This document shows positions 1 to 64,000 of a stretch of DNA of 64,000 bases, piece by piece. The translations under genes were made by a program, and so were the position numbers. Position 1 is the first letter of the stretch; the number at the start of each line of letters is the position of its first letter. The notes beneath the pieces were generated by a model. The model ran no database searches. It worked only from the letters and a program-made list of their open reading frames with translations, and had not been told where the DNA came from. The DNA is taken from NCBI GenBank assembly GCA_963710575.1, contig CAVQAL010000003.1, forward strand, positions 149,372 to 213,371, read 5' to 3'. This stretch comes from an uncultured delta proteobacterium (GTDB lineage Bacteria; Desulfobacterota; Syntrophia; Syntrophales; Smithellaceae).

Positions 1-1910
1 ACTGTTCCGCGATAAATTTTCCCGACTTCAGCCTCCTCGGTCAGCCACTTAACCATCATCACAGCTCGTGACGCTGCCTCAGCATCACTGGAAGCGATAG
101 TTACAGTTCCGTCATCTTCGACATCAATGGTAACTCCGGTTTCGCTGATAATTTGACGTATATTTTTACCGCCCGACCCGATAACATTTCTCACCTGATC
201 CACTTTTACTTTTACCGTTGTGATACGGGGAGCGTATTGCGATATATCCGGCCGCGGCGCGGAAATAGTTTCGCGCAGCTTACCGATAATGAAAATCCGG
301 CCCTCCCGGGCCTGATCCAGAGCTTTTCTTAAAATATCTTCTGTCAGGCCGTCAATCTTAATATCCATCTGCATTGCCGTAATTCCCTTTTCCGTACCGC
401 AGACTTTGAAGTCCATATCACCGGCATGATCTTCATCTCCCAGAATATCGGTCAGGATTACTACATCATCTCCCTCTTTTAAAAGCCCCATGGCAATTCC
501 GGCAACAAAATCTTTCATCGGCACACCGGCATCCATCATAGATAATGTTCCTCCGCAAACTGTCGCCATTGATGACGAACCGTTGGAGGAAAGAATCTCC
601 GAAACAATCCTGATGGTGTAGGGAAATGTTTCCGGTGAAGGTAAAACAGGTACCAAAGCTTTGCGTGCTAAAGCCCCGTGGCCGATTTCTCTTCTGCCGG
701 GACTGCGCTGACCTTTGGCCTCGCCAACACTGTATGGCGGGAAATTGTAATGAAGCATGAACGATCTCATCTCTTCGCCGCCGATAAAATCTATCCGCTG
801 TTCATCCGCGGAAGTCCCCAGGGTAACAACGGCCAATGCCTGCGTCTCACCACGGTTAAATAAAGCGGAACCATGAGTGCGGGGCAAAACACCAATTTCA
901 GAACTGATGGGACGGATATCTTTCGATGTCCTTCCATCAATACGTCTTTTCTCGTTGATAATCATACCGCGTAAAATACTGCTTTCTAATTCTTCGATAA
1001 TTCCGGCGACTTTTTTACAAAGTGCAGAATCGTCTCCGCCGATTGATTTGATGACACTTTCTCTCACTTCACCAAGTTTGCTGTAACGTTCCAGCTTGCG
1101 CGGTATATTGTAGCCTTCTTTGAGACCGGCCAATGCTTCGCTTTTGACACGGGCGGTCAGTTCTTCGTCCTTAACTATTTGGGCAACCGGCCTTTTGGCT
1201 TTGCCAATGGCCTCTCGCATTTTATCCTGCAGATCAATTACCGGACGAATTGCTTCCAAACCGAATTGAATGGCATCAACAATTACATTTTCGGCGACTT
1301 CTTTGGCATCGCCTTCCATCATCACCAGTTCAACATCATAGTTCTTGCCTGATTTTCCAGGCGTCACTTTTCGTCCGACCATGAAGATGTTAATTTCGCT
1401 TTCCGAAATTTTGTCCGAAGACGGATTACAAATGAACTGACCGTCAATCAGGCCTACGCGCACACCGGCAATCGGTCCTTTAAAAGGAATGTTCGATATT
1501 TCCAAAGCCACTGAAGCTCCGAGCATCGCCGTAACAATGGAATCATTTTCTTTATCCAAGGAAAGCACCGAAGCCACCAACTGTGTCTCCGAATAGTATC
1601 CCTTGGGGAACAATGGACGTATTGACCGATCGATCAGACGGGACGTCAATATTTCGCGTTCGTTAGGACGGCCTTCGCGTTTAAAAAATCCGCCGGGAAT
1701 TTTTCCCGCGGCAAAAGTCATTTCCTGATAATCCACGGTCAGGGGCAGAAAGTCCACTCCTTCACGTGTGCTTTTCAATGAAACTGCCGTAACCAAAACA
1801 ACTGTATCACCGTAGTGAACCAGTATAGCTCCATCAGCTTGCGCGGCAACATAATCAGCTTTCAGGGAAATATTTCGCCCGGCGAAATCTGCACTAAATA
1901 TAGTACTCAT
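1..1910 (-). CDS. pnp: polynucleotide phosphorylase, C-terminus cut by the window edge
   Basis: My reverse-strand translation from the ATG at 1910 gives MSTIFSADFAGRNISLKADYVAAQADGAILVHYGDTVVLVTAV...FFKREGRPNEREILTSRLIDRSIRPLF, an RNase PH-like core. The far end reads KH/S1-like (..GKGGKNIRQIISETGVTIDVEDDG..). The frame is open to position 1, so it is absent from the ORF track. It lies downstream of rpsO. Confidence 0.93.
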   Translation of the reverse strand, partial: MSTIFSADFAGRNISLKADYVAAQADGAILVHYGDTVVLVTAVSLKSTREGVDFLPLTVDYQEMTFAAGKIPGGFFKREGRPNEREILTSRLIDRSIRPLFPKGYYSETQLVASVLSLDKENDSIVTAMLGASVALEISNIPFKGPIAGVRVGLIDGQFICNPSSDKISESEINIFMVGRKVTPGKSGKNYDVELVMMEGDAKEVAENVIVDAIQFGLEAIRPVIDLQDKMREAIGKAKRPVAQIVKDEELTARVKSEALAGLKEGYNIPRKLERYSKLGEVRESVIKSIGGDDSALCKKVAGIIEELESSILRGMIINEKRRIDGRTSKDIRPISSEIGVLPRTHGSALFNRGETQALAVVTLGTSADEQRIDFIGGEEMRSFMLHYNFPPYSVGEAKGQRSPGRREIGHGALARKALVPVLPSPETFPYTIRIVSEILSSNGSSSMATVCGGTLSMMDAGVPMKDFVAGIAMGLLKEGDDVVILTDILGDEDHAGDMDFKVCGTEKGITAMQMDIKIDGLTEDILRKALDQAREGRIFIIGKLRETISAPRPDISQYAPRITTVKVKVDQVRNVIGSGGKNIRQIISETGVTIDVEDDGTVTIASSDAEAASRAVMMVKWLTEEAEVGKIYRGT

Positions 1911-1948
1911 TAATTTTTCCTCCATTTTTTTAAGTGCCAGCCATAGAA

Positions 1949-2038
1949 GTTCAAGGGCGAAACGCAAAAGCTAACAGCCGCAGGCGTGTTATGTGTACCG
2001 CTCACGGTCAGGTTAACTTATGTCTTCCGCCCTTGAAT
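1949..2038 (-). promoter_or_regulatory. long imperfect stem-loop in the rpsO-pnp intergenic leader
   Basis: Arms gttcaagggcgaaac (1949-1963) and gtcttccgcccttgaat (2022-2038) are complementary across about 60 nt. The structure sits between the rpsO stop and the pnp start. Confidence 0.45.
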
Positions 2039-2045
2039 AATTTAT

Positions 2046-2312
2046 TTATTTTCTTAGGCCTAGCCGTTTAATAACATTTCTGTATCTTTCTATGTCATTA
2101 TCTTTAATGTAATTGAGAAGTCTTCTTCTCTGACCAACCAGTTTGAGCAGACCGCGGCGTGAATGATGATCTTTCTTGTGCGCCTTGAAATGCTCCGTCA
2201 AATACTCTATTCTGGCGCTTAAAAGAGCAATCTGGACTTCGGGGGATCCCGTATCCTTTTCATGAAGCCGATAATCTGAAATTACTGTTTTCCTCTTTTC
2301 CAAAGTTAACAC
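2046..2312 (-). CDS. rpsO: 30S ribosomal protein S15
   Basis: 88 aa. The motif ...[47 protein letters not shown]... is typical of S15. Confidence 0.97.
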
Positions 2313-2360
2313 GCTTTTTCCTCCTTTATAATTAAATCTTTGTTTATCTTAAATTTCTTC

Positions 2361-3305
2361 TCATTTACTAATATTGTTAAACACCCTGACAATCTTGGCC
2401 GCCTGCCTTTTTCCATCGAATTCAGAAAATTTATTTACCGGCGCCACCATTTCCGCAACAGCCAAAAGATACCCACTGCTACTGATGAATTTTACCATAT
2501 CTCCAGCTTTAAGAAAAGGGAGATCATGTTCCTTCATCATTTCCACAGAAGGTTGCCATCCATTACGCAGTTTTGCCGCAGAATGATCTTCCAGTTCAAT
2601 TGAAGTCAGCAACGGCAATAGTTCCACCATCGGCAATATTTTTTCTAAAAGTTTATTCTTTTTATCATTATCCTCATAATTGTTCAGGGAAACAGCCATT
2701 TCTTCGGAAAAAAAACCGCTGCGCAGACGACGAAGGCTGCATAAACATGCTCCAAGGCCAAGCAGATCACCGATATCGGAACAAAGCGTCCTGATGTAAG
2801 TCCCTTTAGAGCAGACAACCCGAAAAGTGACGCGGGGAAAAGAAATATCTTCAATAACGATACTATGAATTTTTACCTCCCGCGGTTCCATTTCTAAAAA
2901 AACACCGTTTCTTGCCCATTTATATAGAGGTTTGCCGCAATGCTTGATCGCGGAATAGGCCGGAGGAACCTGTTTGACCGTCCCCACCATCCGCGCCATT
3001 GCCACTCTTATTTCTTCTTCGGTTACAAAATTATCGGATTGGCTGGTAATTTTACCTTCAATATCCAATGTGTCCGTTTTCACACCCAGCAGCATTGTCG
3101 CAAGGTATTCTTTGTCTTCGCCAGTTAGAAAACCCGCCAGCTTCGTAGCCTCATTCAAACATACAGGCAGCACGCCAGTAACCATTGGATCAAGCGTTCC
3201 GGTGTGGCCCGCTTTTTTTACGCCCAGGATTTTCTTTACTTCACTGACAACATCATGCGAAGTCACACCCGCCGGCTTGTCAATGATTACCACTCCATCC
3301 ATCAT
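2361..3305 (-). CDS. truB: tRNA pseudouridine(55) synthase
   Basis: The N-terminus DGVVIIDKPAGVTSHDVV...GHTGTLDP carries the TruB catalytic Asp motif. There is a PUA-like C-terminus, and the synteny is rbfA-truB-rpsO. Confidence 0.95.
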   Translation of the reverse strand: MMDGVVIIDKPAGVTSHDVVSEVKKILGVKKAGHTGTLDPMVTGVLPVCLNEATKLAGFLTGEDKEYLATMLLGVKTDTLDIEGKITSQSDNFVTEEEIRVAMARMVGTVKQVPPAYSAIKHCGKPLYKWARNGVFLEMEPREVKIHSIVIEDISFPRVTFRVVCSKGTYIRTLCSDIGDLLGLGACLCSLRRLRSGFFSEEMAVSLNNYEDNDKKNKLLEKILPMVELLPLLTSIELEDHSAAKLRNGWQPSVEMMKEHDLPFLKAGDMVKFISSSGYLLAVAEMVAPVNKFSEFDGKRQAAKIVRVFNNISK

Positions 3306-3310
3306 AAATA

Positions 3311-4261
3311 TTATAATTCCCTTATCGCTTCAATAATCTGCGATTTAATTAATTGAATGTCACCTTTCATCCAGCAAGCCGAAGCGTGAATATGACCGCC
3401 GCCGCCAAACTTCCTGGCTATTTTTTCTACATTGGCATCAGCTTTGGAGCGCAAGCTCAATTTATAATTGTTATCTCCCCGTTGAGTGTAAAGAATTGAT
3501 ATTTCAATGCCTCCTACGGTACGGGGAATATCGACAAAACCCTCTGTGAGTTCCCATGATGCTCCTGTTTCCTGTAGAGCTTTTTGCGTAACAACCATAG
3601 AACCAACTTTATTTTTCAAATCCAGAGATAAGGTTTCCAACGCTTTGGCCAGTAATTTTAATCTTGCTGGAGAATCGTTTTCATAAATATTTTCCGCGAT
3701 CCACTGCGGATCAGCACCGTTTTTCACCAGATTTCCCGCCGCAAAAAGCGTTTCATTTGTAGTGCTCGAGTAACGGAAACTGCCTGTATCCGTTATAATT
3801 GCCGCATATAAATTAGTGCAAATATCTCTCGATATATTAAAGTGCATTTCCTGCATCAAACGGAACAGCAATTCGCCCGTTGAACTGGCCTGCGCATCCA
3901 GCATTTTCAGCCGGCAAAAACCGTTGTTGGAAACATGATGATCAATATTTATTAGTTTTTTAATTTTTCCGATATTATCCGCTTCATCTCCAACTCTTGC
4001 CAAATCACTGCAATCAAGAATAATGCCGACATCATATTGTTCAACGTTGTTTATATCATGAACTATATTTTGCGCCGCCGGCAAAAACCGGTAACGTTCC
4101 GGTGTATGATCCTGATTATAAATTACAACATTTTTCCCCATCTCTCTCAACATGAGGTAAAGAGCCAATTCCGAACCTAAAGCGTCTCCGTCCAGTCTTA
4201 CATGCGCCGTAATTAAAAAGCTTTGCCCTTCATTTATAGCCGTAATAATTTCATTAATCAT
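3311..4261 (-). CDS. DHH/DHHA1 phosphoesterase (NrnA-like oligoribonuclease / pAp phosphatase)
   Basis: DHH motifs are present (..HVRLDGDALGS.., ..NIDHH.., ..GGGGHIHASA). Confidence 0.85.
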   Translation of the reverse strand: MINEIITAINEGQSFLITAHVRLDGDALGSELALYLMLREMGKNVVIYNQDHTPERYRFLPAAQNIVHDINNVEQYDVGIILDCSDLARVGDEADNIGKIKKLINIDHHVSNNGFCRLKMLDAQASSTGELLFRLMQEMHFNISRDICTNLYAAIITDTGSFRYSSTTNETLFAAGNLVKNGADPQWIAENIYENDSPARLKLLAKALETLSLDLKNKVGSMVVTQKALQETGASWELTEGFVDIPRTVGGIEISILYTQRGDNNYKLSLRSKADANVEKIARKFGGGGHIHASACWMKGDIQLIKSQIIEAIREL

Positions 4262-4613
4262 TTTTTTCTTCCTGTTTAGCTATCTGGGCCAATAAATTTT
4301 CGATGCGGTTACCGTATCCAAAAGATTGGTCATGAACAAAAGTAAGCTCCGGTACACATCGCAACTGCACCCGCTTACCAAGCTCCCGGCGGATAAAACC
4401 AGCCGCTTTAGTAAGGCCTGCTTTGATTTCGTCAGAGCATTCATCCTTGCCCATTTCGACAAAATAAATTTTGGCGTTACGCAAATCATCGGTTACTTTA
4501 ACTGATGTAATAGTAACCGAATGCAGGCGCGGATCTTTCACTTCTTTAATTATAATGTCAGCCATATCCGCCCTGATCAATTCGGCAACCCTGTCCGCTC
4601 TTTTAAAGCTCAT
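4254..4613 (-). CDS. rbfA: ribosome-binding factor A
   Basis: MSFKRADRVAELIRADMADIIIKEVKDPRL... is the RbfA signature. I prefer the internal ATG at 4613 over the ORF-track start at 4661, which overlaps the upstream gene by 59 nt. Confidence 0.9.
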   Translation of the reverse strand: MSFKRADRVAELIRADMADIIIKEVKDPRLHSVTITSVKVTDDLRNAKIYFVEMGKDECSDEIKAGLTKAAGFIRRELGKRVQLRCVPELTFVHDQSFGYGNRIENLLAQIAKQEEKND

Positions 4614-4941
4614 CGTATTTACTTGCTTCCCAATCAGCCGCGCCCAGAAAACTGGAAACAACCATAATTTCTATCTTGCTGTTTAACATTTCGGCTGCGT
4701 GCAGATTGTCGATAAATCTTAGTATATGGTCAACTTTCCCGTTAATATAGCTCGAATCATTGCCAACAACCGCAAATCCTATTTCAGCTGATTTATAGTT
4801 GTCAAGATTACCTGTTTCCGCAATGGAGATATTAAATTCATTTTGCGTACGCTTAATAATTTTACTCAAAACGCTTCTTTTGTCTTTTAAAGAACTGCTT
4901 GCCGGAATTATTAAATTTATTATTCCGTAGCCGATAACCAT
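4603..4941 (-). CDS. DUF503 family protein (YlxP-like)
   Basis: The MVIGYGIINLIIPASSSLKDKRS... pattern is typical of DUF503. It sits between infB and rbfA as in many bacteria. A GGGGA Shine-Dalgarno favours the ATG at 4941. Confidence 0.8.
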   Translation of the reverse strand: MVIGYGIINLIIPASSSLKDKRSVLSKIIKRTQNEFNISIAETGNLDNYKSAEIGFAVVGNDSSYINGKVDHILRFIDNLHAAEMLNSKIEIMVVSSFLGAADWEASKYDEL

Positions 4942-5023
4942 GAAATTTTTCCCCGAAATCATACAGCCAAGAAAAATTCAGAACTGCCAGCTGTTGATAA
5001 GCAGATGAGTGTATTTCACTATT

Positions 5024-7675
5024 TTACTCGAGTTTCTTTTCCAGTGTCTCTGTTATATAAGATTCAATGACATCACCTAAGTGAATATCGTTAAATCCGT
5101 CAATGCTGATACCGCATTCAAAACCCGCCAGCACCTCCCTGGCATCATCTTTAAAACGCTTCAGTGATAGAACTTTCCCATCGAAAACAACTACACTATC
5201 GCGGACAAGTTTTACATTGCTGCTTCGCATTATTTTTCCGTCGGTCACAAAACAACCGGCAATGGTTCCGATTTTAGGAACTTTGAAAAGTTCGCGGACT
5301 TCCGCCCTGCCCTGAACGACTTCTTTATACTCCGGCTCCAAAAGCCCTTCCATAGCTGCCCGCACATCCGAAATAACATTGTAAATAATGTCATAAAGCT
5401 TAATTTCTACGCCTTCCTGTTGGGCAATTTCCACTACCCGCGCATCGGGTCTCACATTAAATCCTATAATAATAGCCTTGGAAGCGGCTGCAAGCATAAC
5501 ATCCGTTTCACTGATGGCGCCGGTGGAACTGTGAATAATTTTGAGTTTTATATCATCGGTCGAAAGCTTATTCAAAGCGTCGGAAATTGCGCCAATCGAC
5601 CCTTGCACGTCGGCTTTGATAATTACGTTACAGTCTTTTACACCTTCCTTTATTCTTTGATAAAGCTGTTCTAAAGTAACTTTAGAAAAACTGGATATTT
5701 CTTTTTCGCGTGTTTTTCTTAGCCAGTAATCGGCAATACTGCGCGCCTTCTTTTCATCCTCAACGCAGAAAAATTCCGCTCCGGTTTGAGGGACACTGGA
5801 AAAACCGATAACTTCCACAGGTGTGGAAGGTTTGGCTTCTTTGATGCGCCGGCCCTGATCATCAATCATTGCCCGCACGCGGCCAAATTCTGTTTTGGAA
5901 ACAAAAGAATCGCCTTCTCTCAATGTTCCTTCTTGAATTAAAACGGTCGCTACAGGACCGCGGCCTCGATCCAATTTCGCCTCAATAATAATGCCGCGAG
6001 CGGGGAGATCGGGATCGGCCTTTAACTCCATAACATCAGCTTGCAGTAAAATCATTTCCAGCAATTCTTCAATATTAATTTTCTTTTTCGCCGACACCTC
6101 GCAAAAGATTGTATCGCCGCCCCATTGTTCGGATAAAAGACCATGTTCGGTGAGAGACTGTTTAATCTTTTCGGGATCAGCACCGGGTTTATCAATTTTA
6201 TTGATCGCCACGATAATAGGCACTCCGGCAACCTTGGAGTGATTAATGGCTTCAATGGTTTGTCCCATTACGCCATCGTCCGCCGCCACGACTAAAACAA
6301 CTATGTCGGTTACCTGTGCCCCGCGCGCCCGCATCGCCGTAAACGCTTCATGACCCGGAGTGTCCAGAAAAACTATGTCCCGGCCGTTTATGTGAACATG
6401 ATAAGCGCCGATAGCCTGTGTAATCCCGCCAGCTTCGCCATCAATAACATTGGACTGCCTTATCACATCCAGAAGTGATGTTTTACCATGATCAACGTGC
6501 CCCATAATAGTTACGACCGGTGCCCGCGGTTTAAGATTTGCCGGAGCGCCCGAAGTTTTTAACATGGCTTCGTCAAACTCTAGGTCCGCCGGTTCAACCT
6601 GGAAACTGAATTCATTCGCCACAATCGTGGCAATATCATAATCTATGGCCTGATTAATGGTGGCCATAACATCCATAGACATTAATTTATTGATTACTTC
6701 ACTTACCTTAATGCCCATTCTTTTCGCTAAATCGCCGACTGTAATTGTTTCTCCAACCTTGATACGCCTCTTAATTGCTTTAGGGACAGTAATCTCGGTT
6801 TTCTTCATTTTGGCAGGAGCAACTTTTTTGCTATCGCGCCATTTGGTAAAGATTATTTCCTTCTCTTCATCCTGTTTTTTCAGTCTCTTTTCTATTTTTT
6901 TCTCTAAAATCTTGCGGTGCGGTAATGCTTTTTCCTCTTCAATAAATACCTCTACCGGGACCTTGCCTCTTTTCTTTGGTTTCTCCGGTGGAGGAATGGA
7001 TATTTTTTCGCCGGGTTTCAGAGGTACTTTTGGCGGAATTGACTTAATCGTTTCCGGCCGGGTAATTTTATGCTTAGAAATGATAGCCGGCTTTGCAGGA
7101 ACAACAGAAACAAGGGGCGGTTGTTTGACTTTCCCCGCCGCAGTTGTGTCCGCTGCCGGCGGAACGTCTATTTTTGCTGTTGTTTCAACTTTCGGTATTT
7201 TTAACTTGAGCAAAGGCGCATCCGCCGCCGGATGGGATTTCGTTTCCGCTTTTGCTTCACCCTCCGGCATTTTTTCTTTGGATGGAGCAGAAACTGCCTC
7301 GGTTCCAGAAACAGGATGTTTGGAAGATTCTTCTTTTTTAACTTTTTCCGAAGGCGGTGTTGCAGATACTTTCTTTGGCTTACCTTCCAAAGATTTTTCC
7401 GCAGGCTCCTCTTTTTTCTCCGGCACTTCTTCGGGCGGCATCTCCACAACAGTGCGGACGGTACGACGCCGAATTACTGTGGATTTTATTCTTTCCTCCA
7501 CAACTTCACGAGTTTCAGTGGCCATCAATTCGTTTTTTATTCTTTCCACTTCATTCTCTTCCAAGGAGGAGGAAGCGGTCTTAACCGAAATGCCAATTTT
7601 TTCCAAATGAGCGATCAGTTTTTTATTTTCCCAGCCAAGCTCCTTGGCCAATTCATGAACCCGCTTTTTCGGCAT
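5024..7675 (-). CDS. infB: translation initiation factor IF-2
   Basis: 883 aa. It has a Pro/Lys/Glu-rich N-terminal region followed by a GTPase core ([25 protein letters not shown]). Confidence 0.98.
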
Positions 7676-7714
7676 GCGTGAAACTCTCCATATTAAATTT
7701 CTTGGTTTTCAAAT

Positions 7715-8980
7715 TTATGAATCACTTTTGCTACCAGTTACTTCTTCGCTTAAAATTTTACCCGCTGTTTCAATCCACTGCTGGGCTGTCTTTTCACCTA
7801 TACCGGGAATTTGAGATAACAATTCGGGCTCGGTTGCCGCAACCATGGCAATGCTTTTGATGCCCTTACTGAAAAGCTTCTCCGCCATAGCCGGCCCCAC
7901 TCCGGCAATTTTTGTCAGATCATTTTGTCCTTCTTCTTTAGCACCAACCATCGTTTCGCTTTTCATATCAATATTCCATCCCGTCAACTTAACCGCCAAC
8001 CGGACATTTTGCCCGTTTTTACCTATGGCCAAAGAGAGTTGATCATCAGGAACAATTACCGTCATCGTCCGGTTATCATCATCAACGAACACTCTGTTAA
8101 CCTTGGCTGGAGACAGGGAACTGCTCACATATTTGGCTGCATCATCGCTATAAGGAATAATATCAATTTTTTCACCGCGTAATTCCTGCACCACACTTTG
8201 GACCCGCGAACCTCTCATGCCTACGCAAGCACCCACAGGATCGATATCTTTATCCTTGGATCTGACGGCAATTTTTCCTCTTTTGCCCGGCTCTCTAGCC
8301 ACGTTGACAATGTCAATAAGCCCTTCGGAAATTTCCGGAACTTCCACCTCAAAGAGCGCTTTTAAAAATGACGGATGGGTGCGGGACATGAGTATTTGCG
8401 ATCCCTTGGTATTTTTCTTTACATCAACGATATAAGAGCGGATTCTTTCGCCGCGTTTATAAGTTTCGCGATGAATTTGTTCCGTCGGAGGTATAACACC
8501 TTCCGCGCGCCCAAGATTGACAATAATGCTGCCGCCTTCAAATCTTTGGACAAAGCCGTTTACCAGTTCGCCTTTTCTGTCTTTGTATTCTTCATAAATA
8601 TTATCGCACTCCGCGTCTTTCACTCTTTGAATAATTATTTGCTTGGCCATTTGAACGGCAATGCGGCCAAAGGAACTTGTTTCAATTTTCATTCCCAGGC
8701 TGTCGCCGGGTTCCGCGCCTTCATCAAGAGTTTTCCTCGCTTCTTCCTTGGATATTTGTGTTCCGGGATCAAGGACTTTATCGACAACGGTTTTAAATTG
8801 AAAAACTTCAATTTCCCCGGTCTCATCATTGTAATGAGCTTCAATCTCAACGTTCGGTCCAAGTTTCTTACTTGCAGCCGTAATCATTGCCGCTTCAAGG
8901 GCGTCGGTAATAATCTCCTTATTTATACCTCTGTCCTTACCCATCTGTTCGATCAGACGTTTAAGTTCTGGCAACAACAT
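7715..8980 (-). CDS. nusA: transcription termination/antitermination factor NusA
   Basis: 421 aa with S1 and KH regions and a C-terminal HhH-like tail. Synteny is rimP-nusA-infB. Confidence 0.97.
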   Translation of the reverse strand: MLLPELKRLIEQMGKDRGINKEIITDALEAAMITAASKKLGPNVEIEAHYNDETGEIEVFQFKTVVDKVLDPGTQISKEEARKTLDEGAEPGDSLGMKIETSSFGRIAVQMAKQIIIQRVKDAECDNIYEEYKDRKGELVNGFVQRFEGGSIIVNLGRAEGVIPPTEQIHRETYKRGERIRSYIVDVKKNTKGSQILMSRTHPSFLKALFEVEVPEISEGLIDIVNVAREPGKRGKIAVRSKDKDIDPVGACVGMRGSRVQSVVQELRGEKIDIIPYSDDAAKYVSSSLSPAKVNRVFVDDDNRTMTVIVPDDQLSLAIGKNGQNVRLAVKLTGWNIDMKSETMVGAKEEGQNDLTKIAGVGPAMAEKLFSKGIKSIAMVAATEPELLSQIPGIGEKTAQQWIETAGKILSEEVTGSKSDS

Positions 8981-9057
8981 TTACAAATTCCTCCCTTTTC
9001 TTAGCTGATATATATATCGTAGAATTTCAGCCAACTGGCGTTAATTCCCTGTTTAAT

Positions 9058-9528
9058 TTATTCCACATCGGCAAGGTTTGCTTTTGCAATATCTTGTTTG
9101 GGAATCCGGTAAATTTTTCCGGCGATGTCGATCAAAACCAATTTTTGACCGGCATCTTCGATATAATCCAAAAGAATACCGTGAAAATTTTTACTCCCCT
9201 CAATTTTTACACTTGTTTTAATATTTACTCTTGCGTGCTTATATTTCACAAAATCCTGATCGCGCGATAAAGGCCTGTCAAAACCTGGAGAAGAAACTTC
9301 CAGCGTGTAAGCGTTATTAATCACTTCACGTATATCAAAAAGGTCGCCTAGCTGATTGCTGATATTTGCACAATCATCAAGTGTAACTCCGTTTTCCTTG
9401 TCCAGAAAAAGCCGGATGATCCAGCGCGTATGCATTTTGATACATTCGACATGGATCAACTCCATTCCTTCAGACACGATAACCGGCTCGGCCAACTGCC
9501 TGATTTTTTCTTTTACATCATCATCCAT
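9058..9528 (-). CDS. rimP: ribosome maturation factor RimP
   Basis: 156 aa, with LEVSSPGFDRPL as the RimP hallmark. It lies directly upstream of nusA. Confidence 0.93.
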   Translation of the reverse strand: MDDDVKEKIRQLAEPVIVSEGMELIHVECIKMHTRWIIRLFLDKENGVTLDDCANISNQLGDLFDIREVINNAYTLEVSSPGFDRPLSRDQDFVKYKHARVNIKTSVKIEGSKNFHGILLDYIEDAGQKLVLIDIAGKIYRIPKQDIAKANLADVE

Positions 9529-9537
9529 AATTGCTCA

Positions 9538-9566
9538 GAAAATAAAAAAGTGGGCAGGGGCCCACT
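9538..9566 (-). terminator. intrinsic terminator-like hairpin plus U-tract immediately upstream of rimP (leader attenuator candidate)
   Basis: The minus strand reads GAGTGGGC-CCCT-GCCCACT, a perfect 7-bp stem at 9549-9566. It is followed by TTTTTTATTTT and then the rimP ATG about 10 nt later. Confidence 0.65.
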
Positions 9567-9790
9567 CATCAATACTATCACATCGATGGTTTGATAATTA
9601 GCTATCACATCACATCAGGCAAAGCAAGTATTATTTCTGCAATCTGAAAGCTGCTAAGTAGTTAATTACTGGTATAATTAGACTAACACTTCTTATAGTC
9701 AGCGAGTTTCAAATTCTACGTCGTCGTAGATGCCCTTCAGGGTACTTCGCTCCTGGGGTATCCTTCATGTGCTTCGCACAAAGGATAGCT

Positions 9791-9840
9791 CGACTAACCA
9801 ATTTCAATTTGCTATGCTTTTGAAATTAGAAGGTGTCATT
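9791..9840. repeat. dispersed hairpin repeat, copy 1
   Basis: cgactaaCCAATTTCAAtttgctatgcttTTGAAATTagaaggtgtcatt. The stem is AATTTCAA/TTGAAATT, with a loop containing GCTATGC. Confidence 0.7.
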
Positions 9841-9900
9841 AACCACACTAAGCTGTGCGGTATATACTTATGTCCCTGCCAACTACGTTGGCGGGACAAT

Positions 9901-9948
9901 TCAACTTACCAATTTCAATGCGCTACGCTTTTGAAATTGGAGTTTCAT
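9901..9948. repeat. dispersed hairpin repeat, copy 2, abutting the tRNA-Gly 3' end
   Basis: tcaacttaCCAATTTCAAtgcgctacgcttTTGAAATTGGagtttcatt. It has a perfect 10-bp stem and the loop contains GCTACGC. Confidence 0.7.
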
Positions 9949-10023
9949 TGGAGCGGGCGACCGGGCTCGAACCGGCGACGTCCAGCTTGGGAAGCTGACA
10001 TTCTACCACTGAATTACGCCCGC
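9949..10023 (-). tRNA. tRNA-Gly (anticodon CCC)
   Basis: The reverse complement folds by hand as GCGGGCG-TA-ATTC-AGTGGTA-GAAT-G-TCAGC-TTCCCAA-GCTGG-ACGTC-GCCGG-TTCGAGC-CCGGT-CGCCCGC-T-CCA. This is a full cloverleaf with an encoded CCA. Confidence 0.93.
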
Positions 10024-10080
10024 TCATGAGGGAGGTAATGTTATTTAAAGGAAATATTTTGTCAAGGTGTTTTTAATGAG

Positions 10081-10131
10081 ATTCGCTGAAAACGAGCGTA
10101 GTGAAGTTTGAAGCGTAAATCGAATTATCCC
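10081..10131. repeat. dispersed repeat, inverted and degenerate copy
   Basis: It contains tcgaattatcc, the reverse complement of ggataattcga at 30083-30093. The reverse complement also shows a gcttcaaac..ttcactacgctc..gttttcagc hairpin whose loop resembles the loops of the other copies. Confidence 0.45.
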
Positions 10132-10195
10132 CTGAGCGAAGCGAATGGGGATTTGACACTCGTTGCAAATGAATCCCGCAAAGCGGAGGAGATAT

Positions 10196-11782
10196 TTATC
10201 TCTGTGACTCCTTCGACGATACGCAGATTTCCAATATCCGATCCACATTAAAGACACGTTTCTGATTGCGCTCCAAGCAATAGGCGCCCAATCCCAAAAA
10301 CGAATGTCCGTTGTATTCCATATCCTCTATCACCACCGGCCGGATCATTCTCCTCGATTTTTCATCTTTTGCTTTGAGGTAAACAATCTCGATAGTTTGC
10401 TTTTCTTTAATCGCCGCGGCAAGCATTTCCAATTTATCTTCGCGGGTGCAGGAAAGCGCGGCTTTGGCATACTGCATACCGGTTAAGAATTTGACCACCT
10501 GCCAATCCATTAAAACATGGTTTTTCTTCAGCGGATGCCTCAACACGATGCCTTCCAGCGTTGTACAGCGGGAAAGAGCCACATACATCTGCCCGTGAGC
10601 GAAGGTGCCGCGCCCCACATCAATGACAACCTTTTCAAAAGTTTTCCCCTGGCTTTTATGAATGGTCACGGCAAAGGCCAGCCGCACCGGATACTGGCGG
10701 AAAGACCCGACCTCTTCCGAGCGCAGCTCCTCATTTTTGAGAAAGAACTTGTAGATTTTCCAAGTGTAGAGAGAGATTTCCACCGTTTCGCCATTATCCA
10801 GTTCGGCTACGATTACATCTTCTCCTTCCTCGTCCTTTTCAAATTTTTTTACCTTACCGATTGTTCCGTTAATCCAACGCCCATAGGCATCATTATTTAA
10901 AAGCATGATTTGGGCGCCTTTTTTCAGTTTCAGCTCTTCGGCTGTCGGCATGGATTCTTTGCCGAACTCTCCGTCAACCAGGCCTCGCGCTTTCCATATT
11001 TTGCCGGACAATTGGGCAAGCCGGTTGTAATTGATCATATCGGACATATCGTTGGTGCTGGTCAGCGATATATAAAATTCATCGGCGGACACTTCAAAAG
11101 ACGGATTGCAGCTCTTATTGAACAACGCGATATCATCATCCGTGATAGAGTTATTGCGAATAGCATTGAGCAGGCGGACAAATTCGTCATCCTTCTGCCG
11201 GTAAACTTTTTCCAGCTCGACAAATTCCATATCCAGATGTTCCATGACTTTGGCGCTGAAAAAATAAGGACTGGTATAATGCGACCGGAATATTTCACGC
11301 TCCGCGCCGGAGACAACCGGCGGCAACTGATAGAGATCACCGATGAAAATCATCTGCACGCCGCCGAAGGGACGTTTGGAATTGGGGCCGTTCAGACGCA
11401 GAAATTTATCCACGCAATCCAGCAGATCAGCCCGCACCATGGAAACTTCATCAATGACGATGGTTGTCAACTTTTTATAGATAGATGTTTTTTCTTTGCC
11501 GCTCGCCTTTTTTTTCTTGATGGCGGCAAGCGTTACATTGGGTTTGAAATGGAAAAAGGAATGAATGGTCTGTCCGCCTACATTAACAGCGGCAACACCT
11601 GTCGGCGCCAGAATAACAACGTTTTTCCCCGTGTTGTCATGAAAATAATTCAGCAGGGTTGATTTGCCGGTTCCTGCCCGCCCCGTGATGAAGATATTTT
11701 TGTCCGTCTCTTCCATCATATCCAGCGCATGCTGAAACTCAGGATTGAAATCTATTTCGACCGGTTTTGATTTTTTTGTCAT
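10196..11782 (-). CDS. Pif1/RecD-like SF1B DNA helicase with C-terminal WYL-like domain
   Basis: Walker A is present (ITGRAGTGKSTLL), with ..VVILAPTGVAAVNVGG.., ..IVIDEVSMV.. and ..FAVTIHKSQGKTF... The C-terminal roughly 90 aa (..IEIVYLKAKDEKSRRMIRPVVIED..GLGAYCLERNQKRVFNVDRILEI) has the WYL-domain pattern. Confidence 0.85.
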   Translation of the reverse strand: MTKKSKPVEIDFNPEFQHALDMMEETDKNIFITGRAGTGKSTLLNYFHDNTGKNVVILAPTGVAAVNVGGQTIHSFFHFKPNVTLAAIKKKKASGKEKTSIYKKLTTIVIDEVSMVRADLLDCVDKFLRLNGPNSKRPFGGVQMIFIGDLYQLPPVVSGAEREIFRSHYTSPYFFSAKVMEHLDMEFVELEKVYRQKDDEFVRLLNAIRNNSITDDDIALFNKSCNPSFEVSADEFYISLTSTNDMSDMINYNRLAQLSGKIWKARGLVDGEFGKESMPTAEELKLKKGAQIMLLNNDAYGRWINGTIGKVKKFEKDEEGEDVIVAELDNGETVEISLYTWKIYKFFLKNEELRSEEVGSFRQYPVRLAFAVTIHKSQGKTFEKVVIDVGRGTFAHGQMYVALSRCTTLEGIVLRHPLKKNHVLMDWQVVKFLTGMQYAKAALSCTREDKLEMLAAAIKEKQTIEIVYLKAKDEKSRRMIRPVVIEDMEYNGHSFLGLGAYCLERNQKRVFNVDRILEICVSSKESQR

Positions 11783-11972
11783 TGTTTTTCCCGCAATTTA
11801 TTGTGTCCGACAGTAAACACTTTTTACGCAAGACTTCAATAATAATTCTTTGATTTTAAATAAATATTCGTGTAGAAATATACCATTCCAAGAACAAATT
11901 TTGTTTCAAACCGGTATATAACTGGTTACGTATATTAATTGTTATGCAAAAGATACTATGGGAGAGAATATA

Positions 11973-12227
11973 ATGCCTCCGAAATCTCGCAAAATTCCGC
12001 ACTATCTCCGGTGTTTCCACTGCGGGCGCGATAGAGAGATATCAAAGTATGAAGGGAGCGCACCGCGTGATTGTGATCCTTCGCTTTACCGGCACACACA
12101 AGACGCATCAATGCCTTTTCATAGCATTGCCTGCACTTGCGGCCACTATACAAGCTATGGATACGACGTTTTTGAGGATCAAGGTTGGGGATTAAATCAA
12201 TCGAAAGACAAGACCAAAAAGGCATAA
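11973..12227 (+). CDS. hypothetical Cys/His-rich small protein (cassette 1 ORF)
   Basis: A GGGAGAG Shine-Dalgarno lies 6 nt before the ATG at 11973. The protein has CFHC...C..CTCGH cysteines. The stop codon lies inside the attC R'' box GCATAAC. I recognise no family. Confidence 0.5.
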   Translation: MPPKSRKIPHYLRCFHCGRDREISKYEGSAPRDCDPSLYRHTQDASMPFHSIACTCGHYTSYGYDVFEDQGWGLNQSKDKTKKA

Positions 12228-12278
12228 CCCGTCAATCCAGCCGACTCGTTACACTCACGGCTGATTTTATCGTTGGCC
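12222..12278 (+). repeat. integron attC-like recombination site (attC-1)
   Basis: GCATAAC-ccgtca-atCCAGCCG...CGGCTGatt-ttatc-GTTGGCC. This gives R'' (RYYYAAC-like), L''/L' stem and R' (GTTRRRY-like) in canonical order with 6/5-nt spacers. Confidence 0.7.
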
Positions 12279-12301
12279 TCAAAATACAATCAAGAATTAT
12301 G

Positions 12302-12330
12302 TTGCCATAATGCACACATTGTGATACGAT
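12302..12330 (+). promoter_or_regulatory. sigma70-type promoter for the brnTA cassette
   Basis: TTGCCA, a 17-nt spacer, then TACGAT with an upstream TG (extended -10), ending 10 nt before the brnT ATG (12340). Confidence 0.45.
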
Positions 12331-12339
12331 ACTTACTAT

Positions 12340-12624
12340 ATGAAAAGTATAAACTGGAACACAGAGAAGAGTTTAGCACTTAAGACATTGCGGGGCATCT
12401 GTTTTGAAGATATGGTATTTTACATCGAAAGGGGTGACATTTTAGATGACTATTTGCATCCCAACCAGCGCGACTACTCCGGACAGAGAATTATGGTCAT
12501 TGGAACTGAAAATTACGCATATCTTGTGCCTTACGTCGAAAATGATGAAGAATTATTTCTAAAAACAATCATTCCAAGCAGGAAGGCAACACAAAGATAT
12601 CTTGGAGAAAAAAATGAAGACTAA
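12340..12624 (+). CDS. brnT: BrnT-like type II toxin
   Basis: 94 aa. The N-terminus ..W..EK...L...RGI.FED.. and the C-terminus ..LKTIIPSRKATQRY follow the BrnT pattern. It overlaps its antitoxin partner. Confidence 0.7.
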   Translation: MKSINWNTEKSLALKTLRGICFEDMVFYIERGDILDDYLHPNQRDYSGQRIMVIGTENYAYLVPYVENDEELFLKTIIPSRKATQRYLGEKNED

Positions 12625-12892
12625 ATTAACGAAAGAAGAAAAAGAAATTCTCGATAGCTTCGAAAAAGATGAGTGGGTTCCTGTTACAAACCTTGCAAAA
12701 AGAAAAAAAGAGTTGATTGCTTATGCCCGCAACACTTTGCGAAAAGACAAGAGACTGAACATACGTATTTCTGAGAGAGACCTTCTTGAACTTCAGAGAA
12801 AGGCGGTTGTTGAAGGCCTGCCCTATCAGACTTATGTATCCAGCATTATCCACAAATTCATTAATGGCGTTTTAGTAGAAGCGCGAAAATAA
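12614..12892 (+). CDS. brnA: BrnA-like antitoxin (CopG/RHH C-terminus)
   Basis: MKTKLTKEEKEILDSFEKDEWVPV...KDKRLNIRISERDLLELQRKAVVEGLPYQTYVSSIIHKF is the typical BrnA layout. A GGAG Shine-Dalgarno precedes the ATG at 12614. Confidence 0.7.
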   Translation: MKTKLTKEEKEILDSFEKDEWVPVTNLAKRKKELIAYARNTLRKDKRLNIRISERDLLELQRKAVVEGLPYQTYVSSIIHKFINGVLVEARK

Positions 12893-12895
12893 AAA

Positions 12896-12989
12896 GGCCA
12901 ACAAAATCAATACAGCTCATGTCACGGTCTGCATGTGACGCTTCGCGTCCCGGCAGGCCTTGTGCCACTGCTGAGCTCCGCTGTTCGGC
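12896..12989 (+). repeat. integron attC-like site (attC-2, long form)
   Basis: GGCCAAC-aaaatc-...AGCTCA...TGAGCT-ccgct-GTTCGGC. The R'' box is the exact reverse complement of the R' box at 12272-12278. Confidence 0.6.
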
Positions 12990-13020
12990 ATAATAACAAA
13001 CCAAACAAAAAAGGAGGAAC

Positions 13021-13395
13021 ATGATGATCCCGGAGAAACTGAAGGAAATCATGAAAAAGGACGGAGTTGTTGCGATCGCCACCCTGGGACCTGATGGCCC
13101 CCATTTGGTCAATACCTGGAATAGTTACCTAAGGATATCAGAAGATGAACGGCTTTTTATCCCCGCAGGTTACATGCACAAGACGGAGGCCAACATTGCC
13201 CATAATCCGAATGTGTTGATTACATTGGGGAGCAGTAAGGTCGAGGGCCTGCATGGGCCGGGTGCCGGTTTCTTGATCAAGGGAACGGCAAGGTTCGTGA
13301 CGTCCGGGCCTGATTTTGATTTTATGAAGGAAAGGTTCAGCTGGCTACGTGCCACCTTGGCCGTTACAATTGAATCTGCCACTCAAACTTGGTGA
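13021..13395 (+). CDS. pyridoxamine 5'-phosphate oxidase-family (split-barrel flavin-binding) protein, cassette 3
   Basis: 124 aa with an AAGGAGG Shine-Dalgarno. The ..DGVVAIATLGPDGPHLVNTW.. pattern is typical of PNPOx-like small proteins. Confidence 0.7.
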   Translation: MMIPEKLKEIMKKDGVVAIATLGPDGPHLVNTWNSYLRISEDERLFIPAGYMHKTEANIAHNPNVLITLGSSKVEGLHGPGAGFLIKGTARFVTSGPDFDFMKERFSWLRATLAVTIESATQTW

Positions 13396-13452
13396 AGCGC
13401 AATTGCATGATTTCTGCAATCCCTGTAACACGTGTAGATCACGACAGGAATT

Positions 13453-13517
13453 GCCGAACCCGTCGCTACAGCCGATTGCGGCCCCTTGGGCCGCTCCGGC
13501 TGATTTTTTCGTTCGCT
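13453..13517 (+). repeat. integron attC-like site (attC-3)
   Basis: GCCGAAC-ccgtcg-ctaCAGCCG...CGGCTGatt-ttttc-GTTCGCT. The box spacing matches attC-1. The R'' box is the exact reverse complement of the R' box at 12983-12989. Confidence 0.7.
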
Positions 13518-13526
13518 ATAATATAA

Positions 13527-13556
13527 TTGACAAAACCATATCGATCGTGATATCGT
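13527..13556 (+). promoter_or_regulatory. sigma70-type promoter for the vapBC cassette
   Basis: TTGACA, an 18-nt spacer, then TATCGT with an upstream TG. Confidence 0.4.
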
Positions 13557-13586
13557 AGCACAAAATAGATCGATGGAGGTATTGGT

Positions 13587-13793
13587 ATGAAATCAGTAAC
13601 CATATCACCAAAATATCAAGTCGTTATACCTAAAACCGTCAGGGAGGCATTGAAGCTTCATCCAGGACAAAAAATGCAAATCGTTGAATATGCCGGTCGT
13701 ATTGAGCTTATACCGGAACGTGATATAAAAGAACTCCGTGGATTTCTCAAGGGTATCAATACGGAATTCAAACGAAAGGAAGATCGGATATGA
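13587..13793 (+). CDS. vapB: AbrB/MazE/SpoVT-family antitoxin (VapB-like)
   Basis: The N-terminus MKSVTISPKYQVVIPKTVREALKLHPGQ is a swapped-hairpin type. It has a 4-nt ATGA overlap with the PIN gene. Confidence 0.8.
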   Translation: MKSVTISPKYQVVIPKTVREALKLHPGQKMQIVEYAGRIELIPERDIKELRGFLKGINTEFKRKEDRI

Positions 13794-14164
13794 ATATTGT
13801 AGATTCTTCCGGCTGGCTTGCCTACTTTGCCGATGAGCCTAATGCCAAACATTTTCTGCCCCCCCTGAGTAATTCGGACTTACTTATTATTCCCGTAGTA
13901 ACGATATACGAAGTTTTCAAGGTCATTTTACGGGAGTCCAGTGAGAATGAAGCATTGCAGGCTCTTGTTGCCATGCAAAAGGGAAAAGTTGTGGATCTAA
14001 GCACACCACTGGCAATAGCGGCTTCAAGACTTAGTCTTGAGCATCAACTTCCAATGGCGGACAGTATCATTCTCGCAACAGCACAAGAATTCAAGGCCAT
14101 TATATGGACTCAGGATTCCGATTTTAAAAATATTAACAAGGTGAAGTACTTTCCAAAAAAATAA
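13790..14164 (+). CDS. vapC: PIN-domain toxin (VapC-like)
   Basis: The N-terminal MNIVDSSGW carries the first acidic residue. The later ..DSIILATAQ.. and ..TQDSDF.. match PIN motifs. Confidence 0.8.
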   Translation: MNIVDSSGWLAYFADEPNAKHFLPPLSNSDLLIIPVVTIYEVFKVILRESSENEALQALVAMQKGKVVDLSTPLAIAASRLSLEHQLPMADSIILATAQEFKAIIWTQDSDFKNINKVKYFPKK

Positions 14165-14165
14165 A

Positions 14166-14212
14166 GTCCAACAAAATCACTCCAGCCGCTCCGGCTGATG
14201 CTTCAGTTTGCA
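14166..14212 (+). repeat. integron attC-like site (attC-4, short)
   Basis: GTCCAAC-aaaatc-actCCAGCCG-ctc-CGGCTGatg-cttca-GTTTGCA. The R'' box fits RYYYAAC exactly. The 6-nt spacer is identical to that of attC-2. Confidence 0.6.
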
Positions 14213-14239
14213 CAATACGATTTCAAGGAAAGAATCGAC

Positions 14240-14692
14240 ATGATTTTAGACGTACTTGAGAATGCACACCGCTATCTGGCCTTGCACAAGAGGTTTGCAA
14301 AGGCATTTGATTTTCTCTTACGCCCGGATCTGAAGGAACTGCCCGTGGGGAAATATGAGATAGACGGTAAGAGCGTCTATGCGATGGTGTCTAAGGCTGC
14401 CGGCCGCAGGAAAGGGGATGCCCTGCTCGAAACGCATGAGAAATACATCGACATACAGCTGGTTCTGTCAGGAACCGATGATATGGGCTGGAAGCCCAGG
14501 TCATTATGTAAACATTCATTCGGGGAATACGATCAAAAAACTGATGAGCAGATTTTTACGGACGAACCGGATGCCTGGATTTCAACTCAAAGCGGAGCGT
14601 TTGTAATCTTCTTCCCTGAAGATGCGCACATGCCGCTGATCTCGTCAAGCCAGATCCACAAAGTCATTGTAAAGGTCGCCGTAAACTCATAA
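14240..14692 (+). CDS. YhcH/YjgK/YiaL (DUF386) family protein, cassette 5
   Basis: MILDVLENAHRY...GKYEIDG..VYAMV......ETHEKYIDIQ...G.E...........VIFFPEDAHMP is the family pattern. I prefer the internal ATG at 14240. Confidence 0.7.
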   Translation: MILDVLENAHRYLALHKRFAKAFDFLLRPDLKELPVGKYEIDGKSVYAMVSKAAGRRKGDALLETHEKYIDIQLVLSGTDDMGWKPRSLCKHSFGEYDQKTDEQIFTDEPDAWISTQSGAFVIFFPEDAHMPLISSSQIHKVIVKVAVNS

Positions 14693-14918
14693 AAGATAAA
14701 GATACCTTGCACTGGATCGGCGGGAAACTACCTCGACTCCTCATGAGTTAAAGCATCAAGAACATCCTAATCTTTTCATAGTCTCTTTCAACAACTTATA
14801 CCGCTTTGATTTCAAAGGCTAATGCGACGGCAAGGAGAAGGCTCCGCAGGCGTATTATTAATACGTTGAGGAAGCTGACGACGCAGCCAACAAAGTTAGC
14901 CGAAGAAGCGAAGTGGTA

Positions 14919-15680
14919 TCAGTCAGTTTCTTCCGGTTTCTTTCCAACATACAAGCAGGTAATGCCAAACGTGAGAGGATATATTTCAACTTCAGCCATG
15001 CCGGTATCCTGCATGATTTTGGCGAATGCATCCGGTGACGGAAAGTTCATAATGGAATCGGCAAGGTAATAATACGCGGCGGCGTTTTTGGAAAACAACT
15101 TGGCCATCAGAGGAAGCAGGTAATTCAAATAAATATAATAAAATAATTTGAAAAACCGGTTCTCAATAAAAGTCATTTCCAATATTATTATCTGTCCGCC
15201 CGGCACGGTAACGCGCAGCATTTCCCTGAGCGCTTTCGTTCTATCGGGAATATTTCTAATCCCGAAAGCCATTCCGGTAACGTCAAAAGTATTGTCGTGA
15301 AAGGGAAGTCTCAAGGCATTGCCTTGCATGAAATTCAACTGGCCGGAGAGGCCTCTTTTCTTCACCTTGTCCTTTCCCATTTTAACCATGGGGAAAACAA
15401 AATCAATGCCGAAGGCTTTTATCTGCCAGTGCTTAAGGCAGGCGTTAATCGATAAATCTCCCGTGCCGCAGGCAACATCCAGAAACATATTGGTTTGGAA
15501 AAAACGCATCTTTTTAATTGCAAACCGGCGCCAGGCAATATCGCGGCGCAAGCTCAGCAGATGGTTTAAAAAATCATACTTGCCGGTAACGGTCGAAAAT
15601 ATTTCTTTTACCATGCCGACGCGCTGGGCATCAGTAATGGTTTTTACCGAAGGATATTTGTTGGCTTTTGATTTTTGCAT
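14919..15680 (-). CDS. ubiE: demethylmenaquinone/ubiquinone C-methyltransferase
   Basis: 253 aa with ..YDFLNHLLSLRRDIAWRR.. and the SAM motif LDVACGTGD. Confidence 0.85.
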   Translation of the reverse strand: MQKSKANKYPSVKTITDAQRVGMVKEIFSTVTGKYDFLNHLLSLRRDIAWRRFAIKKMRFFQTNMFLDVACGTGDLSINACLKHWQIKAFGIDFVFPMVKMGKDKVKKRGLSGQLNFMQGNALRLPFHDNTFDVTGMAFGIRNIPDRTKALREMLRVTVPGGQIIILEMTFIENRFFKLFYYIYLNYLLPLMAKLFSKNAAAYYYLADSIMNFPSPDAFAKIMQDTGMAEVEIYPLTFGITCLYVGKKPEETD

Positions 15681-15722
15681 TGGTGAGGTTTACTTTTACT
15701 CTAATATAAATTCAAAAACGCA

Positions 15723-17009
15723 TTATTTGCTGCGGATAAGGACTGAATTAGCATGAGCATCGAGACCTTCCATCCGGGCAAAGCGGGCTGTTTGGCCGCC
15801 GAGCTTTTTCAAAGCTTCCCGCGAAAAATAAATAACATTCATTCGTTTATAGAAATCATAAACGCCCAACGGAGAAGAAAAACGCGCCGTGCCTTCCGTC
15901 GGCAGAATATGATTCGAGCCGGCCAGATAATCGCCCAATGCCTCCGGCGTAAATGAGCCTACAAAAACAGACCCGGCATTTCTTACTTTATCCAGAATTC
16001 CCGCGGGATTCTCTACCATCAATTCCAAATGTTCGGGCGCGAAGAGATTGGCAAGATCCACCGCTTCATCAACACTTGCCGTAATAATAATCGCGCCGTA
16101 TTTGGCGAGAGAATGTTCCATTATTGTATTTCGCGATAAAGTTTTCAGTTGTTGATCAATTTCCTGAGATACTGCACGGGCTAAACTTTCAGACGGCGTT
16201 AAAAGAACAGCCGCCGCCATTTCATCGTGTTCGGCTTGTGCCAGCATATCCGCCGCCACAAAAGAAACATTTGCCGTGTTATCGGCAATAACAACGACCT
16301 CGCTGGGACCCGCAATCATATCTATATCCACCTGTCCGAAAACGAGTTTCTTGGCTGCGGCAACGTAGGCATTTCCCGGCCCCACTATTTTATCGACCTG
16401 CGGAATCGTTTTTGTGCCGTAAGCCAGCGCCGCTATTGCCTGCGCTCCGCCAATCTTGAATATGCGCTTAACCCCGCTTACTTCGGCCGCAGCCGCAATC
16501 AGCGGATTTAATTTTCCGTCTCTGGCCGGGCTGACTAAAATAATTTCTTCCACTCCGGCAATGCGTGCCGGAATCGCCGCCATAAGCAGGGTCGAAGGAT
16601 AAAAAGCTTTGCCACCGGGAGCATAAATACCTGCACGCCGCAGGGGCAAAACCCGTTGTCCCATTTCTATGCCTTCCTCAGCCGTAGCAGACCATCCCTC
16701 GACAATCTGGTTGAGATGATATTTTTCAATACGCCGTGCCGCCGCTTTAATAACTTCCAGATCTTCCGGCCGGACCAAAGACAACGCGTCTTTTCTTTCC
16801 GCCGGTGTTACCTCTACTGTCGCCGCAGTTAATTCATACCGGTCGAATTTTGCCGTATATTGAAACAGAGCTTCATCACCTTTGTCAGCAACATCACGCA
16901 CAATTTCCGCCACGTCTGATAAAAGCTTCGGAGTATGAGCGGCGCCTCTTTGGCGCAATTCGCGGAAAAAATCTTTAAACTCGGCAGCATCGGCTTTAAT
17001 TATTTTCAT
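15723..17009 (-). CDS. hisD: histidinol dehydrogenase
   Basis: 428 aa with ..IDMIAGPSEV.. and ..QAEHD.. motifs. Confidence 0.95.
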   Translation of the reverse strand: MKIIKADAAEFKDFFRELRQRGAAHTPKLLSDVAEIVRDVADKGDEALFQYTAKFDRYELTAATVEVTPAERKDALSLVRPEDLEVIKAAARRIEKYHLNQIVEGWSATAEEGIEMGQRVLPLRRAGIYAPGGKAFYPSTLLMAAIPARIAGVEEIILVSPARDGKLNPLIAAAAEVSGVKRIFKIGGAQAIAALAYGTKTIPQVDKIVGPGNAYVAAAKKLVFGQVDIDMIAGPSEVVVIADNTANVSFVAADMLAQAEHDEMAAAVLLTPSESLARAVSQEIDQQLKTLSRNTIMEHSLAKYGAIIITASVDEAVDLANLFAPEHLELMVENPAGILDKVRNAGSVFVGSFTPEALGDYLAGSNHILPTEGTARFSSPLGVYDFYKRMNVIYFSREALKKLGGQTARFARMEGLDAHANSVLIRSK

Positions 17010-17010
17010 A

Positions 17011-18261
17011 TTACTGTGTCATCCTTTTTATATCCGCGCCCAGTGCGGAAAATTTCTTCTCTATTGCCTGATAACCGCGGTCAATATGATAAACGCGGGA
17101 AATTTCCGTCGTTCCCTCAGCTGCCAGCGCCGCTAAAATCAGCGAAGCCGAAGCCCGCAAATCCGTAGCCATCGTCTGCGCGCCGCGCAGCATCGGCACT
17201 CCCCGGACAATCGCATTGTTGCCCTGGATAACAATGTCGGCTCCCATCCGCAGCAATTCACTGACATGCATAAAACGGTTTTCAAAAACAGTTTCGGAAA
17301 TCACGCTCAAACCGCTGCCGATGGACATGTAAGCCATCATCTGCGCCTGCAAATCGGTGGGGAATCCCGGATAAGGAAGAGTTTTAATATCAACGCTGTT
17401 AATCTTTTGCCCGGAAGACACTTTCAGCCCGCCTTTAATCGGCGAAATTTTCATGCCTGTATCCCGCAGTTTGTTAATCAACGCTTCCAGATGGTGGGGA
17501 TTGCAGCCGATTATGTTTATCTCGCCATGCGTCATACCGGCGGCTATCATAAAAGTTCCCGCTTCGATCCGGTCCGGAATTATTTCAGCTTCCGTGGGCT
17601 TTAGTGAAGTGACTCCTTCGATTATTATTGTATCGGTGCCTGCTCCGCCGATTTTCGCTCCCATGCTTTTTAGTACATTCGCCAGATTGACAACCTCCGG
17701 TTCGCGCGCGGCATTGTTGAGAACTGTAGTGCCTTCCGCCAGCGTTGCCGCCATCATGACATTTTCCGTTCCGGTTACAGTCTGTATATCAAAATAAATC
17801 TCCTCCCCTTTTAATCTTTTCGCTTTCGCCTCAATATATCCATTGTTTAATTCAACGTGCGCCCCCATATCCTGCAAGGCTTTGATGTGCAGATTAACCG
17901 GCCTTGCGCCGATAGCGCAGCCGCCGGGAAGAGAAACGCGCGCGACGCCCATGCGGGCGACAAGCGGACCCAACACCAGCACCGATGCGCGCATGGTTTT
18001 GACCAATTCATAAGGCGCGTCACAACTGGTGATCTTTTCTGCGCTTACCTTGCAGGTTTCATTTCCATCAATTTGCACACCCATATTTTTTAGAAGTTTT
18101 TTGATCGTTTTGATATCCACCAGATCGGGGATATTATGAAAAGTGTTTTCTCCTTCTGTAAGAAGCGCCGAAACCAAAATAGGCAGCGCGGCGTTTTTCG
18201 CCCCGCTGATTTGAACTTCTCCGCATAAAGGTTTTCCGCCTTGAATAACTATTTTATCCAC
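17011..18261 (-). CDS. murA: UDP-N-acetylglucosamine 1-carboxyvinyltransferase
   Basis: 416 aa. The start [29 protein letters not shown].. is canonical for MurA. Confidence 0.97.
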
Positions 18262-19129
18262 TACTTTTTCTCCTTGCTTTAATCACTCGCGACAGCCCGG
18301 CATAATCTCTGCTCATTTCGATGCTGTCATAAAAACCTGCGGCTTCCATGATCCCGCGAACGCCAGCTTCCTGTTTAGCTCCAATTTCCAACAAAAGCCA
18401 ACCATTTTTTTTCAGAAAACCTGCCGCCTGATATATCAATTTTTCGTAAAATTCCAGTCCGCTTTTTCCGGCCCAAAGGGCTTCTCGCGGCTCGTAATCT
18501 TTCACTCCTGCAGGAAGTTCTTCATATTCCCGGGCCGAAATGTAGGGCGGATTGCAAACGATTATATCAAAAAGACCGTCAACCGGTTCAAATAAATTGC
18601 CTAGCTTAAATTCGATTTTATCTTGAAGTCCCAAAGCCGCGGTATTGTTTTGCGCCAGATTCAGCGCCGTTTCCGAAATATCAGTAGCAATAACGTTTGC
18701 GTGAGGCATTTCTTTTGCTAGAGCTATGGCTATCGCGCCACTGCCGGTGCCAATATCTAAAATCTTTATTTCCGGAGAGTCTATTTTGCGGCAAATGTTT
18801 ACAGCTTCTTCAACAATGATCTCTGTATCCGGCCGGGGAATGAGCACCGAGTTATTTACTTCCAAAGTGAAAGACCAGAATTCTTTGCGTCCGGTAATGT
18901 AGGCCACCGGCTCCCATTGCAATCTCCGGTCGATGAGATTTCTAAATGCGGCAAGCTTCGTTTCGCTGATAATCATATCCGGATTTTTGTAGAATTCCAG
19001 ACGGTCGCAATTCAGGCAGAAAGAAAGCAAAACTTCCGCATCGAGCCGGGCGGATGGAATATCCGCCGCTTCTAACGTCTTTGTGGACTCATTGAGAATG
19101 TCGTGAATAGTCATTGCTTTATTTTTCAC
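18254..19129 (-). CDS. prmC: release-factor glutamine N5-methyltransferase
   Basis: 291 aa with the SAM motif [12 protein letters not shown] and the NPPY motif (CNPPYI). Confidence 0.93.
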
Positions 19130-19441
19130 ACGGGTTAACGTGTGGCCTCATAATAATTTAGCCACCACTCGGTCATTCCCCGGTCGAAGATGACCTTCAG
19201 GTTACTTGACCGGGGAATCCAGGAAGCATGATACCAGTGACGATTTTAATCTCCAAATGCCTTCTTCATTTAGCGGATGCATGAAAATAAATTGTTGCAA
19301 AAAAAATGTCAAGTGTTTATAAATCCAAATCATTAATATTTTAAAAGACTTCCATAATTCAGTAGATATCGCCACGGATAGTTAAAAGGATAGACAGAAA
19401 CTTTAGAATAACTTGTTAGTCGTTGAAAGGAGAAAAATAAA

Positions 19442-19996
19442 GTGAGCGATAGAAAAAATCGTGTATGCCCGGTTGAAAGAGCTGGCAGTCTCGACAATAG
19501 AATTCGAAGATGGATACAAAACCCTCATAAAATATTAAAACCCTATATTGAAGAAAGGATGACGGTTCTCGATATAGGTTGTGGTCCAGGATTTTTCTCT
19601 ATTAACATGGCTCAAATGGTTGGAAAATCTGGCCGAGTTATTGCTGCTGATTTACAGGAGGATATGCTTCAAAAGGTGCGAAATAAAATTCAGGGAACGG
19701 GACTTGAGAAACGTATCATCCTGCATAAGTCCGAAGAAAACAGAATAGGTGTATCAGAAAAAGTGGATTTTGTTTTTGCTTTCTACGTGGTTCACGAATT
19801 GCCGAATCAAAAAAAGTTTTTTGAAGAATTGAAATCCATATTAAAGCCGGAAGGAAAAGTGCTTATAGTAGAGCCACCATTCCATGTCTCAAAAACGGCG
19901 TTTGAAGAAACGATCAGAAATGCCCGAGATGCCGGATTTACGCCATCTGAAGGGCCGAAAGTTTTTTTCAGCAAAACAGCAATTTTGAAGGGCTAA
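19442..19996 (+). CDS. class I SAM-dependent methyltransferase (cassette-like)
   Basis: The motif VLDIGCGPGFFS is present. It uses a GTG start after an AAGGAG Shine-Dalgarno. The stop codon is embedded in the attC R'' box GGCTAAC. Confidence 0.8.
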   Translation: MSDRKNRVCPVERAGSLDNRIRRWIQNPHKILKPYIEERMTVLDIGCGPGFFSINMAQMVGKSGRVIAADLQEDMLQKVRNKIQGTGLEKRIILHKSEENRIGVSEKVDFVFAFYVVHELPNQKKFFEELKSILKPEGKVLIVEPPFHVSKTAFEETIRNARDAGFTPSEGPKVFFSKTAILKG

Positions 19997-20046
19997 CCAG
20001 ATGTTGGAGCCGATCGCTTACGCTCTGGCTTAACTTTTCGTTAGCA
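19991..20046 (+). repeat. integron attC-like site (attC-6)
   Basis: GGCTAAC-cagatg-TTGGAGCC...GGCTTAA-cttttc-GTTAGCA. R'' and R' are complementary over GCTAAC/GTTAGC. Confidence 0.6.
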
Positions 20047-20063
20047 GGTGCAATCAATAAACA

Positions 20064-20561
20064 ATGTCGAATCTAAAAATCAGAGAATGTACTCAAAAAG
20101 ATACCGAAGCCCTAGCTGAAACTATTCGAAGATCATTTCAGGATGTGGCGAAACGCTTTAACCTGACCAAAGAGAATGCTCCTCGCCATTCATCCAATTG
20201 CACAGAGGATTGGGTTCAAAAGGATATGGAACGCGGCATCACTTATTTCGCTTTGGAAAATGAAAACATTGTTGTTGGATGCGTTGCTCTTGAGCAGGCA
20301 AAGCCAGATGTATGTTATCTGGAACGCCTCGCAGTTCTTCCCGATAAGCGACATCGTGGTTTTGGGAATAAATTGGTTATTCATGTGTTGTCCGAGACTA
20401 AAACTCTTGGAGTTCATCGCGTTAATATAGGAATCATTGCCGAGCACACCGAACTGAAAAACTGGTATAAAAAAATCGGTTTTGTTGCGGGAGAAACCAA
20501 GGAATTTTCGCACCTGCCTTTTCGTGTCACCTTCATGTCCTATTTATTAGATAAAGGATGA
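20064..20561 (+). CDS. GNAT family N-acetyltransferase (cassette-like)
   Basis: 165 aa. The ..LAVLPDKRHRGFGNKLV.. segment is an acetyl-CoA-binding motif A. Confidence 0.85.
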   Translation: MSNLKIRECTQKDTEALAETIRRSFQDVAKRFNLTKENAPRHSSNCTEDWVQKDMERGITYFALENENIVVGCVALEQAKPDVCYLERLAVLPDKRHRGFGNKLVIHVLSETKTLGVHRVNIGIIAEHTELKNWYKKIGFVAGETKEFSHLPFRVTFMSYLLDKG

Positions 20562-20590
20562 CAACGATACAGTAATACCGGTTCAGATAA

Positions 20591-20629
20591 AGATAGGGGC
20601 ATTGACGGTTCTCATCAATGCCCCTATCT
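20591..20629. terminator. bidirectional terminator hairpin between convergent genes
   Basis: A perfect 15-bp stem AGATAGGGGCATTGA / TCAATGCCCCTATCT with a 9-nt loop, flanked by T/A-rich runs. Confidence 0.6.
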
Positions 20630-20682
20630 TATTATCACTCTGAATATATCTGTTGTGGTTTTGGTTTTATTTACATTTCTTA

Positions 20683-21489
20683 TTATTTAGAAATCATATT
20701 TTCACCGCGGCGAACTGTCCAAAAATCGTCGGATAGATTTCTGTCCGCAACGTATTTGTAGGGCATGGTGAAATACCCTTTCATTCCCCAGTTCTCGCCC
20801 CAGGAATTACGCACGATAAATCTTTCCTTGGCATCGTCGTAACCTACGGCAAGAACAGCATGTCCGCCCAGTGATTTTTCACCTTGCTGCGGCATGTTTA
20901 CGACTCCGGTTTTCGCCACTGCCTGCGATTCAAAGCTTTCATACACCGTAAAACCAAAAACAAACGGAAAGCCTTCCGCCAGGCACGCGCGCATTTCATC
21001 CAGCGTGATAATGCGATGATAAGAAGTTATTTTATGATTCGCCGCGTCCTTGTAACAAGCTAGAGTTGGTTTAATCCGGAATTTTGAGATAATATAAGGC
21101 CATTTCGTCTCCGAACAAACACCTTGTTTGGCCAGTGTCTTTATGCCATCACGGATCATGGCGCCGGAGTCGGACTGGATGGTGTGTTCAACGGCTCTTT
21201 CGTCATAGTAAATAAACAGCCGGCTGAAATCCTCAAAAGAAACTTTATCCTTCCTTTCCAGAAACTCCAGCGCACCTGCCAGAGCATTGGCGGTGCAACT
21301 GCCCAGTTGTCCCTGATCTTCCACTTTCGAACAGAGTGGACGCAAATCCACCAGCGGAGGTAACTTTGCCGGGACACGAAGCACGGCGCTAAGCAAATAA
21401 TCGCGTTGATCGGGCACATCCGGTACCCACCCATAGCCGGAACGTTTAAACTTACTTTTTTTTGAAGCAGTAACTTTTTTTGCTGGCAT
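20683..21489 (-). CDS. papain-like (C1 family) cysteine peptidase, no signal peptide seen
   Basis: ..VDLRPLCSKVEDQGQLGSCTANAL.. carries the catalytic Cys context, with ..GGHAVLAVGYD.. and ..VRNSWGENWG... The ATG at 21489 has an AAGAAGG Shine-Dalgarno. Confidence 0.85.
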   Translation of the reverse strand: MPAKKVTASKKSKFKRSGYGWVPDVPDQRDYLLSAVLRVPAKLPPLVDLRPLCSKVEDQGQLGSCTANALAGALEFLERKDKVSFEDFSRLFIYYDERAVEHTIQSDSGAMIRDGIKTLAKQGVCSETKWPYIISKFRIKPTLACYKDAANHKITSYHRIITLDEMRACLAEGFPFVFGFTVYESFESQAVAKTGVVNMPQQGEKSLGGHAVLAVGYDDAKERFIVRNSWGENWGMKGYFTMPYKYVADRNLSDDFWTVRRGENMISK

Positions 21490-21728
21490 ACATGAGACCT
21501 TCTTGTTTAAAAATGTGAACAATTGTTAAAAAGTTTTTGCAGGATACAAAAAAGATGAGGATAAAACAAATGTTTTTTCCATAGGGATTATAAAGAAAGT
21601 TGTCAAACGTACTTTATCGACTTCACCTTGTGTTCTTATACTTTGTCATTTGCTATAAAATAGCATCATAAAATGCTAAGGTAAACTGGAAGAGTGAATC
21701 TGTATTTCACCTGATGCCAAAGAGCATG

Positions 21729-22873
21729 TTTTGTAGATTAGATCCTCTTCTCATTGCTTTGTTCAATAACTCGTACGGTATCACAAACCTTCTCATATGG
21801 GAATGAGTTTGCACTTGCAAGGTTGATTCGGACAGAGCTTTTTACCGGTGTAAATATTTATAATTATTATAGGAGGCAAATTAATAGGTCAGTAACGGTT
21901 CTGGGGATAGATATCGCCAAACAGAAATTCGATGTAGCACTACTTGCAGATGGGAAGATAAAAAATAAAACCTGTAGGAATTCAACAGAAGGTTTCGAGA
22001 CCTTAAAAGTCTGGCTGGAGAAGCAGGGAATTCAAAAGGTTCATGCCTGTCTGAAAGCAACTGGAAATTACGGTGAAGATTTGGCTGTTTTTCTTCATAA
22101 AGCTGGTCACACGGTCAGCATTGTCAATCCGGCCCGCATCAAAGGATTTGCTCAGAGTGAACTTGTTCGTACCAAGACGGATAAACTTGACGCGGGAGTC
22201 ATTGCACGCTTCTGTTTAGCTATGAAACCAGAGCTCTGGTTTCCGCCTGCACCGGAAATCAGATCATTGAGAGCTCTGGTAAGAAGAGTTGACAGTCTAA
22301 TCGATATGCGTAGCCAGGAGAAGAATCGAATTGGTACGGCGCATGAATCTGTCATCGTTTTGATCAAAGAACATATCATTTATTTAGATCAGGAAATTGA
22401 AAAAATAAGAAAACAAATTGCTGATCTCATAAAACGGAATCCGCATCTTAAACAACGGAAGGATTTACTGGATTCTATCCCAGGACTTGGTAAGGTGACA
22501 GTTCCTCACCTTCTGGCAGAGTTAGATAACCTTGATAAATTTACCCATGTTCGGGAAATGGTCGCCTTCATCGGACTCGCGCCAAAGGAAACGATCTCGG
22601 GATCATCTATTAAAGGCAAACCCAGACTGTGCAAAATCGGAAATGCAAGACTCAGAAAAGCTTTGTATATGCCGGCGCTGGTATCGATTCAGTGCAATCC
22701 TGTTATGATTGCTTTTTATAATCGACTGAAAGAAAAAGGTAAAAATGGCAAAGTTATTGTCTGTGCAATAATGCGGAAATTGGTTCACGTTATATTTGGA
22801 GTCTTGAAATCCGGCAAAAAGTACGATCCAAATTATAAGCCAACTTTTGCTTGACAAGAACGGTATCTACAAA
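21729..22873 (+). mobile_element. IS110-family insertion sequence (boundaries tentative)
   Basis: A DEDD-type transposase ORF is bracketed by the 9-bp inverted repeat TTTGTAGAT (21730-21738) and ATCTACAAA (22865-22873). The true ends could lie further out. Confidence 0.55.
21754..22854 (+). CDS. IS110-family transposase
   Basis: ..VLGIDIAKQKFDVALL.. is the N-terminal DEDD/RuvC-like start. ..DSIPGLGKVTVPHLLAEL.. and ..SGSSIKGKPRLCKIGNARLRKALYM.. are C-terminal Tnp_20-type motifs. There is no canonical ATG/GTG near the conserved start, so the real start is probably around 21880-21900. Confidence 0.85.
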   Translation: MLCSITRTVSQTFSYGNEFALARLIRTELFTGVNIYNYYRRQINRSVTVLGIDIAKQKFDVALLADGKIKNKTCRNSTEGFETLKVWLEKQGIQKVHACLKATGNYGEDLAVFLHKAGHTVSIVNPARIKGFAQSELVRTKTDKLDAGVIARFCLAMKPELWFPPAPEIRSLRALVRRVDSLIDMRSQEKNRIGTAHESVIVLIKEHIIYLDQEIEKIRKQIADLIKRNPHLKQRKDLLDSIPGLGKVTVPHLLAELDNLDKFTHVREMVAFIGLAPKETISGSSIKGKPRLCKIGNARLRKALYMPALVSIQCNPVMIAFYNRLKEKGKNGKVIVCAIMRKLVHVIFGVLKSGKKYDPNYKPTFA

Positions 22874-22927
22874 GTTTTAGTAGTAGGCATTTTCCAGAAG
22901 TGAGGATTACGGATTGAAATATTCATA

Positions 22928-22965
22928 AATGAAAGGCAGAGCTATTGCTGACCCTGTCTTTCATT
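22928..22965. terminator. terminator-like hairpin downstream of the lipoprotein gene
   Basis: AATGAAAGGCAG..(14 nt)..CTGTCTTTCATT, a 12-bp stem with one G.U pair. Confidence 0.45.
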
Positions 22966-22992
22966 TTAAACAGATTGGTTTACAATTTTTAA

Positions 22993-23562
22993 TTATTTGT
23001 TAATTATTTCCCTATATATTTTCCATTCGTCGTTTATTTTTCTCAACTCCAATGTCTTCTCACATTTATCTTTTGATATCGATGAACTATAAAATTGAGT
23101 AAATACTGCTTTGGCAATATTTGCATCCGCTGATATTTGCAAATGGTCAATGAGGATATTTATGTCTTTACATCTCTTATACACCTTGGTTTTATAGGAA
23201 ATCCATCCATTTAAGTCTATCCCTTTGGAATGGAAATCCGACGCATAACAACTACGGTAAGTTTTCATGTCGCCCGATTCCCAGCTAGTTAACCATTTAG
23301 TTACAAAATTTCGTACATCTTGTTTAATGTTAACTGGATCTAAATTATTATCGGTAACAACGGGTGCAGTAATAGGTGCTGCAACTGCAACGACCTCCTT
23401 CGAAGCTACAGGTTCCTCAACCTTGGGAGCAACAACAACCTCTTTCGGAGCTACAGGTTCCTCAACTTTGGGTGAGTTGAATTGGCTCTTGGTTAGAGAA
23501 GTACAACCCGATAGCATTATAATAATCATTGCAACCATTAAGGGTACGAAGTTTTTTTTCAT
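22993..23562 (-). CDS. lipoprotein with PKVEEPVAPKEVV repeats and an NTF2/SnoaL-like C-terminal domain
   Basis: The signal peptide and lipobox read MKKNFVPLMVAMIIIMLSGC. The tandem repeats match those of the neighbouring gene. The C-terminus ..WLTSWESGDMKTYRSCYASDF..DEWKIYRE is NTF2-like. Confidence 0.75.
   Translation of the reverse strand: MKKNFVPLMVAMIIIMLSGCTSLTKSQFNSPKVEEPVAPKEVVVAPKVEEPVASKEVVAVAAPITAPVVTDNNLDPVNIKQDVRNFVTKWLTSWESGDMKTYRSCYASDFHSKGIDLNGWISYKTKVYKRCKDINILIDHLQISADANIAKAVFTQFYSSSISKDKCEKTLELRKINDEWKIYREIINK
23377..23475. repeat. in-frame 39-bp tandem repeat (about 2.5 units) encoding PKVEEPVAPKEVV
   Basis: The unit ctttcggagctacaggttcctcaac(c/t)ttgggagcaacaac is repeated. 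It is near-identical to the repeat at 23915-24025. Confidence 0.85.
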
Positions 23563-23680
23563 AATTGTCTCCTAGAATTTTATTGCCGATATTAATGGCA
23601 GATTTTAAAAATGATTCTGAGTAACTAATATATGATAGAAAAAAGACAATTTGGTTAAATGTTTATCTCGGTTCATATTT

Positions 23681-24478
23681 TTATTTTGTTATGAATTCCT
23701 CAACTTTCATAAAAGGATATGAGAAAATTTCACCGTCTTTTGAACGGATTTTTAGCACATCATCATAGACACCTATTATTTGCCCCTCAATAACTTCACC
23801 ATTCGTCAAAACAATCCCCTTTATTCCTTCATAATAATGTTGGGTTTCGATAGAAGGTACCATTTTGTTTTCTGGTTTCTGGGCTGGCTCTTTTTTTTGT
23901 GTCTCAAGCTCCATAACTTTGGGAGCAACAACCTCTTTCGGAGCTACAGGTTCCTCAACTTTGGGAGCAACAACTTCTTTCGGAACTACAGGTTCCTCAA
24001 CCTTGGGAGCAACAACAACTTCATTTGGGGTAACAGGTTCGCAGGAAACTATATTGATTAATTTTTCACCAACTGTATTGGGAATGATAGCATTCCATTT
24101 ACCAGACTCACTTTCCGGTGATGAATAAATAACATTACCTTTTTCATCATAAAAAATCACAGAAATATCTTTAATTTTTTTATTTACGCAGTCAATTTCC
24201 ATCAACTTTGTGTAATAACTTAACATGGAAGGATTGTCGGGTGCTTTATTTATTACTTTGAGAATTGAAAAATACCTTGTTTTTGCTTCTTTGCTTAATA
24301 TATCTTTTTTCCATACAGAGATAATGCTTTTATCTACTTTTTTAATGCTGCTTTTATCATAATACATATCTCCAACAGAAGTGGTATCAAAATATATCCA
24401 ATCCGCTGCCAATGCCTGATTAACAAATAGGGGAAAAAATACTAAACAAATAATACTCTGAAGATTCTTTGCTTTCAT
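23681..24478 (-). CDS. secreted protein: adhesin-E-like N-terminal domain, PKVEEPV repeats, SH3-like C-terminus
   Basis: A signal peptide ends ..NQALA. The ADWIYFDTTSVGDMYYDKSSIKK.. pattern matches surface-adhesin-E-type domains. There are three repeat units. The ATG at 24478 follows a GAGAGGAAAAAGG Shine-Dalgarno. Confidence 0.7.
   Translation of the reverse strand: MKAKNLQSIICLVFFPLFVNQALAADWIYFDTTSVGDMYYDKSSIKKVDKSIISVWKKDILSKEAKTRYFSILKVINKAPDNPSMLSYYTKLMEIDCVNKKIKDISVIFYDEKGNVIYSSPESESGKWNAIIPNTVGEKLINIVSCEPVTPNEVVVAPKVEEPVVPKEVVAPKVEEPVAPKEVVAPKVMELETQKKEPAQKPENKMVPSIETQHYYEGIKGIVLTNGEVIEGQIIGVYDDVLKIRSKDGEIFSYPFMKVEEFITK
23915..24025. repeat. in-frame 39-bp tandem repeat (about 3 units) encoding PKVEEPVAPKEVV
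   Basis: It has the same DNA unit as 23377-23475. Confidence 0.85.
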
Positions 24479-24702
24479 CCTTTTTCCTCTCAATAATTAA
24501 TATCCGAAGTATGCTTTCTACGATGAGTTGAACACATAATAGCACTATTCATTTTTTTTAAAAGGGGAAAATATACTATCTCATTTATTACTGATTGAAA
24601 GAAAGCATACTTGACAAGGATAACGACTTATTTCTTACAGGAAGAAGGTGCTACAGGAGAGCTGTAGAAAAAACATTCGTTTATTCTGCAGGTGATATCG
24701 GC

Positions 24703-25770
24703 CTATTTTAAAGATTCTGCCTGATAATGGGTAGCCAAAGCGTCAATCATTGCGCCGATGTTGCCATTGAGAAAATTATCGAGATCATATCGGGTCAGGT
24801 TGATGCGATGATCGGTGATGCGGCCTTGAGGGAAATTGTATGTGCGGATACGTTCGCTGCGGTCGCCGGTGCCAACCTGGCTTTTGCGCGTCTGCGCCTG
24901 TTCCGCATTTTGTTTTTGCACCATGGCATCGAGCAGGCGCGCACGCAATACTTTCATGGCCTTGATCTTGTTTTTGAGCTGTGATTTTTCGTCCTGACAG
25001 GTAACAACAAGACCTGTAGGCAAGTGAGTGATGCGTACAGCCGAATCGGTTGTGTTGACACTCTGGCCGCCGTGACCGGTGGAACGATATACATCAATTC
25101 GCAGTTCGTTTTGATCAATGTTGAGTTCCACTTCTTCCGCTTCGGGCATGATGGCCACGGTAACTGCCGAGGTGTGAATGCGTCCCTGCGCTTCTGTAAC
25201 CGGAACACGCTGGACACGATGAACACCGCTTTCGTACTTCATACGGCTGTAAGCTCCATTGCCTTCAATCAGGGCGATAATTTCCTTAAACCCGCCGGTG
25301 CCGCCTGTCGAAGAACTGCTCACTATTTCTACACGCCAGCCCTGAGCTTCCGCATATCGGGCATACATGCGAAATAAATCGCCGGCGAAAAGTCCCGCTT
25401 CATCGCCTCCCGTTCCCGCTCTGATTTCCAGAAAGACGTTTTTATCATCGTTGGGATCTTTCGGCAGCAGCAAAATATTTAACTTCGCTTCCAAATCGGT
25501 TTGCTTTTGCTTTAATTGCGGCATTTCTTCCCTAACGATTGCTTTCAATTCCTCATCGCCTTCCGCCAAAACTCCCTGATACTCTTCTATTTGATCCCTG
25601 ATTTTTTCAGATTGACGTATAGTTTCGACTAATTCCCTTAAATCGGCATGCTCTTTGGCATATTTTTGATAAAGGCCCTGCTTCGAAACAATTTTAGGGT
25701 CGCTAAGCATCCCTTCCAGTTCCCGGTAGCGTATTTCAATGTCGCGAAGCTTATCTAATATAATATCCAT
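24703..25770 (-). CDS. prfA: peptide chain release factor 1
   Basis: 355 aa with the GGQ motif ([17 protein letters not shown]). The tripeptide-anticodon region is RF1-type ([12 protein letters not shown]). Confidence 0.97.
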
Positions 25771-26059
25771 GTTATTTCTTTAAGGTAAATATTGTAGTAT
25801 TTGAGATTAATTTAAAAAAGGCACACCTGTAAGTTCTTTTCCGCTGGAAAGGGCACCTACAAATGGTAATGCCGGGCAGCATTCAAAAGAATGTCAAGGC
25901 GGCAAGGAAGAGGATAACTTGAGGCGTATAATGTCATATTTTGAGAAGCCAATGACTCAATCCAACAAGATGAAGACGACTTGGCAGAAGAAAGATGAAC
26001 GGTTTTCATTATAAAAACATAATCCATTGTTTTTTTCTATTAAGAAAATTTTGTAATTA

Positions 26060-26320
26060 TTATTCCTTTGGTTTCTTTACAATTACCGTGGGTTGTTTCT
26101 TTTTGACCTGAGGCTTTTCCGCTTTAGGTTCATATTTTTTCTTGAATTTCTCGACGCGGCCCGCCGTATCTACAAGTCTTTGCTTACCTGTCATAAAAGG
26201 ATGGCAGTTGGAACAAATTTCCGTCTTAATGTCTTTTTTGGTCGATCTTGTTTCAATAACGTTTCCGCAAACACAAGTGATCGTCGTTTCTTTATATTCT
26301 GGATGAATTCCTTCTTTCAT
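26060..26320 (-). CDS. rpmE: 50S ribosomal protein L31 with a Lys-rich C-terminal tail
   Basis: [20 protein letters not shown]...[34 protein letters not shown] Shine-Dalgarno precedes the internal ATG at 26320. Confidence 0.93.
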
Positions 26321-26497
26321 GTCTTTTTTCTTTTCCTCCCTGACGTTTATCTGCAATTAATTATTAATGTTTTTCGCTTTATTTTAAAAGTGCCCGTGTG
26401 ACTTATAATATATATGGCAAAAATTCAAGAAAATTAGTGTAAAATTTTCGGCTGGGCCACTATAAGCATTTAAAATGCAAATTCGGCCTCTTTGCGA

Positions 26498-27745
26498 TTA
26501 TGCGTTCATCGAATCCAAAAATTCCTGATTAGTTTCCGTTTTTTTGATTTTGCCGATGATAAATTCCATGGCATCAACGGGATTCATTTCCTGAAGCAAC
26601 CGGCGCAATATCCAGACACGATTGAGATTTGCTTTAGGAATCAACAATTCCTCTTTCCTGGTTCCGGAACGGATCAAATCGAAAGCGGGGAATATCCGGC
26701 GATCGGCGATACGGCGGTCCAAATGCAATTCCATGTTGCCTGTTCCCTTGAATTCTTCAAAAATGACTTCATCCATTCTGCTTCCGGTATCAATCAGAGC
26801 TGTTGAAATTATCGTCAAACTGCCGCCATTCTCAATATTTCTGGCCGCGCCGAAGAAACGTTTCGGCTTGTGCAAAGCATTGGAATCGACACCGCCGGAA
26901 AGAACTTTTCCGCTGGGCGGAACAACCGTGTTGTATGCTCGCGCCAAACGGGTGATGCTGTCGAGTAAGATGACCACATCTTTTTTATGTTCGACCAGGC
27001 GCTTGGCCTTTTCAATAACCATCTCAGCAACCTGCACGTGAAATGAAGCCGGTTCGTCAAATGTGGAAGCAATGACTTCACCGGCAACACTGCGCTGCAT
27101 ATCGGTTACTTCTTCAGGCCGTTCGTCAATTAAAAGCACCATCAAAACCACTTCAGGATGATTTGCTGAAATGCTGTGGGCAATATCCTGCAAAAGAACT
27201 GTTTTACCGGCACGCGGCGGAGAAACAATCAATCCACGTTGTCCCTTGCCAATCGGCGCGAATAAATCCAGAGTCCTGGTGGAATAATTTTTAGGATCAT
27301 ATTCCAGATTTAATTTTTCCAAAGGATAAAGAGGGGTCAGGTTATCAAAAAGAATTTTGTCGCGGGCTTGTTCGGGGCTTTCCAGATTTACGGTGTCAAC
27401 TTTCAAAAGGGCAAAATATTTTTCCCCTTCTTTGGGTGGACGCACTTCGCCGGAAATTGTGTCGCCTGTTTTTAAATTAAATCTTCTGATCTGCGAAGGC
27501 GAAATGTAAATATCGTCCGGACTGGGAAGGTAGTTGTAATCCACGGCGCGCAAAAAACCAAAACCGTCGGGCAAAATTTCCAAGACTCCCGAGCCAGAAA
27601 TTACGCCATTTTGTTCTGCCTGCGTTTGCAAGATAGCGAAAATCAAATCCTGACGGCGCATTCCGCTGGCGCCAGGAACTTCCAATTTCTTGGCCAAGTC
27701 GTTGAGTTCGCTGATAGGCAATCGTTTGATATCTTCAATGTTCAT
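26498..27745 (-). CDS. rho: transcription termination factor Rho
   Basis: 415 aa with an N-terminal RNA-binding domain and RecA-like ATPase motifs ([15 protein letters not shown]). Confidence 0.98.
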
Positions 27746-28060
27746 AAATATTCCCTTGCTTTAAATTCTAACAGGGTAACTAGAACGTTATCCTGATATT
27801 ATACTTACCGTCGTTTTTACCGCATTATTTTTAAAGAAACACAGAAAGATAGTCACGATTTTTAGTAGTTACGGATTAAATCTCGGCTTGTTTATTTGAA
27901 TACGTGAAACGCTCCAAAAGGTAGGGCTTAAAAGCCTTTTACTAATCGCCAAAGATCTTATATTAATCCATCATAACTGTCAAGCGATTTTATTATTTTT
28001 GTTGAAAGCACATAATCTATCTGATTTATCTACCATAGACCAATCTGCTATATTTGCATA

Positions 28061-28231
28061 TCACGAAAGCTTTTTGGCCTCTTCCACCAGCATGATTGGG
28101 ATGTCATCTTTTACTTCGTAGAACAATTTACACTGATCGCAAATAATGCCGCTCAGTTTCTCGTCGAAGTGAACTTTTCCATGACATTGCGGACAAACTA
28201 AAATTTCCAATAGTTGTTTATTTAAAGGCAT
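28061..28231 (-). CDS. Trm112/YcaR-family small zinc-ribbon protein (below the ORF-track size cutoff)
   Basis: My translation is MPLNKQLLEILVCPQCHGKVHFDEKLSGIICDQCKLFYEVKDDIPIMLVEEAKKLS (56 aa). This matches the UPF0434/Trm112 signature, and the gene sits at the end of the LPS block. Confidence 0.8.
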   Translation of the reverse strand: MPLNKQLLEILVCPQCHGKVHFDEKLSGIICDQCKLFYEVKDDIPIMLVEEAKKLS

Positions 28232-28234
28232 TCT

Positions 28235-29275
28235 TCACTCCTTTGTTAATTTTCTTTCCACGGCGGCAAAAACCTGTTGGGTTGAAATATCCTCCATGCA
28301 TTTTCTTGTCGGGCATTTTTTTAAAAAGCACGGACTGCAGGGAAGATTTGTTCTGATTATAGTGTGACCCTGTCCATAAGGCCCTGTTCGCCAGTATGCA
28401 GAAGGACCGAATAAAGCAATTACTGGTGTTCCTACCGCAGCCGCAATATGCATAGGTCCGGAATCAGGTGTAATCAAAAGCTCTGCTCGTTTATATAGAT
28501 GAGCAAGTTCAAGCAGAGATGTCTTTCCTTCCAGATTAAGAGCCTTGTTTGTCATGATTGATTGGATCCTGTCAATCATGCCGCCGCTTCCGTTACCGGT
28601 AAAAACAACCTCCGTCTTTAATTCGCTAATAATCCTATCGGCCAGAGCAGCAAATCTGTCCTCATACCAAAGTCTGGTTTCGCCGGCAAAAGACATGGGA
28701 CTAATAGCGATGAATTCCTTATCCCTGGAAATACCTGAATTTGAAAGCAATGTATCAACAGCTTCTATGTCTGCGGGAGAAACAGGCAAATAAAATTCCG
28801 GATTGTCACATGTTATGCCAAGATGGCGAATGAAATCAAGATAGCGATCTACGGCATGTATATTCATGTTTTCATATATTTTTTCATTATAAAACAAACC
28901 GCTTAATTCCTGAAAGCTGTTATAGCCTATCTTTCTTTGTGAACCGCTGATAAAAACAAGAATGGCACTTTTTAGAAGACCATTGAAGTCTATAACAATA
29001 TCATAAGGCCGTTGTCTTAATTTTTTGATGAACATTTTTATTTCTTTGAGCGTTTCACCGATATGTTTTCTTTTTTTCAGGTTTTCAGACCATGTTTTCC
29101 TGCGAGAAATGATCAGAGTATCTATATAAGGATTTCCTTTAACAATTGGAGACGCTGCCTCTTCGACAACCCATGATATATTAGCATCAGGATAAGCTTT
29201 TCTTAACGCCGCCAAAGAAGGCAGGGTGTGAATCACATCCCCTATCGCGCTGAGTTTTACGATTAGTATATTCAC
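28235..29275 (-). CDS. glycosyltransferase family 9 (LPS heptosyltransferase, WaaC-like)
   Basis: The start MNILIVKLSAIGDVIHTLPSL.. is typical of GT9, with ..PDSGPMHIAAAVGTP... Confidence 0.8.
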   Translation of the reverse strand: MNILIVKLSAIGDVIHTLPSLAALRKAYPDANISWVVEEAASPIVKGNPYIDTLIISRRKTWSENLKKRKHIGETLKEIKMFIKKLRQRPYDIVIDFNGLLKSAILVFISGSQRKIGYNSFQELSGLFYNEKIYENMNIHAVDRYLDFIRHLGITCDNPEFYLPVSPADIEAVDTLLSNSGISRDKEFIAISPMSFAGETRLWYEDRFAALADRIISELKTEVVFTGNGSGGMIDRIQSIMTNKALNLEGKTSLLELAHLYKRAELLITPDSGPMHIAAAVGTPVIALFGPSAYWRTGPYGQGHTIIRTNLPCSPCFLKKCPTRKCMEDISTQQVFAAVERKLTKE

Positions 29276-29355
29276 TCTTTGTCCTTTAATACCACTTTCT
29301 ATATTCTATAAAAAAATTGACTGACCTGGTATAAGACCAAGTAAGCTTTCAATAA

Positions 29356-29952
29356 TTAATATTTGAAAGCAACTTGGTTTAATATCAATTTTACAGCTTC
29401 CAGAATATCCGCGGCAATAAAATCCGGTTTGTTTTCCGGCGTTGCTTCATCAGGACCATCATCCTGCAATAAACCTTGACCGAATCCGGTTTTTACTAAA
29501 ATCCCCCTGACGCCAATTTTTTTGCCCGCTTCCATATCGTTAAATCTATCGCCCACCAGATAAGATCTTTTTAGATCGATATTCAAATCTTGAGCCGCCT
29601 GCAGCAACATGCCAGGAGCCGGTTTACGACAGTTACAAACTTGCCTGTAAGGATCTATCCCTTCCGTGGGATGATGCGGACAGTAATAGAAATTATCTAT
29701 ATATGCTCCTCGTTTACGTAGAGCGTTTTGCAGATACTCATGGGTTATTTTTACAAAATCTTCTGTAAATAATCCTCTGGCCACACCGGCCTGATTGGAA
29801 ATGACCACCACTTTCATTCCACTTTTATTAATCAATCTGATCGCGTCATAAGCGCCGGGGATTATCTTGAATTTATCTAAACTATCCATATAACCGACTT
29901 CTTCATTAATTGTTCCGTCTCTGTCCAGAAAAATGGCGATATTTTTTTTCAT
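29356..29952 (-). CDS. gmhB: D-glycero-D-manno-heptose 1,7-bisphosphate 7-phosphatase (HAD-IIIA)
   Basis: FLDRDGTIN carries the HAD motif I. The CxH..C.CRKP zinc motif (YCPHHP..CNCRKPAPGM) and ..VGDRFNDMEAG.. are also present. Confidence 0.88.
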   Translation of the reverse strand: MKKNIAIFLDRDGTINEEVGYMDSLDKFKIIPGAYDAIRLINKSGMKVVVISNQAGVARGLFTEDFVKITHEYLQNALRKRGAYIDNFYYCPHHPTEGIDPYRQVCNCRKPAPGMLLQAAQDLNIDLKRSYLVGDRFNDMEAGKKIGVRGILVKTGFGQGLLQDDGPDEATPENKPDFIAADILEAVKLILNQVAFKY

Positions 29953-30063
29953 TTATTTTTACTCCGGCTGTTTTGAAATCACGACTATAAACCCCAAAGC
30001 AAGCCTTGGAAATATTTCGCAGCAAGCTGCTGGTTGTTGTACCCCACTTATACGGAATAATTT

Positions 30064-30151
30064 CCAATAACCTTTGGTTATTGGATAATTCGACTAATAA
30101 ATTTCATTCGCTGCTCTTATGAAATTTGAGTCTCATTACGACTAACACTTC
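30064..30151. repeat. dispersed hairpin repeat, copy 3, with flanking modules
   Basis: It starts with CCAATAACC-ttt-GGTTATTGG. Then comes ggataattcgactaat-AAATTTCAT-tcgctgctct-ATGAAATTT-gagtctcatt-acgactaacacttc. It shares cgactaa, gagt(y)tcatt and gactaacacttc with 9681-9950. Confidence 0.65.
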
Positions 30152-30172
30152 AAACCTACAGTGACCTTTAGG

Positions 30173-31243
30173 TTATTCACTTCGTTCGTTTTCAGCGAGT
30201 CTCATTAAATTTTGAGCTGCCGCAAAAACATCTTCCACAGAAATCAGCTTCATGCAACGAAAATCCGTCGGGCAAGTTTCTTTCAGGCAAGGACTGCAGG
30301 AGACTTCCTTGCGGACAATAATTGATTTGTTTCCCACGGGCGACGTGGTGACAGGGTTGGTCGAACCGAAAATAGCTACAGTGGGAATGTTCAACGCTCC
30401 CGCTATATGCATTAAACCGGAATCATTGCTGATAAACAAGCGGCATTGAGAAATCAAATAAATTGCTTCCCGCAAAGTTGTTTTTCCGGCAAGATTAATT
30501 AATTCAGTGCGCGCCAGCTTTTGGATTTCCCGCGCCACCTCCCAATCGGATTTCCCCCCCAGCAAAATCCCCTGCGTAGAAAATTTTTCATCCAGTTTAT
30601 CCGCTACCAAGGCAAATCTATCGGGGATCCATCTTTTAGCCGGACCGTAAGTGGCTCCGGGAGCAATGCCGATTATAGTCTTCTTTGTTCCGCGTATAAA
30701 TTTCCGCAAAATATCCTGTGCATCTAAAGGATTTATTTTCGTCCCCAGATACATTTCACGATCAACGGAAACACAACCCAAAGCCTTGACCATTTCCAAA
30801 TAATAATCAATCTGGTGGACTTTTCTTATTTCTGCCGTGCGGCGCACACAATGGGTCAGCAGAAGACCGCGGGCATCTGAGTCGTATCCGGCGCGCAGGG
30901 GAATTCCTGCCGCAAGGGCGATGATCGCAGCTTCTATGGCGTTTTGTAAAAGTATCGCCGCGTCAAAATTTTTCCCTTTTAGCATTCGGGCAAGACGAAA
31001 GACTCCGGCAGGAGTATCAAATTTATTTTCATAGATGATTATTTCATCCACACCTGAAAAAAGTCCATAAATATCGGCTACCCAGGGTTTTACGAGGACG
31101 GCAATGTGGGCTTGCGGGTAAGTGGCGCGGATAGAGGCCACTGCCGGCAATGTTAAGATGGCATCGCCAATCCAGTTGGTTCCGCGAATCAAAATTTTAT
31201 TCACACCTGCACGCGGCAATTTTTTGATATTTCCATGTTTCAA
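30173..31243 (-). CDS. waaF: LPS heptosyltransferase II-like (GT9)
   Basis: ..ILIRGTNWIGDAILTLPA.. and ..NDSGLMHIAGALNIPTVAIFGST.. are present. Confidence 0.78.
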   Translation of the reverse strand: MKHGNIKKLPRAGVNKILIRGTNWIGDAILTLPAVASIRATYPQAHIAVLVKPWVADIYGLFSGVDEIIIYENKFDTPAGVFRLARMLKGKNFDAAILLQNAIEAAIIALAAGIPLRAGYDSDARGLLLTHCVRRTAEIRKVHQIDYYLEMVKALGCVSVDREMYLGTKINPLDAQDILRKFIRGTKKTIIGIAPGATYGPAKRWIPDRFALVADKLDEKFSTQGILLGGKSDWEVAREIQKLARTELINLAGKTTLREAIYLISQCRLFISNDSGLMHIAGALNIPTVAIFGSTNPVTTSPVGNKSIIVRKEVSCSPCLKETCPTDFRCMKLISVEDVFAAAQNLMRLAENERSE

Positions 31244-31247
31244 TTGG

Positions 31248-32129
31248 TTATCCTTTTTGTTTTACCTGACATATATTTGTTTTCCAGCGTTGATGAAACC
31301 ATAGCCATTGTTCGGGATATTGACGAATTTTTTCTTCAATAATCTTAGTGAAATTCTGCGTATTGATTAATACATCAGCATCACGATTTCCGGAACTTAC
31401 AATTTCAACTTTCTTACCAATCTCCAGCAAATATTTACCATCAGGCAGGCGGCGGGTAAAGACGGGCAGCACCGGCGCTTTTGTATACAGAGCCAGCAGA
31501 GACAGACCAGGCGTTGTGCAAGCTTTTCGGCCAAAAAAGTCAACAAACACACCCTCATACCAAGTGACGTTTTGATCAATAAGAAGATTAATTGTGATGC
31601 CATTTTTTAACAAGCGGATCATCGGCCGCATGGCATTATATTTAGAAAGCGAAACGTTGCCGTAAGAGGCGCGGACACCGGTAATGGTCCTTTCTAAAAG
31701 AGGGCTGTCAAAAACACGGTAAATAAAAACAAATGGCTGCGTCATTATCGCCAAAGCCGCGTTGCCTATTTCCCAATTGCCGAAATGAGCACTGAAAATC
31801 AAAACCCCCTTTCCTTCCTTCTCGGCCTCCTTGTAATTTTCCAGACCTTCAATGCTAATCCATTGGTGCAAATTATCTTTGTTCAAATATGGAATATCTA
31901 AAAATTCGACGACAACAAGGGTAGCGCTTATATATGACTCTTTCGCCAGCCTGATAATTTCCTTTAGCGGCTTATCGGGAAAGGAACGCATTAAATTATG
32001 AATGGCGATAAGACGATGTTTCAGAGAAAGATGGTACGACAGCTTGGCAATAAAAATGGCCAATATCCTTCTTATGCTCAAGGGGATGTGTCTTAATAAA
32101 TTCATTATTAATATTTCTTTCACGCACAC
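31248..32129 (-). CDS. lipid A biosynthesis (Kdo)2-lipid IVA acyltransferase family (LpxL/HtrB-like)
   Basis: ..FSAHFGNWE.. is the acyltransferase HX4D/E-type motif, and the gene sits in lpx context. The start is uncertain, either GTG at 32129 or ATG at 32105. Confidence 0.78.
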   Translation of the reverse strand: MCVKEILIMNLLRHIPLSIRRILAIFIAKLSYHLSLKHRLIAIHNLMRSFPDKPLKEIIRLAKESYISATLVVVEFLDIPYLNKDNLHQWISIEGLENYKEAEKEGKGVLIFSAHFGNWEIGNAALAIMTQPFVFIYRVFDSPLLERTITGVRASYGNVSLSKYNAMRPMIRLLKNGITINLLIDQNVTWYEGVFVDFFGRKACTTPGLSLLALYTKAPVLPVFTRRLPDGKYLLEIGKKVEIVSSGNRDADVLINTQNFTKIIEEKIRQYPEQWLWFHQRWKTNICQVKQKG

Positions 32130-32139
32130 ATCCTTATAG

Positions 32140-33252
32140 TCAGCTTATTTTTCGCGCTGCCGCGAGCCGGTCCAATATAAATTTTTTGAATGATTCCCCG
32201 GAGGAAATAATTTCCATCTCGACACGCAGCATATAAATCATGTTTACAAATTCGGGAAAGTCCTGGAGGCGTGCCACATCTTTTTGAGTGGAAATCAAAA
32301 AATCAGCGCGGTAATCAATAAATCCGGCTTTGATTTTTTCTAATTCGTTTTTATTGTAGCGGTGGTGATCGGGGAAAATATCGATAGACAAGACTTGCGC
32401 TTGGGCATCCGATAAAGTTTTTCTAAATGAATCGGGATTGGCAATCCCGCAAAACGCGCAAACCTTTTTACCCGCAATAATGGAAATCGATTTTTGCTCG
32501 CTGTAATCTCCCTTTACGATATCCCTCGGTTTATGAATACCCCTGAAAATGGGAATATTTTCAGTCTGGACTAAATTTTCAATCTGGTCGTTTGCTTGTC
32601 TTGCTTCATTGATGCGCGTGAGCACAATAGCGCTGGCGCGTTTTAATTCCGATATCGGTTCCCGCAACCTTCCCCGCGGAAGAATATGATTGTTTCCCTG
32701 TAAGCTTTGACTATCTAATAAAACTAAATTAATATCTCTGAAAATTTGCCGGTGCTGCATGGCATCGTCACAAATGAGCACATTTGCTCCGCATTGATTG
32801 ACAGCTGTTTGCCCGGTAACAATTCTTTTGGCTCCGGTAATCACAGGAACATTTCTTAGTTCCTTAGCAATCAAATAAGGCTCATCCCCGGCAATTTTGC
32901 TGTCCAGTAAAATTTCGCGGCCATCCGATACAATATTAACTGGATTGACTCTCTCACCGCCATATCCACGGCTGAGAATTGCCGGCTTAAAACCGTTTTC
33001 CTGCAGCATTTGAGCCAGCATAATTACGCAGGGAGTTTTTCCTGTACCGCCTACGGTGATGTTGCCGACGCTGATCACAGGACAAGGAAGAACTACCTCT
33101 TTAAATATTTTGTGATCGTAGAGCCAATTGCGAAAATTGATAACAAGGCGATAAAAAAAAGAAAGGATATATGCAATTATTTTGACAGGATTGCAATAAC
33201 CGGTATTCCCGTCATCATTCCATATCCTTTGCCAATCGATCATTTTTTCCAT
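32140..33252 (-). CDS. lpxK: tetraacyldisaccharide 4'-kinase
   Basis: ..VISVGNITVGGTGKTP.. is the P-loop. The gene follows msbA as in E. coli. I take the start at an internal ATG (33243-33264 are candidates) because the ORF-track start lies deep inside msbA. Confidence 0.9.
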   Translation of the reverse strand: MEKMIDWQRIWNDDGNTGYCNPVKIIAYILSFFYRLVINFRNWLYDHKIFKEVVLPCPVISVGNITVGGTGKTPCVIMLAQMLQENGFKPAILSRGYGGERVNPVNIVSDGREILLDSKIAGDEPYLIAKELRNVPVITGAKRIVTGQTAVNQCGANVLICDDAMQHRQIFRDINLVLLDSQSLQGNNHILPRGRLREPISELKRASAIVLTRINEARQANDQIENLVQTENIPIFRGIHKPRDIVKGDYSEQKSISIIAGKKVCAFCGIANPDSFRKTLSDAQAQVLSIDIFPDHHRYNKNELEKIKAGFIDYRADFLISTQKDVARLQDFPEFVNMIYMLRVEMEIISSGESFKKFILDRLAAARKIS

Positions 33253-34978
33253 CACTTCCTTCATCTTTGAACTGCAAATTATACAGACGGAAATATTCGC
33301 CCTTTTTCTTAAGCAACGTTTCGTGGTCTCCTTCTTCAACAATTTCCCCATTAACTAACGCAATAATTCTATCGGCATTGCGGATCGTGGAAAGCCTGTG
33401 TGCGATAACTAAAGTGGTACGTCCTTTCATGAGATTATCCAACGCATCCTGCACTTCTATTTCCGCTTCCGTATCCAGCGATGAGGTAGCCTCATCAAGG
33501 ATTAAAATGGGGGCGTTTTTGAGCAGAGCCCGGGCAATGGAAATGCGTTGTTTTTCTCCTCCGGAGAGTTTGGTGCCCAATTCACCGATATTGCTGTCAT
33601 ATCCTTTAGGCAGTTTCATGATGAAATCATGAGCGTTGGCGGCTTTAGCTGCGTTAATGATATCATCCTCAGTTCTTGCAATATCACCATAGGCAATATT
33701 ATTTCTTACCGTATCATTAAAAAGTATCGTTTGCTGCGTCACTATGGCGATCTGCTTGCGCAGTGATTGCAGAGAGACGTTTCTGATATCATGGCCGTCA
33801 ATCAATACACGGCCTTCGTTGACATCATAAAATCTTGGTATCAGATTAACAAGCGATGTCTTTCCTCCTCCGCTCATTCCTACAAACGCGACAACCTCGC
33901 CGGCTTTAATGGAAAGATTTATATTTTTCAATACCGGTGTTTTTTCATAACAAAACCTAACATTCTCGATATCGATGCCGCGATTAATGAGCGGAAGATT
34001 GATGGCGCCGGGCTTATCTTCAATATCCGGAGTGAGATCGATGATGCTGAAAATACGGTCTGCGCCGGCAATGCCTTGATTGATGGTGTTATTGATATTG
34101 GTAAGCCGTTTAACCGGTTCGTAAAGCATCAGTAGAGCGGCAATAAAGGAGAAGAAAGTGCCGGGGGTGGAATGGCCATGAACAACATTATAGCCCCCGT
34201 AAAAAATGACGGCGGCAATCCCCAATCCGCCCAGAAAATCCATGAGGGGGCTGGAAATGGCGTTTACGGAAACGGCTTTCATATTATATTTAAACAATCT
34301 TTCGTTTTCCGCGGCGAATCTTTTACTTTCGTATTTTTCCATGCCGAATGCTTTGACAATGCGGGTCCCGGAAATGGTTTCCTGCAAGAGGGAATTCAAG
34401 GTTCCCATGGTGATTTGCGTGGAGGTTGTTACCTTGCGCATTTTTCTGCCAAAAAAGGCGATAGGATAAATAGTCAGCGGGAAAACGACTACCGCAATAA
34501 GCGCTAGTTTCCAGTCGGTGTAGAAAATAACCCCTATCAATGATATTAGCATAAAGCTGTCTTTGACTAATGCTGTTATTGCCTCCGATGAAGCGATTTG
34601 AACGGATAGTACATCATTGGTAATCCGTGACATTAACAATCCCGTGGGATGTTCGGCAAAAAAAGATAGGGATTGTTTCTGAATTTGTTCGTAAAGCTTA
34701 TTGCGTAAATTAGTAACAATGCGCAATCCGATGGAGCTCATTAAAATGTTCTGGCCATAGTTGCACAATCCCTTAAACAGAAAAATGGCTACCACTGCAA
34801 AGGGAATCCATTTCATCGCGGCAATATTTTTATTGACAAATATTTCGTCAATGGCCGGTTTGGAAATCAGCGGCAGAGCGGATTGTAAACCTCCGGCAAT
34901 GATCATGCAAATCGCAGCAAAGATAAAGCGCACATAATATTGCCTGGCCATAAACAACAATCTTTTAAAAGTTTCCAT
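33215..34978 (-). CDS. msbA: lipid A export ABC transporter (permease/ATPase)
   Basis: 587 aa. A 6-TM exporter domain is followed by an NBD (GMSGGGKTS, LSGGEKQRISIARA, ILILDEATS). Confidence 0.92.
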   Translation of the reverse strand: METFKRLLFMARQYYVRFIFAAICMIIAGGLQSALPLISKPAIDEIFVNKNIAAMKWIPFAVVAIFLFKGLCNYGQNILMSSIGLRIVTNLRNKLYEQIQKQSLSFFAEHPTGLLMSRITNDVLSVQIASSEAITALVKDSFMLISLIGVIFYTDWKLALIAVVVFPLTIYPIAFFGRKMRKVTTSTQITMGTLNSLLQETISGTRIVKAFGMEKYESKRFAAENERLFKYNMKAVSVNAISSPLMDFLGGLGIAAVIFYGGYNVVHGHSTPGTFFSFIAALLMLYEPVKRLTNINNTINQGIAGADRIFSIIDLTPDIEDKPGAINLPLINRGIDIENVRFCYEKTPVLKNINLSIKAGEVVAFVGMSGGGKTSLVNLIPRFYDVNEGRVLIDGHDIRNVSLQSLRKQIAIVTQQTILFNDTVRNNIAYGDIARTEDDIINAAKAANAHDFIMKLPKGYDSNIGELGTKLSGGEKQRISIARALLKNAPILILDEATSSLDTEAEIEVQDALDNLMKGRTTLVIAHRLSTIRNADRIIALVNGEIVEEGDHETLLKKKGEYFRLYNLQFKDEGSDGKNDRLAKDME

Positions 34979-34986
34979 AGTGTTTC

Positions 34987-36168
34987 CTATACCATATCAC
35001 AGGCAATTTGCGCAGCTCTTATTGCTGCGCCAGGTTCGCCCAGTTTGGTCCGAATTGCTTCCAATTCTTTTATTATTTCCTGCTTCTTTTTTCCATTTGT
35101 TAAAATCGCCAACGCCTCTTCGGCAATGCGCTTACCGCTGACATCACTCTGAATTAATTCCGGCACAATGGTTTTTCCGGCTACAATATTGACAAGGCCG
35201 ATGTTTTTTACGTCAACGATTAATCTGCCTATAACATAAGAAAGGAGAGAAATTTTATAGACAATAATCATGGGAACTCTCAAAAGAGCAGTTTCGAGTG
35301 TTGCGGTTCCCGAAGCAACCAAAGCCAGATCAGCACAGGATATAACATCGTATGTATGACCGGAAATCACATTTATTTTTACAGTAAATCTGGAAATAAT
35401 TTCAGTTAATATTTTTTCTTCGAGCGTATCGGCCAGCGGCAAAATAAATTGTATATCCGGCATTTTTTGCGCCAAGATTTCGGAGGCCCGCAGCAGTTCC
35501 GGCATTAGTTTTTCTACTTCCGAAAGCCGGCTGCCTGGCAAAATTCCAACAGTGATTTTATTTTCGGCAAGACCGAATTTTTTTCTCGATTCCTGTTTTG
35601 AATAATTCAGTTTCACCATATCCAGCAAAGGATGACCTACATAATTTACCGCAAAACCCTCCCGTTCGTAAGTATTTACTTCAAAAGGCAGGATTACCGC
35701 CATTTTGTTCACCGTTTTTTTAATTTGTCCGATCCTGCTTTTGCGCCAGGCCCAAACCTGCGGGCTGATATAGTAGAAAACTTTTATTCCTCTTTTTTTA
35801 GCGGCTTTAGCTAAAGGGATATTGAAATCGGGATAATCAATTAAAATTACAAGATCCGGCCGACGTTCATCTAATGATTTTTTCATCATCTTCATTATCT
35901 TTAAAATACGTCCTAATTTGGAAATAACTTCGGTCAAACCGACAACAGCCATGTCGGAAGCGTTGGCAAGAAGTTCAACTCCTTCTTCCCGCAACTTGTT
36001 ACCGCCAATGCCATAGAAATTCAGTGCCGGGTTTATTTTTATCATTTCTCTGACGAGATTGGCGCCGTGCATATCACCGGAAGCCTCGCCGGCAATGATC
36101 ATAATTGTTTTGCTGTTCTTATGCACAGCATTCATTAATGGATTTGATTCTTTTTCTTCAGGAGGCAT
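34987..36168 (-). CDS. lpxB: lipid-A-disaccharide synthase
   Basis: ..IMIIAGEASGDMHGANL.. is the N-terminal LpxB signature. Confidence 0.93.
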   Translation of the reverse strand: MPPEEKESNPLMNAVHKNSKTIMIIAGEASGDMHGANLVREMIKINPALNFYGIGGNKLREEGVELLANASDMAVVGLTEVISKLGRILKIMKMMKKSLDERRPDLVILIDYPDFNIPLAKAAKKRGIKVFYYISPQVWAWRKSRIGQIKKTVNKMAVILPFEVNTYEREGFAVNYVGHPLLDMVKLNYSKQESRKKFGLAENKITVGILPGSRLSEVEKLMPELLRASEILAQKMPDIQFILPLADTLEEKILTEIISRFTVKINVISGHTYDVISCADLALVASGTATLETALLRVPMIIVYKISLLSYVIGRLIVDVKNIGLVNIVAGKTIVPELIQSDVSGKRIAEEALAILTNGKKKQEIIKELEAIRTKLGEPGAAIRAAQIACDMV

Positions 36169-37252
36169 GATTAATCACGTCGGCAATGAATCTGATTTCT
36201 TCCTGGTTCAATTCCGGAAACATCGGCAGAGAGATGACTTCCTGCGAGCACTTCTCGCTTTGCGGCATTTTTTCTGAAATATTATACAACTTCAGAAAAA
36301 CTTCCTGCTGATGCAGAGGCACCGGATAATAAACAGCGAAGGCAATATCTTTTTTTTGAAGAGAAGTAGCCAAAACATCACGATTTTTCGCACGAATAGT
36401 AAACTGGTGATAAACATGTTCGCAGCCGGAAGCCGCAACAGGCAAGATTATATCTTTACTTTTGATGGCGGCGCAATAAGCCGCAGCATTCTGACGGCGC
36501 GCCGCGTTAAACTGATCTATTTTTTTGAGTTTAACGCGAATGATGGCGGCCTGAATTTCATCAAGGCGGCTGTTGTAGCCGACTTCCTGATGATAATAAC
36601 GCTTCGAGCTGCCATGATTGCGCAGCATTCTTAACTGTCTTGCTATCTCTTCGCTTTTCGTGATGACCATACCACCATCGCCGTAACCAGCCAGATTTTT
36701 ACTCGGGAAAAAACTGAAACATCCAACATCGCCGATAGTGCCGACTTTCTTGCCATTGTATTTCGCTCCGAAGGCTTGAGCGCAATCTTCAATCACTTTG
36801 AGTTTGTGTTTTCGCGCTATTTCCATAATGGGCGTCATGTCGGCAGGATGGCCAAATAAATGCACCGGAATAATGGCCTTTGTTTTAGAAGTTATTTTAC
36901 CGGCAATTTGGTTGCAATCGAGGTTAAAAGTATCTGGGCAAATGTCCACAAAAACGGGCGTTGCCTTTAGATTGGCGATCACTTCCGCCGTGGCGATAAA
37001 TGTAAAAGGAGTAGTAATTACCTCGTCACCGGCCCCAATGCCACAAGCGCGCAACGTCAGAAGCAAAGCATCCGTACCGTTGGCAACACCGACAGCATAA
37101 GGTAAATCGTGATAGGCGGCAACTTCTTCTTCCAATGCGCTGACATTAGGCCCAAGAATAAAATGTGTTTGTTCTAAAACGTCGCTGACCGCGGCATCAA
37201 TTTCTTTTTTTAGATTATGATACTGCCTTTTTAAATCCACCATTGGAATCAT
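36158..37252 (-). CDS. DegT/DnrJ/EryC1/StrS-family sugar aminotransferase (GnnB-like)
   Basis: 364 aa. The start MIPMVDLKRQY.. is typical, and ..FSFFPSKNLG.. carries the PLP lysine context. It is embedded between lpxA and lpxB. Confidence 0.85.
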   Translation of the reverse strand: MIPMVDLKRQYHNLKKEIDAAVSDVLEQTHFILGPNVSALEEEVAAYHDLPYAVGVANGTDALLLTLRACGIGAGDEVITTPFTFIATAEVIANLKATPVFVDICPDTFNLDCNQIAGKITSKTKAIIPVHLFGHPADMTPIMEIARKHKLKVIEDCAQAFGAKYNGKKVGTIGDVGCFSFFPSKNLAGYGDGGMVITKSEEIARQLRMLRNHGSSKRYYHQEVGYNSRLDEIQAAIIRVKLKKIDQFNAARRQNAAAYCAAIKSKDIILPVAASGCEHVYHQFTIRAKNRDVLATSLQKKDIAFAVYYPVPLHQQEVFLKLYNISEKMPQSEKCSQEVISLPMFPELNQEEIRFIADVINHAS

Positions 37253-38206
37253 TTATATTACCTCGGCAACTCGCATTTTATTAATTATATCAATGGCCAG
37301 TTCCAGAGATTTGCGGGCATCTTCACCGGATATAAGTGGTCTGGAACGGTTGACTACAGCATTGATAAAAGAACGAATTTCTTCCTCCAGTGAATCATGA
37401 CTGCCCACTTCGATATTGTTTTGAACAATTTGCTGTTGACCGGTTTCACTTTTTATTTTGCTCAAAGATAAAATTTCCCGCTTCTGACAATCAACTGAAT
37501 GATATCCCCCGGCACCGAAAAAACGGATTTTTTGCATGGTTTTGGCGCTAATGCGGCTGGCGGTAATATTGGCGATGCAGCCGGTGGCAAACGAAATCCG
37601 CACATTGGCAATATCAATTTTATCAGAAAGAATGGGAACACCAACGGCCTCCACTCCTGCAATCGGAGAATTTACAAATTTTAAAATAATATCGAGGTCA
37701 TGAATCATCAAATCCAGAATAACGTCAACATCAGTACCGCGCTCAAAAAATGGATGCAATCGATGGGATTCAATGAACATCGGCGTATCTATAACATTCT
37801 CCAGGGCCATAATTGCGGGGTTGAATCTTTCGATAAAGCCAACCTGAAGAATCAAATTTTTCTTCTGTGCTAATTCGATTAATTCATCTGCTTCTTCTAA
37901 AGTTGCGCAGATAGGCTTCTCTATCAAGACATCCACGCCTGCCGCTAAAAAATCTTTAGCGACCTTGTAGTGTTCGCTGGTAAGGACGGCAATGCTTACA
38001 GCCTCAACTTGACCCAGCATAGCGCGATAATCAGAGAATGCGGTACATTTATAAATTTCAGCTGCTTTTTGGGCACGATCAGTAATCCTGTCAGCTACAG
38101 CGGTGATCTCACAATTTTCTAATTTCTGATATTTTTGAAGATGATAATTGCCTAGATGGCCGATTCCGATAACACCAACCTTTATTTTCTTTCTCTTTGC
38201 ATTCAT
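37253..38206 (-). CDS. Gfo/Idh/MocA-family NAD-dependent sugar oxidoreductase (GnnA-like)
   Basis: KVGVIGIGHLGNYH is a Rossmann start. It abuts the aminotransferase gene with no intergenic gap (stop at 37253, next start at 37252). Confidence 0.85.
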   Translation of the reverse strand: MNAKRKKIKVGVIGIGHLGNYHLQKYQKLENCEITAVADRITDRAQKAAEIYKCTAFSDYRAMLGQVEAVSIAVLTSEHYKVAKDFLAAGVDVLIEKPICATLEEADELIELAQKKNLILQVGFIERFNPAIMALENVIDTPMFIESHRLHPFFERGTDVDVILDLMIHDLDIILKFVNSPIAGVEAVGVPILSDKIDIANVRISFATGCIANITASRISAKTMQKIRFFGAGGYHSVDCQKREILSLSKIKSETGQQQIVQNNIEVGSHDSLEEEIRSFINAVVNRSRPLISGEDARKSLELAIDIINKMRVAEVI

Positions 38207-38210
38207 AATA

Positions 38211-38984
38211 TCAGCGGCAAACGCCCCTTTCCGATTCCTGAATGAATTTTATAAAATGATTCACTTCCGGAATATCTTCCACTTCATTCTTTGCTTTTTT
38301 TAATGCCGCTTCCAGAAGAAGATCAGATCGGAAAATAATACGGTAGGCGTCTTTAAGCGCATTGATTGTTTTTTCCGGAAAATTGCGTCTTTTAAGTCCA
38401 ATCAGATTTAAACCGAACAACTTGGCGTGGTTTCCCTGAGCTATAGCATAAGGAGGAACATCCTTAACGACGGCGGATGCACCGCCAATCATACAGTGTG
38501 CGCCAAGACGGCAGAATTGGTGTATCCCCGTCAGACCGCTGATAATCGCATAATCTTCGATATGAATATGCCCGGCCAATGTTGCGGCATTGGACATGAT
38601 AATGTTATTACCTAATTTACAGTTATGGGCAACATGAGCATAAGCCATAATCAGATTGTGATCTCCGATAATTGTCACTCCAATATCAGCGGTAGTGGAG
38701 CGATGAATAGTTACAAATTCACGAATAGTATTGAAGTTGCCAATAACCACTCGAGTCTTTTCTCCACCGAATTTTAAATCCTGGGGAGGAGCACCGATGG
38801 AACAAAATTGAAAAATATGGCAGTTTTCACCAATATGGGTAAAATCTTCTATTACTGTATGAGGACCAATTACAGTGTTTTTTCCGATTTTTACGTCAGA
38901 TCCAATCACCACATAGGGCCCGATTTCAACACCTTCTTCCAATTGCGCATCAGGAGAAATAATTGCCGTATGATGAACTTTCAT
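38211..38984 (-). CDS. lpxA: acyl-ACP:UDP-GlcNAc O-acyltransferase
   Basis: 257 aa with hexapeptide repeats and an LpxA-type C-terminal helical domain (..[12 protein letters not shown]..). Confidence 0.95.
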
Positions 38985-39065
38985 TTATCTAACCTTTATA
39001 TTTATTAAAAATTTATTTTTTCGAGTGGAGCCCCGGCTCCTTGTAATAACGCGCTCTCCCGCGAT

Positions 39066-40130
39066 TTACGGCACATTATTTTTCCGGTTGGTTCCACGGG
39101 ATTCCAAGTCGCGGGATTGGAGATATTCTACTTTCTTTGCTATCTCTTCAAGTGTCGCTCTCATCTCCGGAAGTTTTACCCAGCATGCCAGCACTTTTAA
39201 CCATTGTTTATGCGGCAATTGCGGACTTCCGCCAACAATTTGTCCGGACTTAATACTTTTATGGATTGATGATGCGGCCGCGATCATTACATTGTCACCA
39301 ATACTAATATGTCCGACCATCCCCGTCTGTCCGCCAACCATCACACTTCTGCCCAGTTTAGTGCTTCCCGAAATACCGACTTGAGCTGCAATTGCTGAGT
39401 TTTCACCAATAACAACATTATGGGCAATCTGGACAAGATTATCAATTTTTACATTTCGCTGAATCCAAGTTCTTCCCAGCGCGGCTCGATCAATAGTGGT
39501 ATTGGCTCCGATTTCCACATCATCATCAATTTGCACAAAACCAACTTGCGGAATTTTGGTGTTGTCCCTGCCGGGGGATGCAAAACCAAATCCGTCAGCG
39601 CCGACCACAACTCCAGAATGCAAAATTACCCGTTTACCAATGATGGAAAAGTGATAAACAGTGACATTGGCATAGAGTATTGAACTTTCACCAATGAAAG
39701 AATCACGGCCTACAAAAACACCGGGGTAGATAACAGCCCCCTTACCGATCTTTGCCCCCTTGCTGATAAAAGCCCTAGGGAAAATTGTTGCTTCCGGAGA
39801 TACAATAGCACCCTCTTCAATATAAGCGTCCGGACTTACACCACTGTGACCATGTTTTAATGGATAAAAAAGTGTTAATAGTTTTCCCAAAGCAACGTAA
39901 GGGTCATCTACAATAACCAGATTCCTTCCTTCCGCCGCTGTTTGCTGTGGTGCAAGAATAGCCGACGCTTTAGTAAGCTTTAGTTTTTGAAAATACTTCT
40001 TATTGGCAATAAAGGTGAGGTCACCTTCATTTGCTTCCTCAATAGACCTAATATTGCTGATAATCGTATCATCAGCACCAATGACAGCACCGCCAAGAAA
40101 CGATGCTATCTCCGCAAGCGTCATTTTCAT
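39066..40130 (-). CDS. lpxD: UDP-3-O-acylglucosamine N-acyltransferase
   Basis: 354 aa. It has an N-terminal uridine-binding domain (MTLAEIASFLGG..) and a hexapeptide left-handed helix. Confidence 0.95.
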   Translation of the reverse strand: MKMTLAEIASFLGGAVIGADDTIISNIRSIEEANEGDLTFIANKKYFQKLKLTKASAILAPQQTAAEGRNLVIVDDPYVALGKLLTLFYPLKHGHSGVSPDAYIEEGAIVSPEATIFPRAFISKGAKIGKGAVIYPGVFVGRDSFIGESSILYANVTVYHFSIIGKRVILHSGVVVGADGFGFASPGRDNTKIPQVGFVQIDDDVEIGANTTIDRAALGRTWIQRNVKIDNLVQIAHNVVIGENSAIAAQVGISGSTKLGRSVMVGGQTGMVGHISIGDNVMIAAASSIHKSIKSGQIVGGSPQLPHKQWLKVLACWVKLPEMRATLEEIAKKVEYLQSRDLESRGTNRKNNVP

Positions 40131-40150
40131 TTAATGAAAATTTCCTTAAT

Positions 40151-40669
40151 TTATTTTAATTTATTGAAATCTTCTATAACTTTTTTGCTAAAATCATTTT
40201 CCTTGGCATAATAAGGTATAGGCATCGTTGCGACATCAATAACCAAAGTAAATTTTTCTTTTTCAGCGATAGCGCGGACAATTTTCATTATTCCCGGCAT
40301 CAACTTTTGAGTCATCTCTTGATCTCGTTTTTTTAGCTCTTCATTCGTATCATTGACCTGCAATTGATAATCACGCAATTTCTTCTGGTAAGCAGTTTCC
40401 TTTTCTTTTTGCGAGCTTTGCGTCATGATCGAACTTTGTTTTTCCAGTTCATCCTTCATTTTCTTTAATTCTTTTTCTGATGATTTTATTTCCTGGGTTT
40501 CTTTTTCGTAGAATTTTTTAAAATCTTCCGCAGCCTTTTTGCCAGCATTGGAGTTTTGCATTATTTCCTGCAAGTTAATAAAGCCAATTTTATCCACCGC
40601 AAAAGAGCTCGTGCTCCAGATAAAAACAAACAAGATAATGCCGGCCATTAGGTAAAAACTTCTTTTCAT
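40151..40669 (-). CDS. skp: OmpH/Skp-family periplasmic chaperone
   Basis: 172 aa with a signal peptide and a coiled, Lys/Glu-rich body. It sits between bamA and lpxD. Confidence 0.88.
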   Translation of the reverse strand: MKRSFYLMAGIILFVFIWSTSSFAVDKIGFINLQEIMQNSNAGKKAAEDFKKFYEKETQEIKSSEKELKKMKDELEKQSSIMTQSSQKEKETAYQKKLRDYQLQVNDTNEELKKRDQEMTQKLMPGIMKIVRAIAEKEKFTLVIDVATMPIPYYAKENDFSKKVIEDFNKLK

Positions 40670-40737
40670 ATAAAATCTCCTCTCTTAATTTATTTGTGAC
40701 TAAAACAAATTTGAATTTTGTTTCTTCCATTTCTTAT

Positions 40738-43392
40738 TTACATAGCCGCCCCGATGGTAAATTCCCAGCGGCCGGTTCCTGTTGTGTCATCGCTTAATCC
40801 TTTGTGGTTAACTATGTAGCCATATTCAAGCCGCAATGGTCCGATAGGAGAATACCAGCGAATACCTAATCCCACAGACTGCCGTAAATCATCAAGGTAA
40901 TACCTGTCGTTCCAGGCATTGCCGGCGTCGTAAAAAATAACACCTTGCATGCCCGCATCCTTAATAATGGGAAAAACTAGCTCAAAGTTAAAGAGCAACA
41001 TGCTTGTACCACCAATTACATCTTCCGTTCCCGGATTGGTCGGACCAATGTAGCGAAAACCGCGCAGAGAATTAATTCCGCCTAAAACATATCTAACAGA
41101 AATGGGAATATTTTCTTCTCCATCATTACTTTGTATATAGCCGATTCGGCCCTTTGCTCCAAAAACAACATCTAAGGGCAGGGGATAGTAAGTAAAAAGA
41201 CTGGCTGAATATTGGGTATAACTGGCGTTGCCTCCTAATAGTCCTCCCGCTTGCGTAACTGAAATATTGGCCTTTATTCCTTTAGTAGGAAAAATATTAT
41301 CATTCGTTGTATCGCGAACTAAACTTAAGGTTAAAGCGCTGGTTATAAAGTCTCCTTCTTGCTCCATAATTTGCCAAGGAGCCGCAGCTAAAACATCAGA
41401 AATATTATCGTCTGTAAGTTTATAACCGACATATCCGACAATTTTTTCCCAAAGAGGGTGACCTAAAGTAAGCCCCACACCGCGTGTATCCAAGGTGTAA
41501 GTGTCATAGTCTTTTTTGTATTTCCAGATGTTCACTTGAGACCAAAGGGGCAGATCAAAAAGCCATGGTTCCGTAAAAGATAAATCAATATTATTGGTAG
41601 TGGAACCTAAAGATGCTTTCAGGCTTAAAATTTGACCATAACCTAGAAAATTCTGTTGGGTAATTTGCGCCATGATAACAGCTTGATCAACGGCACTATA
41701 ACCGGCACCCACCATAAACATACCCGTACTTTTTTCTTTGACCCGGATATTGATGTCTGTTTTACTTTTATCCGGTCCTTTTTCTGTTTGAAAATCCACC
41801 TCTTCAAAATACCGCAGCCGGTTCAGATTACTATAACTGTTTTTTAATTTGCTGCTGGAATACAAGCTCCCTTCAACTACTTCCAACTGACGCCGGATAA
41901 CCTTATCACGTGTAATAGTATTGCCGGTAATGTTAATATGATTAATATAAACCAATTCTCCTTTAGTTATATGAAAATCCACATCAACTAATTGTTCATT
42001 TTCTTTGGGATTAATTTTGGGATTAACATCGGCATTGGCATAACCTTCATCATTGCAGGCTTGAGTTAAAAAATCGATGTCCTTCATGATTGCTTCGCGG
42101 TTATAATTGTCATCTTTTTTTATTTTCAGAGACTTCAATAACTCCATCCTGGATTTTTCCAGTAAATCACCGGAAATTTCCACTTTGTCGACTTTAAACC
42201 TTTTTCCTTCTTTAATTTTAATTTTTATGTAAATCCCTTTTTTATCGATAGTTATTTCCGGCTCGCCAACTTGAGAATTAATAAATCCATTATTGAAATA
42301 ATACGAGGTTAATTTACCACTGTCTTGTTTCAGTTGATCGCGCTTGAGCAAACCGGAATCGGTGATGAAAGAAAATATGCCGTGTTCAGAAGTGCTCATC
42401 ATATTTTTCAATTCTTTTGAGCTGTAGGCTTCGTTACCTTCAAAAGTAATCGACTTAACGTAGAGTCTGTCATTTTCTTTAATGTCAAAAATTACGCGAA
42501 AATCTTTTTCTCCATCCCGTTCGACTTTATCGTTTATCTCAGCATTGTAATAACCTTTATTGTCATAAAGTGTCTTTATTTTTTCTATATCCGTTTTAAT
42601 TTTTTCCTGATCAACAATTTGCTTAGTCTTAATTGTCAGAACTTCTTTAATATCATCTTTACTTAAGGCTTTATTTCCGTTGATCTGAATTTCCGAAATC
42701 AGTCCTTTTTCCTGCACAATAAAAGTGATGACTTTCCCTTCTGGTGTTGACGTAGCATCTGCGGTTACATCCAGGAAAAAGCCCATTTTGAAAATTGTTT
42801 TAATATCAGCGGCAATGTCTGCTTCGAAAAAATTATTGCCCACTTTGCTTTTGATTTGCGCAATGATAGCGGAAACTTCAATCTTCCGGTTCCCTTTAAT
42901 TTCAATCCTGGCTATTTTTTGAACCAGTCCGGTACGAATAAGAATCTCAGTTTTTAATTGCGCTGCTATCGCAGCAAGGTTAGCTAATCCTTTTCCTTGA
43001 ACGGAAGCCGTAGATAAAACATTTGCCTTGGTTACATCAATTATTTGGGCATCAATACTTAAAGTTTCACCTAATTGGGTTAAGCTGCCGATAATCACAA
43101 TATCGGCGCCCAAGGATTTCCCCTTTTTGATTGCCTGTTTTTCATCCATTTTGAGATTGCTCTGAAGAAAGGCATCCGCAGGAATTATTTGAACAAGTTT
43201 TTCCTTTTTTAATTCTTCGACCAAATTTTTATATAGAGATTCTTTGATTGCCGCGCTATTGCCGCTACTGTAAACTTCAAAAGGCAGTACGCTGATTTTT
43301 TTTAATTCCTGAGAATACGCTTGAGGAATAAAAAAAATGATTAAAAGTAAAATGATTAAATATGTTTGGCAAACTATTTTATTTATAGTCAT
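40738..43392 (-). CDS. bamA: outer membrane protein assembly factor BamA with an extra N-terminal domain
   Basis: POTRA repeats and a C-terminal beta-barrel are present, ending ..RWEFTIGAAM. I take the start at MTINKIV (43392). Confidence 0.93.
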   Translation of the reverse strand: MTINKIVCQTYLIILLLIIFFIPQAYSQELKKISVLPFEVYSSGNSAAIKESLYKNLVEELKKEKLVQIIPADAFLQSNLKMDEKQAIKKGKSLGADIVIIGSLTQLGETLSIDAQIIDVTKANVLSTASVQGKGLANLAAIAAQLKTEILIRTGLVQKIARIEIKGNRKIEVSAIIAQIKSKVGNNFFEADIAADIKTIFKMGFFLDVTADATSTPEGKVITFIVQEKGLISEIQINGNKALSKDDIKEVLTIKTKQIVDQEKIKTDIEKIKTLYDNKGYYNAEINDKVERDGEKDFRVIFDIKENDRLYVKSITFEGNEAYSSKELKNMMSTSEHGIFSFITDSGLLKRDQLKQDSGKLTSYYFNNGFINSQVGEPEITIDKKGIYIKIKIKEGKRFKVDKVEISGDLLEKSRMELLKSLKIKKDDNYNREAIMKDIDFLTQACNDEGYANADVNPKINPKENEQLVDVDFHITKGELVYINHINITGNTITRDKVIRRQLEVVEGSLYSSSKLKNSYSNLNRLRYFEEVDFQTEKGPDKSKTDINIRVKEKSTGMFMVGAGYSAVDQAVIMAQITQQNFLGYGQILSLKASLGSTTNNIDLSFTEPWLFDLPLWSQVNIWKYKKDYDTYTLDTRGVGLTLGHPLWEKIVGYVGYKLTDDNISDVLAAAPWQIMEQEGDFITSALTLSLVRDTTNDNIFPTKGIKANISVTQAGGLLGGNASYTQYSASLFTYYPLPLDVVFGAKGRIGYIQSNDGEENIPISVRYVLGGINSLRGFRYIGPTNPGTEDVIGGTSMLLFNFELVFPIIKDAGMQGVIFYDAGNAWNDRYYLDDLRQSVGLGIRWYSPIGPLRLEYGYIVNHKGLSDDTTGTGRWEFTIGAAM

Positions 43393-44050
43393 ATATCTTC
43401 CCATCGCGCAGGGAAATCCTGTCGGACATCCTTTCTGCAAGCAATTTGTTATGAGTCACCGTAATAAGGGTAATTCTTTTTGTTGCATTTAAATTGACTA
43501 AAATGTCTTCTATCTTTTTTCCTGTCTCTGTGTCAAGATTTCCCGTAGGTTCGTCGACAAGCAATATTTCCGGCCCCATCACCAAAGCACGGGCAATGGC
43601 CACGCGCTGTTGTTCGCCGCCGGATAGTTCTCCCGGTCTGTGTTTTTTTCTATGTTCTAATCCAACTTCACTCAATAATTTGCAAGCTTTTTCTGACGCT
43701 TGTTTCTTGGGCATCCCGCTGATTAAAGCCGGCATCATGGTATTTTCCATAGCGTTGAATTCCGGAAGCAAATTATTAAATTGAAAAACGAACCCAATCG
43801 CCGAGTTGCGGAAACGAGCCATTTTTCCTTCTTCCCATTCAAAAACGTTCATGCCGTCAATGGAAAGACAACCTTCTGTAGGGTGATCTAACATACCCAG
43901 AATATGAATGAGTGTGCTCTTGCCGGCGCCGGACACGCCAAGGATTGCCAATGATTCACCTTTTTTTATTTGCAGGTTCAGACCGCGCAAAACTTCTATT
44001 TTATTTCCATCTTTAATAAATGTTTTTGACAAATTTTTTAGTATAATCAT
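43379..44050 (-). CDS. lolD: lipoprotein-releasing ABC transporter ATP-binding protein
   Basis: [25 protein letters not shown] and [11 protein letters not shown] are present. Confidence 0.9.
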
Positions 44051-44075
44051 ATTACATAAACTGGTTATCTTATAT

Positions 44076-45392
44076 TTATTCGTATCTCAATGCTTCGGCC
44101 GGATCTGACTTTGAAGCCTTTAAAGAGGGATAAATCGTTGATAAGAAGCAAATAAACAGCGTACCGATAACAATGATAACAACATCGCCATAGTTAACCT
44201 TAGAAGGAAGCTCGCTTAAATAATAAACATCACCGGGCAAAATCTTGAAATGGAAAATTTTCTCCACAAAAAGCGATACTTTCTGAACATTTAAAGCTAC
44301 GGTCACGCCGGCAACGCATCCCAAGGCTGTGCCGATAACACCAATAATCAGACCTTGATAAATAAATATTTTCATAATGCTGCGGGAAGTTGCCCCCATT
44401 GATTTCAGAATAGCAATATCCTTACTTTTTTCCATGACGATCATTATCAATGCACTGATTATATTAAACGCGGCGACAAGGACAATTAAGCTCAGAATAA
44501 TAAACATGACGCGTTTCTCCATTTTTAAAGCGGAAAAAAAGTTCTTGTTCATCTGCATCCAGTTTTGCGCCCAGAAGGGAAAGCCTAATTTACTTTGAAT
44601 TTTTCGGGCAATACTATCTGCTTTGTAAATATCGGCGACTTTGATATCAATTCCCGTAACGGCATCACCAATTTGTAAAAAATCCTGACAGTTGTGCAAA
44701 GATAAATAGGCCAGCGTCGAATCATATTCATAAAACCCGGATTCGAAGATACCAACGACAATAAATTTTTTCATGCGGGGCACCATTCCCATGGGTGTAG
44801 AAATACTCACCGGAGAAATAATAGTGATAGAATCGTAAAGAAAAATCCCCAGATTTCGAGCCATTTCTTTACCAATGACAATTCCCTCTGACGGCACACT
44901 TGCATTTCTATTATTCAGAAAAAGTTCTTGAGGAATTTTGTTGAGATATTCAATGTTGCCTTCCTTGATTTTTCCCAAATTAATCACTTTAAAAGCGCTT
45001 TGAGTATCCAAACCACGGATGATTACACCTGCAGCGCCATTACCGTTGCGAATCATTCCCTGGCTGTAAATAAACGGTGTGGAAGCAATAACTCCTTCAA
45101 TATCAGCAATTCGTTCGCTAACTTTCTGATAATCTTTCATGGGACCGGTCATATCAGTTGTCAGTTCAATATGGGATTTAATACCCAAAATTTTTGTGCG
45201 TAAGTCCTCTTCAAATCCATTCATAACCGCCAGCACGATGATCAAGGCCGCAACGCCTAAAAAAATACCGAAAATCGATATAAACGTAATGATCGAAACA
45301 AATATTTGTTTGCGCTTTGCACTTAAATAACGTTTACTTATAAAAAGCTCATACGGTATCAAAATATTATATCCTATATTTTTTAAGACCAA
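44076..45392 (-). CDS. lolE: lipoprotein-releasing system permease (LolC/LolE family)
   Basis: 438 aa with a MacB-like/FtsX topology, adjacent to lolD. Confidence 0.88.
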   Translation of the reverse strand: MVLKNIGYNILIPYELFISKRYLSAKRKQIFVSIITFISIFGIFLGVAALIIVLAVMNGFEEDLRTKILGIKSHIELTTDMTGPMKDYQKVSERIADIEGVIASTPFIYSQGMIRNGNGAAGVIIRGLDTQSAFKVINLGKIKEGNIEYLNKIPQELFLNNRNASVPSEGIVIGKEMARNLGIFLYDSITIISPVSISTPMGMVPRMKKFIVVGIFESGFYEYDSTLAYLSLHNCQDFLQIGDAVTGIDIKVADIYKADSIARKIQSKLGFPFWAQNWMQMNKNFFSALKMEKRVMFIILSLIVLVAAFNIISALIMIVMEKSKDIAILKSMGATSRSIMKIFIYQGLIIGVIGTALGCVAGVTVALNVQKVSLFVEKIFHFKILPGDVYYLSELPSKVNYGDVVIIVIGTLFICFLSTIYPSLKASKSDPAEALRYE

Positions 45393-45429
45393 TCTGATTT
45401 TTTAGAAAATATGAGTTAATATTCCCGTT

Positions 45430-46911
45430 TCATTCCTGCTTAGTTCTCAACAACGGAAACAAAATGACATCTCTGATAGAAGCTGCGTCGGTAAAAAGCA
45501 TAACCAGGCGGTCAATACCGATACCTTCACCGGCTGTAGGCGGCATAGCATATTCCAGTGTCCGGATATAATCTTCGTCCATTTCGTGAGCTTCGTCATC
45601 ACCAGCTTCTCTTTCTTGTAATTGCTGCAGAAATCTTTCTCTCTGTTCGGCAGGATCGTTTAACTCCGAAAAGGCATTGGCAATTTCTCTGCCGTAAATA
45701 TACAGTTCAAAGCGATCGGTAAGATCTGCATCCGTGTTTGACCTCCTAGAAAGGGGAGATATTACCACTGGATAATGGGTCACAAATGTTGGCTGAACCA
45801 GTTTCTTTTCGACAATCTCATCGAAAATGGCCATTAAAATTTTCCCTAAATGATCGGCATCTGTCACCTTGCAGCCGGATCTTCGGGCAAAGGCTAAAGA
45901 CTGGTTTTTATTTTCCAATATGGCTGGCTCCAGGCCTGCTATTTGTACGAGAGCTTCTTTTACGGATATGCGCCGCCATGGCGGGGTCAAATCGATTTCC
46001 GTATTCTGATAATTAAATTTTAACCCGCCAAATATATTGTTAGCAACAAAGGCAAATAGGTCTTCGGTAAAGGTCATCAATTTTTCATAAGTGCTGTACG
46101 CCTGGTAAAATTCCATCATGGTAAATTCGGGATTATGAAAAGTAGAGATACCCTCATTGCGAAAATTACGATTAATTTCATATACTCTCTCTAATCCGCC
46201 TGTAACGAGGCGTTTCAAATAAAGTTCAGGAGCAATCCGCAGGTAAAAATCCATATCCAGAGCGTTATGATGAGTTTTAAAAGGGCGGGCGGCAGCTCCT
46301 CCTGCGCGTGGCTGCATCATCGGTGTTTCTACTTCCAAGAAATCATGCTTGTCCATAAATTGCCGAATAAGCTGGATAATACGACTACGCAGGTAAAAAA
46401 TTTCTTTAACCTTGGGATTGGTAATCAAATCAAGATATCTCTGGCGGTACCTTGTCTCAACATCAGTAAGGCCATGCCACTTTTCCGGCAGAGGGCGTAT
46501 GGATTTGGAAAGCAGGATTAAATTATCCGCTTCAATAGTCAATTCGCCGGTCTTAGTGCGAAATAGTTTTCCTGAAACATAAATGATATCGCCTATATCT
46601 AGTTTTTTAAAAATAAAATAAGCATTATCACTGAGAATATTTTTGGCTATGTAACTTTGAATCTGGCCCTTATGATCTTGAATTTTGATAAATGTAGCTT
46701 TACCGAAATTACGCACGGCCATTAAACGCCCGGCGATGGAGAACCTATTTATTAGCTGCGCCAGAGCTTCACCATCGGAATGGCCAAACTGGGCAAATAT
46801 TTCTGCTGTTGTATTTTGCGGTTGTACATCGTTGGGATATAAATCAACCCCGGCTTCTTTTAAAGCCAAGATTTTTTCTCGACGTATGTTTAAAAGATCA
46901 TTATCTTCCAT
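45430..46911 (-). CDS. lysS: lysine--tRNA ligase (class II)
   Basis: An OB anticodon-binding domain and class II motifs are present (..FRNEGIS..HNPEFTMMEFY.., ..GIGIDRLVM..). The ATG at 46911 has a GGAGA Shine-Dalgarno, while the ORF-track start at 46971 has none. Confidence 0.95.
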   Translation of the reverse strand: MEDNDLLNIRREKILALKEAGVDLYPNDVQPQNTTAEIFAQFGHSDGEALAQLINRFSIAGRLMAVRNFGKATFIKIQDHKGQIQSYIAKNILSDNAYFIFKKLDIGDIIYVSGKLFRTKTGELTIEADNLILLSKSIRPLPEKWHGLTDVETRYRQRYLDLITNPKVKEIFYLRSRIIQLIRQFMDKHDFLEVETPMMQPRAGGAAARPFKTHHNALDMDFYLRIAPELYLKRLVTGGLERVYEINRNFRNEGISTFHNPEFTMMEFYQAYSTYEKLMTFTEDLFAFVANNIFGGLKFNYQNTEIDLTPPWRRISVKEALVQIAGLEPAILENKNQSLAFARRSGCKVTDADHLGKILMAIFDEIVEKKLVQPTFVTHYPVVISPLSRRSNTDADLTDRFELYIYGREIANAFSELNDPAEQRERFLQQLQEREAGDDEAHEMDEDYIRTLEYAMPPTAGEGIGIDRLVMLFTDAASIRDVILFPLLRTKQE

Positions 46912-47088
46912 AATTTCTCCATTTTTATAAAGCTTGTTTGAATATATTTTTTTTGCCAAATAGTCAAGCATGATTGTTATTGTATAATGTTATAGGGCAA
47001 ATAATGTTTTAATTTAAATTTTCTACACAAAATTAGTTTGCCACAAGTGATGATGTTATGTATTATAGTATAGATTTATCAATAGGGG

Positions 47089-47511
47089 GTGGGTAAAATG
47101 GTAAATAAAGCAACATTGATTGGCAGGCTGGGTAAAGATCCGGAAGTTCGTTATACGCCCGATGGAACAATGATCACAAATTTTAATTTAGCCACAGACG
47201 AACAATGGAAAGATAAAACCGGAGAAAAAGTTCAAAAAACGGAGTGGCATAGAATAGTTACTTTTGGGAAATTAGCCGAGATATGCGGCAACTATCTTGT
47301 TAAAGGCAAACTTATTTTCGTGGAAGGGCGGATTCAAACCCGTTCGTGGGAAGATAAGGATGGCGTTAAGCGCTACACTACTGAAATTATAGCTTCCAAC
47401 ATGCAAATGCTGGATTCCAAAGGTCAGAACAAAACAAGTGAATCATCTCCCGATTCTTCGCCTGAAAGCTTCAATAATGGCAGCGTTCCTGTAGATGATG
47501 TCCCGTTTTAA
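47089..47511 (+). CDS. ssb: single-stranded DNA-binding protein
   Basis: [30 protein letters not shown].. is an OB fold. The acidic tail ends DDVPF. Confidence 0.96.
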
Positions 47512-47729
47512 CCTGCCTCTCTGACGCATACTACACTTGTTCAGCCTTAACAACGGATGAAGTGAATATTTATGCTACTTACCGCTTATTAAAAAATAGT
47601 TGAGTAGCAATTATGAGAACAGCATACTAAGGGTTTAAACATCCATGGCTTTTTAGTTGGCATCTATTTTACGTTTCTGGATAGTATTTTAAACTATTGA
47701 TAATTGTTTGAGCTGAATGAAAAAATTCA

Positions 47730-48875
47730 TTAATCATATTTTCGAAGATAATTCTCAAGCCGGTTTAAGCCTTCTTTAATGTTTTCTATCGAATTGGCGT
47801 AAGAAAAACGTAAAAAACCTTCGCCCGCACTGCCGAAATCAATGCCGGGTGTGACGCCAACTTTTGCCTCTTCAGTAATACGGAAAGCTTCCTTGTAAGA
47901 ATCCGTACAAAAGCGTCGCGCATCGGCAAACACATAAAACGCACCGGTCGGCTCAACATGAATGATAAAACCCATGTCTTTTAATCGCGCCAGCATGTAT
48001 TGGCGTCTTTCGTCATAAATCCTTACCATTTTGGCCACATCTTTTTGTGCTTTGGTTAGGGCGGCAATGCCCGCCCATTGAATAAAGCCGTTGGCGGAAA
48101 TCATAAAATTCTGATGAATCCTCTGCATGACTTTTGAAAATTGCCTGGGGAAAATGCAGTAACCCAGACGCCAGCCGGTCATTGCGTATAATTTGGAAAA
48201 ACCATTGATAACAAAAGCCTTCTCCGTAAATTCTAAAATGGAATGTGCGCGGTCTTTATAGACCAGTCCGTGATAAATCTCATCGGAAATAATGTACTGT
48301 TTGTCAAACTCAGCCATGCTTTGCAATTGGTCTTTGCTCATGACAATGCCGGTGGGATTGGAAGGCGAGTTAATCAAAATCGCCTTGGTCCGGGAAGAGA
48401 GTTTCTTCTTAATATCCTTCGGACGGTATTGAAATCCCTCTTCCGGATAAGTCTTAACCTCTTTATTCTTACCGCCGGTCGCAAGGATAAAGTTCTGGTA
48501 ACAAGGGTAGCGCGGATTGGAAATGATCACTTCGTCGCCACGATCTAAAATAGCCAGCATCGCAAATAATAGAGCGGGAGAGGTGCCGGTAGATATCATA
48601 ACCTGATCTGGCGTAATCTTAACGCCGTACTCCTTAAAATAGAAAACGCATATGGCTTGACGCAGCTCTAGCAAGCCCAAAGCATGGGTATAGCGAGTTT
48701 TGTTATTGCGCAGCGCTTTGGTTGCCGCCTGCGTGATAACTTTCGGTGTGGGAAAATCAGGCTCGCCTACTTCCATGTGGATAACTTTTTCACCTTTACG
48801 CTCCAACTCTTCGGCTTTCGCCATAACATCCATGACAATGAAAGATGTGAATTGGGATGCTCTTTTTGAAATCAT
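47730..48875 (-). CDS. class I/II PLP-dependent aminotransferase (aspartate/aromatic aminotransferase-like)
   Basis: 381 aa. ..NGFSKLYAMTGWRLGY.. carries the PLP lysine motif. Confidence 0.88.
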   Translation of the reverse strand: MISKRASQFTSFIVMDVMAKAEELERKGEKVIHMEVGEPDFPTPKVITQAATKALRNNKTRYTHALGLLELRQAICVFYFKEYGVKITPDQVMISTGTSPALLFAMLAILDRGDEVIISNPRYPCYQNFILATGGKNKEVKTYPEEGFQYRPKDIKKKLSSRTKAILINSPSNPTGIVMSKDQLQSMAEFDKQYIISDEIYHGLVYKDRAHSILEFTEKAFVINGFSKLYAMTGWRLGYCIFPRQFSKVMQRIHQNFMISANGFIQWAGIAALTKAQKDVAKMVRIYDERRQYMLARLKDMGFIIHVEPTGAFYVFADARRFCTDSYKEAFRITEEAKVGVTPGIDFGSAGEGFLRFSYANSIENIKEGLNRLENYLRKYD

Positions 48876-49029
48876 AGATAACCCTCCTATTTGATAAACT
48901 AAATCTATTGCGATTGTCTTTTTTTTTCAACTAACTTTTATTGATTTGTTTTTTTTAAGATACCACCAAATTTAAGATAGTTTGCAAATTTATCATTGGG
49001 GGTGGAAAATTATCAAAAAAACTCATAAT

Positions 49030-49045
49030 TGGCTTATTCTTTGCA
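49030..49045 (+). promoter_or_regulatory. sigma54 (-24/-12)-type promoter candidate upstream of the activator gene
   Basis: TGGCTTATTCTTTGCA. GG and GC fall at the canonical 10-nt offset of TGGCAC-N5-TTGCA, 80-95 nt upstream of the CDS. Confidence 0.5.
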
Positions 49046-49125
49046 TTTTTATTCTCAAAAAATAAAAAACTATTGCTATTAGCACAATTTTGTTACAAAA
49101 TACCTTCGGGTTTGCCAAACCTTTT

Positions 49126-50709
49126 ATGAGCAAGACTGCAAAAAAATCTTTTTCTGAGAAAGAGCGCAATTTGAGTATTCACAGTTATGAAGAATTGGCC
49201 GCATTGCACGCGATAGCTAAAATTCTAGCTCAGCCTCAAGACCTGCGCGACCAACTGGAGCTCGTCCTGCAGGAAATGAGCTCCCGTCTAGGCATGAAGC
49301 GGGGCATGATTTCGCTTCTGGACAGGGAAAAAAAAGAGGCATGGCTCGATATTGCTCATGATGTCAATATTGAAGGAATGGATGTAACCTACAAGCCTGG
49401 CGAAGGTATCACTGGCAAAGTGGCGGAAACAGGCCGCCCCATGGCTGTGGCTAATCTTGGTCAGGCTACTCACTTTTTAGATCGCACCGGCGCCCGCCGT
49501 CATTTAAACAGATCGGAGTTGGCTTTTCTTTGTGTTCCCATTATTTATGATGATAATGTTGTTGGAGTTTTATCAGGTGATAAAGTAGCCTTGGAAGTGG
49601 AAAATCTGGATCGCGAACTGGCCATGCTCTCCTCTGTAGCCGAGCTTATGGCTAAGGCTGTACATATCAGGGGTCTGGAAGAAGAAAACGAAAGGCTAAG
49701 AAAAATTGTCGGCAGTGCGCGCACACCTTCAATAGATATTATCGGCCATTCCAAACCGATGCAGGAAGTGTTCGGTCTGGTGGCTCAGGTATCCGATTCC
49801 AATACGACCGTCTTAATCACCGGTGAAACAGGAACAGGTAAGGAACTGATCGCCAGAGCTATCCATATGAACTCTCCACGACACAAAGGGCCGATGGTGC
49901 AGGTTAATTGTGCGGCTATTCCGGATACACTGATTGAAAGCGAGCTCTTTGGTCATGAAAGGGGGGCTTTTACAGGAGCGCTGCATCAACGCCGGGGGCG
50001 TTTTGAAGAAGCTAATGGCGGCACAATTTTTCTGGATGAAGTAGGCGAGCTTTCCGCTGCCGCCCAAGTAAAGCTTTTGCGCGTTTTGCAGGAAAAAAGG
50101 TTTCAGCCTCTTGGTTCTTCGCGGATTATAAATGTTAATGTCCGCATTATTGCGGCAACAAACAGAGATTTAGAACAAGACATTGTGGCAGAACGTTTTC
50201 GTGCCGATTTATTTTATCGTTTGAATGTTTTCCCTATTTATTTGCCTGCTTTGCGCGAACGGGGCAGCGACATCATTCTTTTGGCGGATCATTTTATTTT
50301 GAAATACAGCAAGGAAATGGGGAAAAATGTCAAAAAAATTTCTACTGCAGCAATAGAAGTATTTCTATCTCACAAATGGCCGGGTAATGTGCGTGAACTG
50401 GAAAACTGCATTGAAAGAGCTGTTCTGCTCTCGCATACCGATACTATTGATTCTTTTCATTTGCCACCGTCTTTACATGTAAGAGAAACTAAAGTGGAGA
50501 AGAAGGAACACAGCAAACTATCTTCTGTTGTCGAAGCGCAGGAAAGATCTTTAATTATTGATACGTTAGAAGCAACCGGTGGGAATCAAACAAAGGCCGC
50601 CAAAGTTTTGGGGACAACAAAACGTATTATGCAATATAAAATCACTAAACTGGGGATTAATCCTAAACTTTTTCGCAAGAAAAATAAAGACGCCGGAGAA
50701 ATCGAGTAA
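49126..50709 (+). CDS. sigma54-dependent transcriptional activator (GAF + AAA+ + Fis-type HTH; NifA-like architecture)
   Basis: A GAF-like N-terminus is present (..[19 protein letters not shown]..). The AAA+ core has GETGTGKE and the GAFTGA loop (ERGAFTGA). The C-terminal HTH reads [22 protein letters not shown]. The start is ATG at 49126 or TTG at 49090. Confidence 0.92.
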
Positions 50710-50913
50710 ATATTCATGAGACTCAAGATTCAGAAACAAAGCACACGGAAGCTTGCAGGTCGAATTATCCCACCGGGCAGAGGGCAGTAAAACTCAGATA
50801 TTCCATACTCAGTACCGTAATATGTCTTAGTTGAATTGATCTTAGGAGCGAAGCGACGTAAAATTTGAAGCTCAAATATTATAGTAGACTTCATACTCTG
50901 GAGTAATAAAACT

Positions 50914-52257
50914 ATGGATACAATACTTACAAAAATACAGGAATTAGCTCTCCTGCATGACAAAATCGACCCCAAGATCGTAAAGGAAAAAAACATCAAA
51001 CTGGGACTGCGGAATGAAGACGGCTCCGGTGTTTTTGTCGGTATTACTAGCAAGGGACAGGTAATCGGTTATGAGAAAATATATCACGGTGACGGCACGG
51101 AAGCGGTGAATCCTGTTCCGGGCAAACTCTTCTATTGCGGTTATGATGTAGAGGACATTATCCGCCAAAAAAAGCAAGATCATCGATTTGGTTTTGAAGA
51201 AACTGTTTATCTTCTGTTAACCGGTGAGCTACCTGATCGAAAGGATTTGAACGCCTTTTCACAATCCCTTGCCAAACGTCGCCCTCTTCCTAACGAAGTC
51301 AAGAAAATGATAAAAAACCATCCTCCCCACGACGATCAAATGGGATCTTTACATACGATCGTTTCTGCCATGCATATTTTCGATAAAGATCCCAATTCCA
51401 CTAATATAAATGATGTGATTCTGCAATGCGTTGACCTCATCGCCAAATTCCCGACCATTATCGCTTACAACTATCTAGCCGTGAAAATGAAAAGACGGGA
51501 ACGGCTGGTACTTCCGGAGCCGTCTTCGGATATGAGTATTGCTGAAACTTTTTTGTATCTGCTCAAGGGAAATACGGCCAGCAGGTCTGTAGCAGAGCTT
51601 TTTGATACAATGCTTATATTTCACGCTGAGCACGGAGGAGGAAACAACTCCACATTTTCCACTCGGTGTGTTTCCTCTGCCGGTGCCAACACCTATATGG
51701 CTATATGCGCCGGAATAGGTTCGCTCTCCGGTCACTTACACGGAGGTGCAAACGTAGCTGTCATGAACATGATTGACGACATCAAAAATAAAGTAAAAAA
51801 CTGGGAAAGCGATGTGCAGGTAAGCGATTACCTCATGAAGATTCTAAATAAAGAGGCCGGCGACAAATCTGGAACAATTTACGGAATCGGTCATGCCGTT
51901 TATACCGTATCGGACCCCCGAGCAATGTATATAGAAAATCAAGCGGGAGAACTTGCGCAATCAACCGGCCGGTTGGATGAATTCAACCTGCTAAAAAAAA
52001 TAGCGCTTATCGCGCCGATTTTAGTTAAAGAAAAGAAACGCAAAACAGTTTGCACGAATGTGGATTTTTATTCGGGATTTGTTTATGAATGCATGGGGAT
52101 ACCCCGGGAACTTTTTACGCCGATTTTTGCACTTGCACGAGTTGTCGGCTGGTCTGCCCACCGGATCGAAGAAATCGTGCAGGGACGGATTATCCGTCCA
52201 TCCTATGTCACTTCATTAAAGGCAAAGAAGAGCTACATTGCCTTGAAAAAGCGTTGA
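50914..52257 (+). CDS. citrate synthase family protein
   Basis: 447 aa with ..LIFHAEHGGGNNSTF.., ..GIGHAVYTVSDPRA.. and ..NVDFYSG.. (catalytic His/His/Asp contexts). Confidence 0.9.
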   Translation: MDTILTKIQELALLHDKIDPKIVKEKNIKLGLRNEDGSGVFVGITSKGQVIGYEKIYHGDGTEAVNPVPGKLFYCGYDVEDIIRQKKQDHRFGFEETVYLLLTGELPDRKDLNAFSQSLAKRRPLPNEVKKMIKNHPPHDDQMGSLHTIVSAMHIFDKDPNSTNINDVILQCVDLIAKFPTIIAYNYLAVKMKRRERLVLPEPSSDMSIAETFLYLLKGNTASRSVAELFDTMLIFHAEHGGGNNSTFSTRCVSSAGANTYMAICAGIGSLSGHLHGGANVAVMNMIDDIKNKVKNWESDVQVSDYLMKILNKEAGDKSGTIYGIGHAVYTVSDPRAMYIENQAGELAQSTGRLDEFNLLKKIALIAPILVKEKKRKTVCTNVDFYSGFVYECMGIPRELFTPIFALARVVGWSAHRIEEIVQGRIIRPSYVTSLKAKKSYIALKKR

Positions 52258-52696
52258 CACTATTCACAGAAATGAACTCTACAGCAAGAACAGGTCATAT
52301 TTATTGGAAATTTATAGGAATAACGATATTAGAAATCAACAAAATAAGAAAAATCCTTAAAAGCAAAAGCTTGTTTAAAGCATAGCGAAACTATTTGATA
52401 ATAATAATTGGTTAACTACCTGTAATTTTATATTGAAGGGTTAACAATAATTGCTTTTAGCATACTTTTGTAACAAAATGCTTTAAGGAGTTAGTGAAAA
52501 GTTCTAAATAATGGTAAATCATGAAAAAACTCCACCGCTTCTCAAAGAATTCTATTTCATTATAAATCCACGAGAAACAACGCATCAATCTCAACTTGCA
52601 AAACTCATAGAATTCACTGGAAATTATCATTCCAGAAGGCAAAGCAATCGGTGTTGGTTAAATTTATTATATAGATTATTGTTTTTCTGTTTAAAT

Positions 52697-52770
52697 TGAG
52701 GGGTCGTCTAAAGGTAGGACAACAGGTTCTGGCCCTGTGAATCGAGGTTCGAGTCCTTGCCCCTCAGCCA
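52697..52770 (+). tRNA. tRNA-Gln (anticodon CTG)
   Basis: Hand fold: TGAGGGG-TC-GTC-TAAAGGTAG-GAC-A-ACAGG-TTCTGGC-CCTGT-GAAT-CGAGG-TTCGAGT-CCTTG-CCCCTCA-G-CCA. The U1:A72 pair is typical of tRNA-Gln. Confidence 0.9.
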
Positions 52771-53410
52771 CATAATTCATTAAATGTTAATGAGTGCCAT
52801 TTGAAAAACTATAAATAATAGTTGAGACAAAAAGAAGAAAATATAAATGAAGAAAAAAGGAAAATATTTACACGCATACTACTTAGTAACGTTCCGTTTG
52901 AAAAATTTGGTAGCATTGCACTTTGTTTTGAAGTGGCCAGATATTAATAACCCGTAAAAAATTTTTCGATTCATCAGAGTTACTTGATCTGAAAGAAATA
53001 GATTTGCTCTTGGTTATGGATTGTCCGGTGAATGAAAATGATAAAAATGAAGATAAGTTTCCGCAACTTGTTTCTGGAAAGCAATTCATTTACAAAGCCA
53101 CCAATTTCTTATGACCTGTCTTAGGCCTTTGTCGTGATGCGCAGCTTATTGCCAGTGCCACATACACCAAGATGTATTGCAATACCATGAAGAAGATTGG
53201 AAGGTTTCCAATCTTTGAAATTTAATTACGATAGTTTACTTTTTGTATTCAAGCCACCAGTTAAAGTATTTCAATGTCATGGTGAGACATTTCTTGTTTG
53301 TTACCAAAAGATGTCATAAACTTACTGAGATACGGATTTCGAAAAGATGAACATGACTTCTTGTAACGATTTGTGAGATATTTTAGGTATATTCCATAAA
53401 GATTAAAAAT

Positions 53411-53730
53411 ATTAGTTGCTATTAGCACAATTTTTTTATAACAAAACTTCCTAAGATTCTTTGAGCCTTATATGAGCAGAATTTTGAGAAAACTATTTGC
53501 CAGGAAAGATACGACCTTAGAGAAGAGGTGAATATACCTTATACACCCGGCTTCCATAAATGGCCGGACAACGTGTGGAAATTGGAAAATTGCATTAAGC
53601 AAGATGTTTTATTATCAAAGACTAATACTATAGATTGCCAGCATCTTTCATCTTCATTGCAAATAGCGGAAAAGGAAATTGAGAAATAAAGATAAAAATG
53701 CTTTCTTCTGTTGTTGAAATTTAAGAAAAA
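53411..53730 (+). pseudogene. internally deleted, degenerate copy of the sigma54 activator gene (5' leader/N-terminus fused to the C-terminal part)
   Basis: 53411-53515 aligns by eye with 49071-49175 (gctattagcacaatt..tatgagca..). 53550-53730 aligns with 50377-50560 (aaatggccgg..gaaaa(y)tgcatt..cttctgttgt). The GAF and AAA+ parts are missing and stops are present. Confidence 0.75.
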
Positions 53731-53858
53731 GTTTAAATTATTTTATCATTCTTTTAAAAAGAACAAATTTGTACTTTTAAAAAAGGGAAATGGGTTTTTT
53801 GATAGCGTAAACAATTAAAAATGAAGAGTTTACAATGATGTAACTTATTTTGTACAAT

Positions 53859-53874
53859 TGGCATGGATCTGGCA
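53859..53874 (+). promoter_or_regulatory. sigma54 (-24/-12) promoter for the mvhD-metF-glt-hdr operon
   Basis: TGGCATGGATCTGGCA. GG at -24 and GC at -12 have exact consensus spacing. It lies 152 nt upstream of the first CDS, with a sigma54 activator encoded 3 kb upstream. Confidence 0.65.
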
Positions 53875-53964
53875 GTAAATATTACCCCTCATGATCTTGT
53901 TATGATCAGGATGGAAAGAATTTTTGGATGATTTATCAAAATATGTATCGTTTGTTTACCGAAA

Positions 53965-53991
53965 CTATGGATGAGATGCTTTCATCCATAG
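53965..53991 (+). promoter_or_regulatory. perfect 10-bp stem-loop in the operon 5' UTR
   Basis: CTATGGATGA-gatgctt-TCATCCATAG followed by TTTGTG. It lies between the sigma54 promoter and the mvhD start. Confidence 0.4.
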
Positions 53992-54025
53992 TTTGTGATA
54001 AATTATAGTGATTTCATGAAAGAAG

Positions 54026-54457
54026 GTGTTACAACTGAATATTCAAATTCCTAAAATATATCTCTTCCATTGTGCAACAAGCTACGATCAAGAAGAATTG
54101 TTGAAAAGTTATTCCCCGAAGGCCATTGAAATTAAAGTAGTATCCTTGCCCTGTTCTGGAAAACTGGACATTCTTTACCTCACTAAAGCATTTGATACCG
54201 GTGTGGATGGTGCCGCCATTCTGATATGCAAAGAAGGCGAATGTCGTTACATGGAAGGTAATATGCGCGCCAGAAAACGGGTACAAGCCGTCGACGAATT
54301 ACTGGAAGAAGCCGGACTCGGAAAAGGCCGGACTAAAATAATTCAGATGGGCGACAAGGGTATAACAGGGGCCATCCATGAGTTAGAAGATTTCTTACTT
54401 CAAATAAAGACAATGGTTGAAAATGCTCCGTCTTTGCCAACATCGCAGACGGAATAG
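54026..54457 (+). CDS. mvhD: MvhD/FlpD-like protein (methyl-viologen-reducing hydrogenase delta-subunit family)
   Basis: ..IYLFHCATSY....VSLPCSGKLDILYLTKAFDTGVDGAAILICKEGECRY.. is the MvhD cysteine pattern. It uses a GTG start. Confidence 0.85.
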   Translation: MLQLNIQIPKIYLFHCATSYDQEELLKSYSPKAIEIKVVSLPCSGKLDILYLTKAFDTGVDGAAILICKEGECRYMEGNMRARKRVQAVDELLEEAGLGKGRTKIIQMGDKGITGAIHELEDFLLQIKTMVENAPSLPTSQTE

Positions 54458-54492
54458 TTTTTCATTAGTCTATGACAGAAGGAGTACAGGGT

Positions 54493-55384
54493 ATGAAACC
54501 TGATAGTAAATTAGCGTTTAAAATCAGCGGTAAAGAGTTTATTGTCACTGCCGAGTATTTGCCTGTTGCCGGTACCGGGTTAACGATTGATCCTAAAATA
54601 TTCGGTAGCGGTGTGACAGCAGTAAACGTAGCTGATAATCATTATGGTGTATCCATTTCCAGTCTGGCAGCCTCTTTCGCGTTGAGTCAGACGGGTATAG
54701 AACCGGTATTTCAAATTATAACAAGAGACCGCAATCGCATTGCGCTGCAGTCCGATCTGCTTGGGAGCCGCTTCTCTCGGTATTAAAAACGTATTGTGCC
54801 TCTCCGGTTTTCACCAGACTCTCATCGGTTGCAATGAATCAGCCAATGTCTTTGATATTGATTCCATTCAGCTAATCGATATGGTTAGAAAGATGAACAA
54901 TGGCGAGTTAATGGACGGTTCAAAAATCCAAGGGAATTTCGGTATGCTGATAGGTGCTGCTGCTAATCCGGATTTGAAGCCGATCGAATTGAATATTTTA
55001 AGGTTAAATAAAAAAATAGCCGCAGGTGCCAATTTTATTCAAACTCAACCTGTATTTGATGTTGATGTATTTAAAATCTGGCTGGAAGCCGTTCACACTG
55101 CAGGGCTTGCCGATAAAGCAGCCATTCTTGCCGGAGTTCTGCCACTCAAGAGTGCTGCCCAAGCCAAAGAGATGATTGAGTTGCATACCGATTTTGTTAT
55201 TCCCGAAACGATCATTAACCGGTTAACGAATGCCGGTGATCCTGATGCTCAGAAAAAAGAAGGCGTTAAAATAGCCGCTGAAATTATAAAGAAGCTAAAA
55301 GATCTTCCCGGACTAAAAGGTGTCCATATTTTATCCGGTGGCAATGAATCAGCTATTAACGAATTATTAGCAGTTATATCTTAG
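54493..55384 (+). pseudogene. metF: methylenetetrahydrofolate reductase (MetF) interrupted by a 1-nt frameshift near 54763-54766
   Basis: ORF 54472-54786 ends ..RDRNRIALQSDLLGsrfsry*. ORF 54740-55384 continues in the +1 frame as ..AASLGIKNVLCLSG... Joined at cttGGGAgcc, they give a continuous MTHFR-like protein of about 297 aa. Confidence 0.8.
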
Positions 55385-55402
55385 TGATTGAGATTTAATA
55401 AA

Positions 55403-56812
55403 ATGCCCAAGAAATATCATATTGAAACCAAAAAGATTGCACCGAGATTACCGAAAAGAGGTAAATTCGGAATTGTTGATTGGCGTGAAGATTGCGCCCG
55501 GTGCAATAATTGCGTGAAAAAGGCTTGTGTGTACGACCGTTACCGGCAGGAAATGCAGTATATCAAAGATCTGGATGAATTTAATGCCATGTTCTTTGAA
55601 TGCATGGGTTGTTTTTCCTGCGTGCAGAAATGTACGAAGGGTCTACTGGCTCTAACCGTAAATCCCGAATACGAACGCATGGGCAATGGTTATTTTACAC
55701 CGGATATTATTCTGACGACTTGGAATCAAGCGGAAACCGCCGGCATTCCTGTTTCCGGTGCCGGATATCGCGGTAAGTTTACAGGTGCCGGATTTGATTC
55801 CATGTGGACGGACATGTCTGAAATTGTCCGTCCGACTCGCGACGGAATTCATGGGCGTGAATACATCAGCACTTCTGTTGATATCGGAAGAAAACCGAAA
55901 TTACTTTCGTTTGAAAACAACGAACTGGCTACTATATTACCACCACTGGTAGATCTGCCGGTTCCGATAATAATTGATATGTTCCCTGAGAAATATCACT
56001 TCCCCAATCTCATACCAATGTTATTGGCTGTTGCCGTTAAAACCGGCACAATGATGATTGTTGATTGGAAACATCACCATCTTTTAGGAGCCTATGAACA
56101 TAATCATTTATCGAATATCATTTTTTATCTTGATAAAGAAACGCCGCTGCCAACGCCTGATATCCTTAAAAAGTTACGCCTTATTGAAATAGCTGACAGC
56201 GATAGAATCGAACAAAGAATAAAGGAGATCAAAACCATTAATCCGGATTTGGTCGTTTCAATCAGAGTTGAACTGGATACTCGCGGTGAGCAAAGATCCA
56301 TAGAGCTTGCTCATCACCCTTGCATTGAAGTCATCCATATCGTGTCCGATATCAACGGTAATCAAACAGCAGTGGAAAAACCTAAATTTATAAAAGATAT
56401 GACCCGGACAATCCATACAACTCTTGTAAAAGAAGGTATCAGAGATGAAATCACTTTGATTGCCAGCGGCGGCATCGCTTTGGCAGAGCATATGGCCAAA
56501 GAGATAATCTGCGGCGCTGACGTCATCACAATCAATATGCCACTGCTAATTGGGCTTGAATGCCGTTTTTGCACAAACTGTCGCGATGGTTTTGCATGTC
56601 CGGCTAAGATTGAGACAATCACCGCCGAGTATGGAATCGGACGCATGACAAATTTAATTGCTGTCTGGCATGACCAACTTATCGAAGTTATGGGAGCTAT
56701 GGGAATGAGAGAAGCCCGCCGTCTGCGTGGCGAGACCGGACGTGCATTATTCTTTGAAGACCTTGAGGAGGAAACCTTTGGAAGGATTTTTGGCAAGAGA
56801 ATCAGGGCTTAA
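55403..56812 (+). CDS. ferredoxin-domain + degenerate glutamate-synthase FMN-domain paralogue
   Basis: N-terminal Cys clusters are present (CARCNNC..C, CMGCFSCVQKC). The segment ..TPDIILTTWNQAETAG.. is homologous to the next gene. The C-terminus reads ..IASGGIALAEHMAKEIICGADVITIN..ECRFCTNCRDGFACP... It lacks the QGAKPGxGG and GGxGGTGA motifs. Confidence 0.75.
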   Translation: MPKKYHIETKKIAPRLPKRGKFGIVDWREDCARCNNCVKKACVYDRYRQEMQYIKDLDEFNAMFFECMGCFSCVQKCTKGLLALTVNPEYERMGNGYFTPDIILTTWNQAETAGIPVSGAGYRGKFTGAGFDSMWTDMSEIVRPTRDGIHGREYISTSVDIGRKPKLLSFENNELATILPPLVDLPVPIIIDMFPEKYHFPNLIPMLLAVAVKTGTMMIVDWKHHHLLGAYEHNHLSNIIFYLDKETPLPTPDILKKLRLIEIADSDRIEQRIKEIKTINPDLVVSIRVELDTRGEQRSIELAHHPCIEVIHIVSDINGNQTAVEKPKFIKDMTRTIHTTLVKEGIRDEITLIASGGIALAEHMAKEIICGADVITINMPLLIGLECRFCTNCRDGFACPAKIETITAEYGIGRMTNLIAVWHDQLIEVMGAMGMREARRLRGETGRALFFEDLEEETFGRIFGKRIRA

Positions 56813-58358
56813 AGAAGTCCTGCCTGAAAATACAATAAAAACTTTGGTACCGCAGGTTGAGATAGCTCGAGAAGTCAAACCAGCACCCTCACGCTATCGC
56901 AATGAGATAGCCAAATACATTATTCGGCGCAGCAGTGATTGCAAACTCTGTGGCAAATGCGCCCAGGTTTGTCCGCGTGGCGTGCACGTATTGAAACCCG
57001 GTTATAAATTATTTTCTGCCCCGCACTTGAATGTTTGTATAGGTCCTTCCTGTCAGAAGACAGACCATTATTGTATTGACCTGTGCCCGAATAAAGCGCT
57101 TCAAATGGTCGAAAATCCGATGTTGAAGTCGATGGGTGACTATCGCTGGACACCGGATATGCTCATGGCTACCTGGAAAATGGCGGAAACCGGGGAAGCT
57201 CCATCACCTGAGTATGGCTACGACTACGAGACGGGAGCTTCTGGTGGCGGGTTCGACCGATTGAGATTCAAGTTTCCCGAAAAACCGCCCGTTGAATTAC
57301 GAGACGATGATATAGATACCAGTATTATACTGAACAGACGAAACGATGGCCGCCCACAAGTGAAAATAGATGTCCCCTGGTACGGTGGTGGAATGTCTTT
57401 CGGTTCCGTTAGTAACGTTGTCCAGCTTTCCAAGGCTCGTGCCGCCACCGCTTTCAATACCTTTACCTGTACCGGTGAAGGCGGTTACATGGAACGCATG
57501 AAACCCTACGATGATCACGTGATAACCCAAATTGCCACTGGTCTTTTCGGCGTTCGGGAAGAGACAATCCAGCGTGTGCGCATTGTTGAATTTAAATACG
57601 CCCAAGGAGCCAAGCCCGGTTTAGGAGGCCACCTTTTAGCCGATAAAGTCACTTCGGCAGTCGCCAAAATGCGTGAAACTGTTCTGGGTATTTCACTCTT
57701 TTCACCTTTCCCGTTTCATAGCGTTTACTCGATTGAAGATCATCAGAAACACATGGATTGGATTAAACACATTAATCGGCGAACCCTGATTGCCACCAAG
57801 GTCTCCACACCTAATGATGTGGATATGGTCGCTGTTGGCAGTTATTCCGCCGGTACCCATATTGTGCATCTGGATGGCGGATACGGCGGAACCGGCGCCG
57901 CGCCTGATATTGCCAAGAAGAATATCGCAATGCCCATCGAATATGCTATCGTTAAAGTCCATCGTTTCCTGGAACAGGAAGGTATTCGTGACAAGGTAAC
58001 GCTGATTGTTAGCGGCGGCTTGCGGACACCTCATGACATTGCAAAAGCAATCGCCTTAGGTGCTGACGGTGTTGTCGTTGGTACTTCCGAACTGGTTGCG
58101 CTGGGTTGCATCAGATGTTCACGCTGTGAAAGCGGTCGCGGCTGTCCGCGCGGCATTGCTACGACCGATCCCGAACTGGCGAAGGATATTGATCTTGACT
58201 GGGGTACACAGCGCGTTATCAATTTGTATTCTGCCTGGCGAAAAGAACTTGTCGATATATTGAAACGGTTAGGACTGCGTAGCGTGAGTGAGTTGCGTGG
58301 GCGTACCGATCTTCTGATGCACCTTGATTATACGAATGATTCGGAGACCCATGCATGA
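56778..58358 (+). CDS. ferredoxin-domain + glutamate synthase FMN-binding domain protein (archaeal-type GltB core)
   Basis: CKLCGKCAQVCP.. is a 4Fe-4S motif. GGGMSFGSVS, KYAQGAKPGLGGHL, LDGGYGGTGAAP, VSGGLRTPHDIAKAIALGADGV and GCIRCSRCESGRGCPRGIATTD are all present. A TTG start at 56778 lies 6 nt after a GAGGAGG Shine-Dalgarno, and the ORF-track start at 56727 is also possible. Confidence 0.88.
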   Translation: MEGFLARESGLKEVLPENTIKTLVPQVEIAREVKPAPSRYRNEIAKYIIRRSSDCKLCGKCAQVCPRGVHVLKPGYKLFSAPHLNVCIGPSCQKTDHYCIDLCPNKALQMVENPMLKSMGDYRWTPDMLMATWKMAETGEAPSPEYGYDYETGASGGGFDRLRFKFPEKPPVELRDDDIDTSIILNRRNDGRPQVKIDVPWYGGGMSFGSVSNVVQLSKARAATAFNTFTCTGEGGYMERMKPYDDHVITQIATGLFGVREETIQRVRIVEFKYAQGAKPGLGGHLLADKVTSAVAKMRETVLGISLFSPFPFHSVYSIEDHQKHMDWIKHINRRTLIATKVSTPNDVDMVAVGSYSAGTHIVHLDGGYGGTGAAPDIAKKNIAMPIEYAIVKVHRFLEQEGIRDKVTLIVSGGLRTPHDIAKAIALGADGVVVGTSELVALGCIRCSRCESGRGCPRGIATTDPELAKDIDLDWGTQRVINLYSAWRKELVDILKRLGLRSVSELRGRTDLLMHLDYTNDSETHA

Positions 58359-60970
58359 ATAACGCAATGATTGAAAAACTGCTGCTTTCCCGTCAGAAAC
58401 TCATCGAAGAGTTACAGATTCCTGAACCCACTTATAAAGGAGAGGAAGAAGGCGGGTGCGGTGTCGTTGGTTTTTGCGCTACTGAACCGATTGCCGCCCG
58501 TCATATTCACGAGCCTTCCCGACAGATGCATAACCGCGGCAACGGCAAGGGTGGCGGAATTGCTGCCTTAGGTTTTATCCCCGAACAGCTCGGAGTTACC
58601 CGTGAAGTTTTAAACGACTATTACATGGTACACATAGCGTTTCTCGATAATTCGATCAGGCAGGAACTTGAACAAAAATATATTACTTCCTGTTTTGAGA
58701 TCAAAGCTTTCCGTCAGCTGGACACAGTTACCGACTGGACTACTATTCCTTCTTTGGAAGCGAAGCCTCCTGATGTCATGCGTTATTTTGTTCGCGTTAA
58801 GCCGGATGTGCTGGATGCCTTTATTTCCAAGAACAAATTAGACGGAATAAGCCGCGAAGAAGCGGAAGGCGAATTCCTAAGCCAGCAAAGCGTTAAGCTG
58901 AATCACGAATATTACGCTTCACTAGGTGATAAAAAAGCGTTCGTCATGTCTTTCGGCAAAAATATTATGATCCTGAAAGTCGTAGGGTACGCGGAGTCCA
59001 TTACCGATTATTATAAAATTGACGATTTGAAGGCTCATGTCTGGATTGCTCATCAGCGGTTTCCAACCAAAGGACGTGTCTGGCATCCCGGTGGTGCCCA
59101 TCCTTTCGGAGCAATGAATACCGCACTGGTCCATAATGGTGATTTTGCCAACTATAGTTCCGTCAGTGAATATCTTGCGCAACGTCATATTTATCCGCAA
59201 TTCCTGACTGATACCGAGGTTTCGATTCAGATATTTGATTTGTTGGACAGGGCCTATCACTATCCGTTGGAGTATATTATCGAAGCGCTGGCGCCTACGA
59301 CAGAAATAGATTTCGATAGACTTCCTAAAGAGAAACAGTCCGTCTATCGGGCAATTCAGGCAACTCATATTCATGCTTCACCGGACGGTCCCTGGTTCTT
59401 TATCATTGCCCATATCCTGGGGACAGCTGACAAATTTCAGCTCATGGGCATTACTGATACCTCAATGTTGCGTCCGCAGGTCTTTGCTTTTGCCGACGGC
59501 GCAGTGCAGGTCGGCTTGATCTGTTCCGAAAAACAAGCAATCGATGCGACATTGCTCAGTATGTCAAAAGATGACAGCCGTATTTGTCCGGTAGCCGACA
59601 AATACTGGAATGCCCGCGGCGGCAGTTCGGCGGACGGTGGATCATTTATTTTTACTCTTGAAAAAGACCAAGCCGGCAAATACCGTATGAATTGTACAGA
59701 CAAATTCGGGGTTCCGGTCAAATTGCCGTCCGGAGCAGAAGTTGTCGATTTATCAAAAGAAATAAATAAATCAGGTGCTGCTACCGATAAGATTGAAAAA
59801 GGACTTCGTGAGAACTTTGAAGCCGACAGTCAAAAGGTTTTTCGTCATATTATCGAAAAAATCGTTGATTGGTCCTTTGCTGAAGTATCATTTGCCTGTG
59901 AAACAGTTATTTCACTGGCTAAAGATTCAAATCAATTTGCCAAAGCAATTGAAATATTGACTCTGCTCAACGACCGGCGATACCCCACCGGCACAAAAAA
60001 ACGTAAGCACATTCTGCAAATCGTTCGCACCGCTTTGCACAAATTGTTTGGCCTTATTCCCTCGATCGGAGAAACATTGGCAAGTGAATTCCGGTCGATT
60101 AATCTTAAAGCGAAGGAACTTTTGAGAGAACCCCAGATTGGGGAGACGACTCTGGTGATCGATGCCCTGGGTTTCCCGCCTGAAGGCAACGAATCGAATT
60201 CCTCGCTTCTAATGAACGGTTACTTTAAAGGCTGGAAACATTTCATTGTTTATAACTGTGCCGGACAACGTTTTACCGGTTGCGGGCTTGGACCTCAAAC
60301 GGATAACGTTACTATCGATGTTTACGGCAGCGATGGCGATTACCTTGCTTCCGGTATTGACGGTCTAACTATTACCGTTCACGGCAATGCCCAGGATCAA
60401 TTAGGTCAGATAATCAAAAGAGGTAAACTGGTTATTCATGGCGACACCGGACAAACATTCTTATACGGCGCCAAAGGTGGTTCTATTTTTGTTTTGGGTA
60501 ATGCTGCCGGCCGGCCTTTGATTAATTCCGTGGGTAAGCCAAAGGTTGTGATCAACGGAACATGCCTGGACTTCCTCGCTGAATCTTTCATGGCAGGCGA
60601 TGTCTTTGCGGACGGCGGTTTTGTTATTTTAAACGCTATAACATTCGATGATAAAGGTAGCTTGATTGATTTGACAGAACCCTATCCGGGCGGCAATTTG
60701 TTTTCGCTTGCTTCCGGCGGCGCCATTTACGTCCGCGATCCTCGCAAATATCTTGTCCGCGAGCAGTTGAACGGCGGCAACTTTTTCAAACTGACAGACC
60801 AGGACTGGGAAACTATCCTGCCTTATCTCGAAGAAAATGAACGTTTGTTTGGAATCAAGGTATATGATTTGCTTACTGTCGACGGTAAACTTAAGCGGCC
60901 CGGTCAAGTCTACCGCAAAGTTGCCCCGGCCAAACTTTCGGGTACCGCACAAATCGAATCGGATGAATAG
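58355..60970 (+). CDS. fusion of a class II (Ntn) glutamine amidotransferase domain and a GXGXG beta-helix domain (GltB domains 1 + 4)
   Basis: ..EEGGCGVVGF.. carries the nucleophile Cys, with AHQRFPTKG and LVHNGDFANY. The C-terminus ..VYGSDGDYLASGIDGLTITVHGNAQDQLGQIIKRGKLVIHGDTGQTFLYGAKGGSIFVLGNAAGRP.. shows GXGXG repeats. An ATGA overlaps the upstream stop. Confidence 0.88.
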   Translation: MNNAMIEKLLLSRQKLIEELQIPEPTYKGEEEGGCGVVGFCATEPIAARHIHEPSRQMHNRGNGKGGGIAALGFIPEQLGVTREVLNDYYMVHIAFLDNSIRQELEQKYITSCFEIKAFRQLDTVTDWTTIPSLEAKPPDVMRYFVRVKPDVLDAFISKNKLDGISREEAEGEFLSQQSVKLNHEYYASLGDKKAFVMSFGKNIMILKVVGYAESITDYYKIDDLKAHVWIAHQRFPTKGRVWHPGGAHPFGAMNTALVHNGDFANYSSVSEYLAQRHIYPQFLTDTEVSIQIFDLLDRAYHYPLEYIIEALAPTTEIDFDRLPKEKQSVYRAIQATHIHASPDGPWFFIIAHILGTADKFQLMGITDTSMLRPQVFAFADGAVQVGLICSEKQAIDATLLSMSKDDSRICPVADKYWNARGGSSADGGSFIFTLEKDQAGKYRMNCTDKFGVPVKLPSGAEVVDLSKEINKSGAATDKIEKGLRENFEADSQKVFRHIIEKIVDWSFAEVSFACETVISLAKDSNQFAKAIEILTLLNDRRYPTGTKKRKHILQIVRTALHKLFGLIPSIGETLASEFRSINLKAKELLREPQIGETTLVIDALGFPPEGNESNSSLLMNGYFKGWKHFIVYNCAGQRFTGCGLGPQTDNVTIDVYGSDGDYLASGIDGLTITVHGNAQDQLGQIIKRGKLVIHGDTGQTFLYGAKGGSIFVLGNAAGRPLINSVGKPKVVINGTCLDFLAESFMAGDVFADGGFVILNAITFDDKGSLIDLTEPYPGGNLFSLASGGAIYVRDPRKYLVREQLNGGNFFKLTDQDWETILPYLEENERLFGIKVYDLLTVDGKLKRPGQVYRKVAPAKLSGTAQIESDE

Positions 60971-61000
60971 TTATTTTATTTCAGGAAAAGAGTATCGAAA

Positions 61001-61570
61001 ATGACGATAAGAATAACAAAACACAAAGCCACCGAAGACTTTTTAAAAGTAGTTCAGGAAAAAGCTGGTGTAAACCTAAGCTCCTGCTACCAGTGTAAGA
61101 AATGTTCCATTGGCTGTCCTGTTGCCGACCAGATCAAGTTGCCGCCTTCCGAGATAATAAGAGGCCTGCAACTCGGCGCTGGTGACGAATTATTAAATAC
61201 GGATCTCATCTGGACATGCCTTGCCTGCGAAACATGTTACGCCAGATGTCCTAATCGGATAAACTTTCCTGCTGTGATTGACGCCTTTAAGTCCATCGCT
61301 TTGGAAAAAGGAACTGCAAAACCGGCAGGTAGCGCACCTTTATTTAACCGTCTATTCCTGAACACGGTGAAGTCTTACGGCCGTGTGTATGAATTGCTGG
61401 CCATTGCCATGTATAAACTGGGCACCGGTAACCTTAAACAGGACATGGGTAAATTCCCCTTGATGCTGAAAAAAGGCAAAATAGCAATTCTGCCTCCGTC
61501 CGGCGCGAACAAAGATAAAATGAAACGTATTTTCAGTAAATCAGCACAAAACAAAGGAATGGAAAAATGA
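61001..61570 (+). CDS. hdrC: heterodisulfide reductase subunit C-like
   Basis: CYQCKKCSIGCP... and CLACETCYARCP are two 4Fe-4S motifs in the HdrC arrangement. Confidence 0.85.
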   Translation: MTIRITKHKATEDFLKVVQEKAGVNLSSCYQCKKCSIGCPVADQIKLPPSEIIRGLQLGAGDELLNTDLIWTCLACETCYARCPNRINFPAVIDAFKSIALEKGTAKPAGSAPLFNRLFLNTVKSYGRVYELLAIAMYKLGTGNLKQDMGKFPLMLKKGKIAILPPSGANKDKMKRIFSKSAQNKGMEK

Positions 61571-62439
61571 GATACGCATATTATCCCGGTTGCTCCGCTC
61601 ATTCTACTGCTCGTGACATGCATGAGTCATGTTTGGCGGTATCAAAAACGCTTGGCATTGAACTCAATGAAATTCACGGCTGGACATGTTGCGGCTCCAG
61701 TGCCGCTCATCAGACAGACCGGAAATTGGCGGTTTCGTTGGCTTCCGCCAACCTCCTTTTGGCCAAACAAATGGGTATGGACATGGTGGTCAATTGCGCC
61801 GCTTGCTACAACCGCTCAAAGACAGCCAATTATGAAATTATTAATTCCGAAAATGCAAGGAAATCGGTTGCCGATAGTCTTGGAGAAACTTATGACGGTT
61901 CGGTTCCTGTACGGCACTTTGTGGAGATACTTTTAAAAGACATCGGACCGGTTAATTTACGCAAGAAAGTTATTAACCCTTTAAAGGATCTGAAAGTGGC
62001 CGCTTATTACGGATGCTACCTTGTGCGTCCGTCGGAAGTAACCAACTTTGACGATCCCGAAAATCCAACAATTATGGAAAGCTTGATTGATGCAATAGGC
62101 GGTACTAATGTGGAGTGGTCAGGCAAAGTGGATTGTTGCGGCGGTATGCAAAATCTTACCCGAACGGAAATTACCGTCAGGCGGTCTGCGGCAGTAATAG
62201 ATATGGCTCAGGCTGCCGGCGCCGAATGTATCGTCGTTGCCTGTCCCATGTGCCAAGTAAGCCTTGATGTCCGGCAGGCTGACATGGAAAAACTTCTCGG
62301 CAGAAAATATAACATGCCGGTTATTTATCTTACGCAGCTAGTTGGTCTTGCTCTAGGACTTTCGCCCGCGGAACTCGGTTTTAACAAACTCATGGTGAGT
62401 CCTTTAGCTTTATTAAATAAAGTCAAAGCAGCAGCCTAG
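61567..62439 (+). CDS. hdrB: heterodisulfide reductase subunit B-like (two CCG domains)
   Basis: It starts MRYAYYPGCS.., followed by ..WTCCGSS.., ..AYYGCY.. and ..VDCCGG.. CCG motifs. An ATGA overlaps hdrC. Confidence 0.88.
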   Translation: MRYAYYPGCSAHSTARDMHESCLAVSKTLGIELNEIHGWTCCGSSAAHQTDRKLAVSLASANLLLAKQMGMDMVVNCAACYNRSKTANYEIINSENARKSVADSLGETYDGSVPVRHFVEILLKDIGPVNLRKKVINPLKDLKVAAYYGCYLVRPSEVTNFDDPENPTIMESLIDAIGGTNVEWSGKVDCCGGMQNLTRTEITVRRSAAVIDMAQAAGAECIVVACPMCQVSLDVRQADMEKLLGRKYNMPVIYLTQLVGLALGLSPAELGFNKLMVSPLALLNKVKAAA

Positions 62440-62490
62440 GAAAAGCTGCTTATTGATAACAGATGATTAACGACTACTTAAGGTTAGAGT

Positions 62491-64000
62491 ATGCATAAAA
62501 GTGAAAAAAAATTAACAGGCGCGGTTCTTGTTCAGGGCGGAGGTATTGCCGGTATTCAGGCGGCCCTGGACCTTGCCGATTCCGGGTTTAAAGTCTATCT
62601 TGTTGAGCGTAATGCGGCTATCGGCGGCATGATGGCACAGCTGGACAAGACGTTCCCCACCGGAGATTGCGCCACCTGTATCGTATCGCCTAAACTTGTT
62701 GAATGCGCCCGCAATATCAATATTGAGATACTTACCCTCGCTGAGCTCGTCGGTTTGGAAGGAGAGCCGGGACATTTTAAAGCTAAAGTTAAGGTTTCTC
62801 CCAGATATGTGGATGAAGCAAAATGCACCGCCTGCGGTCAGTGTACAGACGCCTGTCCGGTCAACGTGCCCAATCCGTTTGACCGTGAAATGGGTACCCG
62901 CAAAGCAATAGCCAAACTCTATGCTCAAGCAACACCGAACAAATTTGGCATTCTCAAAAACGGGCATGCCCCCTGCAAGGTAGAATGTCCGGCAAACATT
63001 AATGTCCAGGGCTACATCCAATTAATTAAGAAGAAGGAATATCTCAAAGCTGTTAATCTTATCCGGGAGCGAAATCCGCTATCTGCTATCTGCGGACGTG
63101 TTTGTACTCACCCTTGTGAAACCGAATGTACACGCAATGATATTGATTCCTCCGTCTCCATCAGATTATTGAAACGTTTCGCTTCAGACCAGGAAATGGA
63201 GATGGTCCGGTCCGGAAAACTGGCTCTGCCGGAAGAGAAGACCCCACCCGCTGGCGCCAAAAAGATTGCCATTATCGGCGCAGGACCTGCCGGCCTTACT
63301 GCTGCCGCTGATCTGGCCGACCGGGGTTATTCTGTGACAGTTTACGAAGCCACGTCTGAGGCCGGCGGCATGCTTCGTTGGGGAATTCCCGCTTACCGTT
63401 TACCGAAAGATGTACTGGGCTACGAAGTTGAGTTGATCCGACGCAAGGGAATCAAGTTCTTCTACAACACGCGTATCGGTGCGGGTATTTCCATGGAAAA
63501 ATTACGCCAGGAAAATGACGCTGTCTTTATCAGCGTCGGCACACAGAGCAGCCGTAATCTTAACGTCGCAGGTGAAGATAAAACCGGAATTGCCTACGGC
63601 CTGGAGTTCCTGCGCCAGGCCGGCGACAAAGATAATCGTCCCAAACTGAGCGGTAAGGTCGTGGTCATCGGCGGCGGCAATGTCGCTGTTGATGTAGCCC
63701 GCTCCGCGATACGCCTCGGCGCCGACTCCGTTGAAATGGTCTGTCTGGAACAGCGTTATGAAATGCCGGCCCTACCCGAAGAAGTTGCCGCCTCTCTCGA
63801 AGAGAACATAAGAATCAATAACGGCTGGGGTCCGAAACGTATTCTCGGAAACAACGAAGTCAGCGGAATCGAACTAAAACGCTGCACAAGAGTCTTCGAT
63901 GAAAGCGGCCGGTTCAGTCCTTCATACAACGAGAATGAAACGACCACATTAAATGCCGATCAAATCATCGTAGCCATCGGTCAGGCAATCGATCAAGAAT
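62491..64000 (+). CDS. hdrA: HdrA-like flavoprotein with an inserted GltD/NfnB-like Fe-S and NAD(P)H module, 3'-truncated by the window edge
   Basis: My translation begins MHKSEKKLTGAVLVQGGGIAGIQAALDLADSGFKVYLVERNAAIGGMMAQLDKTFPTGDCATCIVSPKL.., which is the HdrA N-terminus. It continues ..CKVECPANINVQGYIQLIKKKEYLKAVNLIRERNPLSAICGRVCTHPCETECTR.. and ..KKIAIIGAGPAGLTAAADL..GGMLRWGIPAYRLPK.., which is GltD/NfnB-like. There are no stops to position 64000. Confidence 0.85.
   Translation, partial: MHKSEKKLTGAVLVQGGGIAGIQAALDLADSGFKVYLVERNAAIGGMMAQLDKTFPTGDCATCIVSPKLVECARNINIEILTLAELVGLEGEPGHFKAKVKVSPRYVDEAKCTACGQCTDACPVNVPNPFDREMGTRKAIAKLYAQATPNKFGILKNGHAPCKVECPANINVQGYIQLIKKKEYLKAVNLIRERNPLSAICGRVCTHPCETECTRNDIDSSVSIRLLKRFASDQEMEMVRSGKLALPEEKTPPAGAKKIAIIGAGPAGLTAAADLADRGYSVTVYEATSEAGGMLRWGIPAYRLPKDVLGYEVELIRRKGIKFFYNTRIGAGISMEKLRQENDAVFISVGTQSSRNLNVAGEDKTGIAYGLEFLRQAGDKDNRPKLSGKVVVIGGGNVAVDVARSAIRLGADSVEMVCLEQRYEMPALPEEVAASLEENIRINNGWGPKRILGNNEVSGIELKRCTRVFDESGRFSPSYNENETTTLNADQIIVAIGQAIDQE

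Follow-up and report, generated by a model that had tools for sequence, protein, structure and literature searches.

The cassette array and its attC sites

The window, by which we mean the whole 64-kb stretch of DNA that was analyzed, carries a cassette array that consists of four co-oriented cassettes and a fifth unit, encoding a DUF386 protein, without a detectable attC site (Table 1). An initial reading made from the letters alone (the sequence-only reading) had proposed five plus-strand units separated by attC palindromes. The units and their Pfam assignments were confirmed, and all of the proposed R boxes lie exactly where they had been placed; the separation by palindromes held for four sites, whereas no attC was detectable after the DUF386 gene and attC-2 is weak.

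Table 1. Positions of the array, its flanking gene and the second cassette site in the window (a slash marks the junction within a sequence).
Feature	Position	Strand	Description
Pif1-family helicase with C-terminal WYL domain	10196-11782	-	Divergent from the array (Pfam)
attI	11806-11947	+	Ends in ACGTATATTAATTG/TTATGC; conserved up to G/TT
Cassette 1	11942-12272	+	89-aa Cys-rich ORF, 11958-12227
attC-1	12222-12278 (57 nt)	+	R1 60.2 bits (E 3e-15); R2 55.1 bits
Cassette 2	12273-12983	+	BrnT-like toxin, 12340-12624; CopG/BrnA-like antitoxin, 12602-12892 (Pfam)
attC-2	12896-12989 (94 nt)	+	Long and degenerate; missed by R1; R2 14.4 bits (E 0.25)
Cassette 3	12984-13511	+	PNPOx-like flavoprotein, 13021-13395 (Pfam)
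attC-3	13453-13517 (65 nt)	+	R1 41.6 bits; R2 50.8 bits
Cassette 4	13512-14206	+	MazE/AbrB antitoxin, 13587-13793; PIN toxin, 13790-14164 (Pfam)
attC-4	14166-14212 (47 nt)	+	Short, 3-nt loop; R1 20.9 bits (E 0.002); R2 23.5 bits (E 7e-4)
Terminal unit	14207-14755 (distal limit approximate)	+	DUF386/YhcH-family gene, 14240-14692 (Pfam, NCBIfam)
R boxes at array start and cassette ends	GTTATGC 11941; GCATAAC 12222; GTTGGCC 12272; GGCCAAC 12896; GTTCGGC 12983; GCCGAAC 13453; GTTCGCT 13511; GTCCAAC 14166; GTTTGCA 14206
Second cassette site	19390-20046	+	Conserved left junction AGAATAACTTG/TTAGTC at about 19416
SAM-methyltransferase cassette of second site	19442-19996	+
Solitary attC of second site	19991-20046	+	R1 45.5 bits; R2 54.5 bits; compensatory L-stem changes

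The four attC sites span 12222-14212, all on the plus strand. We searched for them with two covariance models, R1, built from 98 attCs that all come from other genomes, and R2, a broader model of attCs likewise from other genomes. With R1, which like R2 is biased towards this attC subtype because the underlying sequence pattern was taken from the window's own sites, attC-1, attC-3 and attC-4 were recovered at exactly the predicted ends, together with one further attC at 19991-20046, and the remaining matches in the 64 kb had E values of 0.2 or above. The models built here give significant matches at three of the four proposed sites, and the fourth is weak with R2: attC-2 is the fifth-best R2 match in the window, with exactly the expected ends. 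The 5' arm of attC-2 is identical at 17 of 17 positions to many attCs of the family described below (blastn), and the family matches are confined to that arm; the site is family-typical in its 5' arm and aberrant in its centre and 3' arm. Its GTT is the exact start of the homologue of cassette 3 in another array (L114).

In each site the order R''(RYYYAAC)-L''-variable loop-L'-R'(GTTRRRY), with the AAC paired with the GTT, can be read directly in the sequence, and the model alignments concur. The L stem CAGCCG/CGGCTG that had been described for three sites was found there, attC-1 among them, whereas the proposed spacers of 6 and 5 nt were not: the AAC lies 9-10 nt from CAGCCG, and CGGCTG lies 8 nt from the GTT. 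The pair CAGCCG...CGGCTG occurs three times in the 64 kb, against 0.04 expected, always within the array and on the plus strand. In attC-1, attC-2 and attC-4 the R'' box lies across the stop codon or close behind it, as had been suggested for all of the sites, whereas in attC-3 it lies 57 nt past the stop.

Folding of the bottom strands produced the R and L helices with an unpaired spacer between them. An extra base, predicted to be extrahelical, lies on the R''-L'' arm between AAT and CAGCCG in the window's sites and in 98 family members; in attC-1 it is a bulged C. Extrahelical bases on this arm mark the bottom strand as the strand that is recombined. Folding energy alone is a poor test for an attC: attC-3 folds at -19.2 kcal/mol (z = -4.0), while the z values against shuffled sequence were -0.5 for attC-1 and -1.7 for attC-2.

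Two further candidates were rejected. A weak match at 50170-50225 (13 bits, E 0.5-0.65) was put down to chance, and one at 11916-11947 (9-10 bits, E 5-9) is on the wrong strand and is better read as the core of attI. An Rfam search of the window returned two tRNAs only; Rfam holds no attC family.

Cassette boundaries and the terminal unit

A signature of circular cassettes is the complementarity of the R' box at the start of a cassette with the R'' box at its end. The three pairs quoted in the sequence-only reading (GTTATGC/GCATAAC, GTTGGCC/GGCCAAC and GTTCGGC/GCCGAAC) are exact reverse complements, so that three of the four cassettes match at 4/4 positions; cassette 4, for which no such claim had been made, breaks the rule (R' GTTCGCT, R'' GTCCAAC). 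We examined the same property in 110 cassettes from other genomes, each flanked by two model matches. The tail of the upstream R' was complementary to the head of the downstream R'' at 4/4 positions in 64 of these, as against 3 of 110 in a same-site control, and the mean number of matches was 3.03 observed versus 1.58 shuffled. From the control rate, the chance of three of four cassettes matching is about 1e-4. This significance exists because the boxes sit at fixed positions of independently detected attC sites: a position-free count of GTTNNNN/NNNNAAC pairs 200-1000 nt apart was not significant (5 in the region versus 2.8 expected, at a background of 1.15 per kb).

Other arrays contain cassettes 3 and 4 too, each as a separate unit with unchanged boundaries. 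Cassette 3 recurs whole in L114 (6219-6752) with 89% identity and different neighbours, and homologues of cassette 4 are present in L062, L103 and L003. No identical protein was found for the PNPOx-like protein of cassette 3 or for the helicase in exact-protein look-ups. The ORF of cassette 1 had no match in Pfam or NCBIfam. The terminal DUF386 unit behaves like a cassette: homology to it in L062 and L142 begins at 14207/14209, just past the G of R', and L142 has the unit whereas L143 lacks it, with flank homology to the latter resuming by 14835. An Rfam search of 14690-14935 found nothing.

That the cassettes are expressed is presumed. A promoter scan of the attI region gave weak consensus matches only (9/12) and established no Pc promoter directed at the cassettes. 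Better promoter-like sites were seen within both toxin-antitoxin cassettes, at 12302-12330 in cassette 2 and at 13527-13556 in cassette 4 (TTGACA-18-TATCGT).

A family of attC sites in uncultured syntrophs

We scanned a genome collection with a pattern that consisted of the L box and 3' arm only and that did not contain RYYYAAC, GTTRRRY or the AAC spacing. The scan identified at least 120 loci, mostly in Syntrophales and 'Deltaproteobacteria' MAGs. Across 99 distinct scanned sites, the AAC is placed 9-10 nt ahead of CAGCCG and the box sequences conform to RYYYAAC and GTTRRRY. Compensatory changes occur at 6 of the 9 L-stem pairs, with 95% of cells paired compared with at most 40% when the partner is slid. 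The family has a characteristic 3' arm, ATTTTTTC, and a consensus loop, ATCGCTACGCTC, and its sites keep a strict single orientation.

Sites of this type lie beside true integron integrases in other genomes, an outcome that, like the model matches and the R-box conservation in related genomes, favours the sequence-only reading over the refutations it had named. Full-length integron integrases adjoin such attCs in L007, L043, L057, L068, L105 and L117; in an NCBIfam profile search, the five other than L057 scored 390-465 bits against TIGR02249 (cutoff 265). The same attC type also lies beside TIGR02249-type integrases in L154-L157. A large and very uniform attC family is thereby documented in uncultured anaerobic syntrophs, and it could serve to assign environmental cassettes to this group.

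These data bear on whether the palindromes are integron sites at all. They might instead be REP-like intergenic repeats or intrinsic terminators: a simple terminator scan also picks attC-3 and attC-4 (a stem followed by a T-run), and shuffled sequences fold just as well as the shorter sites do, as the z value of attC-1 illustrates. However, the R boxes are conserved in related genomes and complementary cassette by cassette, the L stem carries compensatory changes, the orientation is strictly single, TIGR02249 integrases accompany the sites, and individual cassettes turn up again in other arrays. We regard this explanation as refuted and give it practically no credence.

A conserved attI at the 5' end of the array

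The sequence immediately upstream of cassette 1 is an attI site, and the crossover presumably lies between G11941 and T11942. The attI region is conserved in L012, L014 and 33 metagenome contigs up to the GTT, and diverges immediately after it: across 34 junctions, identity is 78% before the GTT and 31% after it, and the junctions lead into 31 distinct first cassettes. The module of 128-140 nt that precedes 11941 also abuts intI, between that gene and the first cassette, in the complete integrons of L131, L153 and L154-L157. An RNAalifold analysis of the 120-nt conserved element found no compensatory pairs on either strand.

Absence of the integrase gene and the neighbouring helicase

No intI or intI fragment was detected in the 64 kb by tblastn with IntI1 and six related IntIs (all E > 0.06), which leaves the array without one for 11.9 kb upstream and 50 kb downstream. 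One candidate remnant between the tRNA and the helicase was a chance-level match (E 1.7) that was not reproduced with closer IntIs. The sequence-only reading had identified the gene divergent from the array as a Pif1/WYL helicase and not intI, which Pfam confirmed. Its label for the locus, a CALIN or a sedentary array with its integrase elsewhere, is the right one, because the window holds neither intI nor a remnant of it and the divergent gene is this helicase.

Comparison with relatives places the missing gene. In complete relatives intI is followed by an orthologue of the window's helicase, with 71-81% amino-acid identity to it. The end of intI runs 8 bp into the helicase gene in L160, L161 and the P0002 contig; the two genes are separated by a 4-bp gap in L105 and by two inserted genes in L154-L157. 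In the P0002 contig the order intI, helicase, rimP, nusA, infB is the synteny of the window plus intI, and this intI lies at the same chromosomal locus, between attI and the helicase. L012, L142, L143 and the P0002 contig share the nusA-rimP-helicase and/or the ubiE-hisD-murA flanks and carry different arrays; L143 has 92% nucleotide identity to the window through the helicase and flanks, and an entirely different array. Members of the associated IntI subfamily are roughly 430-450 aa long and extended by some 110 aa at the N terminus; the Pif1/WYL helicase is usually the next gene.

The conserved attI at the 5' end, the probable derivation of the element by deletion of intI, and the position of the helicase immediately downstream of intI in complete relatives all go beyond the sequence-only reading.

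A second cassette site in the window

At 19390-20046, outside the array, lies a second and separate cassette site with a single methyltransferase cassette and a solitary attC. In L143 a different cassette occupies the same flanks. Because the left junction is shared with L143 and the cassette is not, the site behaves as a reusable insertion site and not as a one-off; it may represent a secondary-site insertion outside att. It resembles the single attCs and cassettes outside att sites treated in two preprints (bioRxiv 10.1101/2022.09.11.507474; IntegronFinder 2.0, bioRxiv 10.1101/2022.02.28.482270) in being a lone cassette with one attC, far from an integrase, and differs in having a conserved left junction that is reused in L143.

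The main array could in principle have arisen similarly, from cassettes that an integrase put at a non-att GTT, and would then never have been part of an integron platform here. Integrase-mediated insertion of cassettes outside att sites is described in bioRxiv 10.1101/2022.09.11.507474, and the single cassette at 19416-20046 does lie behind a different conserved junction. For the main array two observations contradict this reading: the module upstream of 11941 is the one that separates intI from the first cassette in L131, L153 and L154-L157, and the P0002 contig has a complete integron at the same chromosomal locus. We therefore consider such an origin very improbable.

Proposed history of the locus

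We are highly confident that this cassette array and its attI belong to a sedentary chromosomal integron from which intI has been deleted, which makes the region a CALIN in IntegronFinder terms. The ancestral layout, kept in relatives, would have been cassettes, attI and intI, with attI between the cassettes and intI, followed in the direction of intI by the Pif1/WYL helicase, (tRNA-Gly), rimP, nusA and infB. Circular cassettes would have been inserted one at a time at attI (G/TT at 11941) by an integrase of the roughly 430-450-aa subfamily of Syntrophales/Thermodesulfobacteriota, in a reaction between attI and the folded bottom strand of attC; once integrated, each cassette would accordingly start with the TTRRRY tail of its own R' and end with the rest of its attC. 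In the lineage of the window about 1.4 kb, comprising intI and the intI-proximal part of the intergenic region, appear to have been lost, so that attI now abuts the helicase start. The array can no longer rearrange itself, and we infer that an IntI acting in trans, whether from another place in the genome or through transient entry, probably still services it. Both toxin-antitoxin cassettes have promoter-like sites of their own and, to judge from other chromosomal integrons, would probably stabilise the array.

Use of the site after the loss of intI is suggested by 19 contigs with the same intI-less helicase-attI junction, which carry 16 distinct first cassettes: the orphan attI has a different first cassette in nearly every contig. 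This diversity could also have come about by homologous replacement of whole arrays, with attI and the flanks as homology arms, and not by site-specific recombination in trans.

A frozen relic, a dead remnant in a genome without any integron integrase, with its sites in decay and the locus retained by its toxin-antitoxin cassettes, has an appreciable chance of being the correct description, albeit one that we put below even. It would agree with the 14-bit score of attC-2, with attC-4 (3-nt loop, 21-24 bits), with the non-complementary R boxes of cassette 4, with the DUF386 unit without an attC and with the absence of intI from the 64 kb; about half of CALINs are found in genomes without intI (Cury et al. 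2016, PMC4889954). Against it stand the 16 different first cassettes behind one intI-less junction, the strong conservation of attI up to the crossover in 34 contigs, and attC-1 and attC-3, which score like the sites of complete integrons. Relatives also have several arrays plus a complete integron in one genome: as one example, a single Smithellaceae contig has a complete integron (L068) and an intI-less array (L046) 890 kb away.

We note that the degenerate attC-2 and attC-4, the break of the complementarity rule in cassette 4 and the last unit without an attC are as compatible with a decaying, inactive array as with an active one.

The recurrent gene order also leads us to a tentative and rather unlikely model, in which intI and the Pif1/WYL helicase form a two-gene, translationally coupled operon whose helicase helps to generate or resolve single-stranded attC. 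The window would then be a widespread 'satellite' form that has lost intI, has kept the helicase and a functional attI, and still captures cassettes in trans. The single-strand step of attC recombination is still poorly understood, and the repeated intI-helicase operon suggests a candidate for a host or accessory factor in it. The literature that we searched contained no description of an orphan attI that stays active or of a helicase as a dedicated integron accessory factor, and a search on integrons in Syntrophaceae or Smithella returned nothing relevant.

Comparison with known integrons

The term CALIN stands for a cluster of attC sites lacking an integron integrase. By the IntegronFinder definition (Cury et al. 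2016, PMC4889954), at least two attCs lie on one strand at distances below 4 kb, intI is absent over that distance, and intI pseudogenes are absent from the surrounding 10 kb. Loss of the integrase from one of several integrons is discussed as a possible origin in the same paper. The array has all of the defining properties, and its cassettes, as in CALINs, are mostly single short ORFs or toxin-antitoxin pairs. Of the features of a complete integron it has the attI at the integrase-proximal end and lacks the adjacent intI. It differs from CALINs in that attI is retained and conserved, in that its origin can be traced to a specific putative intI deletion at a conserved chromosomal locus, and in that loci of the intI-less form are widespread, nearly all of the contigs differing in their first cassette. 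Integrase-less arrays are common and are usually treated as debris of uncertain origin, whereas here the origin can be read as the loss of intI. Should the suggested continuing use of the orphan attI be confirmed, CALINs that keep their attI would actively capture cassettes and be more than reservoirs of them.

One sedentary chromosomal integron is the superintegron of Vibrio, which has VCR repeats. The array shares with such integrons a chromosomal position between core genes, attCs that are highly alike within a lineage, toxin-antitoxin cassettes, mostly unknown or accessory cassette functions, and a content that varies among close relatives. Unlike the Vibrio superintegron it is small (4-5 cassettes), lacks an integrase in cis and belongs to an uncultured Syntrophales-like anaerobe, and the IntI associated with its type has the N-terminal extension and, usually, the helicase described above. 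Sedentary integrons are recognized as those present in all genomes of a species or having more than 19 attC sites (Cury et al. 2016); the window's array has four.

The family attCs also resemble the aadA-type attC of mobile integrons, which has a comparable length (55-65 nt), the same order of RYYYAAC, spacer, L'' (C/A)AGCCG, CGGCT(G/T) L', spacer and GTTRRRY, and the same extra base on the R''-L'' arm. They differ in the L box CAGCCG/CGGCTG and in having their own 3' arm and loop, and the window, in contrast to mobile integrons, has neither a transposon or plasmid context nor resistance genes. One site in L105 (2625-2684) is a near-copy of what we take to be the aadA-type 60-nt attC of class 1 integrons.

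Identity of the attC sites

The sequence-only reading had described five plus-strand units separated by imperfect palindromes at 11941-14212, and these are present in the sequence as described. CAGCCG...CGGCTG, the stem it had pointed to, has three copies in the 64 kb (0.04 expected), all of them in the array on the plus strand. Some details of that reading needed small revisions. The arms of the attC sites measure 9-10 nt and 8 nt, with an extra base on the R''-L'' arm, and the R'' box overlaps or directly follows the stop codon except at attC-3, where it sits 57 nt past the stop.

Features of the array and its neighborhood (window coordinates)
Feature	Position	Strand	Remark
tRNA-Gly(CCC)	9949-10023	-	between helicase and rimP
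Pif1/WYL helicase	10196-11782	-	divergent from the array
attI module	11806-11947		conserved
Unit 1: Cys-rich ORF	11958-12227	+	89 aa; no family
attC-1, imperfect palindrome	12222-12278		ends NNNNAAC / GTTNNNN
Unit 2: BrnT-like toxin and CopG/BrnA-like antitoxin	12340-12892	+
attC-2, imperfect palindrome	12896-12989		ends NNNNAAC / GTTNNNN
Unit 3: PNPOx-like protein	13021-13395	+
attC-3, imperfect palindrome	13453-13517		ends NNNNAAC / GTTNNNN
Unit 4: MazE/AbrB antitoxin and PIN toxin	13587-14164	+
attC-4, imperfect palindrome	14166-14212		ends NNNNAAC / GTTNNNN
Unit 5: DUF386/YhcH protein	14240-14692	+
120-nt element (approximate length)	14796-14919		conserved
Second site: junction			conserved; ...GGATAGACAGAAACTTTAGAATAACTTG/TTAGTC
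Second site: SAM-methyltransferase cassette	19442-19996		stop codon overlaps R'' GGCTAAC
Second site: solitary attC	19991-20046		strong, 45-55 bits; compensatory L-stem changes
Second site: GNAT acetyltransferase			after the solitary attC
IS110-family transposase	21754-22854		within 21500-24697
Cds6/SnoaL-like gene	22993-23562		within 21500-24697

Because Rfam contains no attC family, we made an independent test, scanning one genome per species for the pattern CAGCCG-N(3-33)-CGGCTGATTTTNNCGTT. This returned at least 120 loci against about 8 expected by chance (our own estimate); among the matches listed, the majority were MAGs labelled Syntrophaceae, Smithella, Syntrophus, Syntrophales or "Deltaproteobacteria". 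The pattern specified neither the spacing of AAC nor the RYYY and RRRY bases. AAC nevertheless lay 9-10 nt 5' of CAGCCG, with RYYY before AAC and RRRY after GTT, in 99 distinct sites among the matches listed; the R boxes are conserved in related genomes.

A covariance model (R1) was built on 98 of these sites, the window excluded, and searched against the whole window with filters off. It recovered attC-1 (60.2 bits, E 3e-15), attC-3 (41.6 bits) and attC-4 (20.9 bits, E 0.002) with exactly the ends first proposed, did not recover attC-2, and detected an unexpected site at 19991-20046 (45.5 bits); its remaining matches had E of at least 0.2. With a broader model (R2) built on 150 diverse matches, attC-2 ranked fifth in the window, again with exact ends and weakly (14.4 bits, E 0.25). 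Its 5' arm is identical at 17 of 17 positions to many attCs of the family, and its center and 3' arm are unusual. In the 150-site alignment, six of the nine L-stem pairs show compensatory double changes and 95% of stem cells are paired, against at most 40% with partners slid, counts biased towards structure because the alignment was fitted to it. A weak attC-like match at 50170-50225 (+; 13 bits, E 0.5-0.65), with AAC/GTT boxes and a short GGCA/TGCC stem, is probably due to chance.

Cassettes as mobile units

As first observed, cassettes 1, 2 and 3 each end in an R'' box that is exactly reverse complementary to the R' box at their start; cassette 4 breaks the rule. If they may lie anywhere, complementary GTTNNNN/NNNNAAC pairs are not rare (background 1.15 per kb), and the observation carries weight because the boxes occupy fixed places in independently recognized sites. 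For the deciding test at family level, we examined 110 cassettes from other genomes, each lying between two model matches. The four bases after the upstream GTT and the four before the downstream AAC were fully complementary in 64 of them (mean 3.03 of 4). The two boxes of the same attC, as a control, matched fully in 3 of 110 (mean 1.66), and shuffles gave a mean of 1.58 and a maximum of 1.97. Such complementarity is what circular cassettes leave behind when they are inserted through a G/TT crossover.

Comparison with other loci shows single window cassettes to be mobile units as well. Cassette 3 recurs in another locus (L114:6219-6752, 89% identity), from GTTCGGC to its own attC, among other neighbors. 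Homologues of cassette 4 (in L062, L103 and L003) show that its ancestral boxes were complementary, GTTGGGT against ACCCAAC, the window copy having diverged at the R' tail. The DUF386 unit is present in some loci and absent from others: homology begins at 14207-14209 in L062 and L142, its left edge coinciding with the attC-4 crossover, and the unit is missing from L143, homology to which is back by 14835 on the distal flank. No attC was detected downstream of this fifth unit. A promoter scan placed promoter-like sites inside both toxin-antitoxin cassettes (12302-12330 and 13527-13556) and did not establish a Pc promoter in the attI region.

An attI module at the array head

The array's proximal limit falls between G11941 and T11942. 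L012 is syntenic with the window from nusA through the helicase (87% identity), and this synteny breaks off at 11943, in the GTT that opens the first box. L014 has just 11814-11945 in common with the window, there downstream of dxs. A 25-mer from this stretch was found in 33 contigs in a metagenome scan. The module is kept up to ...ACGTATATTAATTGTT, after which come GTT and a divergent RRRY-like tail. Pairwise comparison of 34 junctions gives 78% identity over the 40 nt that precede GTT and 31% beyond it, with 31 distinct first cassettes. Co-oriented attCs lie downstream (at least 10 in L122). Upstream, 21 of the 33 contigs carry the Pif1/WYL helicase, 20 directly adjacent and one with a 2.3-kb insertion; L131 carries an integron integrase that runs off the contig (best family TIGR02249, E 9e-58), L153 one identified by sequence, and other contigs assorted core genes. 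We read the array head as an attI. Variants of the module were also seen: two copies 1 kb apart in L141 (935-1072 and 1985-2111), a shortened module fused to an attC 3' half in L135 (around 3254-3330), and, at L124:2656-4978, a 2.3-kb insertion with a 603-aa ORF, lying between helicase and attI.

Integrase-carrying relatives and probable integrase loss

At six loci among the matches listed, full-length proteins 43-48% identical to IntI1 are encoded in the same 8-kb blocks as the attCs, each gene flanking the array on one side on the opposite strand. Five of the six integrases were scanned against NCBIfam, and these reach 390-465 bits for TIGR02249 "integron integrase" (cutoff 265). The L131 integrase has a large group of homologues, 430-450 aa long, whose annotation in MAGs of Syntrophales and Thermodesulfobacteriota is "integron integrase". 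Judged by how the closest loci and proteins are labelled, the window probably comes from an uncultured, Syntrophales-like member of the Thermodesulfobacteriota. The subfamily tied to this attI (L068:3569-4882, L131:1-861 and P0001-P0120; 430-450 aa) has an N-terminal extension of ~110 aa before the SAM-like domain, with no Pfam family matched.

On the P0002 contig, intI encodes 442 aa and runs 8 bp into the start of the next gene, which encodes a 524-aa PIF1+WYL helicase; the order is intI, helicase, rimP, nusA, infB, which is the window gene order plus intI. The 8-bp overlap recurs in two further chromosomal contexts, L160 (38-2930) and L161 (52-2962); in L105 (4-1302) the two genes are 4 bp apart. 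In L154-L157 two small genes separate intI from the helicase, with rimP further downstream; the same attI module, here ending ACGTATATTAATTG/TTGGCC, lies some 230 nt upstream of intI. The helicases of these complete relatives share 71-81% amino acid identity with that of the window; three other integrases of the group have no helicase next downstream. The overlap in three different chromosomal contexts suggests a putative intI-helicase operon, of which we found no report in the literature searched, with incomplete coverage. The integron platform also adjoins a tRNA gene, since tRNA-Gly(CCC) is conserved in syntenic relatives.

The contexts of these relatives give the probable history of the window array. 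The window lacks intI together with the 65-95 nt of intergenic sequence nearest to it, leaving the helicase ATG about 33 nt from the retained attI module. That the window holds no integrase was borne out by tblastn: neither IntI1 nor six related IntIs, used as queries, found a fragment in the 64 kb. The label first offered, CALIN or sedentary array, holds: the array is a CALIN by the IntegronFinder definition and, by behavior, a sedentary chromosomal integron after intI loss. It is no new kind of system. Its attCs have the classical layout, as in the aadA type, and L105:2625-2684 is nearly an aadA-type attC. Two features go beyond the textbook: an attI that is kept, and apparently still in use, with no integrase in cis, and the recurrent putative intI-Pif1/WYL helicase operon.

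Present state of the array

Without intI, the array can neither excise nor capture cassettes on its own. A frozen, decaying relic is a possible but somewhat doubtful reading of its state: attC-2 and attC-4 are weak, the cassette 4 box pair is broken and the terminal attC is missing. Three observations speak instead for servicing in trans. The same helicase-attI junction, in 19 contigs, is followed by 16 distinct first cassettes. L143 matches the window at 92% nucleotide identity in the helicase and 88% in ubiE-hisD-murA-prmC, yet holds a wholly different 2.1-kb array from attI to the distal flank. On one 3.5-Mb Smithellaceae contig, the complete integron L068 and the intI-less array L046, which share the same attC type, lie 890 kb apart. 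On balance we lean towards an array still serviced in trans, a possibility already raised for CALINs (Cury et al. 2016, PMC4889954).

A second cassette site and neighboring features

A second cassette site lies at 19390-20561, 5 kb from the array. Between the same flanks, L143 has a different 216-aa ORF and L142 three other genes.

The conserved ~120-nt element separates the array from the 3' end of ubiE; it also occurs near arrays in six other loci (L014:356-496, L087:897-1023, L100:1505-1612, L120:7278-7423, L136 and L143:2886-2957). It comprises a GGCGTAT...ATACGTT hairpin with varied insertions in the loop and back-to-back boxes, GCCAAC-AAA-GTTAGCC, which we take to resemble the attI1 core. 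It had no Rfam match (E < 1), and five sequences showed no compensatory covariation.

Some IS110-family elements target attC sites. The ~3.2-kb segment at 21500-24697, which includes an IS110-family transposase gene, is absent from the otherwise syntenic L143 and looks like a recent insertion.

Follow-up and report, generated by a model that had tools for sequence, protein, structure and literature searches.

Genes and regulatory features of the locus

We analysed a window of 64,000 nucleotides from an uncultured member of the Smithellaceae, near the end of which the original prediction had placed eight co-oriented genes behind a sigma-54 promoter, joining mvhD, metF and hdr genes to a split glutamate synthase. 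Open reading frames and Pfam searches confirm eight tightly packed genes on the plus strand (54026-64000), with the content and order claimed: mvhD, metF, gltBx, gltB-FMN, GATase::GXGXG, hdrC, hdrB and an hdrL-type hdrA. The families expected for them (PF02662, PF02219, PF01645, PF01493, PF02754) were all matched, and the glutamine amidotransferase (GATase) weakly. The features of the locus are as follows.

47730-48875, minus: class I/II aminotransferase, context gene (PF00155, 9e-62); the orthologue in the closest relative also adjoins the activator gene
49090-50709, plus: NifA-like sigma-54 enhancer-binding protein, candidate operon activator (GAF, AAA+ sigma-54 interaction and Fis-type HTH domains)
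50914-52257, plus: citrate synthase, context gene (PRK14032, 2.5e-157, above cut-off)
53755-53784, plus: conserved dyad AAAAAGAACAAATTTGTACTTTTAAAAA, candidate activator-binding site (UAS), about 90 nt upstream of the -24 element
53859-53874, plus: sigma-54 type -24/-12 promoter TGGCATGGATCTGGCA, by consensus match
54026-54457, plus: mvhD1, MvhD/FlpD-like [2Fe-2S] electron-transfer protein, 143 aa (PF02662, 1.3e-21)
54472-55384, plus: metF (MTHFR family), interrupted (PF02219, 1e-30 on the joined ORFs)
55403-56812, plus: gltBx, 2x[4Fe-4S] ferredoxin domain and divergent paralogue of the GltB FMN barrel, 469 aa (Fer4_10 and the C-terminal half of PF01645)
56778-58358, plus: gltB-FMN, ferredoxin domain and catalytic FMN/Fe-S glutamate-synthase domain (Fer4 and full PF01645, 5e-92)
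58355-60970, plus: GATase::GXGXG fusion, 871 aa (PF01493, 3e-15; GATase_6, 2e-6, a weak class-II GATase match)
61001-61570, plus: hdrC-like subunit with two [4Fe-4S] clusters (Fer4_8/17; TIGR03290, 1e-16, below cut-off)
61567-62439, plus: hdrB-like subunit with two CCG domains (non-cubane cluster motifs; PF02754, 1.6e-20, two stretches)
62491-64000, plus: hdrL, an HdrA with an NfnB/GltD-like NAD(P)H-FAD-2x[4Fe-4S] insert (HdrA N-terminus, then Fer4_20 and Pyr_redox_2)

The two ATGA stop/start overlaps originally described lie at 58355-58358 and 61567-61570, and at the remaining junctions the genes overlap or stand 14, 18, 30 and 51 nt apart. Terminator-like sites in the operon are not commoner than in shuffled sequence. 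The operon runs past the window end at 64000, which the original prediction had overlooked, and hdrL is cut there, with 503 of about 1489 aa inside the window. In the closest relative (locus L002), a second mvhD and then metV come after hdrL (1489 aa), as they do in all 33 fully covered loci with the complete order, in line with the earlier remark that MetV is absent from the sequenced part. Judged by these relatives, the eight genes in the window open a conserved ten-gene operon, mvhD1-metF-gltBx-gltB(FMN)-GATase::GXGXG-hdrC-hdrB-hdrL-mvhD2-metV.

On both strands of the window, no site other than TGGCATGGATCTGGCA reaches 10 of 12 matches to TGGCACG-N4-TTGCA, and a sigma-70-like TTTACA-18-TACAAT (53829-53858) abuts it. 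Corresponding motifs occur in L002 (TGGCACGACTTTGGCA, 11/12, 190 nt ahead of mvhD) and L035 (TGGCATACATTTGGCA, 9/12). The block at 53750-53875 is nearly identical in L002, whereas the intergenic DNA on either side has diverged. Between the aminotransferase and citrate synthase genes sits the putative activator, also missed earlier, with Pfam matches to GAF, Sigma54_activat (2e-72) and HTH_8; because its score against TIGR01817 (nifA, 8e-147) is 490 bits and the cut-off 529, it is not a nifA equivalog. Its orthologue upstream of the cluster in L002 is 87% identical; the citrate synthase has no match at the corresponding L002 position or among related loci. Among the loci compared, only the window, L002 and L035 have the sigma-54 motif, and in all three an activator gene lies close by; none was found ahead of the cluster in other lineages. 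The predicted sigma-54 control is a trait of the Smithella/Syntrophaceae lineage, and the original claim does not extend to the cluster at large. In this lineage, sigma-54 and the NifA-like GAF-domain activator would turn the operon on.

A split glutamate synthase and an altered MetF

The gltB-FMN reading frame begins at 56727 at its longest, and the likely start is TTG at 56778, preceded by AGGAGG. The product aligns to residues 853-1170 of the Azospirillum brasilense GltS alpha subunit (E 2e-52) and conserves its 2-oxoglutarate-binding Lys937 and Arg957, Gln934, and the cluster cysteines Cys1102, Cys1108 and Cys1113. The GATase::GXGXG protein consists of a 34-residue pro-peptide, an Ntn class-II glutamine amidotransferase, a helical linker and a C-terminal beta-helix, and its invariant motifs (C35GVVGF, HNRG, HQRFPTKG, HNGDFANY, TDTE) include the Cys1-type nucleophile and the other Ntn motifs. 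Its AF2 model (pLDDT 75.5) finds GltS alpha subunits as best Foldseek matches (E 1e-12 to 1e-8), followed by PurF, AsnS and FwdC. The operon core is a split, archaeal-style glutamine:2-oxoglutarate amidotransferase (GOGAT) with intact catalytic motifs.

The paralogue GltBx, whose homologues are also 469 aa, matches PF01645 only in its C-terminal half (5e-11, the profile aligning to GltS alpha residues 977-1164). It is 23% identical to the catalytic paralogue, keeps CxxCxxCx5CP and lacks the QGAKPGxGG/2-oxoglutarate segment; it is probably non-catalytic, and modelling tentatively suggests an FMN-oxidoreductase-type TIM barrel as its core. MvhD1, with Cys16, Cys43, Cys68 and Cys73 in its translation, is encoded ahead of the glt genes in almost all loci, minimal versions included.

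An MTHFR-family metF is present as originally claimed, with a defect that had gone unnoticed: a 1-nt insertion at about 54761 splits it into ORFs 54472-54786 and 54740-55384. Four relatives lack the insertion and have intact metF genes of about 296-303 aa. E28 is kept in the alignment of clade loci, and the equivalent of E. coli D120, a key residue for folate catalysis, is Tyr, Phe or His in 33/33 aligned clade loci and in the window (Phe), although a distant clade retains this Asp. MetF of the window's clade is probably a flavin relay or scaffold, not a second catalytic acceptor. Because this clade has no D120-equivalent Asp and the window copy is frameshifted, MetF is a proposed complex member of uncertain function, and the original idea of a methylene-THF hub is weakened.

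Conservation across phyla and the nitrogen context

The original prediction had named neighbourhood conservation in advance as a test of its claim. Compared across genomes, the gene order is conserved far beyond chance, since it recurs in other species in 33 fully covered loci and a further 19 partial or permuted ones, spanning at least seven phyla (Syntrophia, Chloroflexota, Planctomycetota, Verrucomicrobiota, Acidobacteriota, Spirochaetota and others). Minimal versions, with mvhD and the three glt genes, lack hdr and sometimes metFV, so the GOGAT core can function without them, presumably with ferredoxin as donor.

The operon might also encode two independent enzymes: a split GOGAT that depends on ferredoxin (MvhD1, GltBx, GltB and GATase::GXGXG), and, for C1 metabolism, a methylene-THF reductase of the Moorella MetFV-HdrCBA-MvhD type. 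The order hdrC-hdrB-hdrL-mvhD2-metV presumably agrees with hdrCBA-mvhD-metVF of Moorella. The GOGAT core is found alone (L061, L065, L070, L072, L080), and MetFV-HdrABC-MvhD occurs by itself in acetogens (PMC5861303). However, metF and metV are kept apart by about eight glt and hdr genes across phyla, even in circularly permuted loci, and the two "enzymes" are therefore interleaved. Both genes accompany glt genes in ten loci without an hdrC or hdrB match, one of which (L046) does have a second mvhD, along with an hdrA-like gene that lacks the insert. The modules also diverge in a correlated manner, the divergence of partner genes tracking that of GATase::GXGXG (Spearman 0.72-0.86), and the missing D120 equivalent would be odd in a dedicated C1 enzyme. 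We regard two separate enzymes as unlikely.

The nitrogen theme of the original prediction is borne out by the simpler versions of the cluster, which are flanked by glnA, amtB, P-II, gdh and carAB; nadE is also among the neighbours in other lineages. The amtB gene lies near the cluster in 13 loci, and neighbouring glnA genes are type-I (above the TIGR00653 cut-off). This context bears on a direct link between folate and glutamate chemistry, in which methyl-THF oxidation by MetFV would feed GOGAT, or the GltS-like proteins would carry out a non-GOGAT reaction (N-methylglutamate-synthase-like, or reverse glutamate oxidation). On thermodynamic grounds the CH3-THF/CH2-THF couple (-200 mV) could serve as reductant for 2-iminoglutarate, and the same three domain types make up N-methylglutamate synthase (MgsABC); the association of metV and metF with glt genes even without hdrC or hdrB, and the catalytic Asp retained in the distant clade, would also fit. 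Against this, the neighbouring ligases are not gamma-glutamylmethylamide synthetases, N-methylglutamate dehydrogenase genes were not seen among recurrent or annotated flanking genes, the glutamine-hydrolysis and 2-oxoglutarate-binding motifs are all kept, D120 is lost in the window's clade, and amtB, P-II and carAB point to ammonium assimilation. Such a link is very unlikely.

A possible electron-bifurcating glutamate synthase

The GltD/NfnB-like insert reported in hdrA is of the HdrL type and begins at about 62962 in the window. The complete L002 protein matches HdrA (5odc_A) in four stretches (E 7e-174), and its residues 160-565 match NfnB (4ylf_B, 1e-78) and GltD (3e-47), with 268 bits for this NAD(P)H/FAD module to NfnB versus 164 to GltD. 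Residues 1050-1489 form a second HdrA-like FAD/Fer4 half, giving HdrL two HdrA-type FAD domains.

Our leading interpretation, to which we give about an even chance, is that the split GOGAT is wired into a MetFV-HdrCB-HdrL-MvhD module that would bifurcate the electrons of NAD(P)H to 2-iminoglutarate and ferredoxin. NAD(P)H would enter at the NfnB/GltD-like insert of HdrL. The Ntn-amidotransferase half of GATase::GXGXG would free ammonia from glutamine, and the FMN/Fe-S GltB subunit would reduce 2-iminoglutarate to glutamate with electrons that may reach its FMN from MetFV-HdrCB-HdrL via MvhD and the ferredoxin domains of GltB and GltBx. Flavin-based bifurcation would then give 2 NAD(P)H + Fd(ox) + Gln + 2-OG -> 2 NAD(P)+ + Fd(red) + 2 Glu, the strongly exergonic synthesis of glutamate paying for ferredoxin reduction. 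At about -320 mV, NAD(P)H stands halfway between ferredoxin (about -500 mV) and an acceptor at roughly -100 to -140 mV, the range of 2-oxoglutarate+NH4+/glutamate; the methanogen heterodisulfide likewise lies at -140 mV. By analogy, the parallels would be heterodisulfide reduction in methanogen HdrABC and, as proposed, methylene-THF reduction in Moorella MetFV-HdrABC-MvhD.

On the other hand, the same single complex could be a mere wire from NAD(P)H (or ferredoxin) to FMN, a large equivalent of GltD that reduces no ferredoxin. The insert is homologous to the usual NADPH entry subunit of GOGAT, and since other lineages have the GOGAT core but no Hdr with it, Hdr might be just one donor module among several that can replace each other. 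Yet in the classical enzyme one GltD subunit of about 50 kDa suffices, and it is hard to see why a 1489-aa, three-flavin HdrL would be recruited together with HdrB, HdrC and two MvhD proteins unless there were coupling; moreover, the biochemically characterised HdrABC complexes bifurcate (PMC5861303). A wire alone is rather unlikely.

Some observations count against the bifurcating glutamate synthase. HdrB (TIGR03288, 1e-62 across its full length) and HdrC both score under the NCBIfam equivalog cut-offs, and the energy gain would be modest because GOGAT flux is biosynthetic and small. The disulfide-reducing clusters of HdrB have no assigned part in the scheme. The minimal clusters without hdr and the uncertain function of MetF also speak against it. 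Overall, the original observation is confirmed and its interpretation partly supported. Glutamate synthase brings ammonia-derived nitrogen into amino acids, and since the cluster joins its split form to flavin/iron-sulfur machinery of the bifurcating kind, nitrogen assimilation may, if the proposal is true, double as an energy-saving reaction in these anaerobes.

Comparison with known systems

As the original prediction held, no complex of this composition is described in the searched literature, and there is no close PDB entry. HdrA proteins with an internal GltD/NfnB-like domain of about 450-500 aa are represented by HdrL of Desulfobacterium autotrophicum (PMC2702500), HdrA9-11 of ANME-1 (PMC9012536) and "type III" HdrA (PMC12054007); as here, mvhD follows the gene and NAD(P)H is the proposed substrate. 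Their loci, in contrast, adjoin dsr, fdh or methane-metabolism genes, and glutamate-synthase catalytic subunits have not been reported beside them. The Flx-Hdr/fumarate reductase "succinate operon" of Pseudoclostridium thermosuccinogenes (PMC7282089) likewise combines a high-potential reductase with an NADH-oxidising Hdr module proposed to drive ferredoxin reduction; its acceptor enzyme is fumarate reductase and its NADH module FlxABCD.

Archaeal split glutamate synthases and a putative F420-dependent GltS have been mentioned (PMC9012536), and in anaerobic Firmicutes split "domain 1/domain 2" GOGAT genes adjoin glnA (PMC7306483, PMC7282089); no purification of these enzymes was found in the searched literature. 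As in our operon, the GltB domains are separate polypeptides, the FMN subunit bears a ferredoxin-type domain, the donor is presumed to be of low potential, and the genes are co-located or co-regulated with glutamine synthetase. The GATase::GXGXG fusion, GltBx and an obligatory MvhD partner set our operon apart, as do, in this clade, MetFV and HdrCB-HdrL. The NADPH-dependent GltBD of A. brasilense (PDB 1ea0, 2vdc, 6s6s) and the ferredoxin-dependent GltS of Synechocystis (1ofd) have in common with it the Ntn amidotransferase motifs, the FMN barrel with 2-oxoglutarate Lys/Arg and Fe-S cysteines, and the GXGXG beta-helix, and GltBD also the GltD-homologous NAD(P)H/FAD/2x[4Fe-4S] module, here embedded inside HdrA. 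Unlike them, the enzyme here is spread over three polypeptides, its GATase is fused to GXGXG and not to the central domain (no Glu_syn_central was detected), and it has an extra cluster-loop cysteine (CxxCxxCx5CP), N-terminal ferredoxin domains and an additional, probably non-catalytic FMN-domain paralogue.

A further relative is the methylene-THF reductase complex MetFV-HdrABC-MvhD, described in Moorella thermoacetica (Mock et al. 2014, summarised in PMC5861303), which oxidises NADH with a presumed second acceptor. Both systems have the MetF, MetV (here past the window end), HdrA, HdrB, HdrC and MvhD families, NAD(P)H as likely donor, an HdrA with more than one FAD, and a putative low-potential acceptor. 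Compared with the Moorella complex, the operon here adds three glutamate-synthase genes between metF and hdrC and an extra mvhD; its HdrL, at 1489 aa, has the NfnB-like insert and second HdrA-like half; its MetF has, in this clade, Tyr, Phe or His for D120 and is frameshifted in the window; and in related lineages it is set among genes of nitrogen assimilation, not of the Wood-Ljungdahl pathway.

Conservation and organization of the operon

The ten-gene operon mvhD-metF-gltBx-gltB-GATase::GXGXG-hdrC-hdrB-hdrL-mvhD-metV is a well-supported conserved genetic unit, and the window ends inside its eighth gene, hdrL. The eight co-oriented genes that the original prediction listed form a compact run on the + strand from 54026 to 64000, their products are matched by Pfam models, and the two ATGA overlaps described there are present at 58355 and 61567. 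The other junctions are spaced by 14-51 nt or overlap. Terminator-like sites show no excess in the operon region, with 13 found vs. 13.6 expected from shuffled sequence.

Genes of the operon in the window
54026-54457, + strand: MvhD/FlpD (PF02662, 1.3e-21)
54472-55384, + strand: MetF (PF02219, 1e-30, two ORFs joined)
55403-56812, + strand: GltBx, ferredoxin domain and a Glu_synthase match confined to the C-terminal half of the model (5e-11)
56778-58358 (maximal ORF from 56727), + strand: GltB-FMN, ferredoxin domain and complete Glu_synthase (PF01645, 5e-92)
58355-60970, + strand: fusion protein of 871 aa, weak class-II GATase signature and GXGXG (PF01493, 3.3e-15)
61001-61570, + strand: HdrC-like two-cluster protein
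61567-62439, + strand: HdrB-like, two CCG domains (PF02754)
62491 to the window end, + strand: HdrA (HdrL), N-terminus followed by a Fer4_20/Pyr_redox_2 module typical of GltD/NfnB

MetV had been noted as absent, which is true of the sequenced part, but it is the tenth gene and lies beyond the window end. In L002, the closest species-level relative (a Smithella MAG), hdrL is followed by a second mvhD (PF02662, 1.6e-50) and then by metV (PF12225, 2e-37) as the last operon gene. MetV is present in all 33 loci with the full ten-gene order.

Relatives of the fusion protein number more than 7,600 among 90%-identity clusters and, where named, are called “glutamate synthase”, with named examples from Smithella, Syntrophorhabdus, Dehalococcoidia, and Chloroflexota. 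Scanning one genome per species gave at least 571 loci with the fusion gene, and all operon products were searched by tblastn against the best 80 of these, each from a different GTDB species. The gene order, whose conservation the original prediction had left to a neighbourhood survey, recurs in relatives: among these best 80 of at least 571 loci, it is complete in 33 fully covered loci, and a further 19 are compatible with it, being truncated or circularly permuted. At least 52 of these 80 loci thus carry the operon in conserved form, and they span at least seven phyla, with labels of Syntrophia/Smithella, Syntrophorhabdus, Dehalococcoidia/Chloroflexia, and Phycisphaerae/Sedimentisphaerales/Pirellulales, as well as Verrucomicrobiota, Leptospiraceae, Acidobacteriota, Armatimonadota, and Anaeromyxobacter. 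The fusion protein of L002 is 87% identical to that of the window, and across loci every partner gene follows the fusion gene in its identity to the window (Spearman 0.72-0.86). Genes downstream of metV are not conserved among loci, and therefore the operon ends at metV. Two circularly permuted loci (L029 and L034) run fusion-hdrC-hdrB-hdrL-mvhD-metV-mvhD-metF-gltBx and onward; no neighbour is lost, an argument for selection of the ten genes as a single unit.

More distant relatives (56-58% identity) carry simpler versions of the cluster. The genes mvhD-gltBx-gltB-fusion stand alone in five loci, this core is joined by metV in two, and it has metV-metF on either side in ten. From this modular series, MvhD and the three Glt proteins are the invariant unit, to which MetV, MetF, and HdrCB-HdrL-MvhD2 have the status of add-on modules. 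As a separate observation, a short related contig (L001 1-8527, ENA contig_151675), compared with window positions 58753-64000, is 99.1% identical to the window but has ten indels that break the fusion gene and hdrL. A junction lies within its fusion gene, and the sequence upstream of this point is unrelated. The contig probably stems from the same population, through an assembly that was error-prone or chimeric.

The split glutamate synthase core

The FMN subunit aligns to residues 853-1170 of the Azospirillum brasilense GltS alpha subunit (2vdc_A, E 2e-52) and keeps Gln934, Lys937, Arg957, and the cluster cysteines Cys1102/1108/1113, with one additional Cys. We take Lys937 and Arg957 to be equivalent to K972 and R992, which bind 2-oxoglutarate in the Synechocystis enzyme. 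For the amidotransferase half of the fusion protein, Pfam scores are marginal (GATase_6 at 28.2 bits vs. a 27-bit cut-off, GATase_2 under the cut-off), and no significant PDB sequence match was found for this N-terminal half. All hallmark motifs of Ntn amidotransferases (C35GVVGF, H59NRG, H233QRFPTKG, H260NGDFANY, and T285DTE) are nevertheless present and invariant in 49 fusion sequences. For Cys35 to be exposed, a predicted 34-residue pro-peptide would have to be removed, and GltB pro-peptides are of similar length. The AF2 model of the fusion protein (pLDDT 75.5) has GltS alpha as its top structural matches (E 1e-12 to 1e-8), then PurF, AsnS, and FwdC. Its C-terminal GXGXG domain (PF01493) scores above the Pfam cut-off, and by profile it matches the beta-helices of GltS and FwdC. 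The family forms only 259 clusters at E<=1e-30 in a 50%-identity library, a sign of slow evolution. The same library also holds giant proteins of 1.0-3.2 kaa (P0265, P0283, P0312, P0337, and P0275) whose matches to the fusion protein cover its residues ~150-830, at an identity of 30-39%.

GltBx is 23% identical to the FMN subunit; it has lost the QGAKPGxGG/2-oxoglutarate segment and kept the CxxCxxCx5CP loop, and is best seen, from these residues, as a putative non-catalytic Fe-S subunit. The central domain of GltS (PF04898), which links the GATase and FMN domains, gives no hit in any product, apart from a stretch of 56 residues in the FMN domain with local similarity. GltBx was considered for this missing domain but is not supported in that role: its profile aligns instead to the FMN domain, at GltS alpha residues 977-1164, and its AF2 model is poor (pLDDT 64), with Foldseek matches to generic FMN/IMPDH barrels only.

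The Hdr module and HdrL

The HdrB-like protein has two PF02754 stretches (1.6e-20), with both CCG motifs and flanking Cys visible in the translation, and matches TIGR03288 over its full length at 212 bits, under the 345-bit equivalog cut-off. Residues 4-167 of the HdrL part in the window match positions 134-301 of the HdrA2 model, and the full-length L002 HdrL matches methanogen HdrA (5odc_A) at E 7e-174. HdrL is without the N-terminal Fe-S domain of methanogen HdrA. The 1489-aa L002 protein consists of an HdrA N-terminus, an NfnB/GltD-like insert, the HdrA remainder, and a second HdrA-like FAD/ferredoxin half. The insert is an NAD(P)H-type module (GGGNVA) that scores 268 bits to the bifurcating NfnB, its best structural relative, vs. 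164 bits to GltD. No gene for a DsrC-like protein or a thiol cofactor was found among those genes of the locus that recur or carry an annotation.

MetF and its folate residues

The metF of the window consists of two ORFs because one extra base at ~54761, in CTGC[T]TGGGAGCC, shifts the frame. The insertion is absent from L002 and from three other related loci (L005, L006, and L008), which encode an intact MetF of ~296-303 aa. MetF of the window is 81% identical to its L002 orthologue, within the 77-94% of its operon neighbours, which leaves two explanations for the insertion: a sequencing error and a very recent lesion that makes metF a recent pseudogene. In a search for a second metF copy, exact-protein matches gave only L001 (an 8.5-kb contig) and L082 (a 2.9-kb fragment), neither of which spans the frameshift.

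Aligning 52 cluster MetFs with that of E. coli shows how much of the folate site persists; the motif of the E. coli reference sequence is consistent with PDB alignments. The equivalent of the general acid Glu28 is kept in all aligned MetFs. At the position of Asp120, central to the folate half-reaction from E. coli mutagenesis, the window has Phe, and the 33 aligned loci of its clade all have Tyr, Phe, or His; the deeper-branching versions outside this clade mostly keep Asp, in 17 of the 19 aligned loci, with Ala in L053 and Arg in L066. The residue set for the folate half-reaction is thus incomplete in the window, with Glu28 kept and Asp120 lost. The idea of a hub that links methylene-THF to glutamate synthesis is weakened for this operon by the loss of Asp120 together with the frameshift. 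MetF is conserved like its neighbours and therefore still has a role, which we infer to be that of a flavin relay or scaffold.

Promoter region and the rest of the window

The element TGGCATGGATCTGGCA at 53859 matches the sigma-54 consensus at 10/12 positions and is the sole site with at least 10/12 on either strand of the whole 64 kb. A gene at 49090-50709 encodes a sigma-54-type activator with GAF, AAA+, and HTH domains, NifA-like at a score under the equivalog cut-off. The -24/-12 element and ~110 nt 5′ of it are almost identical in L002, where the surrounding spacer has diverged, and the conserved stretch 5′ of the promoter includes a dyad, AAAAAGAACAAATTTGTACTTTTAAAAA, at 53755-53784. NifA-type upstream sites (TGT-N10-ACA) were considered and rejected, with eight in the window vs. 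ten expected and none 5′ of the promoter, where this different dyad is found instead. A 9/12 motif occurs in one further locus, L035, and an activator gene lies near the motif in all three loci. No motif was found in the remaining 57 of the 59 loci scanned, and for this reason we regard sigma-54 control as lineage-specific. The predicted sigma-54 control of the operon is supported by a unique promoter match and an activator gene, but the motif is not kept outside this lineage, to which such control, plausible on these motifs, would be confined.

Several other features lie near the promoter. A sigma-70-like TTTACA-18-TACAAT (10/12) at 53829-53858 directly abuts the sigma-54 element, so that dual promoters are possible; sigma-70-like matches show no enrichment over shuffles. 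The leader of ~150 nt that separates mvhD from the sigma-54 promoter contains a 15-bp perfect hairpin at 53962-53994 and folds better than 200/200 shuffles (z = -2.45). The hairpin is not kept in L002 and has no Rfam match, and the Rfam scan returned two tRNAs only, with no riboswitch in the leader. An aminotransferase gene (47730-48875) lies on the opposite (-) strand, and a citrate synthase gene is found at 50914-52257, with tRNA-Gln(CTG) at 52697-52770 between it and the operon; in L002, the interval from the activator gene to mvhD gave no match to citrate synthase. Within a 33% GC stretch (52000-54000), positions 52986-53292 hold the decayed remnant of a class-I glutamine amidotransferase gene, with an in-frame stop, a frameshift, and the active-site GICLGAQ changed to GLCRDAQ. 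Its intact orthologue is directly upstream of mvhD in five related loci (L004-L008).

Outside the operon, the window has a housekeeping content typical of a Gram-negative chromosome. It carries infB, nusA, hisD, murA, msbA, lpxB, lpxD, bamA, ssb, and a class-II aminoacyl-tRNA synthetase gene (D/K/N type), together with a RecD2/TraA-like helicase gene (9949-11782) adjoining tRNA-Gly. GC and AT skew switch sign near 12 kb.

Nitrogen-assimilation context

In simpler loci, the unit is flanked, in the same orientation, by genes for type-I glutamine synthetase (product over the TIGR00653 equivalog cut-off), amtB (13 loci), P-II, gdh, nadE, and carAB. The nitrogen theme of the original prediction is borne out by these neighbours, whose ammonium-assimilation signature argues against a role like that of N-methylglutamate synthase. 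The neighbours also lend indirect support to a putative glutamate-synthase activity (Gln + 2-oxoglutarate + 2 e- -> 2 Glu). That enzyme (MgsABC) was rejected as a candidate, the neighbouring ligases being type-I glutamine synthetases in an ammonium-assimilation context, and no mgd-like (N-methylglutamate dehydrogenase) genes were found among the recurrent or annotated flanking genes. With Asp120 lost in the window’s clade and ammonium-assimilation genes alongside in related loci, a direct folate-glutamate link or chemistry other than that of glutamate synthase (GOGAT) would be highly improbable. In eight loci (L009, L021, L023, L061, L062, L070, L072, and L078), amtB, glnA, or the cluster has as its neighbour a third paralogue of the Glu_synthase type, ~540 aa long, with a partial PF01645 match and without an NCBIfam model (for example L009 3805-5424), and more distant GltB-like matches lie downstream of metV in L005, L007, and L008.

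A proposed electron path

We propose that the operon products may assemble into one complex, in which electrons from NAD(P)H would be split at an HdrL flavin. One branch would run through HdrC/HdrB to MetV/MetF and MvhD, then to the ferredoxin domains of GltBx and GltB and on to the FMN of GltB, which would reduce 2-iminoglutarate; the other would carry electrons to ferredoxin. Bifurcation is suggested because the interleaved, co-inherited genes are most parsimonious as one system, by analogy with HdrABC complexes and the Moorella MetFV-HdrABC-MvhD complex, and because NAD(P)H lies midway between ferredoxin and an acceptor at ~-0.1 to -0.14 V. This acceptor position is that of heterodisulfide in methanogens. 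That the products form one complex, with Hdr supplying the electrons and most probably with bifurcation, is a proposition that we hold to be evenly balanced. Bifurcation proper, taken by itself, we consider less likely than not; the complex might then represent a new class of HdrA-based, flavin-based bifurcating enzymes in which glutamate synthesis from Gln and 2-oxoglutarate would serve as the exergonic high-potential branch, driving ferredoxin reduction from NAD(P)H.

Counted against Hdr coupling is the occurrence of the GOGAT core without Hdr in other loci, where, judging by gene content, it would clearly function without it. Two independent enzymes encoded together would agree with such loci but not with the parsimony of interleaved genes as one system, and we consider them quite unlikely. 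Counted against bifurcation is that the biosynthetic flux through GOGAT is small. The disulfide site of HdrB, for which the proposed path offers no substrate, also counts against it. A complex that only wires NAD(P)H to GOGAT, with no coupling, appears unlikely. The bifurcating complex, as a bioenergetic hypothesis, is attractive and directly testable.

GOGAT, whose reaction is strongly exergonic, is the main route by which nitrogen enters biomass; to our knowledge, this energy is simply lost in known GOGAT enzymes. If the complex is bifurcating, it would be a new acceptor class for flavin-based electron bifurcation and would explain the supply of reduced ferredoxin in Rnf-less syntrophs, and energy-starved anaerobes (syntrophs and peat or sediment Chloroflexota, Planctomycetota, and Verrucomicrobiota) would regain energy from nitrogen assimilation. 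Even without bifurcation, the operon marks out a bacterial glutamate synthase of a form that is widespread and uncharacterised. Annotation now scatters it among “glutamate synthase”, “ferredoxin”, and “heterodisulfide reductase”, entries that metabolic reconstructions mis-assign. In the genome paper of Ca. Smithella cisternae, an HdrL-like gene goes by the name “gltD” and, in a separate listing, opens an “Hdr/Flox” cluster, labels that show the present mis-assignment of such genes.

Comparison with known systems

The original prediction knew of no characterised complex with this composition, and no description of an Hdr/MvhD/MetF and GltB/GOGAT combination was found in the full-text literature available without subscription. 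In the PDB, no entry is close to the fusion protein, GltBx, or HdrL beyond generic families. Each part of the operon belongs to a known family (GOGAT, HdrL, MetFV-HdrABC-MvhD), and the combination is new to the searched literature. Split GOGATs are known from archaea or clostridia (PMC9012536, PMC7306483, PMC7282089). HdrL, or HdrA with an inserted NfnB, has also been described (PMC2702500, PMC9012536, PMC12054007). The second acceptor of the Moorella MetFV-HdrABC-MvhD complex is still unknown (PMC5861303). If bifurcating, the operon would make the second substrate of Moorella-type MetFV-Hdr complexes accessible to tests and give their partner reaction a concrete precedent.
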